Part shown: piece by piece, positions 1-64,000 of the stretch
How positions within the stretch are numbered: the stretch's first letter is position 1
Layout of the letters: each line of letters begins with the position of its first letter
The notes under the pieces: model-generated
Databases searched by the model: none
Seen by the model: the letters and a program-made list of their open reading frames with translations, nothing else
Told to the model about the DNA's origin: nothing
Program-made: the position numbers and the translations under genes
Source of the DNA: Orbicella franksi
Lineage: Eukaryota
Assembly (NCBI GenBank): GCA_964199315.1
Contig: OZ116700.1
Span: forward strand, 15,996,001 to 16,060,000
Reading direction: 5' to 3'
Length of the DNA: 64,000 nt

Positions 1-454
1 TTATCATGGTGTACAAAGCGCAGTTATAAATGGTGGATTTTTGTCAATCATATAAAAGTATGCAAGTCAAAATTGCCTAAACAGTCATAATGCAATGCAA
101 CCAGCTTACAATTTAAATCCATGACAAGAGTTTTCTCTGCTTTCCCATTTTGACCTGCCTTCAATCTTTACAATTACATGGTTCTGTGACAGGGTAATAC
201 AAAGGGGTTATGATAAACAGCATCTCTTTGCTCAAATAAAATCACTGTCCTGGATGAAAACAACATTGCTACTTTAATATATGGTACTGATTCAATAAAA
301 CCACCTTGGAAGTGATCATTCAAATTCCTTTTTTTTCCTGGCATTAATTGTACATATAAGTTTGCCTGTGCTGCTCAAAATGCAAGCTGTTCAGGTATGT
401 AACTATTATGAAGTACCAAATGTTCACTAAACACTAATGATAGGATCTTGGAAA

Positions 455-2011
455 TTACAAAGCATAGCACACACACCACATTTGATTTACTATTCCAAAC
501 TGGCTTAATGGCATAACCCCCTCAAATATTAAAACGTTCTTTACTTTGTTGATGGACCTTTCAACATGGATACGCAAACTTGCAATTTCCTGTGTTTTGG
601 TAACACCTTCAGCAGACATTTGATCAGACATTCCAAGGAATGGGGGGATATTAAGGGTCACTCCAAGGGGAAGCACATCCTCAATTGTAAAACCCTTGTC
701 GGCTATTACACAGTCTCCATTTTCAAAGGGTAGTTTCAAAAAACCACTGCGTTCCACTATTTCTTTATCAGATATACTGCCAGTGCATAGCTGTCCAATG
801 AATGTTATTGACCCTTTAGGGGAAATTCCAATCAGTCCTTTCAGAGTGGTGTGACTCTTGTACAAGCTAAATAGCTCACTGTTCAACAAAAGGCTGCTTA
901 GCATGTGGCACCGCACCTCTGTGCAGTCATTTATCACTCTTGTACTGGGGTACTTCTCTTTAAAGGCCTCAGGCATAGAATCATCCACAGATTTTCTGGA
1001 GGGCCAGATATTGATCTGGCCAAGTTTCAAATACATAAAATTAATCCAAGAAATAAATATGCTACTTACAGTAGACTGTGATACTTTAAACAAGTGTGCA
1101 AGATGAACCTCAGCAAAACCTTGCCTCAGTCTGCACATTGCCAGGAAAAATTCTTCTAGAGGTAACAAAGTCCTTGGCCTTCCTTGCTTAACTAAGTTAC
1201 CAACTGCAGCCTTTTGGGAATCTTCTTGGCCTGACAACCAGTATTTAATATTTTTTCCATTGACACCTGGATTTAAATACTCATATAGAGCCATCATTGT
1301 CTGCACATTTGGAAACCCAGTATAAAATGTTAACAATGAGTCATCTGTTTTGATGTTCTCAAATGAAAACACGTGTTTTTCGAGTTTATCACATTTCTGC
1401 TCAAAAAGATCAATGTTTTGCTTTAAAGATGACACCTCCAATTCTAATTTTTCTTTTATTTCAATAGTTTCAGCTAACAGTTTCTCCAGTCGTGTAATTT
1501 CTTGATTTTCTTTGGACTGTAAATCATTTACAGCTGATGGAAATTCTTCCATTTCCGGAGCGAGGTGACTTTCTGTGCTTGTCGTAAGGACATGTAAGTT
1601 GGATGATTCCTCCACAATTTCCCTCGAACAGGAAGCCTCAACAACTTCAGCGATAGTTTTGCTTACCTTCCGTGACACAGAAGTGGCCGTACTGGAGATA
1701 CGAGGCGTTGGAGGCGGTCGCTTGTGAGGTGAGCTTCGTTTCCAAGTGAAAACAGAAGGAACAGCCCCTTGTCTTAATGAAATCACGCCATCTAAGCTCT
1801 TCTTCAAATCATCCAGCTTAAAGTGCCATGAGCATACCTTTGTTGTACTTGATATCTGAAAATCTTTCCCCTCATCTCTCCGAATAGCATGTATCCACTG
1901 CTTTCGTGTTTTTTCTTGCGTTGGAAATTTAAAGTAAGATACCTTCTCTCTGGTCTCTTCTTCACAATATCCTTTCCTAGTGCAAAGTGGAACACAGCAA
2001 TGCGTTGGCAT
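455..2011 (-). CDS. THAP-domain Harbinger/ISL2EU-type DDE transposase (THAP + coiled coil + HTH + DDE_Tnp_4-like), about 518 aa, uninterrupted ORF
   Basis: MPTHCCVPLC...KFP...WIHAIRR...VCSWHF...AVPSVF (THAP); EEFFLAMCRLRQG...FKVSQSTVS (HTH); NDCTEV, ADKGF and RIHVERSI (D-D-E). The likely ATG is at 2011; the 18 extra N-terminal residues in the ORF track come from the Crypton hairpin. Confidence 0.85.
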   Translation of the reverse strand: MPTHCCVPLCTRKGYCEEETREKVSYFKFPTQEKTRKQWIHAIRRDEGKDFQISSTTKVCSWHFKLDDLKKSLDGVISLRQGAVPSVFTWKRSSPHKRPPPTPRISSTATSVSRKVSKTIAEVVEASCSREIVEESSNLHVLTTSTESHLAPEMEEFPSAVNDLQSKENQEITRLEKLLAETIEIKEKLELEVSSLKQNIDLFEQKCDKLEKHVFSFENIKTDDSLLTFYTGFPNVQTMMALYEYLNPGVNGKNIKYWLSGQEDSQKAAVGNLVKQGRPRTLLPLEEFFLAMCRLRQGFAEVHLAHLFKVSQSTVSSIFISWINFMYLKLGQINIWPSRKSVDDSMPEAFKEKYPSTRVINDCTEVRCHMLSSLLLNSELFSLYKSHTTLKGLIGISPKGSITFIGQLCTGSISDKEIVERSGFLKLPFENGDCVIADKGFTIEDVLPLGVTLNIPPFLGMSDQMSAEGVTKTQEIASLRIHVERSINKVKNVLIFEGVMPLSQFGIVNQMWCVCYAL

Positions 2012-2024
2012 TTTAGGTAATAGA

Positions 2025-2161
2025 TCAAAAACGAGTGCGAGTTTTTCATCAGGGGTTCCAAACACCGAGAAACAGATGAAAGCACAACGCCGAAGGCGGA
2101 GTGCTTTTATTGTTTCGAGGTGTTTGGAACCCCTGATGAAAAACGAAGCACGAGTTTTTGA
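2025..2161. repeat. Long hairpin (about 60-bp arms, 26-bp perfect core) at the Crypton 5' end
   Basis: GTTTTTCATCAGGGGTTCCAAACACC (2041-2066) is the exact reverse complement of 2119-2144. The loop contains a CGCC-GAA-GGCG mini-stem. Confidence 0.95.
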
Positions 2162-2338
2162 GCTGGCTTCTCAAAGTAGCATGAGAATTTTTTTCGAAGA
2201 ATAGGTAATTAGTAGGCATGCTCAATAGGCTATTGTCTGTTTTTTATTCATATGGTAAATGAAATGAATCTTTTATATGCGGCCATGTGGGCAAGTTTTA
2301 AAGGTTGAATTTTTAATAAATTAACATTATGCTGCGTG

Positions 2339-3680
2339 ATGGTGATCGAGTGGAGATCAGAACGTTTTCGAGTTCCAAAAACCTCTTCTCAAGAAAATGT
2401 TTTGGTGAATGATGCTGTTCCAGTTTCAACTAAGTATAAAAACAAGTGGGCTGCGAACATTTTTGCCGAATGGCAGAGGTTGAGAGAGGTTAAAGTTCCA
2501 GTATTAGATTGTGGCGGTCTCTTCAAGGACTACGATTTACACAATGTTACCGCTGTGAGTGTAGATATTGCTGGAATGGACGCTCTGTCACTGAACTATT
2601 GGTTGTCAAAATTTGTGATGGAGGTAGCTAAAAAGTCCGGTGAAAGATACCCTCCGAAGTCTGTTTATGGTATCATTTGTGCCCTCAAGCGTTATTTGGA
2701 GGAGAAAAATGGATCAGAAGCTTTGAATCCTCTGGACGCTAGTGACAAAAGGTACTTGACAACTTTTAGACCAAATTGGTTAGTAATTTAAAATGCACTG
2801 TTTCAGGACTTTAATTTTGTGTGTTATTTTTTGAAGGTTTGTCCTTTTCCGACGTTGCTTAGATGCCGAGATGAAGAATGGCGTTCGAGAAGGGCTTCAC
2901 ATCAAGTGTAAGAAAGAGGAAAAGGAGTTTGTGAGCGAGCAAGAAGAAGCAGTATTCTGGCAAAAGAAATTGCTGAGAACTACATCAGCTAAGTCGTTAT
3001 TGAACACGATCTATTTCTACAACGGAAAAGTTTTTGGGTTGCGGGGGGGAGATCACAGAAATATTGTTGTAAACAGCTTTGAAATTGGTCCAAATTTTAT
3101 TAAGTTTGAAGAAAATGCCTCTAAAACTTATCATGGAGGTCTTTGTGATCTAAAGTATGTGCCGCGAGTGGTCAAGCATGTTTGTCATTCTATTGAGGAA
3201 AAGCACAAGCCGTGCCTTGTTGAGATATTCAGATTGTATGTAGGGTTAGTTGAGACTCATGCAAAGGAAGTTACTGCATTTTACTTTAAGCCATCAAAAA
3301 CTAGGTTCGCATTCGATAAAGCGCCCGTAGGCATCAACAGCTTGAACAAGATTTTGCCTGACATGTGCGACGCGGCAGGCTTTAAACGCAAAACCGTTCA
3401 CAGTTTGCGCATTACTTGTGTTTCCTCCCTGTTCAATTCTGGGGTTGAAGAAAAATTGACTCGCGAAAGGTCGGGGCATCGTTCTAATGCATTGTTGCAG
3501 TACGAAAAGCCTACAGAAGAAAATGTGTCTAAAGTTTCAAAGATCCTAGGTCCAAGTGTTGTTAGTACAACTACATGTTTTACCACAGAGAAACAGGATC
3601 AATCTTTAACGGATGTTGTTTTCCAGAAAGGAAAATTCAAAAACTGTACAATTAATGTAACGATGTCTAAGAAGGAATAA
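2339..3680 (+). CDS. Crypton (DUF3504-like) tyrosine recombinase, 2 exons (2339-2751, 2837-3680), about 418 aa, no internal stops
   Basis: A phase-2 GT-AG intron (2752-2836) joins the two track ORFs in frame (DKR|FVLFRRCLDAEMK). Motifs: STKYKNKWAANIFAEW, YFYNGKVFGLRGGDHR (R), HSLR (HxxR), RSGHRS (H), LLQYEK (Y). Confidence 0.85.
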
Positions 3681-4139
3681 TATGTTGCTGTATTGTTGTT
3701 GTAAGCAATGATTTAAGCGGGAAAAATGCTGTATTCAGAATTATAATTAAGACTGATTAAAATTCAAGTTTCTTGATCAGTGTCTTGATCAGTTTTTGAA
3801 CTAATCTACCGTGTGTTGATCGGTATGTTCATTGGGTATCAACATACATGCACCTGACCCAATTGATGCGAGCTGATTGGGTCATCAGCTCATGAATAAT
3901 TAATGAGTTTGAGAAGGGATGTTGAAAAGCACTTCTGACCAAATACCTGGACTGGCCTCTGGTTTTGTCTAATTTTTCGAGAAAAATACAGAAAACTGAA
4001 AATAATTTGAGTTTTTCTTATCTAACCACTTGGCATAAATAGCTCTCCACATCTACTCACTTGGCCTTTCTGGCCTCATTTTCATGCGCTCAAATCCAGG
4101 CCGCTCCACGTGGTGGCCATTTATGAATACGGTGTATAG

Positions 4140-6060
4140 GCTGCATGAAAAGACTTGTCTTGCTGAAAGTTGCCATAACTTGGCTTCTGTCTAGTTTCAT
4201 TTGACCATACTGGAATGTTGTGGTTCTCCTTCCTTAACTCATGTTCAACAGGTAAGAATCAGCTGTTACCAGTCTACACTGTCTTCAAATACTAGCAATA
4301 CTCTCCTATTAGCAAACACCACGCACACCCTCTCAAAGAACCAGTACCTGTTAAGAAAAAAACTTTTCACAGTCCTTGATAATCTAGGATGTAGATAACC
4401 ACTTCAACTTTCAGAGTAAAAGGTGCCCTTTGGTAGGCATCATAAAGCTTACAGCCTGTTAGGTATATAAGTTCATCAACCAGAACCTCCAGGTAAGGGT
4501 CCAAATGTTTAGGCTCTGCTCCTTGTACCTGGCTGGGGATGATGCCTACAAGAATAAGATTTTCAAAGTGGTTTCTTATTCTCCTTGATAGATTAAGTTG
4601 ACCAAGAACTACAGGCCACATGGAATAATTGGTTTTATTTCTACTCCACAGGTTAAGGCCATCAAGACAAAGGGATAATGCAACACCTCTTGGTTCACCC
4701 TGAAATCTGCCATTTGACCCAAATGCTTCTTTCCACTTTGGAGAATCATGGATATCTTGCATCATTTGCTTGGTTTCCAGACAGGCTTTTTCCCTGTCGT
4801 GGTTTTGGAGTAGATAAAATATGTCCTTTGTTCCAAAGCTTCTAGCCAGTCTCGGGCCAAGGGGCAAGTACCAGAAGATTCTTCATGGAACATTACTGTG
4901 TTTAAAGCGTGGTTCTTTGCATTTAGGGCATTCTGCATGTACTTTGTACTCTCCTCTGAAGAGAACAGTCATTTACATAAGCATAAAATACCAGTTCAGG
5001 AACTAGGTAGGGCTTAATGATCATATAGGCACTTTGGTAGGGTGTAGGAAGACAATTCCCCTTGGGAAGAATTGAATGCCATATCTGCAAGTTCCTTGAA
5101 AAAGCCTCTTTGCTCACAGAGGGATGGGAAGGAAACCAGTAAAATAGGTGAACTAGAGTCTCTAGCAAGGTACATGTTGAACTGCTATGAAGAGGAGAAC
5201 TATCAGAGGGCATTTCTGACAAATTATATTGCTCTGGTATTGAAAATGTTTCACTTATGTCCAAAGGTTACATGGTTTCATCATCTGAATCCTGAAAGTA
5301 ACTGTGCATGAATGAATTAAAGAAATGGCAGCTAATGGCGAGAGCACTCTCCACCTCCCGTGCTTTGTACTCTCATAAAAGCACAATGTTTAGATTGTCA
5401 GTTAAGCATTATCAAAGGTTGGTTTCCCAAACTTTGTATAGAATCATTCAATTTATGATGAACGTTACTGTGATTCACAACTTTTTTGCACACAAGTATT
5501 GACTTGACAATAAATACAATAAACAAAACTCAAACAATACCTCTTCACTGTCAGAGCCAGACACCCCACTTTCATTGTCATAAGACAAGCCGCTCTCTCG
5601 ATCACCTTTGACCTCGAGAATTGGACTTTCTATGAATTCTTCAATTGGGATGACCTTTAGAGTTTTTAACACACCACATTAATGACATCAACGATTACCA
5701 GTGTATATTTACCACATGTACAGGAGAGAGCTTAGATGAATGAAGTTCTCACTCATAGGTTCATACAGTTGCATAATCATGTTCTTTGCACTCCAACACC
5801 TTAAGGTGAATTTCTAGCATGTAGAAAACACTTGAATGTAAAAATACCTCGTTTGATGCAATCTTGCCATGATCACCAGCGCACTCAGTCGGATTATTGA
5901 TGCTTTCAAGGACTGTGTCTTCCGAACAACCAGACAGGTGCAGAGAAACCTTGAATCAGAAAACCCCGTAATACGTTTTGTAAACAACTCATGATCACGA
6001 GGTGGTCCTGCACTATTCTGCCAAGTTATTTTCCTTTTATGTGGACAATGCAACAATTTC
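4140..6060 (-). pseudogene. CACTA/EnSpm (Transposase_21/tnp2-like) transposase remnant
   Basis: YVNDC..F...CPKCKEPRF, LCLDGLNLW...YSMWPVVLGQLNL...ENLILVGIIP...EPKHLDPYLEVLVDEL, LDYQGL...CAWC...FLPVEHELR. Contains frameshifts and stops; the C-terminus is cut at about 4140. Confidence 0.8.
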
Positions 6061-6937
6061 AGGACTGAAGCTCTCTTTTTTGATACAGCGACAGGAAGGT
6101 AAGAGGATGTTATGTTAAATAAATTGTAGATTGAACTTCAAGTGCGAAACAGTTGAGTTTGTGTGTGCATTTGTACATTTCCCGCCAATTAATGGCACCA
6201 TCGCACTGACACATTTTATCCAACTTTCAAATTTGATTAAATCGCTCAGAATCATTTCCCCAAAAAATCCTTTGGAGATCAAAAAGAACTACTTATCGCC
6301 TTCCAAAAGCCAGATTTTCAGTCAATTATTCCGTATAGCACACAGTTAAATAACACATTTTGTTTGACCTATTTTCAGTTTGTTAAAAAGTAGCTTGGAT
6401 AAATTTAATTACATTTTGTAAATAAATAAACAAGAATTGCTCAAATTGCTGTCAACATATGTTTTGATGTTGGTTTTCAAGATTTGATAGTTTTTACATT
6501 CTAGGTTGTTTGATTTTGTGATGTGAAGCTTTGAGCGTCATCTTAAATTTTGAGCTCCAAAAGGGCCATTTTGATGGAATTCAGTTATTATCTATTTTCT
6601 TATAAATAAATTGATGTCCAGCCAAATGAAGTTGTGATTTGTTCACACTAAGGCCTACCTAACCTCAGAATATGAGCAGAATTTATTTTTTAGCCGTTGC
6701 CACATTTTGAAAATGTTTGAGTTTTGGACACATTCACTCTTAAATAGACAGTGAAATGCTTGTACTGACAACCAGACAGTTGAGACAAAATGGATACACC
6801 TGGAGAGCAATTTTGACCAAGGACCTGAATTTGTTTCTCCAGCTGGCTAGTGCTACCTTTCCAGCCACAGTGGAGTTATGGTGAGCAGATCTTCCTAAAT
6901 AGTGTCGTCGTAAGCCGCTAGCAGTTAGATTTAGTAC

Positions 6938-7110
6938 TAGACTACAAGTAGTCTCTCTTTTTGCTCGAAAATCCATGGGGAAGAACACAAAACAAGTGAG
7001 CGTGCGAGCGTGATATATGAGTGCTGAGCAGCACGCTCATGTTATTATGCATTCTTTCTTGCATTCTTCCCCACGGATTTTCAAGCAAAAGAGAGACTCC
7101 TCACAGTCTA
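6938..7110. mobile_element. MITE with about 48-bp imperfect TIRs
   Basis: TAGACT..TAGTCTCTC..TTTGCTCGAAAATCCATGGGGAAGAA versus TTCTTCCCCACGGATTTTCAAGCAAAAGAGAGACT..CAGTCTA. Confidence 0.65.
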
Positions 7111-9300
7111 GTCTAGTACATGTACATTACACTTGATTTAGCCGCATAAGGCAAGAGTACTAGTGGGCAAGTTTCATATCTGTATAAATTTCAAAATAGG
7201 GACTTCAAGATAAGCTATGGTGAGCTGTTACTGTGGCTACTTTGGCCGTGAGGAACTAGGCTGACAACGCCGTTTTGTATGCAAAACTCAAACAGATTAA
7301 GATTTCGCTGTACAGCAATGACGTGTGTAGCTGCAACGTGCCTTAAAAGAATTGCTCCGTTCAAGGACAGCAGGGACTTAATTCTACTTCTGTACGACAT
7401 AGGCTTGATTATTGACAAGGATTTGCTTCTCCTATATGCACTTTACATCTCCCAGAACTTATATTTGCCTCTCAGCTGCTTTTAGAGCTGCCTGCAAATG
7501 CAACCACAAAACAAAATAACACCGTATTTAAAGTTCAATTTCAGCATGGGCAGGTTGTTTGTAAAATGTGATAAGCTTAAAAAATACAAAAATAATGATT
7601 TTATCATTTTGAACATGAATAATTAAATGTGTCGCTCATGGTAGATGTTTACATCGTTCAAATTTTCTTTGCAAAAGAAAATTATCTTAGAACAGATTTT
7701 ATGATTGAGTACTTTATCTCCTAACTAGACTGTTCAAACACTGAAAAAGCAAGAAAATGAGAAGTGAACAACAGGCTCAAACTCGTATGATGAAAGGTCA
7801 CAGCAGAAGGCAAGGCCTAACTGGAACGTGCATTATGACATCACCGGAAGTGATCTTTACTACTTGCCACCTTACTACAGCCTAGGTGAAGTGTGTAAGA
7901 CGGTGTGTACAAATTCTCTTACATTTTGGTTGAAAATAGTGATCTGAAAATATTTATGTATATAGTGAAGATATAATGAACTAATTTTCACACATCATCC
8001 ACATGGCAAGAACAAAGAGGCATGAAATATAGCACAAATCAAAAAAAACATTCGTCTCTTGAAAATAATTCTGGAGGTGGGAGTGGTGGGCTTTGTCTTT
8101 TAATTACTTATTAAAAGACCTCCTATACCGAAACGTTTCTCTGAGCACGCTCTCAGCCCAAAGTGTAATCTTAGTGTTTCACTGTCTCTTCACTATAAAA
8201 AATCTTCCATCAAAGATGTTAAGCATGGACCTGAGGTATTCACCAATTTAAGGCAAGCTTCATCAGTGAGAGTAATAAATTCGCTTGAGAACCGTTCTTT
8301 ACTGGCAAATCCGCTCCACTGTGGAGGATGCAACCAAGCCATGACAATGATTGAAAGATCCAATGGTTAGTAATAAAGAGAGGCTATGTTAACTTTAGAG
8401 TTGTATAATTTAAACCATAACTAATCAGCAGGGCTGCAAGCACGCTAGAATGCTGGGTCTGTTTCTAGTGAGAGTATAAACGATGCCTAAAGCACGAGCT
8501 ACGGAATGATTATTCGGGAAAGAAAAAGTCCATAAGCAGTCTAAAGACATGCAGAATATGTACTTAGTATATGCAAGCCTGCGTGCTTCTTCTTTCCCTG
8601 AGTGATTTGAACTAGCGAATATACGTTGCCTGTTTGACGAAATGTAAAAAAGATTGCTTGGTAGCCTGCTGAACACATGGCAGTATCATACGCTTCATGT
8701 TTGCTCCTCTCAAGCTCTCCTTCTCATTTGTGTCACCTACCAAGCTGGGTGGCATGTCACGCAAGTTGGGTACACATGTATTATATGTTAAACCATCAAT
8801 ATGGGCTTCATTATTCCATTGTCATACGCCATACGTCATTTTCAGCCTCTAGTTTTTGAAATACATACTGCATCTTGCGAAAATCTAACCGAACGCAGAT
8901 ATAAGAAGCATGTAAATGAAGAAAACAAACCATGACTCCACAAAGCAATACAGGCAGAAGGTTTTTGCACGTTTTCTGGAGTTTAAATGGAGTAATAGTG
9001 CTGGGACTACTGGAACAATAATTGCGGGAATAGCAATCATTGGGATTTCACTTCCTCTATCCTGAAGATCGTGTTTCGTTCTTGCAGGCTAACCACATTG
9101 CTATTATATACCAAACATCCAGAAAACGATATATCTCTGATATGTCATTGCTAAAAACACAGACTAAGTAACTCTTCCCGGAACCCCATGGATGATCTTT
9201 TACCGAAAAATGCATTCCGTTTAAAGCTGAAAAGTGAGCCCTTCCGCTTGGCCGTAGGAGATGAGACCGAGAACTAATGATATCCATTTTAAACCCTTAA

Positions 9301-12300
9301 GGTGGGATTACAGTCATATTTTTGTCAATTTTGGTGAAATTTGTAAGAATTTTAATTTTAATCTCAAAACACTCTTAAAGCTATAGTAGTACTTCCCCTG
9401 GTGTTTTTTTCTTTCTTCTTTACTTTTTCTGGTGAAGAGAAGCAGTTCTTTACAACACACTCTTAAATGTTGATCCATTGCCATGGCTACCAATTTGAAA
9501 ACAAGAGCTTTTAGGCAGCATTTAGTCGATAAAAATTCGTTGAATCCTCCCCTTTCCAAGTCATCCAAAAGTCCAATCCAAGCCACACTTCCGAAAGGAG
9601 GCCTGGCCCCTCAGTAAACAACACGTGCACCTGTTTCATTTTGCTTTGGCTGTGTGGTTGCTCGCATTGTTTTATCATCTTCATTATGCCTAAAGGAAAC
9701 CGTGTTGGATCCAAAGTGGCTGTTGCCAAAAGGAGTAAAAGTAAAAATGTTCAGGTTTTCTTGGAACACCCAAATGGAGAAAAGACGAAGAGAGAAAACG
9801 ACCGAAATCCGCAAGTGAAATCACTTTTGTTGCTGATTGTGATGTCGGAAGCGACAGCGATTGTTCAGAGAAACCCCTTCCTAAGTCTTCATCAAAACGA
9901 AAAATAAAGGACATTGAATCGTCCTCCTCCGAAGAATATGAATTCAAAGAAGCGAAAAGAGCCAAAGGATATCATTTCGTGGACATGGGCGGTCTAAAAG
10001 ATTTAATTCAAAGAGTTCATGCATTCAGCGGAAATTGTTCAGGTTAGCAAATAAAACCTTGAATGTTTTAGCTACTCACAGTTTCAGTCAGTTGAATTTA
10101 TTATTGTTTGAGTTGGAAATTTTCAGACTAGATTTTATTGCTAAAATATTTTTATATATCCATTTTTAGGTACAGTGCATATTCTTGAAGATCCTTTGAA
10201 TGGTTATGGCCTATGCAGTACACGCCATGTTGAGTGTGATACCTGTGAGCTGTCACAGTTCTTTAGCACTGGCAAACACAATGTCAGTGATAAAGTACCT
10301 CGAACCATGCAGGGAAAGGACATAAACAGGAGGTCAGTCTTTGCAGCAAATGAGGTAGGGCTTGGCAGAGAGGGCATTGCTGCTATATGCGAAGCACTAA
10401 ACATGCCTCCTCTTGTGGCCCCAACTGCTTGGGCCACTCATGAAGATGAACTGTACAAGCAAAATCTTGTTGTCATTAATGAAGAACTAGAGAAAAATCG
10501 AAGTGAACTAAAAGAACTTTTTCAAAGGGGCAGCAGTCAATCTCATCAGTGTAATCTCCCAGTATCAGTTAGCTTTGATGGAACCTGGGCCAAAAGAGGG
10601 TTTACATCTAACCATGGGGTTGGATTTGTGATCTCGACTGATACTGGCAAAGTTCTGGATTATTCAGTTGTCTCCAAGGCATGCAGTGCATGCAGAATAA
10701 ACGAGAAAAGGCTTTCTCAGGAGGAATTTGAGCTATGGAGAAGAGATCATGACTGTGTTGGGGGATATGAGGGTTCAAGTCCAAGCATGGAAACTGAATG
10801 TGCACGTAAAATATGAAACAGAAGAAGGGACCATGGCTTGGAATGCCACTTTATGGTTTCTGATGGAGATTCAAAGGCATACAATTCAGTATGGGATGTT
10901 TATGGGGTGTGTAGTGACTGCGACAAGTATGAACGAATGGAGAAATCATCATCTGATTACATAAAGTGGAAAAACTTCTTGGCATATAAACAATGGGAAA
11001 AAGGACCACCTGTCAGAAGAAGCTGGGTGTCACAGAGTTGTAAAATTAGACTGTGTGGGACATGTGCAAAAAAGGATGGGAAAAGCATTAAGAAATGTCC
11101 AACAACAGAAAGGAAAGCTACCAGATGAGAAGCCAGTGGGTGGCAGACCTGGTCGTTTGACAAAACCAGCAATTGAAAAATTGCAAAAGTACTATGGAAG
11201 AGCAATTAGGAATAATGCTAAGAATGGTAAACTGACAACTGAAGAGACAGAAAGAGCAATAAAAGCAATGCAAAATGAGATCAAAGCTGGCTTATACCAC
11301 AGCTGCAAGTTGCCAGATAAAGAGAGGCATAAGTATTGTCCCTCAAACTCATGGTGCTCTTACAAGAGAACTGGGAAACCAATTGAAAACAAGGGCCACC
11401 ATCTTGATCCTGTCTTTGTAGAACACTTGGAGCATGTGTACCTCCGCTTATCAGATGAAAAGCTTTTGAAGAGGTGTCTGCCAGGACACACTCAAAACCC
11501 AAATGAATGTATCAATTCCTTGGTTTGGATACGATGCCCTAAGCATAAGTGGTTCGGAAGAAAGCGTGTAGAAATGGCAGCAATCTCTGCAACATTGCAT
11601 TTCTGCTCTGGTGCAAAAGCCAAGCACAGGGTCATGGAACTTTCTGGAATAAAAGCTGGAGTAAACTATGTATGCCAGTCAGAAAAGAGACATTCAAAGA
11701 GTAAAGAAAGTTGAAAAAAGATCATCAGAGCTATTCAAAAGAAAAAGACGAGCTACAAAGAGGGTCGCTGTGAGGATTGAGGAAGCTCGTATTCAAGGGG
11801 AAGGGACCACATATGAGGCTGGCACCTTCTAACGCAGCAAATGGACATGTGAATGACTCACATATCACAGTTTTGTTTGTATTTACTTCTTAAAACAGCA
11901 TCTTATCAGAAACTACAGTGTTTCTAACGATGTTGATGAAAAACTTTTGTACTTTGATGTTTGATACTTTTAACTTGAATTTTTCAGAACTAGTGTTTTT
12001 CATGACAAGGGAGCTGCCCCGGCTAATATTTGCAAGAGGTTTTGAGCTATTGACCTCATTTTTTCAGCAGATGTTCCTTGTATTTATATCTGTAGGTTGA
12101 GTGATTTACCTTTTGGCCTACCTAAATTAATTATGAATGGTAAAAATTACACCTGAACTTTAAGTTTCCTGGTTACCATGGCAACATGATTGACATTTGA
12201 CGAATTCTAAATCACTCATCCTACATTTTGACTATAGATGAACATACTGGAATTGGTTGTTTTTCAATTAGTTTTAATGCATTCTCCTATGAAATTGGGG

Positions 12301-12513
12301 CAGCAGAGTACTGTGATGTGCAGTACTGTAAGTATTCTGTTAATTATTACCATGAGAATGATCGACAGGTGGACAACTGATGCATTTTCAGAAACCTCAG
12401 GCTGTCATTGTTCTAGGCCAGTGCTCTTTATTTTTTTCTAGTGAATTATATTTGGTTGATCTGACATCGTTCATTATGCCCAAATTGTAGGAAAATCTGA
12501 CTGCAATCTCACC
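9301..12513 (+). mobile_element. Kolobok-type DNA transposon, 3213 bp, both ends present
   Basis: TTAA at 9297-9300 and 12514-12517. TIR GGTGGGATTACAGTCA versus TGACTGCAATCTCACC. GG...CC termini. Encodes a Mutator-like-domain DDE transposase. Confidence 0.85.
9686..11832 (+). pseudogene. Kolobok (Mutator-like domain) transposase, spliced (exon 1 9686-10042, exon 2 from 10170), disrupted
   Basis: SFDGTWAKRG, VSDGDSK, CVGHVQKRMG, NPNECINSLVW..CPK, C-terminal YEAGTF. Premature TGA at about 10814 and several frameshifts. Confidence 0.85.
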
Positions 12514-12993
12514 TTAATAGGGCCTCCAAAGGAATTCTGAAATACGTTTTCAGTTTGACACTAATTCTATTCCTTTAGGAGATGCAGCACTTGCAAGAAA
12601 CTCAGCATCAGAACCAACAGTTTTTTTGCTAAGTGGCCAAAAATCCCTCTGGGAACCTTTTAATGATGAGTTACTTCTGGTCAATGGACCAGAGTCAAAA
12701 ATCCAAAGCTAACATGATGTCCATAAATAACAACCTAGTCTGAACTGTTTTCTGAACGGTGGATGCATGTTCAGCAGACATTGCAACAAACCCTTTCATT
12801 CTGTTTGGGGGAACAGCTCTCATGAAGTGCGATAAGAACAAATTTAATCAAAAAGCAAAGGTCAGTTAGTATACATGTTTTGGTTACGATATTGTTCCTT
12901 TTCAAATTTGGTTGACTTCTTTGACAAATAGTTTCACTGATCAACAATCGTTAACTCTATTAGTACAACAGAGAATGAAGAGCTCCTGACTTG

Positions 12994-13415
12994 TGGGTCT
13001 TTGGAGTCATTTCAACAGCCACGAGGCCTGCAAGGGGTTATTATGAAGTGGTGGTGAGTTGAGATCATGTGACGCTGTTGCCGATTCTTGAAAAAAGTCT
13101 GCAACCGGGCAGTGAAGTGTACACCGATGATTGGGAGCCTACAGAAACCTGGACCAACATCTGCCCAAACACATTGCTTGACATCACATTTTTGTCCACG
13201 CAGATAAGTCCCTGGACCCAGTAACTAGGGTTCATACTCAGGAAGCTGAATCTGCCTGGGCAAATTTGAAAGGCCCCCTCAAAGGGCGGCACAGCTTCTC
13301 CCACGATGATCTCCAGGCCTATCTGGAAGACAGGATGTGGAGGCAATGGCAACGACTGGATCGCACCATAGCAAATTTCTTACTGGTATTGTCACTCCAG
13401 TATAGAGACTATATT
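12994..13415 (+). pseudogene. Merlin/ISXO2 (IS1595-like) transposase C-terminal fragment
   Basis: Frameshifted translation WVFGV...TLLPILEKSLQPGSEVYTDDW..Y...DPVTRVHTQEAESAWANLK...LQAYLEDRMWR. Confidence 0.8.
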
Positions 13416-13427
13416 GTGTACTATATA

Positions 13428-13563
13428 CTTAATTACTGGTCCTGAGGGAACAAGCTTTGTTTTCCTGAGAATGTTGATGTTTCCCAAGATGAAGTGAGAG
13501 GGAGGGTGGAGGGAGAAACAAAACTGTTTCCTAAAGGATCGGTAATTAAGTGTTTTGTTATAT
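13428..13563. repeat. Decayed palindromic (hairpin) interspersed repeat
   Basis: ACTTAATTACTGGTCC..GGAAC..TTTGTTT versus AAACAAAACTGTTTCC..GGATCGGTAATTAAGT. A partial inverted copy lies at about 16583-16636. Confidence 0.5.
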
Positions 13564-13578
13564 AGTTGGAGTTAAGTG

Positions 13579-13722
13579 TAGCCTGTGTCACAGTAGTCTG
13601 CATGTATTTACTATTTACTATTCACATCTTGTGTCACAGCCACCCTCCCCTAAAGAAAAACAAAGCTGAGAAGCCTCTACGATTTTTTTTCCTTTCACAA
13701 AAAGTGCCTGTGACACAGGCTA
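13579..13722. mobile_element. MITE with 15-bp perfect TIR and TA ends
   Basis: TAGCCTGTGTCACAG ... CTGTGACACAGGCTA. Confidence 0.75.
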
Positions 13723-13737
13723 CGTTCAATGTAAAGT

Positions 13738-16190
13738 GAAAGGTCAAGTGACCGAACAGAGAACGGCAAATGTACAAATGTCACGAACCGTAGGAGTCGT
13801 GTAGGCTAGTCAACCCCATTTTACACTGATATGATTATTATGGACGTGCCCCGTTCTACATCGTGCAAGACATAGCAGCACTCAACTAACGTCAAGGAGC
13901 TTAAAGCAAAAAATACGCACTCAATGTATAGCATCAACCCCATTTTAAAGAGGGGGTTTGCAAAAGAACATGTGCATTAAATCAAAATAGCTCCAAATTG
14001 CAGATCAACCATCGAGTGCCTAGAAATCTAGAAAAAATGCCGTCAAAGAAACACACAATAACGAAGTCAAGCTTCAAAAAAGTAAGGATCGAAAAGTACA
14101 TTACGCCATTGGCTAGCTGTCATAGCCAATAGAAACCAGACATGTTCTATCCGTCACTAGGGTACACACCACGAGAAGTTTGTGCCAAGCCGCAGAATGT
14201 CTTGCATTCTCACAGAGGTACGAGTTGCGCTAGCAACTTCAGATGTACAGAATATTTTAGAAATACCGGCAACTGATGAGATCCACATGGAGGATCGAAA
14301 CCATGATCTTGCCTGAACTAAGCCGAACAATGGCATATAAAACACGCAAAACAGTCAACAGGACTTGCGCGTAAACAGCTACATTTGAATCATGTGGTGC
14401 CAGAACAACCAAAGGAGGAATAAACCTATACATCGAGCAAGAGAAACATAAGCTCGAGCAGATAGCTGCAAGCAACATACGAATGTCACTAGACAAACGT
14501 ATAGCTTTCTCAAAGTAAAGCTACGGCGTCTCCGAAGGAAATCGTACGAGAACAAATATGATATCCGTGATGAGGATCTACCTACTGTGCTTGCAAACAG
14601 TTCTAATCACAGCCGGGCCCGGCGTCACAATATAGAATGCAAGTAAGCAACATGTCACGGTAAATTTCATATTTCGTCCCTCAAAAGCAAATTCATGGAG
14701 ACTCATAAAAGCATGTCTTGCAATAGAAATGAGCCTAAAAAATGCAAAAACACATGGCAAATTACAGAGGTGTCAAACGAGTCGATACGCAGATAACATG
14801 CAGACCTATGGCCTAAAAAAAATTTGCCATAGCATGATCTAAATGCTCAAATTCACTTAAAATTCCTCCTTGTTACACAACATGAAGTGCCCTTCATGAA
14901 CACGAGTGAAGCGACAAGAAAGGTCGAGTGACCGAACAGAGAACGGCAAATGTACAAATGTCACGAACCGTAGGAGTCGTGTAGGCTAGTCAACCCCATT
15001 TTACACTGATATGATTATTATGGACGTGCCCCGTTCTACATCGTGCAAGACATAGCAGCACTCAACTAACGTCAAGGAGCTTAAAGCAAAAAATACGCAC
15101 TCAATGTATAGCATCAACCCCATTTTAAAGAGGGGGTTTGCAAAAGAACATGTGCGTTAAATCAAAATAGCTCCAAATTGCAGATCAACCATCGAGTGCC
15201 TAGAAATCTAGAAAAAATGCCATCAAAGAAACACACAATAACGAGGTCAAGCTTCAAAAAAGTAAGGATCGAAAAGTACATTACGCCATTGGCTAGCTGT
15301 CATAGCCAATAGAAACCAGACATGTTCTATCCGTCACTAGGGTACACACCACGAGAAGTTTGTGCCAAGCCGCAATGTCTTGCATTCTCAGAGGTACGAG
15401 TTGCGCTAGCAACTTCAGATGTACAGAATATTTCACAAATACCGGCAACTGATGAGATCCACATGGAGGATCGAAACCATGATCTTGCCTGAACTAAGCC
15501 GAACAATGGCATATAAAACACGCAAAACTGTCAACAGGACTTGCGCGTAAACAGCTACATTTGAATCGTGTGGTGCCAGAACAACCAAAGGAGGAATAAA
15601 CCTATACATCGAGCAAGAGAAACATAAGCTCGAGCAGATAGCTGCAAGCAACATACGAATGTCACTAGACAAACGTATAGCTTTCTCAAAGTAAAGCTAC
15701 GGCGTCTCCGAAGGAAATCGTACGAGAACAAATATGATATCCGTGATAAGGATCTACCTACTGTGCTTGCAAACAGTTCTAATCACAGCCGGGCCCGGCG
15801 TCACAATATAGAATGCAAGTAAGCAACATGTCACGGTAAATTTCATATTTCGTCCCTCAAAAGCAAATTCATGGAGACTCATAAAAGCATATCTTGCAAT
15901 AGAAATGAGCCTAAAAAATGCAAAAACACATGGCAAATTACAGAGGTGTCAAACTCAACGAGTCGACACGCAGATAACATGCAGACCTATGACCTAAAAA
16001 AAATTTGCCATAGCATGATCTAAATGCTCAAATTCACTTAAAATTCCTCCTTGTTACACAACATGAAGTGCCCTTCATGGACACGAGTGAAGCGACAAGA
16101 AAGGTCGAGTGACCGAACAGAGAACGGCAAATGTACAAATGTCACGAACCGTAGGAGTCGTGTAGGCTAGTCAACCCCATTTTACACTGA
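13738..16190. repeat. Tandem repeat with a unit of about 1180 bp (2 full units plus about 90 bp)
   Basis: AGGTC(A/G)AGTGACCGAACAGAG at 13741, 14921 and 16102. The units are near-identical and non-coding. Confidence 0.95.
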
Positions 16191-16360
16191 AGTAGAAGAA
16201 AAAGTAGTGGGTTAGCGGGAAAGCACGCAATAATTTTGTAATAGCAATTTTTAATTTTGCAATTGTAACTGCAATTGTGATTACGTGACCCTAAATCAAC
16301 CAATAAGAGTGACCATTAGATTCAAATTAACTCCAGCTATACAACAAAATAAACAAAGCC

Positions 16361-16580
16361 AGCAACACCTGGCGGGCACTATGCTGGAACCCTCAGGGCA
16401 AGAGGAAGAGGGGTTACCCAAGGAACTCCTGGAGAAGGGGCGTGGAGTCTGAAATGAGGAAGTGGGGCCACACCTGGACCATGCTAGGAAGGCTGGCCCA
16501 GGACAGAAGCCGATGGAGAACTGAATTGGACAATGGCCTATGCTTCAGCTGGAGCTAAGGGGCAAATCATCATCATCATC
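16361..16580 (+). mobile_element. RTE-clade LINE 3' fragment with (ATC)n tail
   Basis: WNPQGKRKRG...SEMRKWGHTWTMLGRLAQDRSRWR...GLCFSWS*, followed by ATC repeats. Confidence 0.7.
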
Positions 16581-17019
16581 ATATAACAAGATGCACTTAA
16601 TGACTGGCCCCACTGGAAACAGAGTTTTGTTTCCCATAGGTCAGTTATGAAGTATTTTGTTATACCTTTTTCAAAAATAGAATAAATCTAAAATGTATGT
16701 CATCCTTGTGAGTTTTTTTTGTTAAGTTCTGAGAACTTCGTTTTACTTAATTCTGTACAATCCATAGGTTGTTTTCAAGTTCTTTTTTTAGGCTGCTTTG
16801 CTAGTGGATTAAGAGCTTTTTTGCTTAACTTCTTCTGTTATGATTTGAAAGTGTTTCTCTGCAGGCATTACAACCAGCAAGTTATTAGCTTAACTGATGC
16901 ACAAATTTGCTAGATCTTGATCACATTGGAATTGAAAGTTCGAGTTGTCGTTTTCATAGGGTGAGAAAAATTACACGTGACATATTTGAGTTGAGAGGTA
17001 TAGCAATGAACTTTGCATT

Positions 17020-17221
17020 CCAGTCCATCACAGGGTTAGTTACCCTTAGTTTTAAATCTGTTGGTACCCATTTACACACCTGGGGTGGAGAGAGGCACTG
17101 TGAGAGTAAAGCGTCCTGCCCAACAACACAACACCACGTAACACCATGTCCCCGGCCAGGGCTTGAACCTGGACTGATCAATCCAAAGACAATCGCTCTA
17201 ACCAGGAGGCCACCATGCCTG
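17020..17221 (-). mobile_element. tRNA-derived SINE (cnidarian-type)
   Basis: The reverse strand has an A/B-box-like head (GGTGGCCTCCTGGTTAG; GGTTCAAGCCC) followed by a conserved core (GGCACTGTGAGAG; CCATTTA.ACACCT.GG) shared with 63175-63422. Confidence 0.75.
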
Positions 17222-17538
17222 ACTATTGGCATGACAGATCCATAAAGTGCAAGTGAACACATGAAAGATCATATATTTGAACTGCAGACAAATATAAGAA
17301 GAAATGATTGATCATCACAGTTATGCACACAACTTAAGCAGCTGTGAATACATACAGTGTTGCGATACATAAAGTGTTGCCAAAGTTTTTGTAGTTCACT
17401 AAAATGTAAATCAGTAGAACAGTTTAAAGCGCAGTAGGATAATCAAGAGAAAGTTGGTTTAGGTGGCAAACTAAAAATGCAAAACTACCTAGACTGTTGA
17501 TGTAATGGCAGAAAAGTTTGTTTTAATTATATATGTTT

Positions 17539-17570
17539 AGGCAGGTAGGTAGGCAGGTAGGTAGGTAGGT
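17539..17570. repeat. (AGGT)n-like microsatellite
   Basis: AGGCAGGTAGGTAGGCAGGTAGGTAGGTAGGT read directly. Confidence 0.9.
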
Positions 17571-17690
17571 AAATTATTGAATAGTTACTTTATTAGTTTT
17601 TCAACATATTCTCATTGAGTGATATTTCCTTACTTTTAAATTTTAGTTTGGTTAAAGGAGTTGAGAACTAGTGATTAAGACCACCATATA

Positions 17691-17830
17691 CAGTGGAACC
17701 TCGATTTAATGAGCCTCTATTTAACAAAGACCTCGATATAACAAACCTCCATATTACAAATTCTTCAATATAACAAACATAATCCGGAAGCCCAAACATA
17801 AAATCTACCTTGATATAACGAATTACAATG
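17691..17830. mobile_element. pogo/Tigger-like element left end (partner end not found)
   Basis: TA|CAGTGGAACCTCG terminus with repeated ATATAAC-like subterminal motifs. Confidence 0.4.
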
Positions 17831-20198
17831 TCAACAAGCGACAGAAGATAACACTGAGCAGATCAACAGTCAACAAATCCTTGTAATCCTTACGGTAAAG
17901 AGACGGCAAACTTTCAGTCAATGACTTATTATTTGTCATGTCATAGACATTGGCACTATAGTATTTCAACATCAATTAACCTCTGCTCAATCTTCTTTGA
18001 AATCCGGAAATGTTGGGTAGTGCAACATAACAACACTAAAGCCCATTTCCTTGTTTACATAGACAATTTTCTGTATAACCTCTATGTTGCAACATTTTTA
18101 AATCCCTACTCCGAAAGTGTCGTCCTTTTGTAAACAAAAGCTGCACGTCTGCTCAAAAGTGAAAATAATTGATACTGAAGGCCACCATGCTTAATGAATT
18201 GCATCTCAAAATGTGGCACTTCTGGGTGACGAAAACTGCATTGAATTACATGACAGAAGTCGCCTGTGTAGACTGTTTAAGTTGAACGCTCAACTGGTTA
18301 AGTGTTGAAGTAACGTAAAACAATTGTGTGTAAGCTATGTCTTTCAGTCATGCAGCGTAGTTTATCTTCGAGGCGAGATGTGAAATATCTTTTGAAAGAA
18401 GAGTTTCTATAAAATTGATAACATGCAATTCGGAGTTTCAAGTTTCCGGAGTTTCCATCAATTCGGTTCTGTAAACAATGCACTTGTCATACTGTCTCCG
18501 CCCCCTGAGTTTTGCTCACCTTTGCATTTCGTGAATGGAAGTCATGGTAAGTAATAAAACGCTATTACAACCACATAAAATGTCTTGGTCTCTTAATCGA
18601 TACAATGTGACTGTTCTACATAAGTTAACTAAGTACAAACTGTTCCAATCGTACAAGCGCTTTGGCCATTTCCAACTATTATCTCGATACAGGTACAGCA
18701 TAAGCTTATATTTACCCAGTTGAAATGTCGTGTGCTTGCTTTTCGCAAATTGAAGTGTTAGATAATTCACTTTAATGTTTTCATAAACTGTTAGATGCTC
18801 CATTCAATTGTTTATATGTTTGCAGAAAATCATTAAGCTACCCGTTAAAAGCGTTCAGAAAAAGCGTTGAGAAAATTCAAGCTAGTCGTTTGAACGCTTT
18901 TGGAAACTGTTAGAAATTTTCACTTGCCCATTCAAAGTGTTAACCAAGTCGTTCAAACACTCTGAAAAGTCGTTTGCTCTCCGTTCGTTAGGTGTTAGTT
19001 ATTAGTTATTTAACGGAAAAGCATTAATGTGTGTTTTCCCGTGGAAGGTCACATATTGGGTTTAGGTATCTACAGTTTAAAATGGACACAAGACACCTCT
19101 AAAGGTATACAGTGCAAAACCTTAAAACTTGCCAACACTATAAAACAGTAACTTAAATAGCACAGCAAGTTTCAATAGCTTCCCTTTTTTAATTTTTAAT
19201 TTTTTGGACTCCATCAAAAAACTCGAGAGTTACCAATACATTACTGGAGGTTTCAGTTTATAGTAATTCATGCCAAAGGGTTTTAGTTACAATGTTCTAG
19301 TTATTACATATTTAAGGTATCAGCACCGGCAAATAAAGGACATTTTGTAAGAATTGTAAGAATTATTTTTCTATTAGGATGAGTTATCGATGACTTGAAA
19401 ACATGAGAATGTTTTTTTTTCAAGTTGAAGCATCTGAAGGTGTCAAATTGGTTAATTATTAAACTGGTCAAAATCAAGAAATTTGTCTTTTTCTTGCATG
19501 GTATTTTAAAATCTTGCAAAAACCGCTTTGAGATACATTCAGCAGAACAGTTTACACCAATATAGTTTCAGTCCCAGTTGTAAATGAAAGATTTCCAACT
19601 AAAATGTGTAATTTTATTAACTTTAATAAGTCATCAGCACTCTTCTTCCTCACCTATTTCAACATGATTTATTAGCCCCAAAACTTTGAATATTTATAAG
19701 TTCAAAGAAACACAACATTAGTGTTCATTGTGATACACCTCGACACATATATAAAGTGGTAGGGTATTATGCAACTACTACAATTGACGTTTTGCCCTGG
19801 AGTAAGCTTACCAGTACCTGTTACATTTTCACTGCAACCAAATATAAGTAACCCGGACACGTCGGTTGAGAAGAAGTCAAATGAATGAATATAAAATTTG
19901 TTGAGTCATTACTTTTCAAAGATTGCTTGATACGCTGCACTTGCACGTTTTAAAGAGTTCAAAAAATCAATTTACTGAAGGAAGTATATACCTTCTGAAA
20001 AAGGCTCTGACAGTTAAATTTACTCAGCACCAAAAACAAGTTTAGGGTAAACATGTTTCAGTGACACAATCGTATTTAGTTGTTAGTTTCAAAACATTTT
20101 TTGCCAAGTGTGACCAGAAGTAACATGTGAGAATGGCATAGTAACCTCATTAATTTCTTAGTTCTCGAAAGTTTGACACAAAATGTTCAGCAGCAAGA

Positions 20199-20617
20199 AT
20201 GTTTTCAGCTTTGTTGGTAGCTTTGCTGGGGTTAGGTTTTACCCCCTAACCAGCTGCATCATGCAACATCGTAATTAACGAGGTGAAAGAGCTATGTGGT
20301 TTTTACCAATACACGACTACAAATGCACTCAAACAGAAGCATGCAGCTCAGATCATCACACACTTTGGATCACTCTTCATTTCACAATGCTCTACTGTTT
20401 TCAAGGATTTTGGTTTGTTCACGATTTGTTCCATTTTGTTTTCCCGCCTCACCACCATTTACAACCCTGCCGCCAATTGTGCCAAGAAGTCAAGTCCTCA
20501 TGCATTCATCTTTTCAAGAAACTCGGAACTCCATGACCAGCCGCTATGAACTGCTCAACTCTGCTGTCATTGCCAGATCTCTGTCTTTCTCCCTTCGCAA
20601 ACCGCACACGTCTCTGA
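20199..20617 (+). pseudogene. Intronless secreted Frizzled cysteine-rich-domain (CRD-only) protein, inactivated
   Basis: MFSALLVALLGLGFTP*PAASCNIVINEVKELCGFYQYTT...SQCS...TICSILF/FPPHHHLQPCRQLCQEVKSSCIHLFKKLGTP*PAAMNCSTLLSLPDLCL: signal-peptide-like start, 9 of the 10 CRD cysteines in expected spacing, WP changed to *P, and one frameshift near 20442. Confidence 0.8.
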
Positions 20618-20639
20618 TTCCATCTCCTATTCAGCCAGT

Positions 20640-21083
20640 TGGGAAACATGAAAACCCAAGCTAATAACCACACCAGAGAGAAGCCCTTCGTCTCCTCTTA
20701 CTGCCCGAAGCAATTCACCCAGAACACCTACGTAAAACAGTATGCGAGAGTCCACACAGAGGAGAGGCCCTTCACCTGTCAATACTCCATCAAGTCATTT
20801 ACTCAGGCCTTCTACCTGAAACATCAGCTAGTCCACACCGGAAAGGAACCCTTCACTTGCCAACGCTGTGACAAACAATTCACCCAAGGGACTTGCCTAA
20901 AATCTCATCTACGCACCCACACAGAAAAAAAAAGCATTCACCCAAAGTGACTACCTAAGAAATCATGTATGCACCCACACCGAAGAGAAACCCTTTGCCT
21001 GCCCCCACTGAAACAAAGAATTCACCCACACAGACTCCCTGTGAACCCATGTCAAAAGTAAACACCGACCAGACAAGTCCTAG
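20640..21083 (+). pseudogene. Intronless C2H2 zinc-finger array (about 5 degenerate fingers)
   Basis: Linkers HTREKPF, HTEERPFTC, HTGKEPFTCQRCDKQFTQGTCLKSHLRTHT, HTEEKPFACPH. Several Cys/His are lost and there are stops and frameshifts. Confidence 0.85.
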
Positions 21084-21091
21084 TCAAAACA

Positions 21092-21226
21092 TTTTTCAAG
21101 TCCAGCACCGCCCCTGGCACCCTATGTGATTTTTATAGGTCGTTTTTTCAAGTCCAGGGCCACCCCTGGCACCTCATGTGATTCATTGGTTCAGTTTTTT
21201 CAAGTCCAGCACCACCCCTGGTACTC
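21092..21226. repeat. Three iterated ~30-bp motifs at 52-bp period
   Basis: TTTTTCAAGTCCAG..CC.CCCCTGG.AC starting at 21092, 21144 and 21196. Confidence 0.9.
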
Positions 21227-22570
21227 TTATTGTATCTGTTAGTTTAGTGTTGATATTGAACTTTTTCAGATCATTTAAAACCCCATGCGACATGTAAAGA
21301 TTTGTGAAAATTGTTATGATTTGCTTATTTTCCCTTTTTGACTCCCATACGGCAAAAAGCCTTACAGATGGGATGTCTCACACTTTTTTAATCATTATGT
21401 CAAAAACTGTGCAGAACACATTTCATGTAAAACGAAGAATGCCATTAAAACTTGTTTATGAGTCATGTGCACCATCTTGAATTCCCCTTGATCACCAAAG
21501 CGATTTCTCACATGACGTCAACACTGGGTTCTATGATGTCAGCCCCTAGAAAAGAGGGAGGGGGTAACCCCTCCTTTTACAACAATGGCAGTCCAGAGAG
21601 CAGGGGAATCCCCCGTCCTCCTTTTCAACTTCCATACCTTATTTGGTCCCGGATAAGTACTGCATGATGCGTACACCCCCTCTTGGCTGACATTATGAAG
21701 GGTATTGTCTTTTCCATTACTTTATTTGGTCACAAAAGGCTGTGATAGGTCAGATCATCACTCATGCCATGGAAAAGTACTGGACATTGATTGGTTCTTC
21801 AATTCTATACCCTGTATGTACCCGTGTATTAGTCAATCCTGTGTATAAGTCAACCCCCTATTTTTGAGGCCAAAAACTAGATTTTCTTAATTTCCAGGTA
21901 AGAATTTCTTGTATTTCTTAGAATTACAACAGCTACAACAGATATGTAAACAAATCACAGCAAGTTTCAACGTGCAGTTTTAATAAGCTTATTATGGCAT
22001 GTATACGAGCGTTTAACCCAGTTTATAAACACATGTGCATGTGGGCTTTTCGATGATAATTTTTGTCAAATGCTCACAAAATCAAACAACGATTTCAAAC
22101 GAACAGTTTTAAGTGCGATTAAAACTGGCTTTGTAAGACAGGCAAAACACCAAAGAAGCTCAAGACTTTCAGAACGCCTCCATAAACAAAGTGCAACGCC
22201 TGCATTGGGAACTTGGTAGCCAAGCCTTAAAATAGGTTGAGTACTTGTACAGAAGTCCCGACACTTGTATCCTGCTAGGTTACTAAGCAGAGAAGTTCGA
22301 AGCGCAGAAGATGTTTTCTCTGAGTGGCTTTACTAGAGCTTTATTTATAGGAAAAATATTGGTTCTTGATTGGTGCATACTACACTTATCCAAATATCTT
22401 GATGTGACTGAGTGTTAGAAGGGGTATAGGGTAGAAATCTTTATGCAGATTTATCCATAATAAATTAAAACTCGATAGAAACATGCTCCATGTTTAAGCT
22501 TATCTCATAAGGCCAAAATTCTATCAATCAACCTCGAACATCATGTGTTCTAATGTGACTCTTTCTTCCC

Positions 22571-22663
22571 AACTCCGCCCGAATATCATATCACTCTGCT
22601 TAGCCTGAATATATATGTATATCACTCCGCTTAGCCTGAATATTACTCCGGTTAGCCTGTATA
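22571..22663. repeat. Three to four copies of a ~21-bp motif upstream of the spliced YR gene
   Basis: TCACTCTGCTTAGCCTGAATA (22591), TCACTCCGCTTAGCCTGAATA (22622), TTACTCCGGTTAGCCTGTATA (22644), and a weak copy at 22571. Confidence 0.8.
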
Positions 22664-25216
22664 ATAAATGAATTGTTTGCCTCAGCTCAGCTGTTCAGGA
22701 AATGGCTACATCTTGAATTACTGCTGGCTGACTTCAAAACCACGGGCCCACTTCCAAACATCCTCCTTTTCCACAACTTCGGACCACATTTTCAAACCTT
22801 GCCACTCTGGACAAACTCCAGATTGACTCCAGCACGAACTCTGTTTCCTCTACAAGGAATCGAACAGTTTGTTAATCTCATCCATTCAAACCCAACCTCT
22901 CTATAAGCCTTCAAAGTTGGGCTCTTACACTACTTCCCAGCCCTCCTCGGTCATAGGCCACAGACTCCTGTTCAATCAGTCCTTGTTTTTGTTTACTCAC
23001 ATGTCACGGACTGCCACGTTGAACCACACATTCCTCTCTCCACCTTTGACCAGCTGCAGTCGGCTTTGCCTCCTCCTCCTACCATGTAATCTATAGTTTC
23101 CTACCGGCTCACTTCATCCGACAAATCAAGCTCAGATGAATCCGAAAATGCAGAATTACTTCAGCTTCCAGCCCCTTCCAAGAAACTCTGCACAAGCCAA
23201 GTCCAAATATCCTTCCACGCAGCAGAAAGACTCCATCCCACACGGCCTCGATTCACACTTCCAGCAACAACAGCGGCAAGAAAATGAAGAAGGACAAGAA
23301 CAAGAAGAATGAGAAGAAAGATCGGCCAGAGAAGAAGAAGAAGGCATAGAAATGAAAGGCGACAGGAACCACGCAGGATATATTCCCATCAGCAAAGTCC
23401 AAAAACAATCATATACCCTGAACTAGAAAGAATTGCTGGGAGAAGTGCAGAACTTTCTCCGGGAAGTCAAACATTTTTCTACTCATCAAGTCAACCTGGA
23501 GAGACAAGCGAAACCACTGGCAATGTCCACATCACAGAAAGCCCAGGAAAGGACGTTGTGTGAGTTCAGAGACAATTCTTTTAACGATTTGATTATTGTT
23601 GTCTTTATTTGTTCAGACTTGTCTCTTTCATGCCCTCAGGTTTTCTAGTTTTTTGAAGGACTCACCTCCGAGTGGAATTGCAACCAAACGTTTTTCTGCA
23701 TGCGGCATCGTTGGAATCGTATATGGACTATCTTAAGGTGACATAATGGATTTTTCTGATGTTTGTGCGGGTACTGGGTCGAATTGAGCAGCCATGTTGG
23801 ATGTTGTGGGCATGTCAAATCTTTTTGGCTTGCTTATCCATGTTCCTAGTTTTAAAACCCATTTGTAAACTACCATAATTTTGACTGTCATAATCTATTC
23901 CAAAATTAATATTTGTAGAATCGGTCCATACCATAAAATCCAACAACCATTACTGCCTGAAATTTGCCCGTCAGATATAATTGTATTTCAGGCTATTTCA
24001 AGTTATGTTATGTTTGAATTCATATCCTTGACTGCAGAATTTGTTTTCCTGAAACTGGTTCAGAATGTCAATTATAAAAAGTGATATTTACGACTTGTGT
24101 TAATTATTGTTATTGACTGTTTAGTGTTATGTCGTGAATCTTGATAAATAGTGTAATGTTTTTTTTCATTTTTGCAGGACCACAGGAAATTGTCACCAAC
24201 AGCCATATCCAATCACTGCTGTTCGCTATTGAATGTGGTCAAATTCCTTCACTGAGAGAGCGCTCTGGAGTACCTAGACATTCCTGTGATCAAGCAGCTG
24301 AGAACTCAGGCCACACTTTTCCAGCGTCAAGGCAATTTGGAACGTCCCCACACCAAGGAAGAGCTGACAGTTCTGAACTGTTGGCTTGACTGGTAAGCAC
24401 AAGTAATATTATTTTACTGCTTTGCAATGGATAACAATCCATCTTCTCAAGATAAGTGAAGTTTCAATGTGTCATCTCTCGCATGAAAACGTACACCCAA
24501 AACAAATGGCTAGTGAATGTAGTTATTTGTATCTATTGAAACCTAAATGAAACTAAAACAATGCTGTGACTAAAATTAAGTTCTAAATTCTGAGCCACAA
24601 ACATCTAAACCATTGTTGTAGTCATATTTGGAGAGGGTTTCCGTTCGCATAGAACAGCTCAAGCAGTTGGCTTGAACGGATACCCGTTAGCATATGTTTT
24701 GGTGTGAGAGGTTAACATTAGAGTTGTTGAAACCTGCTACGCAGTCAATGTGACATTTTTAAGCGTCCCATCTTTGTCACCCCTTGGCAAGTCAACATGG
24801 CAAACAGTTGATGTATGAAAGTTTTCATTTACATTTCCAGTGACATCATTTCAAACTCCAGGACATTTGAAACCATCTTTCCACTACATGCACATTTTGA
24901 TTTCCCAGAGATTTTCAGTTAATTTTTAAACATCGCTTATCCTTTTTTTAAGTTTAAAAAGCCTTTGAAGGTTCATCACTAAGCGAATCACAGAAAAAGC
25001 GAATGTTGTCTAGAAAACATATTGTTTTGATTTGGTAAAAATGAATTTCGATCTGTTCCTTGAATAGCGTTGCCTTGCAAGTGACCAAAATCTAACCAGG
25101 TGGAAATCCTGTACAGTGCGAAAGTTCTTTTAAATTTTATAGTTACTTCAGTACTTCATCTTATTCCAAACACATATGCATATACAGACACGCAACAATC
25201 TGTCAACCCGACTTAA

Positions 25217-28200
25217 GGCGGGGGTAAACATGAAATTTGGTCAGAAAATGCGATTTTTTTTTTCGAGCCATCTAAACCTTTATCATTGAGGATCGTTTTG
25301 CAGCTGTTTCAAGCTCTAGTTTGTAACCGTTTTGCCTCTGTGAGCTTTTTATTGACGTGCAGTAAAAATAAGCAAAGCCGTTGCCATGGAAACGCATCTG
25401 TGTGTTTAGTGGTTTTGGGCTCTTTTTATGCTTTTGTGTTGCCCCTGCGTTCCAAAACACACAAGGCTTGGTTGAGAGGAACTCTGTGCCTGTCTACATG
25501 AAATAGAACTCAGATTTTGCATTATGGGATAGGATTTGGCCCGCGCAAAATTTTGTCGATCGAATTCAATCTTAGGAAACTCGTTGTTGCAGCTAATATC
25601 GTTTAAAATGGCTGGATACAAGGAAAAAAATGTATATAGAAAGAAAAGGAAAAGAAAGCCATTCTCGGGAGTACCGAAACAGGCCAAAAGGCAGAAGAAA
25701 ACCACCGAAATCGTCGATCCAACTCCGAGCACTTCTCGTGATAATTGCTCTGACACTGACATTGAATTCGAAATGGAAGAGCCCATCAGTGCTTCCAGAA
25801 AGAAAATGAAGCTGCAATCGTCGCTCAACGATTCCTCTGAGCCCATTGAGAGTGAAAATGATATGTTTCAGAGACAAGGATACCGGCTAATAGACCTGGA
25901 GAGACTTTCCTCGACACTCTCTGAAGCACATGTCTGCGAGGAAGGTAAGACATTTTTATTTTTGACTATTTTTCTTACACTCGTGTAGTTTCATGTAAGC
26001 TACTACATATGTTATTTGGAAGTGTTTACATTTAGTTCGAAGTACAGTAACTTATGTTGGCATAGGAGGTAAAGCATGGGTTTTTCTACATAATTAGTTT
26101 GAACAATCTCCAGTTCAATATTGCAAGAATTAGGGCTGTGTTTATACACTTGTTTTAATTGCAGTCTACCTTAGATAAGAAAGCCCTAACATTCCTTTCT
26201 GTATTTATAATTTAGGTACTTTAACTCTTCAAGAGAATGAATCTGGAAGAAGAGGCCTAAAGAGTGAGCTGTCTGCTCAGTGTAGCTCTTGCCTAGAGGA
26301 GTCACCTTTAGAGACATCCTTTTTCATAACCAATAGAGGAAAATCTGTGGATGTCAACAGGCGCATAGTTTACCACTCCATAGAAACCGGTGGTGGATAT
26401 GAAGGACTAGCGTCATTCTGTAGCATAATGAACATGCCGTGCCTTTCCAAGCCAGCATATTACCAGCATGTGGAGACAATTCTGGATGCTCTGGAGTTTG
26501 AAGCCCTGGAGGACATGAGAGCAGCTGGACAAAGGCTTCGCGAGCACATTTTGAAGGAGAGTAGAGAAGAAAATACTGATACAGTTGTGGATGCAGCAGT
26601 AAGTTTCGATGGTACATGGGCAAAAAGGGGCTTTACCTCTCTCACTGGAGTTGTCTTTGTGCTGTCAGTAGACACTGGAGAAGTTCTTGACTACCATGTC
26701 CTATCCAAATCCTGCCAGAAGTGTTCACTTAAGAAGGGACACTGTAATTCAGATGATGAATTTGAAGAGTGGCAGATGGAGCACATTGCCTCAGGTGATT
26801 GTGACATAAACTTTCATGGCAGTTCCCCAGCCATGGAGACAGAGGGAGCTTAAGTCTTATGGAACCGATCACTAGAGAGACACAAAATCTGATATAAATG
26901 GATGGTCAGCGACGGTGACAGTAAAGCCTTCAGTGCAGTGGAAGATACATATGGTGACCACTGCAAAGTTGTCAAATTAGACTGTGTTGGTCACATCCAG
27001 AAGCGCATGGGGAAGCATCTTCTCAACTTAAAGGCATGGACAAAAGGAAAGCTGGCTGATGGTAAGCCTATTGGAGGTCGTGGTCGTCTATTGGAGGAAA
27101 AAATCAAGCAAATTCAAAGATATTATGGTCTAGCTATTAGACAGAACACTGACCACAGCCAATCCTTCTGACAGAGATGTTAATATGGCAGTATATTCTA
27201 TGAAAAAGAATGTAATTGCCATATTAAACCACTCTGTTAAAGCTCAAGACTTAGCAAAGCAGCATAGATTTTGTCCTCCAGGCGAGAGCTCTTGGTGCAA
27301 ATGGCAACAAGATCAAGCCTCTGGAACTGCTACTTATAAAAAGGATGAGTGCCTGCCAGAAATTTTTCTTGAGTTGCTGCGCCCAACATTTATGACACTA
27401 AGCGAGACAAAGCTTCTTGAAAGATGTGTTCGTGGTACAACACAGAACCGAAATGAATGCATCAATTCACTGGTTTGGGTTCGGTGTCCCAAACACAAGC
27501 ACCATGGGGTGAAGGTCATCCGCTGTGCAGCCGCGTCTGCTGTTCTGCATTTTCATGGTGGAGCTGCCAGCAGGGAGAAAGTTATGGAGAGGCTTTCAAT
27601 ACCAGCTGGAAAATTTACCAGCAGAGCTTTGCTTGCAAGAGACAGGAAGCGACTGCAGAAGTCAGACCTTCAGGCCAGCAGAAAACAGAAGAAACGTCGT
27701 CAATCAGAACAGCTGAGGCGAACTCGAAGAGAGGAGGCTCTGCGAGAGGCAGAGGGTGTCACCTATGAAGCTGGTGCCTTCTAGGCTTTCCCTGTTGAAC
27801 TTACAATTGTATTTGGTCATATCATGAACTTTAAGCCCCTTGATTCTGTGTAACTGACAAAAGAAACTCTTCTGGAACTTTATGTGTGAATTTCCGAAAA
27901 CATGTATTTTATACCTTTGAGAAAGGATATCTCAGGATGTATTAGTTCAATTTGTCTGAAATTTTCAGGGCTCTATATTCTCACTGAGTTGAGTAGGATG
28001 AGCAGACAGTTTCTAAATAAGTCAAATTTTAGGCAAGTTATTGAGAAATCTCATCCTTAAAAAATTTTGCTGAACTTTGAACTGGCGCTGTGCCCATAAT
28101 TTTAGTGGATTTGAAAATTCCTCTGCTTATCCAAGAGAGTGAACCCTGTACTTTGTGTTGACACTAGAACCACTTCATTCCATAAAATATATGAGGAGTT

Positions 28201-28415
28201 ACCTTTTCTCAACTAACACTAGGTTTTTCACAGCATGTGGCTAACATATTGATCTGGTATCAAATTACAAATTTGTCTAGGGCAAAATCATTGGTATTTT
28301 CAGAAAGTGTGATTCCTAAGCTTTCTTCTGATATATAGTTTTATATGGTTCTGAAATGTAGTTGTGGTATTACACTTGTTTGAAAAAAGTGCCTATTTTC
28401 ATGTTTACCCCCGCC
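25217..28415 (+). mobile_element. Kolobok-type DNA transposon, 3199 bp, both ends present, inside intron 3 of the YR gene
   Basis: TTAA at 25213-25216 and 28416-28419. Perfect 19-bp TIR GGCGGGGGTAAACATGAAA. Confidence 0.9.
25608..27784 (+). pseudogene. Kolobok (Mutator-like domain) transposase, spliced (exon 1 25608-25944, exon 2 from 26216), disrupted
   Basis: SFDGTWAKRG, VSDGDSK, CVGHIQKRMG, NRNECINSLVWVRCPK, YEAGAF*. Several in-frame stops. Confidence 0.85.
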
Positions 28416-31299
28416 TTAACCCACGGATAAAAATCTGAATGCTTTTTCTCAAATCTAACTTATCGGTTGTCAACTGTATTGTGATTTAAGCCGAATAATC
28501 GAATGAACCAGGAGTAAACATTGCGGATTGTCATCAGAAGGTTGCACACAAATCTAGTAAATTGAAAATTAACAAACTATAAGATTGTTGAAAAATTTTT
28601 GATTCTTTGCCATTTAAGATTAAGAGAGAGTCTCCGCGTCTCTGTTTTAATCCCCATTCCATTGTTATTGAAGGAAAAGGGTTAAGAACAGGGTTGACTG
28701 GTAGGCACAAGTATCATCATTTTACTGCTTTGCGATGGGTAAAAATCCATCTTCTTATGATCTGTAAATTTTACACGCGTGTAATTACACGTACCTAACA
28801 CACACTGTCCACGAATACTACACGCAGACTATACGCATTTTACGCGCTGTAGGCACTGCAATCCCTTTGACCGGTTTGTACATCTGTAAGTGACAAATTT
28901 GAATTTTCCAACCCCTAACAATAGTTGTTTCTACGCTTTGTGTATCCATGACTAAAAACTATGGATATGTGCAGGCTAATATCTTGATACAACATTTTGC
29001 AAGGAGCAGATTGTCAATGCTTGCAGTGTGCAGAGAGATTATTTTGAGATGGCCATCAACAAAAGGGACAAAGCACGCGAATGCTGTGACCTGGTGATTT
29101 TGGCCGTGCACGTTTTTATCCCTCCAGGCAGGAGTGTCGAGGTTCGTACCCTGAAGATTCAAAGAAACTGACAGGAGTTTCATCCTAATCAGGCCAAAGG
29201 CGGAAATGTCCTCTTGATGAAGGATTCAGAAGAGGTCAAGGTTTACTTCCACAACTCTAAAACTGCAAAGTTCCTTGGCCATCAGGAGCTGCCTTCAAAG
29301 TGTTACACCATGTAAATATGTCACACCTTCGCACCAGCACCTATTGCACAGCATGCACATGCACATAATTAGCATACAGCACAACCACTGCACATTTGTA
29401 TAAATTAAGCAGTTATTTAAATTAAAACATTCAGTTTACCATATCCGAAACCGAGTAAATAACAGAAGATAAGACAAAGTAGCAGAATGACTTAATTAAC
29501 ACTTTTGAATATTTTGATTGGTCTCCTATTTTCCTATTGATCATGGAGGTAAACTAGCTGTAGTTGGATTCTTTTGTGGGATTATCCAATAGTTGTTGCA
29601 TAATCCTAATGGTCACTTGCCATATTGAGGAATTTGTTCTTGGAGCCAGGCCTTGAATTTGCCAAGAGCTGTGATTATGATACTATATTATGATACGTCC
29701 CGAGATGTTGTACTGAAAAGAAACAAATCCACGTCACACCATTTCTTCTGACCACAGGCAGATCATGAACTGTGCAAAATACCTCTCGACTTTGTGAAAA
29801 CTCACCGTCCACAATTGGTTGGCAAGGAAAGCAGTGACATCTTGCTTCTGGTAAGGACATTATCTTCAAGCTGTAATGCAGTAACTTACTGTCATTCCAT
29901 TTGGGGTGATTAGCAGGACAAACTGACCCCAGATTCTAGCATCAAGTCAAACCCTGAAACTTACACACAATGATCACTGCATTTCAAACCTATGTTGGTC
30001 AACTTTTGAGAGTATTTGGTAACAATGTCGATTTTTGAGAATTTTTTAAACTTTTTTTTTGGTCGAGCATCAAAATGAGGGCCATGCATACTTTTTGGTT
30101 TTCTGGTATTATTTTACGTTCTTTTAATTCTTTGTTTGCCAAATTTGGCCTCCAAATAGTTCAAAACGTGGCTCAGGATCTAAAGTGATTTTAGAGTATT
30201 AACCTTTTGCTTTGGCCTCCTTATGATATTGCAAAGTTCACCATTTAAGGGCCTTTCAAACCCTTTGGCATTTTTTCTTCTCTGTTGTTTGAAACGGTCA
30301 CAATCAATAATGTTTCCATTGGACAAAATAATTTTTATACGTAACAAAGGTATATAGGTATGGTATACCTCACGTCTTGACCGACTACAAATTGAGACAA
30401 TTCTTTAAATTATTACACCGTATTTTATTGACCAAAAAGGAGCTTAAGAGGTTCAAAATTTCTGAAAGCAAAGATTGTTTTTTTCTGCAAATCCCCTGAT
30501 TCCTTGGAACATGCATTTCTGGAATGTCCTACCAGCCTAAACTTCTTTCAAAAAGTTCTTGCATGGTTCAATAATGAGCATAGAGTTAGACTTTACACCC
30601 TCTAAAATACAGCTACTATTTGAGGACTATGATCCACCCCCAAATACAAGCCCAAACCTTACCAGGAAGTTTGGAATTTTAGTTGTGCAAACTCAAAAAT
30701 ATTATTCTTGCAAAATGTTGGAAAAAACTTTTAATTTTCTTGAATTGAAGTCAGCCCTATCTTTGCCATGGAAAGCTGAAAAATGCATTAATTTAATTCA
30801 ATTTACGATATATAATCAGTCTCAGTGGCAAAATCAGTCATTAATGTTCTCCTACTATTGTTATAATATGAATGTAAAGAAGATTTAATCATTAGGTATA
30901 AAATCGTAAGTGGTGTAAGTTAGTACAGTGTATTAGTATCATAACTTAAAAAGGTAAATGTATTGTTTTGTTGAGTAAGTTCTGTATCTGTATTGTATTG
31001 TTAAATAGTGTAAGTAGCGTTAGTAGTTGTATTATTGTTGTAAGTTGTGTCGATCACTATTAAAGTATTTAAAAAATATATATAACAAAGAAACAGTTCA
31101 TGTACTAATATAATAACTCTGCGAAAAGTCCTAAAAGAAATTTACAACATTGTAGTGTCTCATTTGTTTACACACACAGTCTTTGTGGTTCAGTGTGAGA
31201 TTTGAACGAAAGTTGTCTTCACGCACAGATCACGCAAGAAGAAAACAACACTTTTGAACACCAATGACTTTGGCCTTCAGAAGAAAAAACCAGTGGAAC

Positions 31300-33480
31300 C
31301 CAGGCTAACTACACCGTAGTTCAATTTTTCTACATGAGCGTCATTATTTGGAAATCTTTTGTGATTGTCACGTTATCTGCTACCAGACTGTGAAGTTCAA
31401 GTGATCAAAGGGCTTTTTTCCCGTAGGCGTCACGAACACGCTCAAGGTTAAGCTCAGGTTCATACAAAAGTATGTAGTAAGCCAGTGCATTCGATTTTGT
31501 TTTCACAGTATCAGCAAACACAAATCCAGATCTGGTCTCAGGCTGTTTGAAAAGTAAAGATGATATTATATCTCTTCCCACTGCAGTGACTTATCTCATG
31601 GATAACATTGGAAGCAAGCGCTGAGCATTTCGACCACCAACATGGCACCTAATAACAAACAGACAGTTTGACCTGCAGCAACTTCTTGGGCCTTCTTGCG
31701 GTAAGATTCATAAGTTCTTGCAGCTTCTTGCAGTTAAATTTTCAACTTCTTGAAGATAAACTGCAAAAAAAAAACTTTTCTACTTCTTGTGACTGCTTGT
31801 GTGTTCTTGCGGCGCAAGAACTTCTTGCACAACGTCTTGCACATGTATCATAGTAGGGTTGTACTGTAGAAGTGCTTTAGATCAGCCACAAATCACTTGT
31901 TTAACGTTATCCAAGCGATGTGATGCGGGACACATTGTTGTCCCATTTTCCTTCCTTAGTTTGTCAAAATTGTACATGCGTTGTTGTTGTTCCTGTCAAA
32001 GACATTTGAGAAACATCAATTGACCCTTCAGCTATAAACCAATACTGCTGGACCAATAGGTTTCAGCCTCATATTTGGTAGCCAATGATTTCATGGTACC
32101 TAGCTGGAGCTTTGGAGAACTTTTAACATCACTGCTTTGGATTTTTCCTATCGTAATTGCTGTTCACATTTGGGGGTCACTTTTGGCCAATGAACCAAAC
32201 ATTTTTTTCTCTGATAAGGCCTCCGTTGCTGACATTATTGCGATGCTTTTGAGGGACTTCGAGTGTAAATCCTAGGACAACATCTTATTTCAAGCACATC
32301 GTATTCCAGTATAACTCAATTCTAGGGCTAATTGAATTTCACAACTCCAGGTAACAAGTTTCAAGGAAATTTCACCAGAGCGCAACCAGTTTCCAACTCT
32401 GGTAGCCGAGAACCTAATGCCAAAGAGTCGAGTGCTAACTTGAGAGAGATGTTATGCTCAGCCCTTCTGGGTTGTTCATGGCGGCTATACCAATGCGGAT
32501 AGGTTGTTTTTCGCCAGCTCTATCAGTAGTTTTCTGGTTCTGTGGATCCTCCCTTGTCTTTGGCCCCAAATTGCATCCCTCTGTTTATTTCATATCTTTC
32601 TTTTCATTGCGAAGATATGGTCCATCTTTCAGCTATTTTGTATGTACACAAAGTAAAGGGTTTCTGGGATCCTTTCAAATCTTTCTGGATTCAAAAGCTG
32701 TTGACAGCTTTAGGCCGCAAACAGTCTTTAGACATCTGTCTTGCTGTGACAGGGCCAATTTTGCGTGAGCTGCTTTGCTCTCTCAGTGTCACTAACTCTT
32801 CAGCGTATCAACATTCCATCTTTTCAGCACTGTTTCTGGTGCATTTTACAGTCTCTTGGGGGTGAACTGGCCACCAAGGACCCACAATTTACACCTTCAG
32901 CACTTTGGTACAGTAATTTAACCTTTTTGACCTGTGATGGTCAACTCTGTGCTCAGTTACTATTTCAGAATATAAACATAATTCTACTCTCAGGCCTTTC
33001 AGCATTTTTCCTTGTGAGAGATGTTTCATGACAGCCCTTCTCCACTACTGCAGACTTGGAGGAACTCATCCTGGGCCACTTTTTTGTCATGCAGATCAAA
33101 GCCCGATTCCTGTTCATTAATTCAATGTTGATCTTGATCTCATTAGGCAAAAAAGCCGTAGTTTCCATATCAGTGGCACCTGCGATGCTGCAGATAGAGG
33201 TTATTCTGACATGTAAATCCAGGCTCTTAGGCACCTGAAATCAGACACATTTAAAGTTTATTTGAGGTCCAAAGTTCTTTACGCTGACTATTATACTAGT
33301 CAATTTGGTGTACGTATTGCGCCTTCAAGAAGGTCAGACAACAGGGCTGCTTCTTGGCGGCTCAGCATTTTTGTTTATAGAACTGTATCGTTTTTCTGTG
33401 CCGTTTATGTGGTTCATTCAATGGGCTGCTACTTGGTGGATAATGCTAATTGCTTTCTGGTTTGTTAGATGTTTATGTCG
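31300..33480 (-). pseudogene. Unassigned decayed coding-like sequence
   Basis: Long protein-like minus-strand stretches broken by isolated stops (for example KSIAIMSATEALSEKKMFGSLAK..., LQEAARTYESYRKKAQEV). No family recognised. Confidence 0.3.
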
Positions 33481-34562
33481 AGTGTAAGCAATTTCATTCA
33501 GACATCAGCTGCTGTGTTGCTGTTACCACAATCTACTTGTAATGCACATTGTACTTCTCTGTTTTTCCAAGAGGCTCATTGTTACAGCTGAGATGAAGCA
33601 GAATGACTAAGATATGAGTTAATTGAAACAAAAGTTCAATTATGGAGAATGGGAAAGCAACAAACAAAATGCAAAGCAGGTGGAACATGAAATGAATTAC
33701 GCATGGATGCTTAAGGTGAATTGTTTTTCCAGCTATATGAGTAGTAGACCTCCCAGCAGATTGCAAATTTACTCTCCCATCTTTTAACGTCGCAGTGCAG
33801 AACTGTTGGAGACATGATTATGCAAACAAAAAAAATGAACAAACATGAACAATAATTATGTCCATCAAAGAATAAATGCATTTTCCTCAATAAATGGCTT
33901 GTGGGTAGGGGTTAAAACCCATAATCTTAAGATATACATGTAGATGTTGCATAGTTACAACACGTTCTGCCATATTCTTTTGTTTCCTTTCCAATTCCAA
34001 AACCCTATGCAATTAAAACAGCATTTCTTTTTGAAAGCCAGAAAACTAGAGGATGTCAAAATAATGAACATTAAGAAAGAGCTCACCTTATTAGAGGTAA
34101 CTGCACCCAAAGGACAGAATTTTACCCAAGAAAATTATGCTGTTCTTTTAGGAAAAGAGCTTTTTGATAAAGGGGAAGTGAAGAGAATAAATGAAGGGAA
34201 GGTAATCACTAAGACTAACGTTGTCTTGAGTACCTCCGGGTGTGCCAAACCCATGTCCGATTGTCTGGGACAGGTAGAAATTTAGTTTGGACATGTAAAT
34301 CTTAAACATGACTTGTCTGTGGGACACGCACATTTCTGATGTCTAAACAACTACAGAAACAGAGGAAAATTGACTTCAAGTTGCAGTAGAATTGAAATAT
34401 ATCTAACAATAATAACAGCAAACCTTTAACTTGACAAAATAAGTGTAAAGATTCCTATAAATTTTGCTATGCTACAGCCATTTATTTGTTTCAGTGACCT
34501 CATCTAGCCTTAGTAACCAGGCCTGTTAAGACTAATCCCCAGGCTCTAAATCCGAGTCTATA

Positions 34563-34859
34563 ATGGCGGAATCTCAAAAGCATCAGTCCACGCTGTTTGC
34601 TTTCCTTCCAAACCAGTCAACCAAAGAATCAAGCAAAAAATCAACTGAGTCTTCAAGTAGTCATAGCAAGAAGAAAGGCAAGGTCCTTTCAAAGCAGGAT
34701 TACGAAAAGAAGAGAAAAAGCAACTTTCAAGAGCAGTGGAAGTCAGAATTTCCATGGCTTGGCATTGCAGCAGACGAATCTGGAGGGAAAATGCACTGCT
34801 TCTACTGCAGAGAAAATGAAGCTTTAGCTGATAAAAGCAGCCCCCTCTTTTACTCGTAA
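34563..34859 (+). pseudogene. TTF-type zinc-finger fragment (N-terminus typical of ZNF862-like hAT transposases)
   Basis: FQEQWKSEFPWL....GKMHCFYCRENEALADKSSPL. The rest of the transposase is absent. Confidence 0.6.
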
Positions 34860-35700
34860 TAAAGTTGAAAATTTTCGGGTTTTTTACCTTTAATAACATT
34901 TGTACCTTGTAAATAGTTCACAATTAACGTTGCTATAAACTAAAATACACCAAAAGTCACATGTTGAATTTATTTTATTTCTAAATACAGTTTGAACAAG
35001 TCTTTTTGGACAAGCACTTTTGGGTCTCAGACAACCAAATTCTCTATGATGGTTGTCCGATGGACAAGTGTATTTCAAAATTTTTCTCTTACTCTGGTAC
35101 CTGGGTAAACTTGCTTGTGATGGAAGCTCATATATAGTATCCAACACTTTCTTTGTTGAAACACAATGGTGTAAGAAGAATAAAGATACCGCAAGTAGGA
35201 GTTCCAACGGTAGAACTACCTTGTAGCTACTGGCCACACTAAGGTTTATAATATTTTGTCAATTTCTATTAAACTAGTCTTGCACAACTTAGCATCTGTC
35301 TTGATCCAGTTCATCCAACTAAATTAAGATTTTAAGAATTTTCATTGAGTTTTTTATTACAATAATTATTTATCAATAAGACGTACCAAAGTGGTTAATT
35401 GTGTACATGGTTTTATTAAATTATGATACTCGACGTACTTCTTTTACATATTTTGGTACGTTTGTTTCAGTTTAACAAAATAATGCAAATCAACATAATA
35501 TTCATTTGGTCATAAGGATAATTCTATCTCATCATCACTGCCCCAGGTTCCCATGAGATTGCCAAGCCCATGTACATAATCAGTGCGTTTAGCACGCATT
35601 ATCAGTTCAGCCACGTTATTTTTTACAGCCAGACTATTGTCTTTATTTCAAATTATTTTGGGTTTCTACTATATACGTCGGCACCAACATCACGTTTAAG

Positions 35701-37875
35701 ATGAGCCACTAGACCAAAGACGCTGACGATCCCTCAGAGACCATTTCAGGCCCTTCGAGCAAAGGACAAGAGAATGATCCAAATGTGAACATGGCAGGAA
35801 TTCGTCCCAGAATTCTCCAAGGCCTTCAAACTTCCCTCACACAACTCAGAGCTTCAAGGCAATGACATATCAGGCGATAACAATGTTACTGGTGGAAATG
35901 CTCTCAATATAGAGTCCGCCGGAGACAAGGTACTTGGTACAAACAGCACCAATAATGAGAAATAGTGAGAAAACAACTCCTGCAAAAAAAAACCCTGACC
36001 CAGGGTCACAGACATCACTAATAGACAACCTGACCCAGACATTTACTTCTAGCAAGATCTCGCCAGCTACAGCAGGCAAGATTGCCAAGCTGGTCGATAG
36101 CATGCTTGTGGGGGGCTTGTTGACGGAAACGGTCAAAGAACGAGCTAAAAGAGCACTCACCACCAGAAAACTGTAAATATCTATCAGTGACAACAGTGAA
36201 CAAGGAGATTTGGGACTTGCTGTCCAGGAAAACTCACTCAGTAGATTTAGCTTTCCAGCGAGTTCAAGAACCCATATTACAGGGATTGTCAGCCTTGACA
36301 AATTTGGCAGGCAAACTGGTCAAGGATATAACCAATAGCAAGACACCAGATACTCGCCAGGTGCTCGACCACGTAATGGATAGTGTTGCATTGTTAGGCA
36401 ATACTAACTGGAAGCTAAACATGAAGTGCCGAGAGCATATAAAGCCTTATCTAAATCCCCCCTACATACATCTGTGCAAGGAAGATATTAAACCTTCCAC
36501 AAAATTGTTTGGAGATGACCTCTCAAAACATCTCAAGGATATGTCTGAGGCAAAAAACGCAGGACAACAAATGCAGAAGGCTCCCTAGAACCTCCATGTA
36601 AACAGGTAAGCAAATTTGGTCAAGTTGATGAATTTTCAGCTATTGTGAATACAGATTTTTTACCTCATTTAGTCTTGAATTTTCAAGCAGGTTGTGTAAA
36701 GGACCATATAGACAACTGGAGATCAGTAACTATTAACCTGGTTATTCTCAATGCCATTACGCATCATTGCATCGACCTTGAAGGTGGATGTAGACCTGTT
36801 TAGGCTACTAAACCCAGACAAATTACATTTTCTTCTGGGGAAAAAGAAATTATTAGTGCTGAAATAACAAAACTCCTAGGTAAAGGGGTCATAGAATTAA
36901 CTGACCCCTTTAATGGAGGTTTCCTGTCCACAATTTTTGTGAGACCTAAAAACGATGGGAGTTACAGACTAATTCTTAATCTTAACCCTCTGAATAAATT
37001 TATCTCTTACTACCATTTTAAAATGGATACCATCCAAACTGCCCTCAAACTGATGCGACCAGGATGCTTCATGGCATCAGTCAATCTTTAAGATGCATAT
37101 TACTCAATTCCCATTGCCGCAGAGGATTGACAACTCCTTGAATTCTAAGACAGGGAAATTATTTCCATTTTACTTGTCTCCCAAATGGGCTTGCATCTGC
37201 CCCAAGATAATCCACTGAAGTGCTTTAACCCATTTTTTACCAATCTCAGAGCTCAAGGTCATTTTTGCATGGGATATAGTTATGCAGCCTGTGAGGAAAA
37301 CATTGTTCAGACAGTCAATATGTTTCTTAAGTTGGGGTTTGTCATCCGCCCCACAAAATCAGTGTTGGTACCCACACAAGAGGTCGGGTTTCTTGAGTTT
37401 CTTTTGAATAGCGTATCAATGAAAATAGAACAGGACCAAGCCACTGGTGTACTTGTAGTTTCCATTTGGCAGACTCAACCCTGGTTCAGGACTCTGCTTC
37501 ATCTGATAGTGGACTATCCCCTCCGTCTTCCAAAGTCAAATCAACTACTAATGCAACCTCACAACAGTGCACTTCACCCTCTTCGGAAACAATTAAAACT
37601 GATGGTCTGCAAGCTCTTCGGAACAAGTCTCTAGCATAAACATGTTTCAGACAAAGCTGCTGAAATCATCCTCAAGTCTTGGTCAGCAGGAACACAAAGG
37701 CAGTACAAGCCGTACATCACACAATGGATTGACTTTTGTAGTAAACGGGAGAGTGATCCCTATGACCCGCCTTTAACAGTAGTTTTGGATTTTCTTGTCA
37801 CTCTACATAACAAAGGACTGTCTTACACCTCCACCAATACTGCCCAGAGTGCCGTTTCAGCACTACTTAGCAACA
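35701..37875 (+). mobile_element. DIRS-type retroelement remnant (gag, RT, internally deleted RNase H, methylase-like tail, YR N-terminus)
   Basis: gag: VNKEIWDLL...LFGDDLSKHLKD. RT: FLSTIFVRPKNDGSYRLILNL, HFKMDT, DAYYSIPI, TCLPNGLASAPR. Then ATGVLVVSIWQTQPWF, and YR start SWSAGTQRQYKPYITQWIDFC. Confidence 0.85.
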
Positions 37876-38199
37876 GCTAAGTAGCAAATTACTGCGGGTC
37901 CAGCAATCAATATCAATCTGCGATTGATATCGATTGTTATCTATTTATATTGATTATCAGTTTATCGATTGACTACACCTGGTGAATAGTGAATGAACAA
38001 ACACTGTAACATGTACAACCACCTCTCTCAAATAACATTAAATATAATTCATTCAAAACACATCCAGTATCATAAATTTTTCATACCACGGAATACACTG
38101 AATTCATAAATGGTGGCGGCTCAGATAAGCCTCGGTACAAGAACATGAAAACAAGGCGGGTGAGGATACAATGTTATTTTCAAAAGGGCTACAGAGAGA

Positions 38200-40364
38200 A
38201 TGAACATATTTTCAGCACCGGTTTTGCTCACTGAAAATGATATTCCTGGGGCCAGCCTTGGGGGACGAAAGCCAGCAGAGCTAAAAAAGCAGATCTTGAG
38301 TTCTGGCTATGATGTAGAGGAGATTCTTGTAAAGGTCTTCACGTAAAAGCACAGCTTGTGAAGCGGTGTGTTCAAAGATCTGACAATTTCATGTAATTAT
38401 CATGCTTATAGTTAATGTTTAATTTTCTATTATTTTGCTGGGAATGTAGATTTTTAGGATTAAATGTAACATTCTTTTAGGCAAACGTTTCCCCTCAAGG
38501 AAAGCTGCCGTGTTATGTTACCAAATTAAAGCTAAATTTATATAATATGGTCATGACGTTTTGTTCCATCTTTTACCATTGTTGAGGAGTATATTGCAAG
38601 TGGCAGAGACAAATATATTGTAAACCCCGATCCCAACCAAATCTACACCACAAGAAACAGAAGGGAATGCTCCGTCTCAATTCCAAAGTACTCATCCAAG
38701 ATTTGGAATGTTACTGGAATAAAGTACCAAACTTCTGGCTGGGGTAAAGGTCTTGAAAAATTGCCTTTGTTTACTAAGGCTGACATGAAAAAGCACATTG
38801 AAAATTCTGGCAAAAAGGTGGGAAGTGTGGAACATCATTCAGTTCCCACAAGTTTGAAACCTGTGAAAACTATCCTTGAAGATGAATATTTGAAGGATAT
38901 TGAAACAAATGAAGATGAACATTGCTTCTATTTTAAATGTATATGTTATCACAGCTATAAGAACCATGAAACTCCTTATATGATAGAAGTTGCTCTTTGC
39001 ATTATATCAGGAAATGTGATGGATGCCACCTGTATATGTGCTGTGGGTAAAGTTGGCTATTGTAACCATACATTGGCACTCATGTTGAAAATTTGCAAAT
39101 ACTCCTTGTTTGAGAGCAAAACAACTAAAGATCTAAATGATGAATCTGATGAAAATCCAGCTCTCGCATGTACATCAAAGTTACAACGCCGACATAAGAG
39201 AGGTCAAGGTGATTCCATTCATCCCCGGCCAGCGATGGACTTAATTGTCACAAAAATTAGGCCTGATGATAAGAAATCTGACAAAGCTGTCTGCTGTCAA
39301 CTTTTTGAGGCCTGCAAAATAACAAAGCATGATTTAATAGTTGAAGAGAGGTTTAAAAAGTCCATTGCAGCTATCAAACCTAAAATGGGAATTGCTACAC
39401 TTGCCTCAAACACACCCAGTGAAACAGTGCAAACCAAATTTGGTAGCAGCCTGGTTGGGTCTATAAACAGTTATCAGTTATCATATACTGAGGCCAACTT
39501 TCCTGTGTATGTTAATAAAAGTTCCATTCCAAGATGTCCTGATTCAAATTTGGATATAAACAGCTACCCAAGATTTCCCCTTAAAAATGCTGAGCATTGA
39601 TTATTCCCAGACAATCTTACTAGTGAGGAAAGAACATTTTTATCTTCAGTTAAAGTTGATGAGGATGAACTGAACAAAATTGAACAGGAAACAAGGGAAC
39701 AGGTGAGTAGTTAAAGATGGAAGGAAGAAAGAAAGTTCAGGTTCACAACCTCAAGGGTCCATTTGATTTCCAGCAGGCAAAGAAATCATGATAATTTTGC
39801 TTAAGAATGATGCATCCAAAGAGGTTTGTAAGTAGACGTACAGCACATGGAAGAAAATATGAAGGAGCAGCAATTCTTGAGTATCAAAACCTTATGAATG
39901 CAAGCAAAACACCAGTAGTAGTGCTAAAGTGTGGACTTGTGGTTTCAAAAGAAATTCCAGTCTTTGCAGCTACTCCCGATGGGAAAGTTATTGATTTTGG
40001 ATGTAGTCAGCCATTTGGTATTTTAGAAGTTAAGTGCCCATCAACAAAATCTACTGTTACCCCACTTGATGCTTGTGCTGATCCCAAATTTTTTTGTCAG
40101 CAAATGGGTGACCACTGTTGTTTAAAAACTGATCTTGAGTACTATGCTCAAGTACAAGGCCAAATGGCAGTGACTGGTGCTTCTTGGTGTGACTTTGTTG
40201 TGTATACATTTAAAGGAATGTCAATTCACAGAATTTCATTTGATCAGGAATTCTGGGATAACATTAGTCAAAGACTCAAGTTATATTATTTCCAACATTT
40301 TCTAACCTTTGCTATACAAGAATACAAAGCCCAGGATAATAATCCAAGGCCAACAAGATTGTAA
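38200..40364 (+). pseudogene. SWIM zinc finger + YqaJ/lambda-exonuclease-like PD-(D/E)xK protein, spliced and disrupted
   Basis: LTENDIPGASL...FWL*CRGD; ATCICAVGKVGYCNHTLAL (SWIM); FAATPDGKV...GILEVKCP; YYAQVQGQMAVTG..WCDFVVYT. Confidence 0.8.
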
Positions 40365-40419
40365 TCCCTAATAGTGGACTGTTCAACTTTCTTTAAATTA
40401 CAGTACCTGTTATTAATGT

Positions 40420-42235
40420 ACAATAGTGTTTACTTTTTATAGCTTGTCAATGCCCTTTCCAGGCAAACTGCAGCATATTTACTTTCTTGCAACTAAGGGT
40501 AGTTTAATATATTGCTAAGGGGGGATGTTAAGAGACACACCAACTGGTAAAAGATCTTGAATGGTGAGACCTTTGTCAGCCACAATTGAGTCATTGGCTA
40601 GAAAAGGAAGGTCTAAGAATCCACTTCTCTGAGTTATTTCTCAGTCAGATATACTGCCAGTATAGAGCTGACTTATAAATGAAATATGTCCAGCGGGGGA
40701 AATGGCAATCAACCCTCTAAGTGTTGTGTGGTTCTTGTAGCTGCTGAAGAGTCTACTGTTTAACTGTAAACTACTCAACATCTGACACTTGATCTCAGCG
40801 CAATCTATTGTAGCCCTCTCGTATTAGGATATTTGTTTTTGAAGTCTTGAGGCATGTTATCCCAGGGCTCAAAATTAACTTTTTCGTTCGGGAGCCAGCT
40901 GGCGACTAATGGAAAAATTTTGGTCGCCAGATCGTAAATTTTGGTCGCAAACTTATTTTATAAATAACTTACACAAGAACACGATTTTATACGTTACTTT
41001 GCATGCAAGAAAAGTCACAATTGAAGAACGAAAACAATTAGAAACAACACGAGTAACACTTAGTTATAAAGCTACCGTTGTTCTCAGGTGATATGTCTCT
41101 GGTCCGAAGGTGATGGTTGTCTCCATAGTCATTCTAAATGAAGCGAAGCATAAAACGTTTTAAGTCCGTGGTTTTTATTGTGAGACAAACACAGGTCCTT
41201 GCATATTTTCCCTTTGCTACTTCTTCGAAATGCCGTTCTTTATTTTTGACTTGCTTTCCTCAAAGGATTCAAAGTGCAGATTAACCTTTTGGCTGAATCT
41301 TCATTCCCCGCACGTAAAAACTCACGTAATTCCTTCAACTGATTGGTATCTGCCGCCATTTTCGCGGCAAATGAAAAACACATGGTGTTGAAGTGCGCCT
41401 GCGATCCCAGTTTCGGAAGAAACCGCTGAAACAATATGGCGCGCCGTGAACGCAGTATCCGATTATCTTGTAATATTCAGACATTATTTCACTGGGAACG
41501 GAAAGGTGAGTTGTATACTAGCTACCATATCCAATTGATTTCCTAGTATAAAGGTTTAAAAACAAAAGTCGTGTCATGGTTTTTTTTAGTTATCGGACAA
41601 AACGCGAGTCGCCAGCTGGCGACCAGTTCTGAAAATTTAGTTGCCAGTGCTCAATTTTTGGTCGCATTGGCGACCAGTGAGTCGCAATTTCAAGCCCTGT
41701 ATCCACTACTTTTTGGGATGGCCAGATGTTCAACTCCAAACCTCAGATACATAAAGTTGACCCAGGAAATTATGATCCTGCTGACAGTAGATTGAGATAT
41801 GTTGTACAAGTGTCCCAGATGACGTTCTGCAAATCCCTGCCTAAACGTACACATGACTAGGAAGAATTCCTCCTTAGAGTTCAGTTTTCTAGGCCTGCCT
41901 AAGGCTGGTCCAGCATGAGATTGAGTATCTGTTTCATAATATTTAGGGTCAACATCACTGCTAACAGAACTCCAAAATCGGATGTTCTCCCCATTTTCTC
42001 CCAGATTTAAGTATGTATATGTCACCATGAAAACTTTATATGAAGGAAAGCCGGTATAAAATACAATGTATTCATTATTCATTGTTGGGGGGGGGGAGTT
42101 CATTGAAAGAGTCATTGAAGTAAACACATTTTGCAGGTTAGGCTTGCTTTTCGCAGCAAGGGGGAAAAGAAATGACATCATCGAAAAGCAAATGCACACA
42201 AGACTGTTTAGTTTTTGGTTGTGATTCTGGATCAT
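40420..42235 (-). pseudogene. Harbinger/ISL2EU transposase, paralogous to 455-2011, split by the 40863-41699 insertion
   Basis: FYTGFP...GRPRKLNSKEEFFLVMC..RQGFAE...SQSTVS...IWPSQKVVD|NMPQDFKNKYP..TIDCAE...YKNHTTL...SISD...ADKG. Confidence 0.85.
40863..41699. mobile_element. 837-bp non-autonomous TIR element with CAGGG termini and a 5-bp TSD (hAT5-like)
   Basis: TIR CAGGGCTCAAAATT versus AATTTCAAGCCCTG. TATCC at 40858-40862 and 41700-41704. Excision restores the transposase frame. Confidence 0.8.
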
Positions 42236-43484
42236 TCAATCAACAATAATGTGGTCTGTTTCGTTGGGATGCCAGATCACGTGCTACGTAACTGGAACAA
42301 TTAATGTTCCCAAACACAACTTTTGAATCGTGTTGGCTTGGAGATGTTTACTGTGGGAAAAGCTTTATTTCATTGGCTACATTTGTCCTGGGATTTGTTG
42401 ACTAGCTCCAGTGGAGACAAATAGTTCAGTTAGCCTTGGCTCTTACAGAGACGCTCCGCCGCCGCTGCCCCGCCCCCATGAAAAGTTCAGTCTGTATCCA
42501 GTTGAAATTGTTCGCAAAAGTACTCTAAAGCCATAAGAGTAAGCCTGGACCAAGGAACGGCAATAGAAATGTTGTCTACTTGTTGTCGCTGGTTGCTCAG
42601 AGTTTGCTTATGCTAAATCAGCTCCAATTGAAAATGTCAGCTAATATTCGTGCTTCCAGCTGAGAAAACTGTAAGTAAATTATACTTTTAGAAATTAGCT
42701 TTTGTGCTTAAACATGACCAGTTAATTTTAAAATGTTTAGCGTGAAGTTTGAAGCCAAATGCAATATTTAGTCCTTTTAAACCTGTGAGTCTACGGAAAC
42801 TGCACTGTCACGCAACATATCAAGAAATCATGGTTTATCAGTCGAGAAGGCCTCAACTTGCCTACCACAAATACACAGGAAAATACTGGGCTCTGTCATT
42901 ATGTTATATCTGTCCATAAAACTTCAGTTGTTGATGTAAATATGCTGATTTTAGCAGTAGACAGGAGTCAAAAGTAATGAAATCAGTCAAGTGTAAATTT
43001 TCTTCTGACAGTTGCAGACTGCGCGGCATGACATGCACAATGTTTACTAGAATTCATTTTCCACAGAAATTGTCGGGATTTTCAGCTGATCGAAGGAATT
43101 TCAATGTGACATAATTCAAATATGCAGTTGCAGAAAGTTCTGTCCGGCAACTGGAACTTCGTATGATTGTTGTATGATTGATTGATTGATTGTTCCTTAT
43201 TCATCTGAGAATTTCGTGCATATACAGAAAGCGAATGTTTACCCACCTTACAATAAATGGGGTGTCAAAAATAAATATGGCAGCGAGTGTCTGAAAAACA
43301 CTAAGACCTCAGGCCTAAGACTCCCTCTGAGTCTCAAAAACAAGTCAAAATTCGCCAAAAAACAACACCCAGTAAGAATAATGACACTAACAGCCACTGC
43401 ACAAAAACACTCAACCTTTTGCTAGTGGAACCCAGTCTAAACGCCAAGTAGAAACCGTGTGACAAACGCTTTGCTCTCGTGGAC

Positions 43485-43512
43485 AAATAAATAAATAAAT
43501 AAATAAATAAAT
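43485..43512. repeat. (AAAT)7 microsatellite
   Basis: Read directly. Confidence 0.95.
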
Positions 43513-43952
43513 ATCGCTGACGTTGACAAACTGTGGGAAATTCCACACAAAAACCCAACAGCGCCGCCAAAAATCAATACGCGACTTTGCTAAATTTTAC
43601 AACATTCAAGGATCACACAAGGAATCCTTCAATTAAAAATTGTTCAACAGTAAATCTACAATCAAAATGGTGATTTACTTTCCCAAACCCATCGAATCCG
43701 GCACTTGGGTAGTGCATTTGAACGCAATTTTGGCTCAGGGGGCGAGAAAATGCCCGGGGGGTTGCGTGCCGAAGCTTCGAATTGAACGGCGCATTAGTCC
43801 AATTGGCCAGGCATTTTCAAGTCGCCTCTCAATCAAAAACTCTCCACCGGTGAAATTCTGGGCTGGGTGCAGTAGGTTTTCAAAATTAATTCGTCACCAG
43901 AGCGACACATTTACACTTGTTTGTCAATAGGTCGACTTTCGCAGCGACACGA

Positions 43953-43992
43953 GGTTGTAGCGAATCGATTCGGGTTGTAGCGAATCGATTCG
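43953..43992. repeat. 20-bp tandem duplication, each copy containing the palindrome CGAATCGATTCG
   Basis: GGTTGTAGCGAATCGATTCG x2 plus a degenerate third copy. Confidence 0.9.
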
Positions 43993-44722
43993 ATTTGTAG
44001 CAAATTTGTCACCCCTTAAACAACCGCACTCCAATGCACGAGCCTCTCTACATCTAAGCTCGTATATATCAAAAGCTGCAACTTGTAATACGCTGACATA
44101 AAAAATCTATTTTCACCACTTCATACCCACGCATGCTGGACGAGAGTGAAGCAGACACTGGCAGCCGACTAACTGATCACGCGGACATTGCATCGAAACA
44201 GCTGAAGGCGTCAAGGAACAGCTGAAAACAAAAGCACAAAGCTGCAGTCAGATGTTGAGTCTATTCTAAGTTAAGTTCCGCTGAAATGTTACTTCATAAA
44301 GATAATGCTAAGTCTTGTTTCCACTGACTGTTTCGGGCGCAAAATACCCAGTTATGAAATAAGATCGTCGTCGAAGGTACGAACGTAAACAGCCGTCGTC
44401 GAATGTAAGCTGAATGTCTTCAGCTGAAAATGCACATTTAAACATTTTAAGTCTCTTTTATAGACAACTAATTCCTTAGATCCTACCTGCTTGGACAATG
44501 GGGTTCAAAAACCACGCTTTAACCTCTAAAATTAACACACCTACCTCCAAACGATCATCCATGAACGACAACACGTGGAAGAATGCCCACTTGAGTGATG
44601 CTGTCAGCTGTCGTCGAAAGACGGCGACAGAGGAGAGACTGGGGAAAAAGTGGGTACGTGTAACGTAACTAAACTTGTCACGATCCAGGATCATGTCACG
44701 CTTACTTACCTCCTATAATTTC

Positions 44723-44771
44723 CTTGTAGTTTCCTTGTAGATTTCAATGAAATCTACGAGGAAACTACAAG
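44723..44771. repeat. Near-perfect 49-bp palindrome
   Basis: CTTGTAGTTTCCTTGTAGATTTCA-A-TGAAATCTACGAGGAAACTACAAG (24-bp arms, 1 mismatch). Confidence 0.95.
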
Positions 44772-45470
44772 TAAATTATTTCAATTAAATCTACTACGTT
44801 TAAGTCTAAAAATTATCGAAGCGACTTTCAACTGCACAGCTTCGAGTCTTCGACAACTGGGAATGAAAATCTTCGGAAACTACGGAAATCCAGCGGAAAT
44901 GTAAGGAAACTTTTGGACTCTAACTTTCTTTTATATTCTTCCCTTGTAGTACTGGCCTTGAAGAACACCTACTAGCTCTGCTAGCTGAAATATTAACCAA
45001 CAAATACGTGCCTTTTTTTCTCATTCCCTTGCAATCAGTTAATTTTACTAAGAAAATGACAAAGTACGACTAGGGTAAACGTGGCTCTCCGGGAGTCATG
45101 AAACCATCGTCATCGTCATTATTATCCTGTCCGAGTCAAGAAGCCATAAAACAAGGTCTCTGCAAAGATTATCTCCCGGGAATTGTCTTTCTCGCCGGGC
45201 TTTCCCTTACATCTATCTATCCGCTACGCCACTGGTGGCCAAAGATGAAGCGTTCTTGACGTTTCTAGGCTGCGTTGTAGGCGTATTGCGGAAGGGGAAA
45301 CGAAGAGGCGAGAAACGCGAGGAAGAACACAAGCGTCCCAAACTCACGATTCCAGGGATCGGCGATCAAATATTAATGATTTATGTACGCGTATCGAGTG
45401 AGACGTGACCACCTAACGTGCGGGGTGTTGTGTTACACTATTTGAGCGCTCTAAAATGGCATTGTATATA

Positions 45471-46502
45471 CAGTGGAACCCCGTTAATACGGACACCAAG
45501 GGGACATGCCAAAATGTCCGTATTAACGGGGTGTCCGTATTAACCGGGGTGCTCGGAAAAAAAGTCACGGACACGCGTTTTATCGATACAAACACTAAGG
45601 CCGACACTTCTACGGCAACAAAACGTTTTAATTGTACTGTAAATTACAAATCATTAACTGTATCACTCTCGGTGAAATTTTGCCTTTGCAACCAGAGCCG
45701 GGAAATGGTGAGGACAAAAACGCAGTCGCCGTGCTAAAGGAAAGTCGAGTTATCGGCCACATTCCATATCACCTCGCAAACACCAAAAACCGCACTCGTA
45801 TAGTCACCCATTTTATTTCAAAGCCTACTAATCGAGGATCAGTTGAAGTATGTGGAAAAGCAGTTAATCGGGTTGGAGGCCTTGGTATGAAAATACCGTG
45901 GTTTATATTTTTGATGGTCCTAGGAAGCACGTGGATTTACTTGAACAATTAATAGACGTTGGCAACAACCCAGCAATACGAACGGAGGCCGATGCTGATA
46001 GTGGCAAGCATAAGACGTCAAAGAGGAAGAAGGCTACAAGCAAGGAGTGTAGCAAAAGACCAAGAAAGTGAAACTTTTGTGTAAGTGTATCAGGCAGAAA
46101 ACTTTATATGAGGACTGCAGACTGGGTAATGCACCGGAAGAAATAACTGGTCAAATGCGTCATGCTATTTTGACACTGTTTCATTTAATAATAAAATTGT
46201 ATTAACCTGCCGAAATCTGTCATAATTTGACCAGGGTACAAAATCTCTAATTAGCACATAATCATGACAATGACAATGGACAATGCACAGATACAAACAG
46301 TGTCCGTAAAGCGGGGTTGACGATGTATAACAGTTTGTCGCTCGGGACACAGAAAAGTGTCCGTTGTCCGTATTAACGGGTGTCCGTAATAAGCGGGTTA
46401 ACTTTAGAAAAAAGATATGAGCTTTTCGTCGGGGAAAACGAAACTGTCCGTAATATCGGGGTGTCCGTATTAAGCGGGTGTCCGTAGAGCGGGGTTCCAC
46501 TG
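45471..46502 (+). mobile_element. pogo/Tc1-mariner-type non-autonomous element, 1032 bp, TA TSD
   Basis: TA|CAGTGGAACCCCG ... CGGGGTTCCACTG|TA. Subterminal GTGTCCGTATTAACGGG repeats at both ends. Confidence 0.85.
45632..45952 (+). pseudogene. HIRAN-like domain fragment inside the pogo-like element
   Basis: GEILPLQPEPGNGEDKNAVAVLKESRVIGHIP...VTHFI...VEVCGKAVNRVGGLGMKIP fits the EP.N..D..AV.V...GH.P HIRAN pattern. Confidence 0.65.
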
Positions 46503-47225
46503 TAGTTTAAAATAACGAAGAATAAAGAAGCACAACGAAATAAAATGTTACTATTTTTAAATAAAATAAAACTGGTAGTAATCAGAGATTATGAGAGTGC
46601 GTTCTACGCTCTCACTTTAATATATAAAAACCGTAAATAAATGATTTCACTAGCTGACTTTCAACCTTTGACTATTGCCACTATTTTTAAATAAAATAAA
46701 ACAAATATACCCGCCTTGGCTGGCTTCCGCTGTCCATTTGGCCTATTTTATCGTTTTGGGGGTTTCTGAGGTGTTTGTAGCGGCTTTCTATACACTTCGT
46801 CTTTTATTTTTTTATTTTTTTTTTCTAAAGTAACATTTTATTTCGTTGCGCTTTTTTATCCTTCGTTATTTTAAACTCCATACAATGTCTTTTAGAGCGC
46901 TCAAATTCTCAATGACCCAAAGTGAAACACAACACTGCGGTCACGTCCCACTCGATACCCATATATAAAATATTTGATCGATTCTTCGAATCGTGACTTT
47001 GGGACGCTTGTGGCAAGAAGGGAAAAAACAAGTTCCTCCTAACGAATTTTACGTCGTACCCTTAAAACGATGGGTTTCTGATTTATTTTGGCCATTTACG
47101 CTGTTAGAAATCGGATAATGAGTTGCTTGTTAAATAATTTGGCATGAAAGATTAAAAGTAACGTCAATCTCTACGGCTTTGTGAAATATTTCTTTGAGAC
47201 CAAGTGAAAATAAAGCATGTAACGC

Positions 47226-47254
47226 TTGTTGTTGTTGTTGTTGTTGTTGTTGTT
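47226..47254. repeat. (TTG)n microsatellite
   Basis: Read directly. Confidence 0.95.
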
Positions 47255-47449
47255 ATTGTCAATATCGACGTTTCGATGCATCAAGCATCATTCTCAAGAT
47301 TGACTTCGTTAATGTCAATCAGAGGATCAAAGTCGTTATTTTAGGTTATACCAGCAAATTGTTCACTACCAGCCTTTGACACTTATTTTGAGTTTGAAGT
47401 GCCTGAAATGTGCAAGAATGCTTACACTTTAAGTGTTGTTCATTGTAAG

Positions 47450-47680
47450 AAACATATCAAACACAAGAGATTGTGTTTTACCATAATTCGAAACACCGAA
47501 AAGAGAGTCAGTGCATAGCGGACAATTTTTGCTAAACGTTGAGGTGTTTAGAAATGTGGTAGAACACTGTCTCACACGTTTCATGTAGGGTCTTCGTCGA
47601 AATTTGAGATGCGGAGAAAATGGAGAAATGAAATCGTCAAAATCTATACTTAATTAAGATCTGATAACATCCAAACATGC
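47450..47680 (+). mobile_element. Decayed copy of the Crypton-related hairpin-plus-tail family
   Basis: ATATCAAACAC...AAACACCGAAAAGAGAG...GAGGTGTTT...AAATCGTCAAA, similar to 63433-63702. Confidence 0.5.
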
Positions 47681-48759
47681 ACCTTTACGAGTCTGATATC
47701 GACTGGATCTAAAGCTAGTGACATTGCGCGCGTATGTAAAACACAAATACGGTCACAGGTGTATATCACATTTTATATGATTATCCTTTAACCATAAGGT
47801 ATTTTTCTCGGAATTATGGTCGGCGGGGGGGGGGGGGGATGGGACAGAGATGGCACATGCTTTGGCTTAATATGAGCTACTATGGCTACTGAACTTTTCC
47901 ATGGACACCGGAGATTGTGGTGCACTTTTGACTTCAAATCGTTCTTAGTCGGAGGAATGAGTAAAAAAATCAGACCAACAACTTAAATACAAAAAAGAAA
48001 ATACAGTTCTCCACCTGCTATAGGCTTTCTCTTTAAAGCTTTCTTACCTGAAGCTGTTAGTACTATCAACAAACGGTTGCTTAGAATTTTTCTTTTGAAT
48101 TTTTTTTTTCTTTTGGAACGTATGCTCCATATGCTTTTTTTTGTCTGTTTGTTTGTTTCTTATCATTATTATTTCATTTCCAATCTCTTCTCCTTGCTGT
48201 GAGAATCAGTCTCCGGTTATTACTTACTGTAGCTCAAGACTAAATCATTGATCGAAGTCTCATTGTCGAAGTTAACCAAAGATCGGCACTACTCACTGGT
48301 CCCTAGCGGCGAGTTTGTCTTTTTCACCGGAATTTCAGCGGTTAGCTTCAGGATGGCCCTCGTAGCTGTTAGGCTAGACCATCCGCTTGGGCTAAACTGA
48401 CCAGCCGCTGTTCGGGAGAGGACCCCTCGTTTCTCCCCCCTCTTCTCAGGGAGGAACGAAGAGCCGCCTCGAGAGGGTGGCGGAAATGAACCAAAAACGA
48501 AACTTTGGTCTTCTTCTATTAGTTAGAACATGTAGTCATTCAGTGTGGCTAGTTTCACTATTTGTTTTGGTTGACGTTTGGAGAAACCTGTTTATACCAA
48601 TAGCCTAACCCAAGAGAAAATCAAGGTAATAGAGTTAATTCCCTGCCCAAACAATAAAATATAATTAAAAGGGCAGAGAAATAAACAGCCAAATGAACCC
48701 AGAGCATACGAACGTCCGAACACAACGCAATCGAATAAACAGATGGAAACGGCAGGCAA

Positions 48760-49077
48760 GGACGACAGCAACGCCATGAACAACGTCGACTAAAAAACTA
48801 CTTTATATTCAATTTACGAATCTCGCAAGCATGTAGAACCACTCTGTATATCACTGTCAGAGCTATCCCAAACTGAATATGAATGACAGCTTCAAACTTC
48901 GAAAAATAAATTTAAGAATTGGTCTTGGAAGTTCATGGTCTCTAGAATACGCAGAATGTGGTCCTTACACGTTGTTGCTTTGTGGAGAATAGGAAAGAAA
49001 TGTGTCAAGAATTATTACGCACGTGCACAGCCATTACACTCACGCCGTTGCCGTTGCAGTTGTTGTTTAAACTCCCT
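48760..49077. mobile_element. Diverged MITE of the same family as 50582-50914
   Basis: Shares GCACGTGCACAGC.ATT and the right end GCCGT..G..GT.GT..TTAA..TCCCTA. The left end is eroded. Confidence 0.5.
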
Positions 49078-49493
49078 AAAGCCGGATGAACGGCAGAGGA
49101 ATGAAAAGTCAAACGAACACGGAGCAAACGAAAGGCCAGCCGAACAAAAAATACGGCTGAGAGTGCAGAAAACATTTACGCTATTAAACTTCATTTCAAA
49201 ATCAAAACGAGCAAAAGTACTTGTCGCCACATTTCCCGCCATTTCTTCTCACAATAGTCTAGACAAATTTACCCCAAACCCTGTCAACCCCGGTAGTTGA
49301 TGCCCAACTCGCACTATGAGACTCGCCTGCAGGGAATCATGGTAGCTGTATTCATCAAAATAAATATCCAGTCCAAGATGATAAATAGAACTACTATGGT
49401 CACCTGCAGGCGCATCCCATCAAGGGGATTAGCCATTGGCTGCCTGGTTGTATTAGACCCTATGGTTATTCCAAGCATCAAATACTCTATTTA

Positions 49494-49883
49494 TAATGGT
49501 AATAGGACTGAGTGGAGTCCAATTCGGTCTGTAATCATACGAGTGATTAACAAAATCAGACGACCGCGGAGCGGGAGTCCGATTTGTTAATCACGAGTAT
49601 GATTACAGACTGAATTGGACGAACGATGTCCTGTTACCAATTAATCAAAACTATGACAAAATTCGAGAAACAAACAAACCATCGATTGATCGCTGAACGA
49701 TTAAACGTCGTTGTGAATGCTGAAAAACACAGCAGTTTACTCAACAAAGTGCACCACAACAGCACGCGGAAAATGACGCCTACTGTCCAATTACAAGCAT
49801 GACGCGTACACTGTCCAATTAATGCTCAAATCGGGCTGCTAATAGCCAATCACATTCGAGAATTTTGTTATAGTTTTGATTAA
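49494..49883 (+). mobile_element. Hairpin-plus-tail interspersed element
   Basis: About 41-bp inverted arms spanning 49517-49620 (GTCCAATTCGGTCTGTAATCATACGAGTGATTAACAAAATC and its reverse complement), followed by a non-palindromic tail. Confidence 0.6.
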
Positions 49884-50581
49884 ATTTGTAATTATCGCCA
49901 ATAACCTATGATATACATTGCAACTACGAGTACCAATAAAAGTTGTTGTTGTTACAACAAACATCAGTAAATTACTTTATTCAAGATAAGTTAAAGGTAT
50001 ATCTTGATCTTCTCTGGCTTTATGTAAGTGCTCTAACGTAACGACTTGTTTAAAAAGTACGGCAGAGCTTGCGTACCTTGTGGATTTGCACACATAGTTC
50101 TTAAAGCTGTTAACACCAGGTATGGCTCCTGTTAACACATAATTCTTTCTTACCATACCACATAATTCTTTCTTACTTGTTTACAAAATTTATGTTGCAA
50201 ATTTTTGCACGGTGTCTGTTTACTAGAACTACTGATCTAGACCTAGCAACCTAACTGTACCACTTCCACCACCATTGGACAAAGAACAACATCGAACCAG
50301 GGAGTAATTAATGACAAAACTTTTACAGGCTAAAATATGAATTGCAGTAGCTTCTGTATTGTTCTAAGAGGTGGAGGGAGGGGTTGCTGCCCTCGTGTGC
50401 AGATTTGGGGCTTCCTCTATAGCACCGAGCAACCTATTTGCAAGCGGTGCAAGCTGTTCAAAGAGGCTGTCATCTCTAGAGTAATAGTTAAATTCGGCTC
50501 CCTGGTACTTGACATTCAATTTAAGAGGACACGGATTTTTAAATTTGTAGCAATCCTATTAGAGCTCTTGTCAATATTATT

Positions 50582-50914
50582 AGGAAACTTAAGCAACGAC
50601 GACGCCGATGGTGAAGATGACGCCTAGTCAAAAAAGAAGTTATATTTTACCAGCGACATTCGCGATTGTCTAAATCTGTTCAGTACGCCAATGCCTTAAA
50701 AAACGTGCTCAGGCTAAATGTCCAATTGCGATTGCAAATACGAAAAATTAGCCGTCGTGTTCCTCAGACTACACAGAAATTGGTAATTTCAGACTACGGC
50801 TACGAAATGTACAAAGATTTATGACGCACGTGCACAGCTATTGTTTTGCTCATTAAACCTCTTGTTTGGTGACGTTTTCGTTGCCGTCGTAGTCGTGGTT
50901 TGCTTAAGTTCCCT
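50582..50914. mobile_element. MITE with AGG...CCT termini and 3-bp ATT TSD
   Basis: ATT|AGGAAACTTAAGCAA ... TTGCTTAAGTTCCCT|ATT. Confidence 0.75.
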
Positions 50915-51123
50915 ATTATCGCCAAGTTAACCTGGAGGTTGGAAGGGGAAAACTTAAAAGTAATTTACATTGTTTTGTATCCCGATGGAATGTTAAGTTA
51001 CCCTCGGCTCAAAATATTAATATTGAGCGAACTTAAACCCACTGTATAGAAGGGGAAAAGGTAATGTGAATGCACATTATCCCTTTCAAGACAAGCGGTG
51101 CATTCGCTTATAATGTCCGTTCA

Positions 51124-51157
51124 TAATAATGATGATGATGATGATGATGACGACGAT
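51124..51157. repeat. (GAT)n microsatellite, possibly the tail of a minus-strand retroposon
   Basis: Read directly; followed by AACTTTATT (AATAAAGTT on the minus strand). Confidence 0.8.
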
Positions 51158-51455
51158 AACTTTATTAATGTGTCGAGATGTTTAGCCGAGGGATAACCCT
51201 CTACTAAAAGAGGACACCTACCTAAAAAGAAATTACAAAATCTAAGAATAGTCAGGATTCCAAGGACTCCAATTCGTACTTGCGAATGACCAAAAGTGCT
51301 TTGAAGTTCAAAGGATGGATAATGTTACTTACTGGAAAAAATCATTATATTGTAAATAACTATTGACAAAAAAACTACGTTATCCAATGCATAGTGGTTT
51401 ATTTGGCGGGCTTACTGGATAAGAGGTCAGAAAAGGGCTAAATAGAGGCTTGATG

Positions 51456-52250
51456 CTACTATGATAACATTTTTGCCCTTGAATGTTTAGATGTATCGCA
51501 TAGAATTCCACCACGGATAAAAACGGCGTTTACCGTTTCTAAAAATCTACTTTAATTCCGGAGTTATTTGAGTTTTAACAATTTGTAAAATATGCAAACG
51601 AGAGGAGTGATGACGCCATACACTCAGCTCATTATCACATCAAGCTATCTCGGTCAATTTGCAGCAAAGACCATTGAAACTTGGTAGGCTAATACTTCTG
51701 AAGGAAATACACCATCGGCTGTAAAAAAGTTATTTTCTCAAGGAAACTCACTCTTTTCCAGTTCCCTTCAATCGGGTTCCAACATTTTAGTAATTTTTAG
51801 CTCGAAAAACGTTAAAAAAAGCCCACAACTAGACCTAACATACTTATGTATTTGCTGGATAGGGCAAATGAGGAACAATTGGCAAATATGAAAATGGAAC
51901 CCCAAAGTTGGCCAGAAGACCCTTTTGATATTGGGGAGATCTGGAATCCAGTATGTTGCCATGGTAACAAAACACTTAAGCTTATATTGTGGGGTACATC
52001 TAATGATCTTACTGCAAAGAGACAAACAGTTCTGATACAAATTGGCTAAGATGTGTTTTCGTCTCATTTGATCAAAATTTAAGGCGTCATCATTTGGCTA
52101 ATTTGAATATTTTAAAACTTGAATATCTCTGGAATAAAAAGAGGAATTAGAAACAGTAAACAGCATTTCACTTCTCGTACAGAGAGCTTGTTTATATTTT
52201 AAACTGGGCTAGATAGGAAAGATGCGAATTTCATCATAGTTGTACTACCT
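51456..52250. mobile_element. Old non-autonomous DNA transposon remnant (probably Kolobok-type), ends eroded
   Basis: CTATGAT near the left end versus ATCATAG near the right end. The internal TTGCCATGGTAAC motif is also seen, as GTTACCATGGCAA, in the Kolobok 3' region at about 12172-12184. Confidence 0.4.
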
Positions 52251-55213
52251 ACTGCTTTTGTATGGGCCATAAGCACTTTAACGAGAAGAATGAGAAGAAG
52301 ACGTCATGTTGTTCTTGTCGTTATTCCAACACATTCCTTGCCTCGGCAACTCAAATTTCCCGTCCGATATATTTACATATTAAAAAATAGTAAAAAATAA
52401 TCATATTTGATAGTGTCTGAATGACGTCATACAAGTGTTATTGGATATGTTGGAGGACTAACATACCTTTAAATGATTCGATAGAGTAGCCACCTTACAT
52501 GTGTTCCCCTTTGAATGAGTGTTTTGTTAATGAATGCCCCTATTTCAATAGCTAATTGATATTACACTGTAAACCTTTTTCGGTACCGGTCTGCACTGAG
52601 AAGGAGTAGTCCGTCCTCCAACGTGGCGGATGTAAAGTTCGTAGACAACATTGTTCCGTTGTGGATGGCTACGCAGAAAAAGTTGTTTTCGACTATTTAG
52701 AATGCTTCATGAATCACTTACGGATATTTGAGGCAACTGCTTATCGTCTCTTGGCCTTCGTGTATTGGATTTTTACAGTGGCCGCAAAAGGGAAACTCAC
52801 GCTGATAACATCTGCAATAAATAAGCAGCAACGTTAGATCCTGCTCTCCTTGGCTGCAAATTTGCGCTAAACCCAGTTACCGCTATACAGGATGACACAA
52901 ATAATGCAACAAATCGAGTACTCGTCTGTGATCTATAAAAGAATGGCCATAAAATAACCCCAGCTAGTTTATTCTCCTTCAAACAGACGAATGAAAAGAG
53001 ATGGGATTCCTGTTTATTCCTTGGGGAAACTTGAAATAGATTCTGTACCTCGTGGAAGAGGCAAAAGAACACTGACGGCCCTAAAATGCACCTATTCAGG
53101 ATGCCCACCTTGTTTGTAGAAACGTGTAGTACACTAAAGCTCTTATCAAGTTATCAATGGATAACGAGTGTGAATATCTTTCATTCCCGATAAATGATTG
53201 TTGCCGAGATTCAACTGAACGACATAAACAGATAGTAAAGGTCGTGGAGGGCATTATTTAGAGCAAAGAGAGCCTCCCACAGTTTAATATGCCTACCTTA
53301 GGCAATAAGGCTTCCAGGATCCTTCGCTACCTCAAAGTTTTACGCCACACTTTATGCACGAAGAAACGCTTCCCATGTTGGCAAACTGATGTATCTCAAA
53401 ATTGCGGTGGATTACCATCCAGAAAAAGCTCCAAGGAAGCTTCGTTTGACTAGGGGATTTCATTGAAACCTTAGATTATAACCTAATCAAAGGACTCTGT
53501 AGAATATTTGACCGTTTTGCATTGCGCACCTCCTTTCTTACAGTGATAGCGTCACGGTGTTGTTCTTTAATGGCATAGTGTTACTGGTAAAATAAACTTA
53601 AATTTCTTTCACATGCGGCGAAATATATAACATAGGCACGCAAGGCGTGCAAGAGTTACTTTTTTTTTTGTGACTTAAAAGCCCTGGAGGTAGCAGTACT
53701 CGGTGGACACTTAACAGTTATGATAAGGGTAACTCGTTCACGTATACTGGTCCCGGATTCCATTCAGTGGCATTATATAGAGTTTAATGTTTTTGTACAA
53801 CCTTTTATGATTGTTGTCCCTAAATATTTCACAACGATTCTTCAAAACAACTCTTTTCCTTCTTTTTCTCCCTTTTAGCTGATATTCCAACGAAATGCTT
53901 AATAAAACAGACATGCTCTTTTCGAATACTACTTTGTCTGAACTTGTAAAGTATAGACGACCTTGGAACAGCCCCAGTACTCTGTCAAATAAGCATCTTA
54001 TCTTTCCATTTTTCTGTATAGCGATCTTAAGTTTGGAACAGATTCTTGAAGGTTGTCGACATTTAAGCTTACGTCTTTCAGTCATCCCTTTGCATCATCC
54101 GTTACACACGAAAATACAATATTTCGATCATACACCTTTTAACTCATTTGCAAAGCATCTTGTTCACTCTAAATAATTATTGTAATCGATCGAAGACATG
54201 AGCTTAAAATCCCTAGCATTTGCACACAATCCTTCACTTGTGTCACATTTAGGAAAGACTGCTCTTTCTCTAAATTTCAATAACCTAACGCTTCGAATCT
54301 TTGTTGATACCTCTTTGCACACATACTCAGTTTGAACAACAGCATCTGCAACTTTACCAATATCCACGTCTCTCTGCCATCCTCTTTCTTTCATGCGACT
54401 ACCATAGCAAACATCTTGTATGACAGCACACTTACCATACGAAATATTCCCAACCAACCTCGAGATAACGTATACGTAGGCCATGACGAGATTTCCTACC
54501 ATTTCTGCAGTAGTTTGTAATAACCACAGAAGTAACTTCATGATAACACAGATGAGTACTTTCTACAATTTTCACTTCGGTCAGCAAAATTAGCCCGTCC
54601 AAAACGAAAGCTCGAATCACAATTTAGTGTTGGGCATTTTGCCGACAACGTGTGCGTTGTAAGCAGCTGAGCGTCACACAAACTACTTTTCATATGTAAT
54701 TCTCCCTCGATATAACAATGTAAAATGTAAAATCTCCAGATTAATATAGATAACATCCCATTTTCTAAGAGGCAATTTGATTCGTTATTTGATACAACCC
54801 ACACTGCGATCGGTGTGACGCGCACAGGCTTGACTCCCTCACTCACTGACCACATAGCCCTTCCAGCCCCAAAGAGGAATTTGTGCATAGAAATACTTAA
54901 GTTAAGAGAAAATTTTCCTCATTTTATACGAGTCATAAGTTTACCTCTTATAGAACGCAACAACACTACTTCGCCAAAAATAGCAAGAAAGAGAAATAAC
55001 CTCTCTGGCACTTTAAGTCTGATTAAATCTGATTTGGCGCCACGTAGTCTTCAAAGAACATTTGAACAGTCTTCATACTTTTTCATCTTTAAAGAAAAGA
55101 TCTCGGACTGAAACGAATGTCATAAAATGCCCATGAATTAAAAATATTATACTGCTGCTGTAGAAACACAAAAACTGTCCAAAGATGTTAGCTTCTTTTT
55201 TGTTTAATATCCT

Positions 55214-55440
55214 GGAAACAAGAGGCGATAAATTGTCAGCTCTAATTGATTTTACTCCCATGTAAAAAACAAAAGTGTTAAGTTACCATTTGTAACTAAA
55301 AATAGTAACATCTCGTTTTGTTTGTTCAAACATTTCATGGGAACAAGTCGTGACGATTCGTCAGCTCTAATTGAATTTACTCCTTGTGAAAAACAAAAGT
55401 ATCAAGTTACCCTTTGTAACTAAAAATAAAAATATCTCGT
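55214..55440. repeat. Diverged direct repeat, about 125-bp period, 2 copies
   Basis: GTCAGCTCTAATTGA..TTACTCC...TTTGTAACTAAAAATA at 55235 and 55360. Confidence 0.85.
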
Positions 55441-56486
55441 GTCATTTGCATACGACTAACTCATGAACTGCTTCAAAAGTGAAAACTCATCTCGTTCATA
55501 TATAACTAGCCACCATTACACTGAAAAACGCACTATAAAACAACCCAATGTATGTATGTAACTGTCACCCTCCCCTCCAAACCGGACTAAAAATCAGAAA
55601 CCGGCAAAATACACATCAGTCTTTATTTTTCAATTACCAAAGTCCTTGTGTTTAATACAATAAAACGCTCAAGATTTCATATACAGTGTACCTCACGATA
55701 GTTATCTTGAACAAAAACAATTTTCTTTTTCTTCTACTACAATTCGTGCTGGCGAAAACCGAAAACCCTGATAACATTGAAGAGAAACGATTTAGTTTCA
55801 TTTAAAATGTATCTTCTCATTCCAGTAGAAAACAATAACCATCATAATTGTAAAATCGTCACAGAATAATATCTTTTTGCTCTGTAAACCAAATTAATCT
55901 TAGTCTCTTCCCTTTTCACATTGAAACTCATCAATGGATGCTGAAATTAACGACAGGCCCGGAACACTCATTACGAACTCTGCAGCAATATTTAGGTTTC
56001 AATACAACACGCAAACGATTTGAACCTTGTCGCAACCTCTTCACATTCCCAGTAGTGCATTCCGCCCCCCTAAAATACAATTGTTCCCATCACAGAAACC
56101 ACATCAACTTTTTTTTCATTCACATCTTAAACCTAGTACTAGAGCGGCTAAGACTCATTTAATTCAAAACCTTATCTAATGGGAAAAGCTCAGCGTTCAT
56201 CGCATGCTCCGGCGCAGTTATATGCCAAACACTATGTTTCTTTGACTGAATATCCAGTTGCAAATGATTATCAAACCCGCCCACAAATCTTCAGCCCAAC
56301 CCACAGAAGATGTCAAAGTAAGCCCAATTTAAGAATACTTCCTCCTCTTTTATAGAAGAATACATATGGCCGTTCTGAACGGTACCGGGATCAAATCTTC
56401 TCACATACCATTTACTTTTACAGCAAGAAATTTGATTGGCTGTTTATAGTAGATCCAATCTGATTGATGTGACATACATACATCTC

Positions 56487-56543
56487 TCACTCACTTCACT
56501 CACTCAGTCACTCAGTCACTCACTCACTCACTCACTCACTCAC
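56487..56543. repeat. (CACT)n microsatellite
   Basis: Read directly. Confidence 0.95.
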
Positions 56544-56554
56544 CCATTGACCCG

Positions 56555-57993
56555 TCCATAACATACCCGACGCGCCGACGAAGAGGTTTTTTTTTTTTCC
56601 AAAAAAATAACCCCAAAATAGCACAAAATATGATACTTTTTGCTGAATAGAACATCAGCAACTGATTACAGATACATTTTTCTAGCTACAGGTCCAAAAA
56701 CACTAGGAGCCAGGTGGGTCAGTTACGAAAATTGGGCAGAGCGAGACCAGATAGAATTTTGATGGGGGGTCGGGTGAAGAGATAATTCCGAGAATAAGAG
56801 TGAGTATTACAGTGTAATTCTAAACCGCATAACTGTTCTTCGCAGAGTGTTTGGAAAGAATCAAACTTAAGGTCAATCCTCACATTTGCATTGCGCATCG
56901 TCACTGCGCATAATTTATGGCGTTATTAGCCCGCGCTCGTGCACGCGCATATTGAAAACTTGACGGATTTGCCTTGATATTGAGCTCTGTTAGTTGAAAA
57001 ATGGCTCTAGTTCCCCAACGAGCATGGGCACACCAATTTTTTTTCCAGTCGTTGTAATCAACTAATCATAAGCTTTGCGTGAGAAAAGACTGATCTAATT
57101 TCTATTGCTGAAAATTGAATAAATAAGAAAAATAGCAAATACACTGTGGTCTTTTCTATTTTTCAGTCGGTAACCACGTCAAGAAATTTGGTTCAAATTT
57201 TTAATCAAAGATTTAGCTTTCTGTCTGAATCAAACTTACACGTTTATTTGTGGTCCGACACAATGTATTGACTGTGGTTTAATGCGTGTTCTTATGAGTC
57301 CGGGCTTACAAAGATGTTACAATTACTGGGACTGCGTTCTTATAATAAGCATTAAATAATGCAAAAATGGGGCATTTTCAATGCCTCACTGCTCCTTAAT
57401 GAGCATGGGCACCCCCCTTTTTTATTTCAAAATTGAAGTTATCATATGACAAATATTCAGTGGACAAAGTTTGAACAAAAATCTATTGTCACTTTTATTT
57501 CAGAGGAATTACCTTAAACTTCACTGTAAACTCAAAACCCAGGGCAAATGAATTTAAAACAACACCACTTATTTCTGTATCACTGTTTGGATCACCTCCA
57601 TAACATACCCGACGCGCCGACGAAGAGGTTTTTTTTTTTTCCAAAAAAATAACCCAAAAATAGCACAAAATATGATACTTTTTGCTGAATAGAACATCAG
57701 CAACTGATTACAGATACATTTTTCTAGCTACAGGTCCAAAAACACGAGGAGCCAGGTGGGTCGGTTAGGAAAATTGGGCAGAGCGAGACCAGATAGAATT
57801 TTGATGGGGGGTCGGGTGAAGAGATAATTCCGAGAATAAGAGTGAGTATTACAGTATAATTCTAAACCGCATAACTGTTCTTCGCAGAGTGTTTGGAAAG
57901 AATCAAACTTAAACTTCACTGTAAACTCAAAACCCAGGGCAAATGAATTTGAAACAACACCACTTATTTCTGTATCACTGTTTGGATCACCTC
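56555..57993. repeat. Tandem duplication of a ~396-bp unit (56555-57596 including an insertion; 57597-57993)
   Basis: Both copies start TCCATAACATACCCGACGCGCCG and end TGGATCACCTC. They differ by about 5 substitutions and a poly-T length change. Confidence 0.95.
56871..57513. mobile_element. 643-bp non-autonomous TTAA-specific (Kolobok-type) element
   Basis: TTAA|GGTCAATCCTC ... GAGGAATTACC|TTAA. The empty site AATCAAAC-TTAA-ACTTCACTG is present in the adjacent duplicate. Confidence 0.9.
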
Positions 57994-58236
57994 AATGCCG
58001 AGTGACAACATTTTAGTGCATTTAAGGTTTGTTACGAGTCAGGTGTGTTTTTAGCCTCGATGCAAATGTTCTTCTTGCGTCAGGCGCATGCGTAAGATAT
58101 TTTGAACATGACACTGTTTCTAAATTTAAGAGTTATATCATTGAACTACCCTCTAACATAAAACGGAGTCGAAGACACACCTGAGAAATACAGCTCCGTT
58201 GAAAGTAGCGTGTTTAACTTTAAAGCGGAATCCGAC

Positions 58237-61200
58237 ATGGGCAATTATTGCAGTGTATGTGAAGAAAAAGTGGCGAGCGGAAAATACTGCGACAGGTTTG
58301 TACATTGACAGTTCTTCCTTCCTTGAAACCGCTAGACTTGTCTTGCCGATGTCATTTCCTCCGCAGGTATAATTTTCAGGACAAAAGAAACCTCCAAACT
58401 AACCAATACACGGATTTAACTAAGTTGAAGGTAGAAAACTGCCCGTTTTGCTGACAGCTCAACGAAGAAGCTTTCTATAAAACACTCCCTTCATGGATCA
58501 CTGATCATGCAGACCCAAGATCCTGCAATTTCAATGTGGCACATAGCGGCCATGTTGTCTTCTTGAAACTGAGTCTTTTTTGTTGTCTAGGTCTCTTAGG
58601 CCAACAATCTGCCGTAGGCTTGAATTCTATTTCAAGTAAATGGTCCCTTTTACAGTTTGAGGTCTAGGAACTGCTATGTTTTCCTGACGTCGAACTTTGT
58701 TCCATTGAAAATACGCACTAGCAGGAGGTAGTCTGTTTCTGTATTGTTTATCGAGGCGACAAAAAAATGTTTTAGACTTATCATCCTTGCCCTAAAGCGA
58801 CAGAGAAAAAGAGAACAACTACTCCAGATCACTACAACTACAGATTCAAGTTTTGCGGCAGTATCCTACAGGGCTGTATAGAACTATGGCTGATCGAGTT
58901 GAAAATTTGGAAGTGTTTTCAGATCACTCAATCGTATCAATCGTAGACATATCCCTGCAAGGGTTCGAGAGAAGGAACCGTAACGTATGAGTCCTAACAG
59001 AGACAAGTTTCCAGTGGCCAGATATTATATAAATCGCTTGCATCTGCTTTGCAAGTTACACGACGGTTAATTCTGATTTGAAATGATTTACGCTGGTCAG
59101 AAAAAGATTGTAGTCTTGCTAATTTTTTCTGTGTAAACAAAACTAGTAGCTGACGCAATTCTCGGAAATGTTGCGAAACTGGGAATACGAAAGTCCTTCT
59201 AGAAGACTAAAATAGGAATGGTTCTTGTGAAAAATTTTGCAATTGGTTGGTTTTGTTGCCAGGAGCAAGATTTGCACCGAATGATATGTTTTCAATTCTA
59301 AACCAAAACGTTTCGACTAGTCCGAACGTATCAAAAGAGAGTCGAGGGAAGGTCAGGATCACTAGATCCTTTCAAATTCTGTGAAAATGTAAGACCGTCG
59401 TTTCCACACTTTGTGTCACAAGACTTCGTTTAGAGTCTCTGTCATGATAACAAAAATAAAACCTCATCTCGATCTAAGAGAAATTTTACAGATAAATAGC
59501 GGTAACTGTATCTAAACAGTTCTTACGGTATGTTGCATTTGATGGTATAAAAAAGATAATTTGTCTGCCGCGTAACGGCTGTCGTCAGTCACGAGCTTTT
59601 CTCAAATATTCCCCAAAGTTTTAAAGGAAACAGACCTCCTTAACCTCTATTTAACTTCATCGATGCAATTTTCTGCCCCAAACTCAAAAACCTGGGCATT
59701 ATTTGGCACTCGGCGAAGCAAAATTTCTTATAACGAAGACAAAGGCAAAGGGTACAATTTCTGGGAAAAGTGGTCATAGAGAGACGAGATGGCAAACATG
59801 CCAAAGATTACTGTATAACCTAAGTCGCATGGCATCTTCGAATCTTCGTGGAGTGTCTAGAAAGAATTAACTTCTAGGCACACATAAATTAGAACCAAAT
59901 TTGTCAAAACTTCTCTGCTAACTACCCCTGGGTCTGTGAGAATCACAGTTAGAGTCATAGAAAATTAAAGTGACATTGCATAAATCCTTGATCTTCGTTA
60001 TCAAACTTTGCGAATCCGATCTTAGCCGTTTAAAAATGAGGAAAATTTCCTATTATTTTGAGGAATAAAAAGATGCTTTGATGTAGAAAGGGATCAGAGT
60101 ATCTATTCTCTCACGAATCAATCATTAGGAAGAAAGACTGAAATGATGGCTGTTAAAGTTTGTGAACTGCAAATAAACAGAATATTTCCTTATAAAAACA
60201 GCATTAAACAGTCGAAAAAGTTCTGGCATATTCACATTCAGCGTTGATCGATCTTTTAAAAAAATTCAGTTACATTTTTCAGGTGTTATAAGCGAAAGTA
60301 CCCTTCCTGTGGCGGCTGTGGACGGCCCTTGCAAGATAATGAGGAGAGAGTTTGTGGCTATCACAAGTTTCCGTAAGTCAATTTGCATCCTCTTAGATTA
60401 CTCGGAAAAATCTAGTGTTCTATTTTTCGACATTTTACTGTCGGTGTTGTAACCTGTTATCTCGGTATTGAAGAAATATAGCATGTGTCCTTTCCAAGCA
60501 AGGTTAATGATTAAGCAGTCCAACTAAATTGTCGAAACTAAGTTACGTTCAAGGTATATATATTATTTGACTGCAATGAATGGTCGCTAAAAGAGTGTAC
60601 AATTTGGACAAAATACCTGCATGAATACCAGGTTCCTAATATTATTAGCAAAAGCTTAATGCTGGACAATTTCATTTGATCCAAATTGGGTAACTTTCTT
60701 TACTCATTTTAACCTGTCAAGTATCGTAATGGAATTTTTTTGTAGTCTGCGGTTGAAACAATTTCCGCTTCTTTAAAAAGCCCTTGTTTGAAGCAACTTA
60801 TGTGAGGGTCTTGGTGTCTCGGTGGGGTTTGAACGAATAGGTGAGAATTTGTAAATATTAAAAGTTAAAAACCTGCAGTGTTTTTGAACTGATAGCTGAC
60901 ATCTGAGAAATGGGCAGAGAAATGAGCAGAACGCTTAATTTATAGCTGAGAAATCTGCCAAAATTAAACTGATATCGAGACCCTCGCTCCCTCATTCGAA
61001 CCGATGACACTGACTGTATGAACTGTATAGGTAAAAGAAAAATATATTCCACGCTTTTTATTAATTGCCAGCGTTTAATCGTTTTTTGTCTTTTTTGTTT
61101 CAATTTCAGATGCTACAGCCAATCGTCCGGGCAGTGCTGCCAATGTAATGCTCCAATCGACTGTAGCTTGAAAGGAGCATACTGCAGGAAGTATGCAAAA

Positions 61201-62478
61201 TTATAGATACAAGCAAGCAACAATTTCTTGAAATATGCTATTTCTACGTCACTGGAGCAATTTTCGAAATATTCAAATTCCTACTGCAATATGAGTTCTA
61301 AACTAATTCACAGAATCGTACTAACTAGGAAAGAACTATTCATATTCGGCATCAAAACTGACGACGAATACTTGTATTGTGGAGATAAGGACTCTATTGA
61401 AATCACGTTCATTGAATGCCCGTTTACGAGGTCCTTTGCAAAAAATGTTATACAATGGCTTAATGAAGCGAACTGTTGTCAGTTCTTCTCTACCACTAAG
61501 GAACTCTTGTTCGGTATTATTCCTAGCTCCAAAGAAACAAAACCAGTCAATAAATAGAGGATATTACACGGTGGCGAGAAGATATGAATTTTATGTTCGA
61601 GTGGCAAGAACATAAAATTCATATCTTCGAGCCAACGTGTAATGTTCTTTTTATTATATGGAGAAACCAATTCAACAAAAGCAAAAGGCGGGAATCGTGA
61701 CTTCATTGAACGATACGACACTCACAAAGGTGACATACGGAAAATACGCCATTCGGGTCCCGGATGAAGTGGCGTATGGAACCTACGAGTGGTTTAGTTC
61801 CCAGTAAAACACTCTTCTCCATAGAATAAATTTAACTACACTACCCTATGATGTATCTCTGCGCCATTACATATATTCAAACAAAATCAATAGTAAGGGC
61901 ATTTACATGCGCGAATTCATTAATAAATTATCTCTTAAGTACAATCTGAAAATATCCATTAATTGAAGCAAATATTTAAAATAAATATTAAGTGACGAAA
62001 AGACTCCTCTGATATAGGGATAGTAACAACCTTTCGAATTCCCCTGCATCCTGACCATCTCTGTACTATTTAGATGTTAAGGTATCGTAAGTAATGCACA
62101 GTGTAGAGTGACAGTAAACGGGTAATGTTGTAAGTAATGTTAGTACAGTAAGTTGCATTAGTATTGTAAGAATTGTAGCTGTTGCATGACGATCAAAAAG
62201 AACGAAATAAGTTCTAGAACTTCAGATACGATTTACTACGTCGTCTACTGCGATTCCACTGCCTGTGTTTGAACTAAAACAGTTTTTATTTTGTTTGCAG
62301 TTGTTACGATGTCCTGTACCCCCCTCCTCCGAGGGTTCGAGGGACATACAAGGGTTGTGAGATGACCTTGTATCTGAGGGATGATGAGTTCAATTCCCAG
62401 CTGCAGCCTCTGGCATATGCCTTTGGCAGAGGATTGAGTGATGGAGGACAGCAGCGCTATTACCTCAAGGACTCTTAG
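58237..62478 (+). CDS. Four-exon gene for a 135-aa cysteine-rich (CxxC-repeat) protein. Exons 58237-58295, 60283-60372, 61110-61190, 62301-62478
   Basis: All three introns are GT-AG with polypyrimidine acceptors and phase 2; the spliced 408 nt is stop-free: MGNYCSVCEEKVASGKYCDRCYKRKYPSCGGCGRPLQDNEERVCGYHKFPCYSQSSGQCCQCNAPIDCSLKGAYCRNCYDVLYPPPPRVRGTYKGCEMTLYLRDDEFNSQLQPLAYAFGRGLSDGGQQRYYLKDS*. Confidence 0.75.
61270..61900 (+). mobile_element. L1/Tx1-like LINE 3' remnant in intron 3, split by a hairpin element
   Basis: KLIHRIVLTRKELFIFGIKTDDEYLYCGDKDSIEITFIECP...WLN...LLFG...VNK|FNYTT (C-terminal zf-RVT-like region). Confidence 0.65.
61549..61831 (+). mobile_element. Hairpin-plus-tail element flanked by the 7-bp direct repeat AATAAAT
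   Basis: Perfect 21-bp arms GAAGATATGAATTTTATGTTC / GAACATAAAATTCATATCTTC with a 9-nt loop. AATAAAT at 61549-61555 and 61825-61831. Confidence 0.75.
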
Positions 62479-63174
62479 TTTTCATAAGCTTTGGCTCCCT
62501 GGTTAGTTAGAAACATTTAGAGTCAAACAAACCAAAATACTTTCTGTAGCACCCTAGTCATGGCATAAAAATACATGTTTTAATGGAGAGGTTTTAGTTT
62601 GGGTTTTGCATGTAATTTGCAGTTGCTTTGGTTTTGCACTATCACGGTAAGCCATTGGCTAAAGTTTTCCCGCGTTTCGCGCTGTCTACGTTTTAGTTGC
62701 TTCGAGTTTTGATTGGTTTACTCACTGCCGGGATTGTCTGTGTCCTTTGTAACTGACCAGAATCATTTCCTCGGTTTTGGTCTTTCGACACATAACACAA
62801 CAGATCATAGGATGGATTTTATGGTTGGTACATGCAGCTTATATAAGTTTTCTCTGGACTTGTTTTTCCTTATGTAAGTTATGTTAAGCTAAAGCATTGG
62901 TTGCAATACAGTAGTCTAAAATCTAGTTGTTTTAGTTTAGTATTAGACAAACAGGAAAAAGCACCCTCTGACGGAATTTAACCTGTATTATAATGTTAGT
63001 TGATACATCGTGTCTTAGATTTTTGAAGAATAGATTGAAAGGAACTGCTCATTAAATGTTTGGGAGCCAATACAAGAAAGTCTGGTTTATTACTTTTGTA
63101 AAGGAAATCTTGTCAATGTTGCGTCACTGCGGAATGAGAAACTTAACTTTTATCACCAAGTGTTAAGAAAGGCT

Positions 63175-63422
63175 AAGTCTTACTCAGGCCAGCTGATCCA
63201 GACCGTCGGTTTATCCCAGTCTCACATGAAGCGGCTTGAAGAATTTCTATTACCCCCTGGTTGGAATGCTGGTCCATTTATACACCTAGGTGAAGGGAGG
63301 CACTGTGAGAGCGAAGTGGTTTTCCAAAGAACACAACACAGCACAGTGACTTCGGTCTGGGCTCCAACCCAGACCACTCAAACCGGAGTCCTGCGCAAAA
63401 ACCATTGGGCCATGGCGTCTCC
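63175..63422 (-). mobile_element. tRNA-derived SINE, same family as 17020-17221
   Basis: CCATTTATACACCTAGGTG..GGAGGCACTGTGAGAG...AGAACACAACAC core and a tRNA-like head on the minus strand. Confidence 0.7.
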
Positions 63423-63432
63423 ATCCAAGTTT

Positions 63433-63702
63433 GAAGTAAGATATCAAACAGCAGAGACATTGTTTCATCAGGATATCCAAACACCGAGAAGAGAGTTGAA
63501 AATACGATGCGCAGCGGAATATTTTTTGACGAAATTCGAGGTGTTTGGATAGCCGATGAAACACTGTGTCGAGTGTTTGATATATCTTCTCAATCGAAAA
63601 AAAAACTGAGGAGTAAAGGGAGAGGTAAAATCGTCAAACCTTCTCCACGGTTGTGATTTTCTTTGTTTTAATTTGATGAATCATTAATGATTTGAGAAGT
63701 AA
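63433..63702 (+). mobile_element. 270-bp non-autonomous Crypton-related element flanked by the 7-bp direct repeat GAAGTAA
   Basis: Its 5' hairpin shares TTTCATCAGG..TCCAAACACCGAGAA and TTCGAGGTGTTTGGA..GATGAAA with 2025-2161. Its 3' end GATGAATCATTAATGATTTGAGAAG matches the Crypton 3' end at 3892-3916. GAAGTAA at 63433-63439 and 63696-63702. Confidence 0.8.
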
Positions 63703-64000
63703 CAAACATAAATCGATGAAAGGCCCTTCACGTCAAGCGCGCCAAAACAGAAATAAAAATCTCCCATTGTGCTTTAATCGTTAATATCTAACGAAATCAT
63801 TCTGAAGTTTATTTTGGCTTTCTTTTACCTATGAAACCCATTTTCGAACGTCCCAAGCGAAAATAAAAGATGTACGAAATGAAAGGCGCGAGCCTCGCAG
63901 AACGGCGAGTTATAATTCTACCATACCGCTTTTTCGGAGCATCATTTCCCACCCAGGGAAAACACGTTAAAAACGTTTGCCTGGGTTTTGTTTAACTGTC

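Follow-up and report, generated by a model that had tools for sequence, protein, structure and literature searches.

No order of eukaryotic DNA transposons is as poorly understood as the Cryptons, whose ends are notoriously hard to define; we know of no cis-elements described for animal Cryptons and of no Crypton recombinase that has been studied biochemically. A tyrosine-recombinase gene in the window, by which we mean the whole 64,000-nucleotide stretch of Orbicella franksi DNA analysed here, raises the question of whether it belongs to such an element and, if so, where exactly the element begins and ends, into what it inserts and how it might be joined to its target. A preliminary description had placed a Crypton-type tyrosine-recombinase transposon without terminal inverted repeats (TIRs) at this locus, and this assignment was borne out by a match to Pfam DUF3504, by the catalytic residues and by common ends. 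We conclude with good confidence that positions 2017-3915 of the window are one copy of a young CryptonA-type (DUF3504) tyrosine-recombinase DNA transposon of coral, a judgement that covers jointly its identity, ends, target, cis-acting parts, joining mechanism and copy state. The element, its host sequence and a relative elsewhere in the window are as follows:

2017 to 3915, forward strand: the whole Crypton copy, 1,899 bp (the alignment of 30 genomic copies runs from G2017 to A3915 and breaks down beyond these bases).
2017 to 2021, forward strand: GTAAT, the first bases past the crossover point, the same in every copy, in the diverged subfamily and in the family of the other coral (GTAAG in the miniature element).
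455 to 2011, reverse strand: host sequence, a Harbinger-type transposase ORF with THAP, HTH_Tnp_4 and DDE_Tnp_4 domains (Pfam matches).
63436 to 63698, forward strand: a non-autonomous 263-bp relative with the same ends, its own junction-spanning palindrome and no ORF (comparison with 2017-2174).

At least 33 near-full-length copies, 97-99% identical, are dispersed on 13 chromosomes of the O. franksi genome with common ends that are exact to the base, and all copies carry the invariant termini 5'-GTAATAGATC...GTTTGAGAA-3'. Their alignment placed the boundaries at 2017 and 3915, two bases further in on each side than the 2015-3917 proposed earlier. The same ends and the same flank rule were found in 10 copies (99.6-99.9%) from another coral assembly and in a diverged subfamily. 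Counted genome-wide, the exact end words occurred 28 times for the left end and 66 times for the right. As a side observation, ~30 of the right ends in the genome have no left end. At the one locus of a more distant family (L067/L068, 53% protein identity), from which its ends are not placeable, the TTGAGAA signature was not found.

A repeat search of the element detected no TIRs, the two termini not being inverted repeats of each other, and no long terminal repeats or terminal direct repeats. Neither the copy alignment nor three paralogous empty sites revealed a target-site duplication, and the alignment held no 4-6 bp direct repeat present at both termini and the same in all copies; every left flank has just one base in common with the right end, the A at position -2 relative to the crossover. 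Such a direct repeat is a feature of fungal, stramenopile and algal Cryptons, and its lack does not exclude CryptonA because published animal Cryptons are also without it (PMC3212892). Within the 1,899 bp, the two-exon ORF was the only one with a family match, other ORFs of at least 60 aa having none, and neither a reverse transcriptase nor another transposase was found, which sets the element apart from DIRS, Ngaro and Tec elements. A search of the assembly for the head-to-tail junction GAGTTTGAGAAGTAATAGATCAAAAAC, allowing one mismatch, returned no match, and thus the assembly contains no tandem head-to-tail copies.

The sites of insertion follow a rule TTKA-N^N7-TCAA, a palindromic target in which an 8-bp spacer separates two inverted TTKA half-sites; the crossover (caret) falls one base inside the spacer, and the element is placed between target positions -1 and +1. 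At this locus, the two sides of the target read:

2012 to 2016, forward strand: the left target half-site TTTA followed by a variable base (-5 to -1), with the invariant A at 2015 (44-site alignment and genome count).
3916 to 3926, forward strand: the right target side, seven variable bases and then TGAA (+8 to +11), with T(+8) at 3923 (40/44 sites; 58/66 genome-wide).

Among the independent sites, A(-2) was present in 44/44 (p = 3e-23), K(-3) in 41/44 and T(+8) in 40/44 (p = 3.5e-16), and C(+9), A(+10) and A(+11) were enriched. Genome-wide, A-N preceded all 28 of the exact left ends, and T stood at +8 beside 58 of the 66 exact right ends. The Crypton lies 5 nt upstream of the ATG of the Harbinger-type transposase ORF, a paralogue of which (L032) is without the insertion. 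A look-up of the empty allele with the exact protein of the neighbouring THAP transposase gave no match. The three empty sites, paralogues and not alleles, are 75-82% identical, align gap-free over the insertion point and fit a clean insertion; a clean insertion at this locus would imply an empty site reading CATTTTAG directly followed by GGGATGTTG.

The formal crossover point is one and the same in all 46 copies, and the target spacer is unrelated to the donor spacer. A difficulty for our reading is one of register: in the joined ends 11 nt separate the perfect TTTGA box from the perfect TCAAA box, versus 8 in the targets, so that donor and target agree in register only at G-A-A^ / K-A-W^. 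Two other arrangements were considered and rejected: a Goodwin-style 5-bp TTTGA shared core needs GAA in every target and misfits all three paralogous empty sites by 2 nt, and a Tn916-like coupling-sequence model is ruled out by the constant ends.

We then considered what the element contributes to the donor side. The following features lie between its ends and its gene:

2022 to 2164, forward strand: an inner imperfect palindrome with arms 2022-2074 and 2111-2164 and a tip CGCC-GAA-GGCG at 2088-2098 (repeat search, fold).
2167 to 2175, forward strand: a CTTCTCAAA box, perfectly complementary to the right terminus TTTGAGAA extended by the first base, G2017 (inverted repeat).
3767 to 3790, forward strand: tandem 12-mers AGTTTCTTGATC / AGTGTCTTGATC (repeat search), absent from the miniature element.
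3855 to 3884, forward strand: a small stem-loop TGACCCAAT...ATTGGGTCA, its stem lost in the L059 family and in the miniature element.
3881 to 3915, forward strand: the right terminal ~35 nt, conserved (94% identical between families) and closing with TTTGAGAA (3908-3915), the last ~25 nt also present in the miniature element.

The left-end hairpin described earlier is real, its 26-bp perfect run lying inside core arms of 34 nt each (2041-2074/2111-2144) that are 94% complementary; folded as single-stranded DNA, 2022-2164 reaches -60.2 kcal/mol (z = -15.5 versus shuffles). Equally real are the small right-end stem (3855-3863/3876-3884) and the direct repeats near the right end, tandem 12-mers with TCTTGATC that are probably not required in cis, being absent from the miniature element. 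Predicted joined ends GAGAA^GTAATAG would complete a palindrome of ~165 nt, with the join point falling within the stem; a junction-spanning palindrome was obtained on folding the joined ends of all eight representatives, and in 8/8 of them the CTTCTCAAA box was paired. Its counterpart in the miniature element and in L059 is CTTCTCAA. Neither the continuation of the palindrome across the joined ends nor the palindromic motif common to the insertion sites had figured in the preliminary description. The latter had the circle junction as GAGAAGG-TAATAGATC; the predicted joined ends are instead GAGAA followed by GTAATAGATC, or more fully GAGTTTGAGAA followed by GTAATAGATC, and the likeness to the GAAGTAA of the small element, which had also been pointed out, is now exact.

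Kinship with that small element, given earlier as 63433-63702, was confirmed by its ends and by its first 158 nt, 70% identical to 2017-2174. Its palindrome (fold z = -7.05) is kept with six two-sided compensatory changes, and the right ~25 nt are kept as well. At least 2,573 first-look candidates for the miniature element occur in the genome; in its left flank, A(-2) was seen in 11/18 pattern counts, made with a 14-mer query that is too short, and rare. Between families, the palindrome (93%, against the family of another coral) and the last ~35 nt (94%) are the best-conserved parts, versus 67% for the leader and 78% for the intron. In our reading, the cis-acting parts are the terminal ~25-35 nt on the right and the initial ~160 nt on the left.

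We propose that the recombinase would join the ends of the element into a circle, whose junction GAGAA^GTAAT would serve as the donor site, and that the top strand would be exchanged with a target that has K-A-W directly 5' to the cut as a mimic of the G-A-A in the donor. Either recombinase-binding boxes (four TTTGAK boxes) or a folded form of the site would come from the palindrome. Cre/loxP resembles this system in fold and catalytic residues, in its two inverted half-sites around an 8-bp spacer and in an exchange one base inside the spacer. Cre, however, needs identical spacers in both partners, whereas the Crypton's target spacer is free and its donor boxes are 11 nt apart, not 8. Integrases of the Tn916 / CTnDOT type are, like that of the Crypton, tyrosine recombinases tolerating non-identical overlap sequences and preferring loose A/T-rich targets; they leave variable 'coupling' sequences at both ends, unlike the Crypton, whose ends are constant to the base.

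It is possible, if only tentatively proposed, that the donor site would be the folded palindrome (a cruciform in the circle or a single top strand) and not an ordinary duplex, the joined termini forming the stem with the cleavage site and one strand being exchanged with the duplex target, replication completing the process, as in integron attC and CTX attP(+). Several observations are consistent with this. The crossover lies 9 bp inside the palindrome base, adjoining a 2-nt bulge in the joined-end fold, and the 46 copies show one junction class where two-strand exchange with heterologous spacers should yield two. The top strand folds better than the bottom by 3-7.5 kcal/mol in 8/8 representatives (G·T pairs 2-6 versus 0-1), though these eight represent no more than about four independent lineages. 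The tip of the top strand is a triloop, C-GAA-G or C-GCA-G, both in the window family and in the miniature element, although the other coral's family has no GNA tip, and in two copies one palindrome arm was converted to the exact complement of the other. The argument for a folded donor is, however, purely structural; the palindrome could equally serve a dimeric protein as a pair of inverted binding sites on duplex DNA, and the strand bias could stem from an RNA hairpin in the sense transcript. Integron attC and CTX attP(+) share with the predicted joined-end fold of the window element an imperfect palindrome that holds the crossover, with bulges beside it, and with its copies a constant crossover for which spacer homology is unneeded. 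These systems are bacterial, and their single-strand use and one-strand exchange were shown experimentally, whereas for the window element both are hypothetical. Somewhat more doubtful still is the extension to the Crypton lineage, whose site would be a palindrome folded with a stem from its own joined ends, a single strand being exchanged with duplex TTKA-N8-TCAA and replication finishing the process, which would make it a eukaryotic counterpart of integron attC and CTX-phage integration. If true, folded single-strand exchange would explain why Cryptons gain copies instead of undergoing simple cut-and-paste.

That the hairpin acts at the RNA level, for instance by structuring the 5' leader or by giving rise to silencing small RNAs, and not in recombination, appears unlikely. 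It does precede the ORF on the sense strand, and in RNA its G·T pairs would become G·U; yet it begins 5 nt from the element end, leaving no room upstream for an internal promoter, its stem is completed only by the element's far end, and both the hairpin and the terminal 25 nt are kept in ORF-less miniatures, whose spread depends on cis-acting DNA sites.

The original reading, an element at 2015-3917 with a 3-bp AGG repeat marking the crossover or a duplication, is highly improbable and is refuted by the copy alignment: AGG does stand at both junctions of this copy (2015-2017 and 3915-3917), but in the 29 other copies all four bases occur at position 2016 and any bases at 3916-3917, a matching triplet in register occurs in none of them (1/30 in the family), and the paralogous empty sites fit no duplication. 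Because these positions vary freely, the element neither makes nor uses AGG as a repeat; the triplet is no target-site duplication and no crossover core, and its standing at both junctions of this copy is coincidental. Collecting the ends across the genome, a check proposed with that reading, did yield filled sites and paralogous empty sites but upheld neither its boundaries nor AGG.

Having delimited the element, we turn to its gene, which consists of:

2339 to 2751, forward strand: exon 1, an N-terminal QRICH1-type domain (Pfam PF25561, E = 1.2e-10).
2752 to 2836, forward strand: an intron of 85 nt, GT..AG (frame restored across it; homology).
2837 to 3680, forward strand: exon 2, the DUF3504/tyrosine-recombinase catalytic domain (Pfam PF12012, E = 8.9e-13), with the stop codon at 3678-3680.

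The 418-aa recombinase ORF without stops was recovered as first described, the open segments joining in frame (413 + 841 nt = 418 codons), as were all of its catalytic motifs (GLR, HSLR, GH and LLQY). Protein searches, including the proposed one against DUF3504/Crypton profiles, and models were run on each exon separately. An annotated protein of a sea anemone matches exon 1 colinearly over its residues 6-130, and on P0051 the exons abut gap-free at residues 130 and 134, the three residues between being the split codon, F and V. Splicing of the intron, which is 78% conserved between families versus 88-89% for the exons, is predicted from this homology. In exon 2, R69, K96, H188, R191, H214 and Y222 (exon-2 numbering) are invariant or nearly so in 22 relatives, and the catalytic R-H-R-Y tetrad is complete; its profile matched integrase 3nkh, XerA and XerH, with HxLR...GH...Y aligning with 3nkh (E = 2e-6), and its model matched the folds of Cre, XerH and lambda Int. 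The protein is thus predicted to have a tyrosine-recombinase fold with the catalytic residues. In the model, no structure is seen over the C-terminal 40 residues. With its DUF3504 match, a ZMYM/QRICH1-type N-terminal domain and no C-terminal DNA-binding domain, the protein has the features of CryptonA, and dN/dS between families is 0.15-0.22.

A Crypton-derived host gene (ZMYM/QRICH1-like DUF3504) or an old dead relic, in place of a recently mobile transposon, is highly improbable: relatives do bear the database name 'zinc finger MYM-type protein 4-like' and human QRICH1 is the solved structure that matches best in sequence, but a family of at least 33 dispersed copies, 97-99% identical, sharply delimited by common ends and only 3-22 bases from the family majority, the existence of non-autonomous derivatives and intact catalytic residues, which domesticated Crypton-derived genes have lost (Kojima and Jurka 2011, PMC3212892), speak against it. 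A domesticated DUF3504 host gene (ZMYM2/3/4, QRICH1, KCTD1) is ruled out by a family that is multicopy, young and complete in its tetrad. The coral Crypton family is the living relative of the recombinase domain that became the ZMYM/QRICH1 regulators in animals.

Like the CryptonA elements of animals, the window element has a single DUF3504-type tyrosine-recombinase gene without a C-terminal domain or reverse transcriptase, lacks terminal inverted or direct repeats and is far outnumbered by non-autonomous derivatives. For published animal CryptonA elements, e.g. Crypton-1_NV of Nematostella, no terminal structures at all were reported (Kojima and Jurka 2011, PMC3212892), whereas the window element has a ~165-nt joined-end palindrome and a defined palindromic target motif; in the literature that we searched on Crypton with hairpin, palindrome or coral, such termini were not described. 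The first Crypton whose movement was observed, CryptonF-1_cRei of Chlamydomonas, has CACCG as its end motif and CAYCG as its target, and the 5-bp shared core stands on either side of the element (Lopez-Cortegano et al. 2023, PMC9977147). Both elements are site-preferring, with a target that resembles the terminal motif and a clean target side without duplication; unlike CryptonF-1_cRei, however, the window element shares only K-A-W before the cut, its palindromic target is split by an 8-bp spacer, and it belongs to a different protein group, CryptonF having a GCR1_C domain.

The coral family offers base-exact ends, a statistically solid target motif with classical tyrosine-recombinase geometry and a conserved donor structure, its abundant miniature derivative marks the minimal cis-requirements, and dozens of open gene copies are at hand. 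Donor and target substrates for an integration assay can therefore be designed directly, and with start, end and target motif defined by the copies, the jumping mechanism becomes testable. The copy in the window had been called potentially active, which is overstated: of its 17 private substitutions nine are non-synonymous, and two of these, G47R and I208T in exon 2, fall where the family is nearly invariant, so that its own protein may be impaired. Owing to these changes it is not the best candidate for activity; it is cis-complete with an open frame, yet among the older, more mutated members of the family. Relative to the family majority, the 30 copies differ by 3-22 bases, most sister copies by 3-9, and both exons are open in 22 of the 30.

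We searched the 497-Mb genome that contains the window, using the element with 50-bp flanks as query, and recovered at least 33 near-full-length Crypton copies (97-99% identity, 13 chromosomes), along with older copies (86-90%) and copies with internal deletions. Across 30 fetched copies similarity begins at G2017 and ends at A3915, and position 2016 and positions 3916-3917 vary; the element is thus 2017-3915 (1,899 bp; termini 5'-GTAATAGATC...GTTTGAGAA-3') rather than 2015-3917, as the preliminary description had it, and the AGG direct repeat it placed at the junctions occurs in the window copy alone. The copies lie 3-22 bases from the family majority, and both exons are open in 22 of the 30. 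At least 10 copies, mutually 99.6-99.9% identical, are present in a second coral assembly (ENA ERZ26692694); they form a sister family with 88% protein identity and identical ends. The Crypton family was amplified recently. No head-to-tail junction of element ends was present in the assembly. Exact matches to the right-end 21-mer (66 genome-wide) outnumber those to the left-end 23-mer (28), with about 30 right ends lacking a full-length partner; one of these, at locus L046, is truncated at element position 414. Should truncation favour the 5' side, this would hint at a replicative step.

The window element is a member of CryptonA. The two-exon tyrosine-recombinase reading frame described earlier held up, with two open segments joined in frame and a DUF3504 profile match (protein analyses were run on each exon separately):

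Features of the Crypton and its small relative
2339-2751, + strand: exon 1, open segment, QRICH1 N-terminal domain (PF25561, E = 1.2e-10)
2752-2836, + strand: predicted intron, 85 nt, GT..AG, joining the exons in frame through a split AG/G codon
2837-3680, + strand: exon 2, open segment, DUF3504 (PF12012, E = 8.9e-13), also with a weak Phage_integrase match
63436-63698: miniature element, 263 bp, same architecture as the Crypton but without the ORF

Residues 6-130 of an annotated sea-anemone protein align to exon 1 and residues 134-379 to exon 2, and the exactly three residues between them support the predicted in-frame splice. R69, K96, H188, R191, H214 and Y222 (exon-2 numbering) show little or no variation among 22 aligned relatives, profile searches matched human QRICH1 (E = 2.5e-9), integrase 3nkh (E = 2e-6), XerA and XerH, and the AlphaFold model (pLDDT 78) resembles the folds of Cre, XerH, lambda Int and Flp. 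The recombinase is intact in the family and under purifying selection, dN/dS between Crypton families being 0.15-0.22.

A repeat search of the window copy confirmed the left-end palindrome as well as, towards the right end, the small stem and the tandem 12-mers, all previously noted from the sequence. As single-stranded DNA, the left 164 nt fold at -60.2 kcal/mol, versus -16.9 ± 2.8 for shuffles (z = -15.5). When the right end was joined to the left in silico (...GAGTTTGAGAA^GTAATAGATC..., ^ being the insertion point), the junction contained the exact GAAGTAA of the miniature element, to which a resemblance had been suspected. Across the join, TTTGAGAA and the G2017 that follows it pair with CTTCTCAAA (2167-2175), which lies two bases outside the inner palindrome; the ends then form one ~165-nt hairpin (-67 kcal/mol, DNA parameters), and the join point falls within its basal stem, adjoining a 2-nt bulge. 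This predicted junction-spanning palindrome is conserved: it recurs in every representative tested: a further pair of young copies, three members of the 86-88% subfamily, the family of the other coral and the 263-bp element. Conservation extends to the family of locus L059, whose protein is just 62% identical and whose synonymous sites are saturated: the GTAATA... start, the arms, CTTCTCAA and the terminal TTTGAGAA are all retained, and identity over the first 105 nt is 88%. Comparison of the window family with that of the other coral gives 93% identity in the palindrome plus box and 94% in the last 35 nt, versus 88-89% in the exons, 78% in the intron and 67% in the leader, so that constraint on the element is strongest at its termini. 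In 8/8 representatives (about four independent lineages) the top strand folds 3-7.5 kcal/mol better than the bottom, with 2-6 G·T pairs versus 0-1.

The hairpin tips on the + strand, C-GAA-G at 2088-2098 and, in the miniature, GC-GCA-GC at 63508-63514, are of the stable GNA triloop type, which is not universal, the ERZ26692694 family having GGCCG-CTT-CGGCC. In two copies (L024, C14:22.70 Mb; L027, C2:38.88 Mb) the left arm at the equivalent of 2033-2043 now exactly complements the right arm (CGAGTGCGAG changed to CTCGTGCTTCG), giving a perfect palindrome of -81 kcal/mol; the change has the appearance of templated repair inside the fold. At L059 (1554-1760; ENA ERZ25068219 contig, another coral) an unrelated ~200-bp palindromic miniature element splits the right arm.

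The miniature element returned at least 2,573 first-look candidates genome-wide (80-94% identity). What it shares with the autonomous element is limited to the palindrome region and the final ~25 nt, which points to these two parts as the cis-requirements; the small right-end stem and tandem 12-mers, absent from it, are probably dispensable. An older, decayed relative lies at 47451-47641 (starting GTAAGAAACATATCAAAC; 67% identical to 63436-63638), and a 94% identical copy of the miniature element, flanks included, at C3:16073115-16073450, 13.7 kb past the window, indicates a local segmental duplication covering 63386-63721.

Element-free paralogues (75-82% identity) were available for three insertion sites: L001 with L032, L007 with window 57008-57406, and L015 internally. 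All three align gaplessly over the junction with no base duplicated or lost, which is good but not final evidence for clean insertion without a TSD, these sites being paralogues rather than alleles. The window repeat at 57008-57406, used as the unfilled site, is 82% identical to the L007 flanks. The flanks of 44 independent sites (29 young copies, 5 older, 10 from the other coral) are far from random:

Flank composition, counted from the insertion point
-5: T, 28/44
-4: T, 28/44
-3: G or T, 41/44
-2: A, 44/44 (p = 3e-23)
+8: T, 40/44 (p = 3.5e-16)
+9: C, 22/44
+10: A, 31/44
+11: A, 29/44

Genome-wide, A-N precedes 28/28 exact left ends and T stands at +8 after 58/66 exact right ends. Read from these statistics, the target is TTKA-N^N7-TCAA, in which an 8-bp spacer separates two TTKA half-sites in inverted orientation and insertion falls one base inside the spacer. 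Classical tyrosine-recombinase core sites, such as loxP, have the same geometry.

We propose that the ends would be joined into a circle, whose junction GAGAA^GTAAT would recombine with a target offering K-A-W 5' of the cut, the counterpart of G-A-A in the donor. In the joined ends 11 nt separate the perfect TTTGA and TCAAA boxes, versus 8 in targets, so symmetric two-strand exchange would call for overlaps of 7 bp in the donor and 6 bp in the target. Tentatively, the donor might instead be folded, with single-strand exchange and replication completing the insertion, as for integron attC or CTX attP(+); we hold this rather doubtful, though it would fit the register misfit, the top-strand folding bias and the single junction class in 46/46 copies despite unrelated spacers. 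Action of the hairpin as RNA is less likely, since ORF-less copies retain it.

Kojima and Jurka (2011, PMC3212892) found animal Cryptons to lack terminal repeats altogether, and our literature search returned no description of a junction-spanning palindrome or a TTKA-N^N7-TCAA motif in Cryptons. CryptonF-1_cRei, the only Crypton whose movement has been observed, uses a shared core of 5 bp (PMC9977147), which the window family lacks. What this analysis adds is the precise extent of the element, its insertion with no TSD, the rule for targets, the register misfit and an assessment of the window copy.

That copy, proposed to be potentially active, is indeed cis-complete with an open frame, but its recombinase may be impaired: of its 17 private substitutions (11 being G>A or C>T), 9 change an amino acid, among them G47R and I208T, at sites that hardly vary, and A187V, adjoining the catalytic His. 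The family majority is nearer to most sister copies than to this one. The Crypton lies 5 nt upstream of the ATG of an open 518-aa THAP + HTH_Tnp_4 + DDE_Tnp_4 (Harbinger-type) transposase at 455-2011 on the - strand, whose paralogues in other parts of the genome share no more than 70-77% identity.

Follow-up and report, generated by a model that had tools for sequence, protein, structure and literature searches.

A decayed exon 1-5 copy of a tyrosine recombinase gene in the coral Orbicella franksi, with telomeric relatives in which a recombination site likely lies in the gene's own intron

In the archaeal suicidal integrases of SSV1, pTN3, and pT26-2, the recombination site is located within the tyrosine recombinase (YR) gene, and integration parts this gene in two. 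The intact gene has been described as a control of directionality, and the relevant passages of a 2021 review call suicidal integrases exclusive to archaea (PMC8371274). Among eukaryotic elements, CryptonA, CryptonF, CryptonI, and CryptonS are reported to be YR-only DNA transposons that recombine a short terminal motif with a matching target (PMC3212892, bioRxiv 2022.05.23.493040), and CryptonV has been reported as a microsatellite-targeting group of cnidarians (Kapitonov and Jurka 2012, Repbase Reports, cited in PMC8869645 and listed in PMC5753468). On the viral side, OLV11-like YRs have been reported for Polinton-like viruses (PLVs), Organic Lake virophages, and an Aureococcus virus (PMC4642659). 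For endogenous nimaviruses, YR-linked insertion into telomere repeats, concatemers, and some multi-exon YR genes have been reported (PMC10871703).

The window analyzed here is a stretch of 64,000 nucleotides of the Orbicella franksi genome (contig OZ116700.1, positions 15,996,001 to 16,060,000 of the forward strand). Its plus strand carries, in decayed form, the right-hand portion of a family W YR element (22552..29955), a span that is common to a sister copy on C10. The preliminary description had proposed a five-exon YR at this place; five exons are indeed homologous to intact relatives, but the locus is a pseudogene with stops and inserts, which had gone unrecognized. The conserved coding part of exon 1 (23391..23559) encodes the start of the core-binding domain, with 45-50% in tblastn to families A and B and to P0010 and a mapped donor. 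Exon 2 (23640..23737) continues the core-binding domain, and exon 3 (24178..24392), also recognized by profile, encodes core-binding domain and linker. Exon 4 (29003..29300) contains the catalytic Arg-I (PPGRSVEVR) and Lys (SKT), and exon 5 (29758..29850) is the final exon on this side of the putative recombination site. The first ~100 nt of intron 5 (29851..29955) form the right end of the element, which contains the TGGGGTGA motif common to families A and B and ends at AAACCCT. Profile i-E values were 1.6e-28 for exon 4, 2e-22 for exon 3, and 1e-3 to 3e-2 for exons 1, 2, and 5, and a Pfam scan of a window exon by itself returned nothing meaningful. The motifs PPGRSVEVRTL, HNSKTAKFLGHQ, and HRPQL..ILLL, which had been read from the window before, are present. 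A gene start at 22673 does not hold, since the frame there is broken and the C10 sister lacks this ATG; protein similarity begins near 23391, and the true start of exon 1 is not identifiable in the window copy.

The window copy is a dead pseudogene with four in-frame stops, at 23424 (exon 1), 23654 (exon 2), 24253 (exon 3), and 29169 (exon 4), a broken acceptor and donor of exon 4, and two inserted elements. The defect previously noted at the exon-4 acceptor is real, as the acceptor is non-canonical. A TIR DNA transposon of 3.2 kb was later inserted into intron 3 (25213..28419, plus strand); TTAA is duplicated at both of its ends, its PF20700 transposase (E 1.2e-41) is broken, and the C10 sister copy has an empty TTAA site at this position. 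Intron 3 also contains a second, incomplete copy of the end of exon 3 with its donor region (28691..28772, plus strand; 83% to 24383-24464). A solo-LTR-like insertion of 164 nt with TG..CA termini (29301..29464, no strand assigned) lies exactly at the end of exon 4 and is missing in the C10 copy; elsewhere in the genome, this repeat occurs as same-strand pairs 3.6-4.5 kb apart. Because of this insertion and the degenerate native donor behind it, exons 4 and 5 do not join in phase. The phases of exons 1/2 (1), 2/3 (0), and 3/4 (2) agree with family A.

The copy consists of exons 1-5, and R and K are the only members of the catalytic set present. The exons for HxxR and Tyr had not been found before, and exons 6-7 are in fact absent from the window and 50 kb upstream in tblastn and profile searches that detected a control locus. 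First-look queries with exons 6 and 7 against the genome, which give lower bounds, returned no match on C3. The reason, missed at first, is that the element ends ~100 nt into intron 5. The sister copy (G000:C10:6199951-6176729, minus strand) has about 84% identity to the window copy over 3,461 aligned nt, and this similarity stops ~100 nt into intron 5 at a CCCTAA-type site. In 100 kb around the sister, neither tblastn nor profile found exons 6-7, and the 3' end of the window element has only two matches genome-wide. The window copy retains no CCCTAA repeat, and no left half could be located for it; the AAACCCT at its right end is an eroded CCCTAA-type target.

The search for intact copies and 3' exons elsewhere in the genome led to relatives with 45% identity that possess exons 6-7 and are located within (CCCTAA)n tracts at chromosome ends. 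(CCCTAA)n was found at the unit boundaries of families A, B, C, E, F, and G, and the units have a size of 17-66 kb. The ORF lists of units A2, B, and C contain only two shared ORFs without Pfam match, satellites, and retroelement pieces; the reverse transcriptase (RT) pieces differ between the units of different families and are insertion-like in appearance. In family B, the left end is followed by exons 6-7, then by cargo and exons 1-5, and the unit closes with the right end. In the CCCTAA-bounded unit C580:38690-65539, exons 6-7 are located at 39.9-41.8 kb and exons 1-5 at 60.5-63.4 kb. The right end of B is adjoined by its own left end at two of five places and by a CCCTAA tract and an unrelated satellite at the other three, and its left end is preceded by B, A, or C right ends in all four full copies found. 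C177 and C580 form a filled/empty pair, in which the tract that separates A from B is filled by family C in C177, whereas C580 lacks family C at this place.

It is unlikely that the gene is normally contiguous and that the telomere-like microsatellite of intron 5 is highly prone to breaks, to healing by telomerase, or to insertions of other elements, so that the permuted look reflects a tandem array cut there. Most intact A copies do have exons 1-7 in order, but the A arrays can be divided into two units whose left and right ends are homologous. The gene of family C is contiguous, as are some Nematostella models, but its intron 5 is devoid of the CCCTAA-type motif. C767 begins with 3.3 kb of telomere followed, 0.4 kb on, by exon 6 of a further family; this order is in line with a split gene, but could also be a healed break. 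At C12 and C5, the junction is present at interior sites within decayed B-like copies. In contrast, family B in C8 and C177 also has exons 6-7 before exons 1-5 with no exon 6 behind, and at C10 one and the same dispersed repeat with CCCTAA lies behind the right end of W and behind that of A, in place of telomere or exon 6.

A boundary ~100 nt past exon 5 recurs in five lineages. A CCCTAACC-like site was found 77-127 nt behind exon 5 in 9 of the 11 split-clade loci tallied, which represent about five lineages and not 11 independent events; the background rate of such a site is 0.002 per 150 nt. In family B, the site is located at +2136, with an inserted RT fragment in front of it. No such site remains in the window copy, the homology of which breaks off ~100 nt behind exon 5. 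Six of the seven named coral gene models end after exon 5. Arg-I and Lys are encoded on one side of the intron-5 site and Arg-II, His, and Tyr on the opposite side. A recombination site inside the YR gene's own intron 5 is thus likely.

The preliminary description was right in postulating a spliced YR that belongs to a nuclear mobile element. RNA data are from families A and B. Family A RNA contigs from two studies contain GT..AG joints between exons 3-4, 4-5, 5-6, and 6-7, and the exon 5-6 splice skips a junction of right end, (CCCTAA)3, and left end. The family B transcript L180 is spliced through exons 2-5 and then reads on into intron 5. The exon 6-7 joint of family B is present in two RNA runs and not in the unlabelled run X16; of 26 joints, the 15 listed do not include its exon 5-6 joint. 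RNA of A and B showed intron-1 retention or an extra intron-2 donor instead of an exon 1-2 joint, so that the joints observed do not add up to a full-length mRNA. In the raw polyA runs X23 and X24, 13 and 15 partial reads were located at one spurious joint, with no real coverage of family A.

The R, K, R, H, and Y residues are conserved in intact members, in which the first His of HxxR is Asn, and the family motifs are PPSRGLEIR, YKT, NxLRS, RHS, and TYDR. In a PDB sequence search, XerD was the only match (E 0.95), and NxxR/HS/Y line up with LRH/LGH/Y of XerD. The structure predicted for D (pLDDT 75), an intronless relative that aligns along its length with spliced members, matches Cre, XerA, and XerD (XerD: Z 13.6, rmsd 2.9 over 150), and a core-binding and catalytic fold of the Cre/Xer type is thus predicted on the model of D and not on that of a spliced protein. 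An AlphaFold model of the spliced-type P0212 from seven sequences reached a pLDDT of 49 and was not used. A C-terminal BAH-like fold (Z 7.2) is also predicted. Named relatives by sequence are from corals, a sponge, a chytrid fungus, and protists, and among cnidarians from Montipora, Acropora, Porites, Desmophyllum, and Nematostella. The nearest ESM Atlas cluster is cnidarian; clusters from molluscs and chordates, with scores below 0.9, are leads only.

The BAH-like fold, the conserved introns, the RNA support, and the presence in corals and Nematostella would also suit a host gene or telomere-maintenance factor domesticated from a YR, of which the window copy would be a pseudogene. This is highly improbable, since several families, target-bounded units, the filled/empty site, decayed interior copies, and many near-identical copies are marks of a mobile element. 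Small contigs that are nearly identical may reflect redundancy in the assembly.

The resemblance to virus-like YRs claimed earlier stands at the level of the fold. Among the 50 BFVD matches listed for the model of D, giant-virus proteins were best (E 2e-9 to 5e-5), including an Aureococcus virus protein (E 1.9e-5), and a Qinghai Lake virophage protein was weaker (E 2e-3). At the sequence level the claim fails, as the named relatives are cellular eukaryotes and IMG/VR searches gave 9 and 14 pattern matches with no confirmed relative; no PHROG matched under E 0.01. That the locus is a fragment of an endogenous PLV or giant virus whose YR gained introns is accordingly very unlikely. OLV11-like YRs are reported in PLVs, virophages, and an Aureococcus virus (PMC4642659), a YR is reported for 52 of 4,862 coral polintoviruses (PMC11131425), and nimaviruses reportedly target telomere repeats with a YR (PMC10871703). 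However, the A2, B, and C unit ORF lists contain no capsid, ATPase, or PolB-sized ORF, and no PLV/virophage module is recognizable among unspliced unit ORFs of at least 120 aa. The coral element differs from OLV11-like YRs in its introns, its additional BAH-like domain, and the lack of a visible capsid module. Nimaviruses are described as 280-400 kb crustacean viruses whose YR has a zinc finger (PMC10871703), and none is among the 50 BFVD matches listed.

The distinction from DUF3504 Cryptons drawn in the preliminary description proved correct. Identity with CryptonA was ruled out, as no family member scanned matches PF12012, while the window's own Crypton (2835-3677) matches it at 9e-13; hhalign of the family YR against this DUF3504 YR gave a probability of 0.1%. 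YR-only insertion at a short terminal motif and matching target is shared with CryptonA/F/I/S as reported, in contrast to the motifs and the unit size. DIRS/Ngaro elements were rejected, because unit ORF lists and ends show no layout of gag, RT/RNase H, and YR with split or inverted terminal repeats. The tree of the family contained no PLV, Crypton, or DIRS references and therefore cannot place the family among them. The preliminary description overlooked CryptonV, a described cnidarian group that fits the ecology. Set beside it by published description, the family is probably CryptonV: both are YR-encoding DNA transposons of cnidarians without their own reverse transcriptase and insert specifically into microsatellites, here (CCCTAA)n. 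The passages on CryptonV make no mention of an intron-5 split.

Taken together, the window copy is most probably a dead exon 1-5 fragment of a family whose members reside in telomeric (CCCTAA)n with a boundary in intron 5, and a full YR is likely obtained only from a circle or a head-to-tail pair. As judged from sequence, the gene likely contains a recombination site in its own intron and is split on integration. The YR would recombine short CCCTAA cores at both ends, excising a circle that would then integrate into a CCCTAA tract elsewhere. From an integrated copy that stands alone, only an exon 1-5 product without Arg-II, His, and Tyr would arise, and the intron location would let the repeat number at the junction vary without frameshift. 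In family A, a working gene may have been fixed by keeping a tandem pair, of which the first unit lost exons 6-7 and the second exons 1-5. The window copy may stem from an insertion at an interior CCCTAA-like site, followed by loss of the left half and by decay. The junction of a tandem has the same appearance as that of a circle, and we infer both circles and catalysis.

Like the archaeal suicidal integrases, the coral element would have its site in the recombinase gene, which is split on integration. In the archaeal systems, as described, the site is in the coding sequence, whereas in the coral it is in a spliceosomal intron with a telomeric repeat as target, and the junction is spliced out of the RNA. 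The SSV1 integrase is not close kin of the coral YR (Z 8.2, rank 20). A split by an intron-borne site is not described in the searchable literature, a scope outside which Repbase Reports and subscription journals lie.

We tentatively propose a eukaryotic suicidal recombinase, a telomere-targeting coral transposon with its attachment site in its own YR intron, in which circularization or telomere stacking would switch the enzyme on and whose arrays build part of chromosome ends; this would not have been described before for any Crypton. If so, integration-split recombinases would extend from archaea to animals, and splicing would be a device for tolerating a repeat target of variable length. 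The split accounts for coral gene models of this family that end with exon 5 and are not annotated as YRs. Young DNA-transposon arrays are thereby located at coral chromosome ends, and their YR likely recognizes the TTAGGG repeat, which corals share with vertebrates.

The recombinase feature of the window, in a genome of 497 Mb and 805 contigs, is itself a pseudogene. Splice-site mapping bore out the five exons of the preliminary description: exon 1 ends at 23559 and exons 2 to 5 occupy 23640-23737, 24178-24392, 29003-29300, and 29758-29850, with 43-55% match to intact relatives. The consistent phases proposed there also held, the first three junctions matching those of the spliced relative family A, and the exon 4 acceptor, suspected to be aberrant, is non-canonical; a gene start at 22673 is unsupported. 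Exons 1 to 4 contain stops, a 164-nt TG..CA repeat sits at the end of exon 4, ahead of a degenerate donor, and intron 3 carries a 3.2-kb TTAA-flanked transposon. Neither insertion is found in the sister copy on contig C10, which is ~84% identical, and a search of the genome with exon 4 (29 matches) gave no intact copy closer than this sister. A 21-bp minisatellite common genome-wide (74 matches) lies at 22588-22664, at the 5' edge of the block shared within this family (W).

Decayed transposons are abundant in the window. Two encode a PF20700 (Mutator-like) transposase: one at 25213-28419 with GGCGGGGGTAAAC termini and a TTAA duplication, possibly Kolobok- or Sola3-like, and one at ~9533-11714. 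A separate two-exon tyrosine recombinase (YR) of the CryptonA type (2309-3680; PF12012, E 9e-13) served as control. Further features are a THAP-Harbinger transposase (455-2170, minus strand), a CACTA Tnp2 fragment (4367-5267, minus strand), a C2H2 zinc-finger fragment (20618-20950, plus strand), and two recent local tandem duplications of 98-99% identity at 13738-16190 (~1.18 kb period) and 56555-57996 (~1.04 kb period).

The exons with HxxR and the catalytic tyrosine, reported earlier as not found, are indeed absent from the window. Homology between the window and the C10 copy stops at 29955, ~100 nt past exon 5, where the C10 copy goes on as CCCTAACCATAACCCTAAC. Together with the layout of intact relatives this explains the absence: the window lacks the last exons because the element boundary falls behind exon 5. 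Family A on contig C580 has seven exons, exon 6 with INILRSSF and exon 7 with RHS, TYDR, and a 110-residue C-terminal domain, and its intron 5 includes (CCCTAA)3. Family B is a single unit flanked by CCCTAA repeats, in which exons 6-7 come first and exons 1-5 last (C580:38690-65539); the same order is found on C8 and on C177, where the unit crosses an N gap. The right end of B joins a B left end directly at C580:65540 and C8:422, and is followed by a CCCTAA tract and then unrelated satellite at C8:18075, C12:10979, and C177:149079. B left ends are preceded by a right end, either of B itself or of A or C. On C177, contiguous family C occupies the tract that separates A from B, and C580 lacks C at the corresponding position. 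W, A, and B have a TGGGGTGA motif in common at their right ends, ~50 nt before the repeat. GGGGTGA motifs repeat in subterminal regions (L211:3290-3706, L050:5752-7770, and the right ends of A, B, and W) and are candidate arm-type binding sites.

In family A arrays, short units (left end, deleted exons 6-7, exons 1-5, right end) alternate with long units (left end, exons 6-7, a 683-bp satellite, two cargo ORFs, right end), from which we infer a tandem pair fixed through reciprocal deletions. The cargo ORFs are common to A and the long B unit at 58-62% (C580:30663-34260, L053; C177:128105-131626, L099-L100). A Pfam search with both gave no match; one is presumably GNAT-like, as judged by eye. 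On C10, a decayed A copy consists of exons 1-5 and the right end; behind it lies the dispersed repeat that also follows the W sister. At C177:30102-35455 (L090), apparently rDNA-like sequence directly abuts the exon 6 region of a family A copy. C8 (from 18286), C4 (from 15335), and C177 (from 149100) have subtelomeric satellites in common on the proximal side of the element arrays, with units of 10 bp (GCCCTAGAAA), 210-214 bp, and 19 bp.

A metagenome scan yielded 11 loci, and most runs with the family were labelled coral metagenome or code-named. Four loci (L180, L184, L185, L186) are families A or B themselves, L183 and L187 stop short of the site, and L188 holds only exon 4. In a further family, F, what follows exon 5 after 107 nt is a long telomere tract in L182 and, in L181 and L189, a short core plus other sequence; in L190, (CCCTAA)3 follows after 77 nt. 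The site lies 77-127 nt behind exon 5 in 9 of 11 tallied split-clade loci, against a motif background of 0.002 per 150 nt; in this tally the site of family B lies beyond an RT insertion and the window copy has just its first bases. Contig C767 starts with 3.3 kb of telomere, followed by the left end and exon 6 of another family. The named relatives of the gene come from stony corals and sea anemone. Predicted gene models end after exon 5 in six of seven named relatives, and also in P0099 and Nematostella P0095, while the Nematostella predictions P0084, P0219, and P0220 continue. A midpoint-rooted FastTree phylogeny, built on 210 columns with 108 of 224 sequences retained, places W with Desmophyllum P0010 (support 0.97); both fall in a clade (0.94) that also contains A, B, F, and Nematostella and is sister to contiguous family C.

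The RNA junction support sought was obtained in part, for families A and B. RNA contigs from two studies (runs X12 and X1), mapped without a DNA control, have GT..AG joints of family A between exons 3-4, 4-5, 5-6, and 6-7; the exon 5-6 joint leaps 2,152 nt, junction included. No exon 1-2 joint was found in the family A or B RNA examined, and the full-length message therefore stays predicted. Two raw polyA runs gave no coverage of the family A locus. The exon 6-7 joint of family B is present in X12 and X1 and was not seen in X16, and no exon 5-6 joint of B was among the 15 joints listed of 26. The B transcript L180 has exons 2-5 spliced, keeps intron 1, and runs on into intron 5. In A and B, intron 1 is often retained, and an extra donor within intron 2 is joined to exon 3 (L050:3294, L056:1640); such messages would be without the start of the core-binding domain.

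Pfam searches yielded nothing beyond integrase matches below threshold (PF02899, E 0.006; PF00589, E 0.002). Intronless relatives in the genome, families D (726-760 aa) and E (831 aa), align across the whole YR and C-terminal domain. They are located at L125 (C4:12515-14794), L129 (C331), the C9 end, L164 (C10:7.68 Mb), and L169 (C777:28217-30712); the family E relative adjoins a CCCTAA tract. These intronless relatives lie at chromosome ends, in tandem, or beside CCCTAA or CCCCTAA tracts, and have an additional N-terminal domain without Pfam match; database relatives number 53. The structure model of D matches Cre, XerA, and XerD, and several BAH domains resemble its residues 387-468, the best with Z 7.2 and an rmsd of 2.2 over 77; this modelled likeness offers chromatin binding as a lead. 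The earlier suggestion of a virus-like YR finds partial support: the top rows of a BFVD search with the D model are giant-virus proteins, but the named sequence relatives are mainly from corals, Nematostella, sponge, chytrid, and protists. These names come from 30 checked among 3,620 representatives of a profile search at E 0.001; the protist ones are transcripts, and a 4.6-kb MAG contig labelled bacterial was also among the 30, as were two entries called 'integrase' in IMG.

YRs act on pairs of short, similar sites, and recombination between direct repeats releases a circle. Here, the CCCTAA cores of both ends may recombine, and the resulting circle would restore intron 5, with splicing taking out the junction whatever its repeat number. 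The full YR could then insert this circle into a tract of telomere repeats or at a CCCTAA-like motif in the interior, and the gene would be split again; a second insertion in tandem into the same tract would likewise restore it. Insertion of Cryptons via a terminal motif matching the target is described in excerpts of bioRxiv 2022.05.23.493040. Passages of PMC8869645 cite CryptonV as a group of YR transposons from cnidarians that includes families specific to microsatellites, and the present family is rather likely CryptonV, judging by these cited traits. Suicidal integrases are said to be restricted to archaea in the consulted part of PMC8371274, and the comparisons with PLV and nimaviruses were drawn from portions of PMC4642659, PMC11131425, PMC10871703, and bioRxiv 10.64898/2026.10.13.758929. 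The sections consulted of PMC3212892, PMC5753468, PMC13465315, PMC3706591, and PMC6431247 contain nothing on a split gene. The window pseudogene points to a young, transcribed family whose unusual architecture is well supported.
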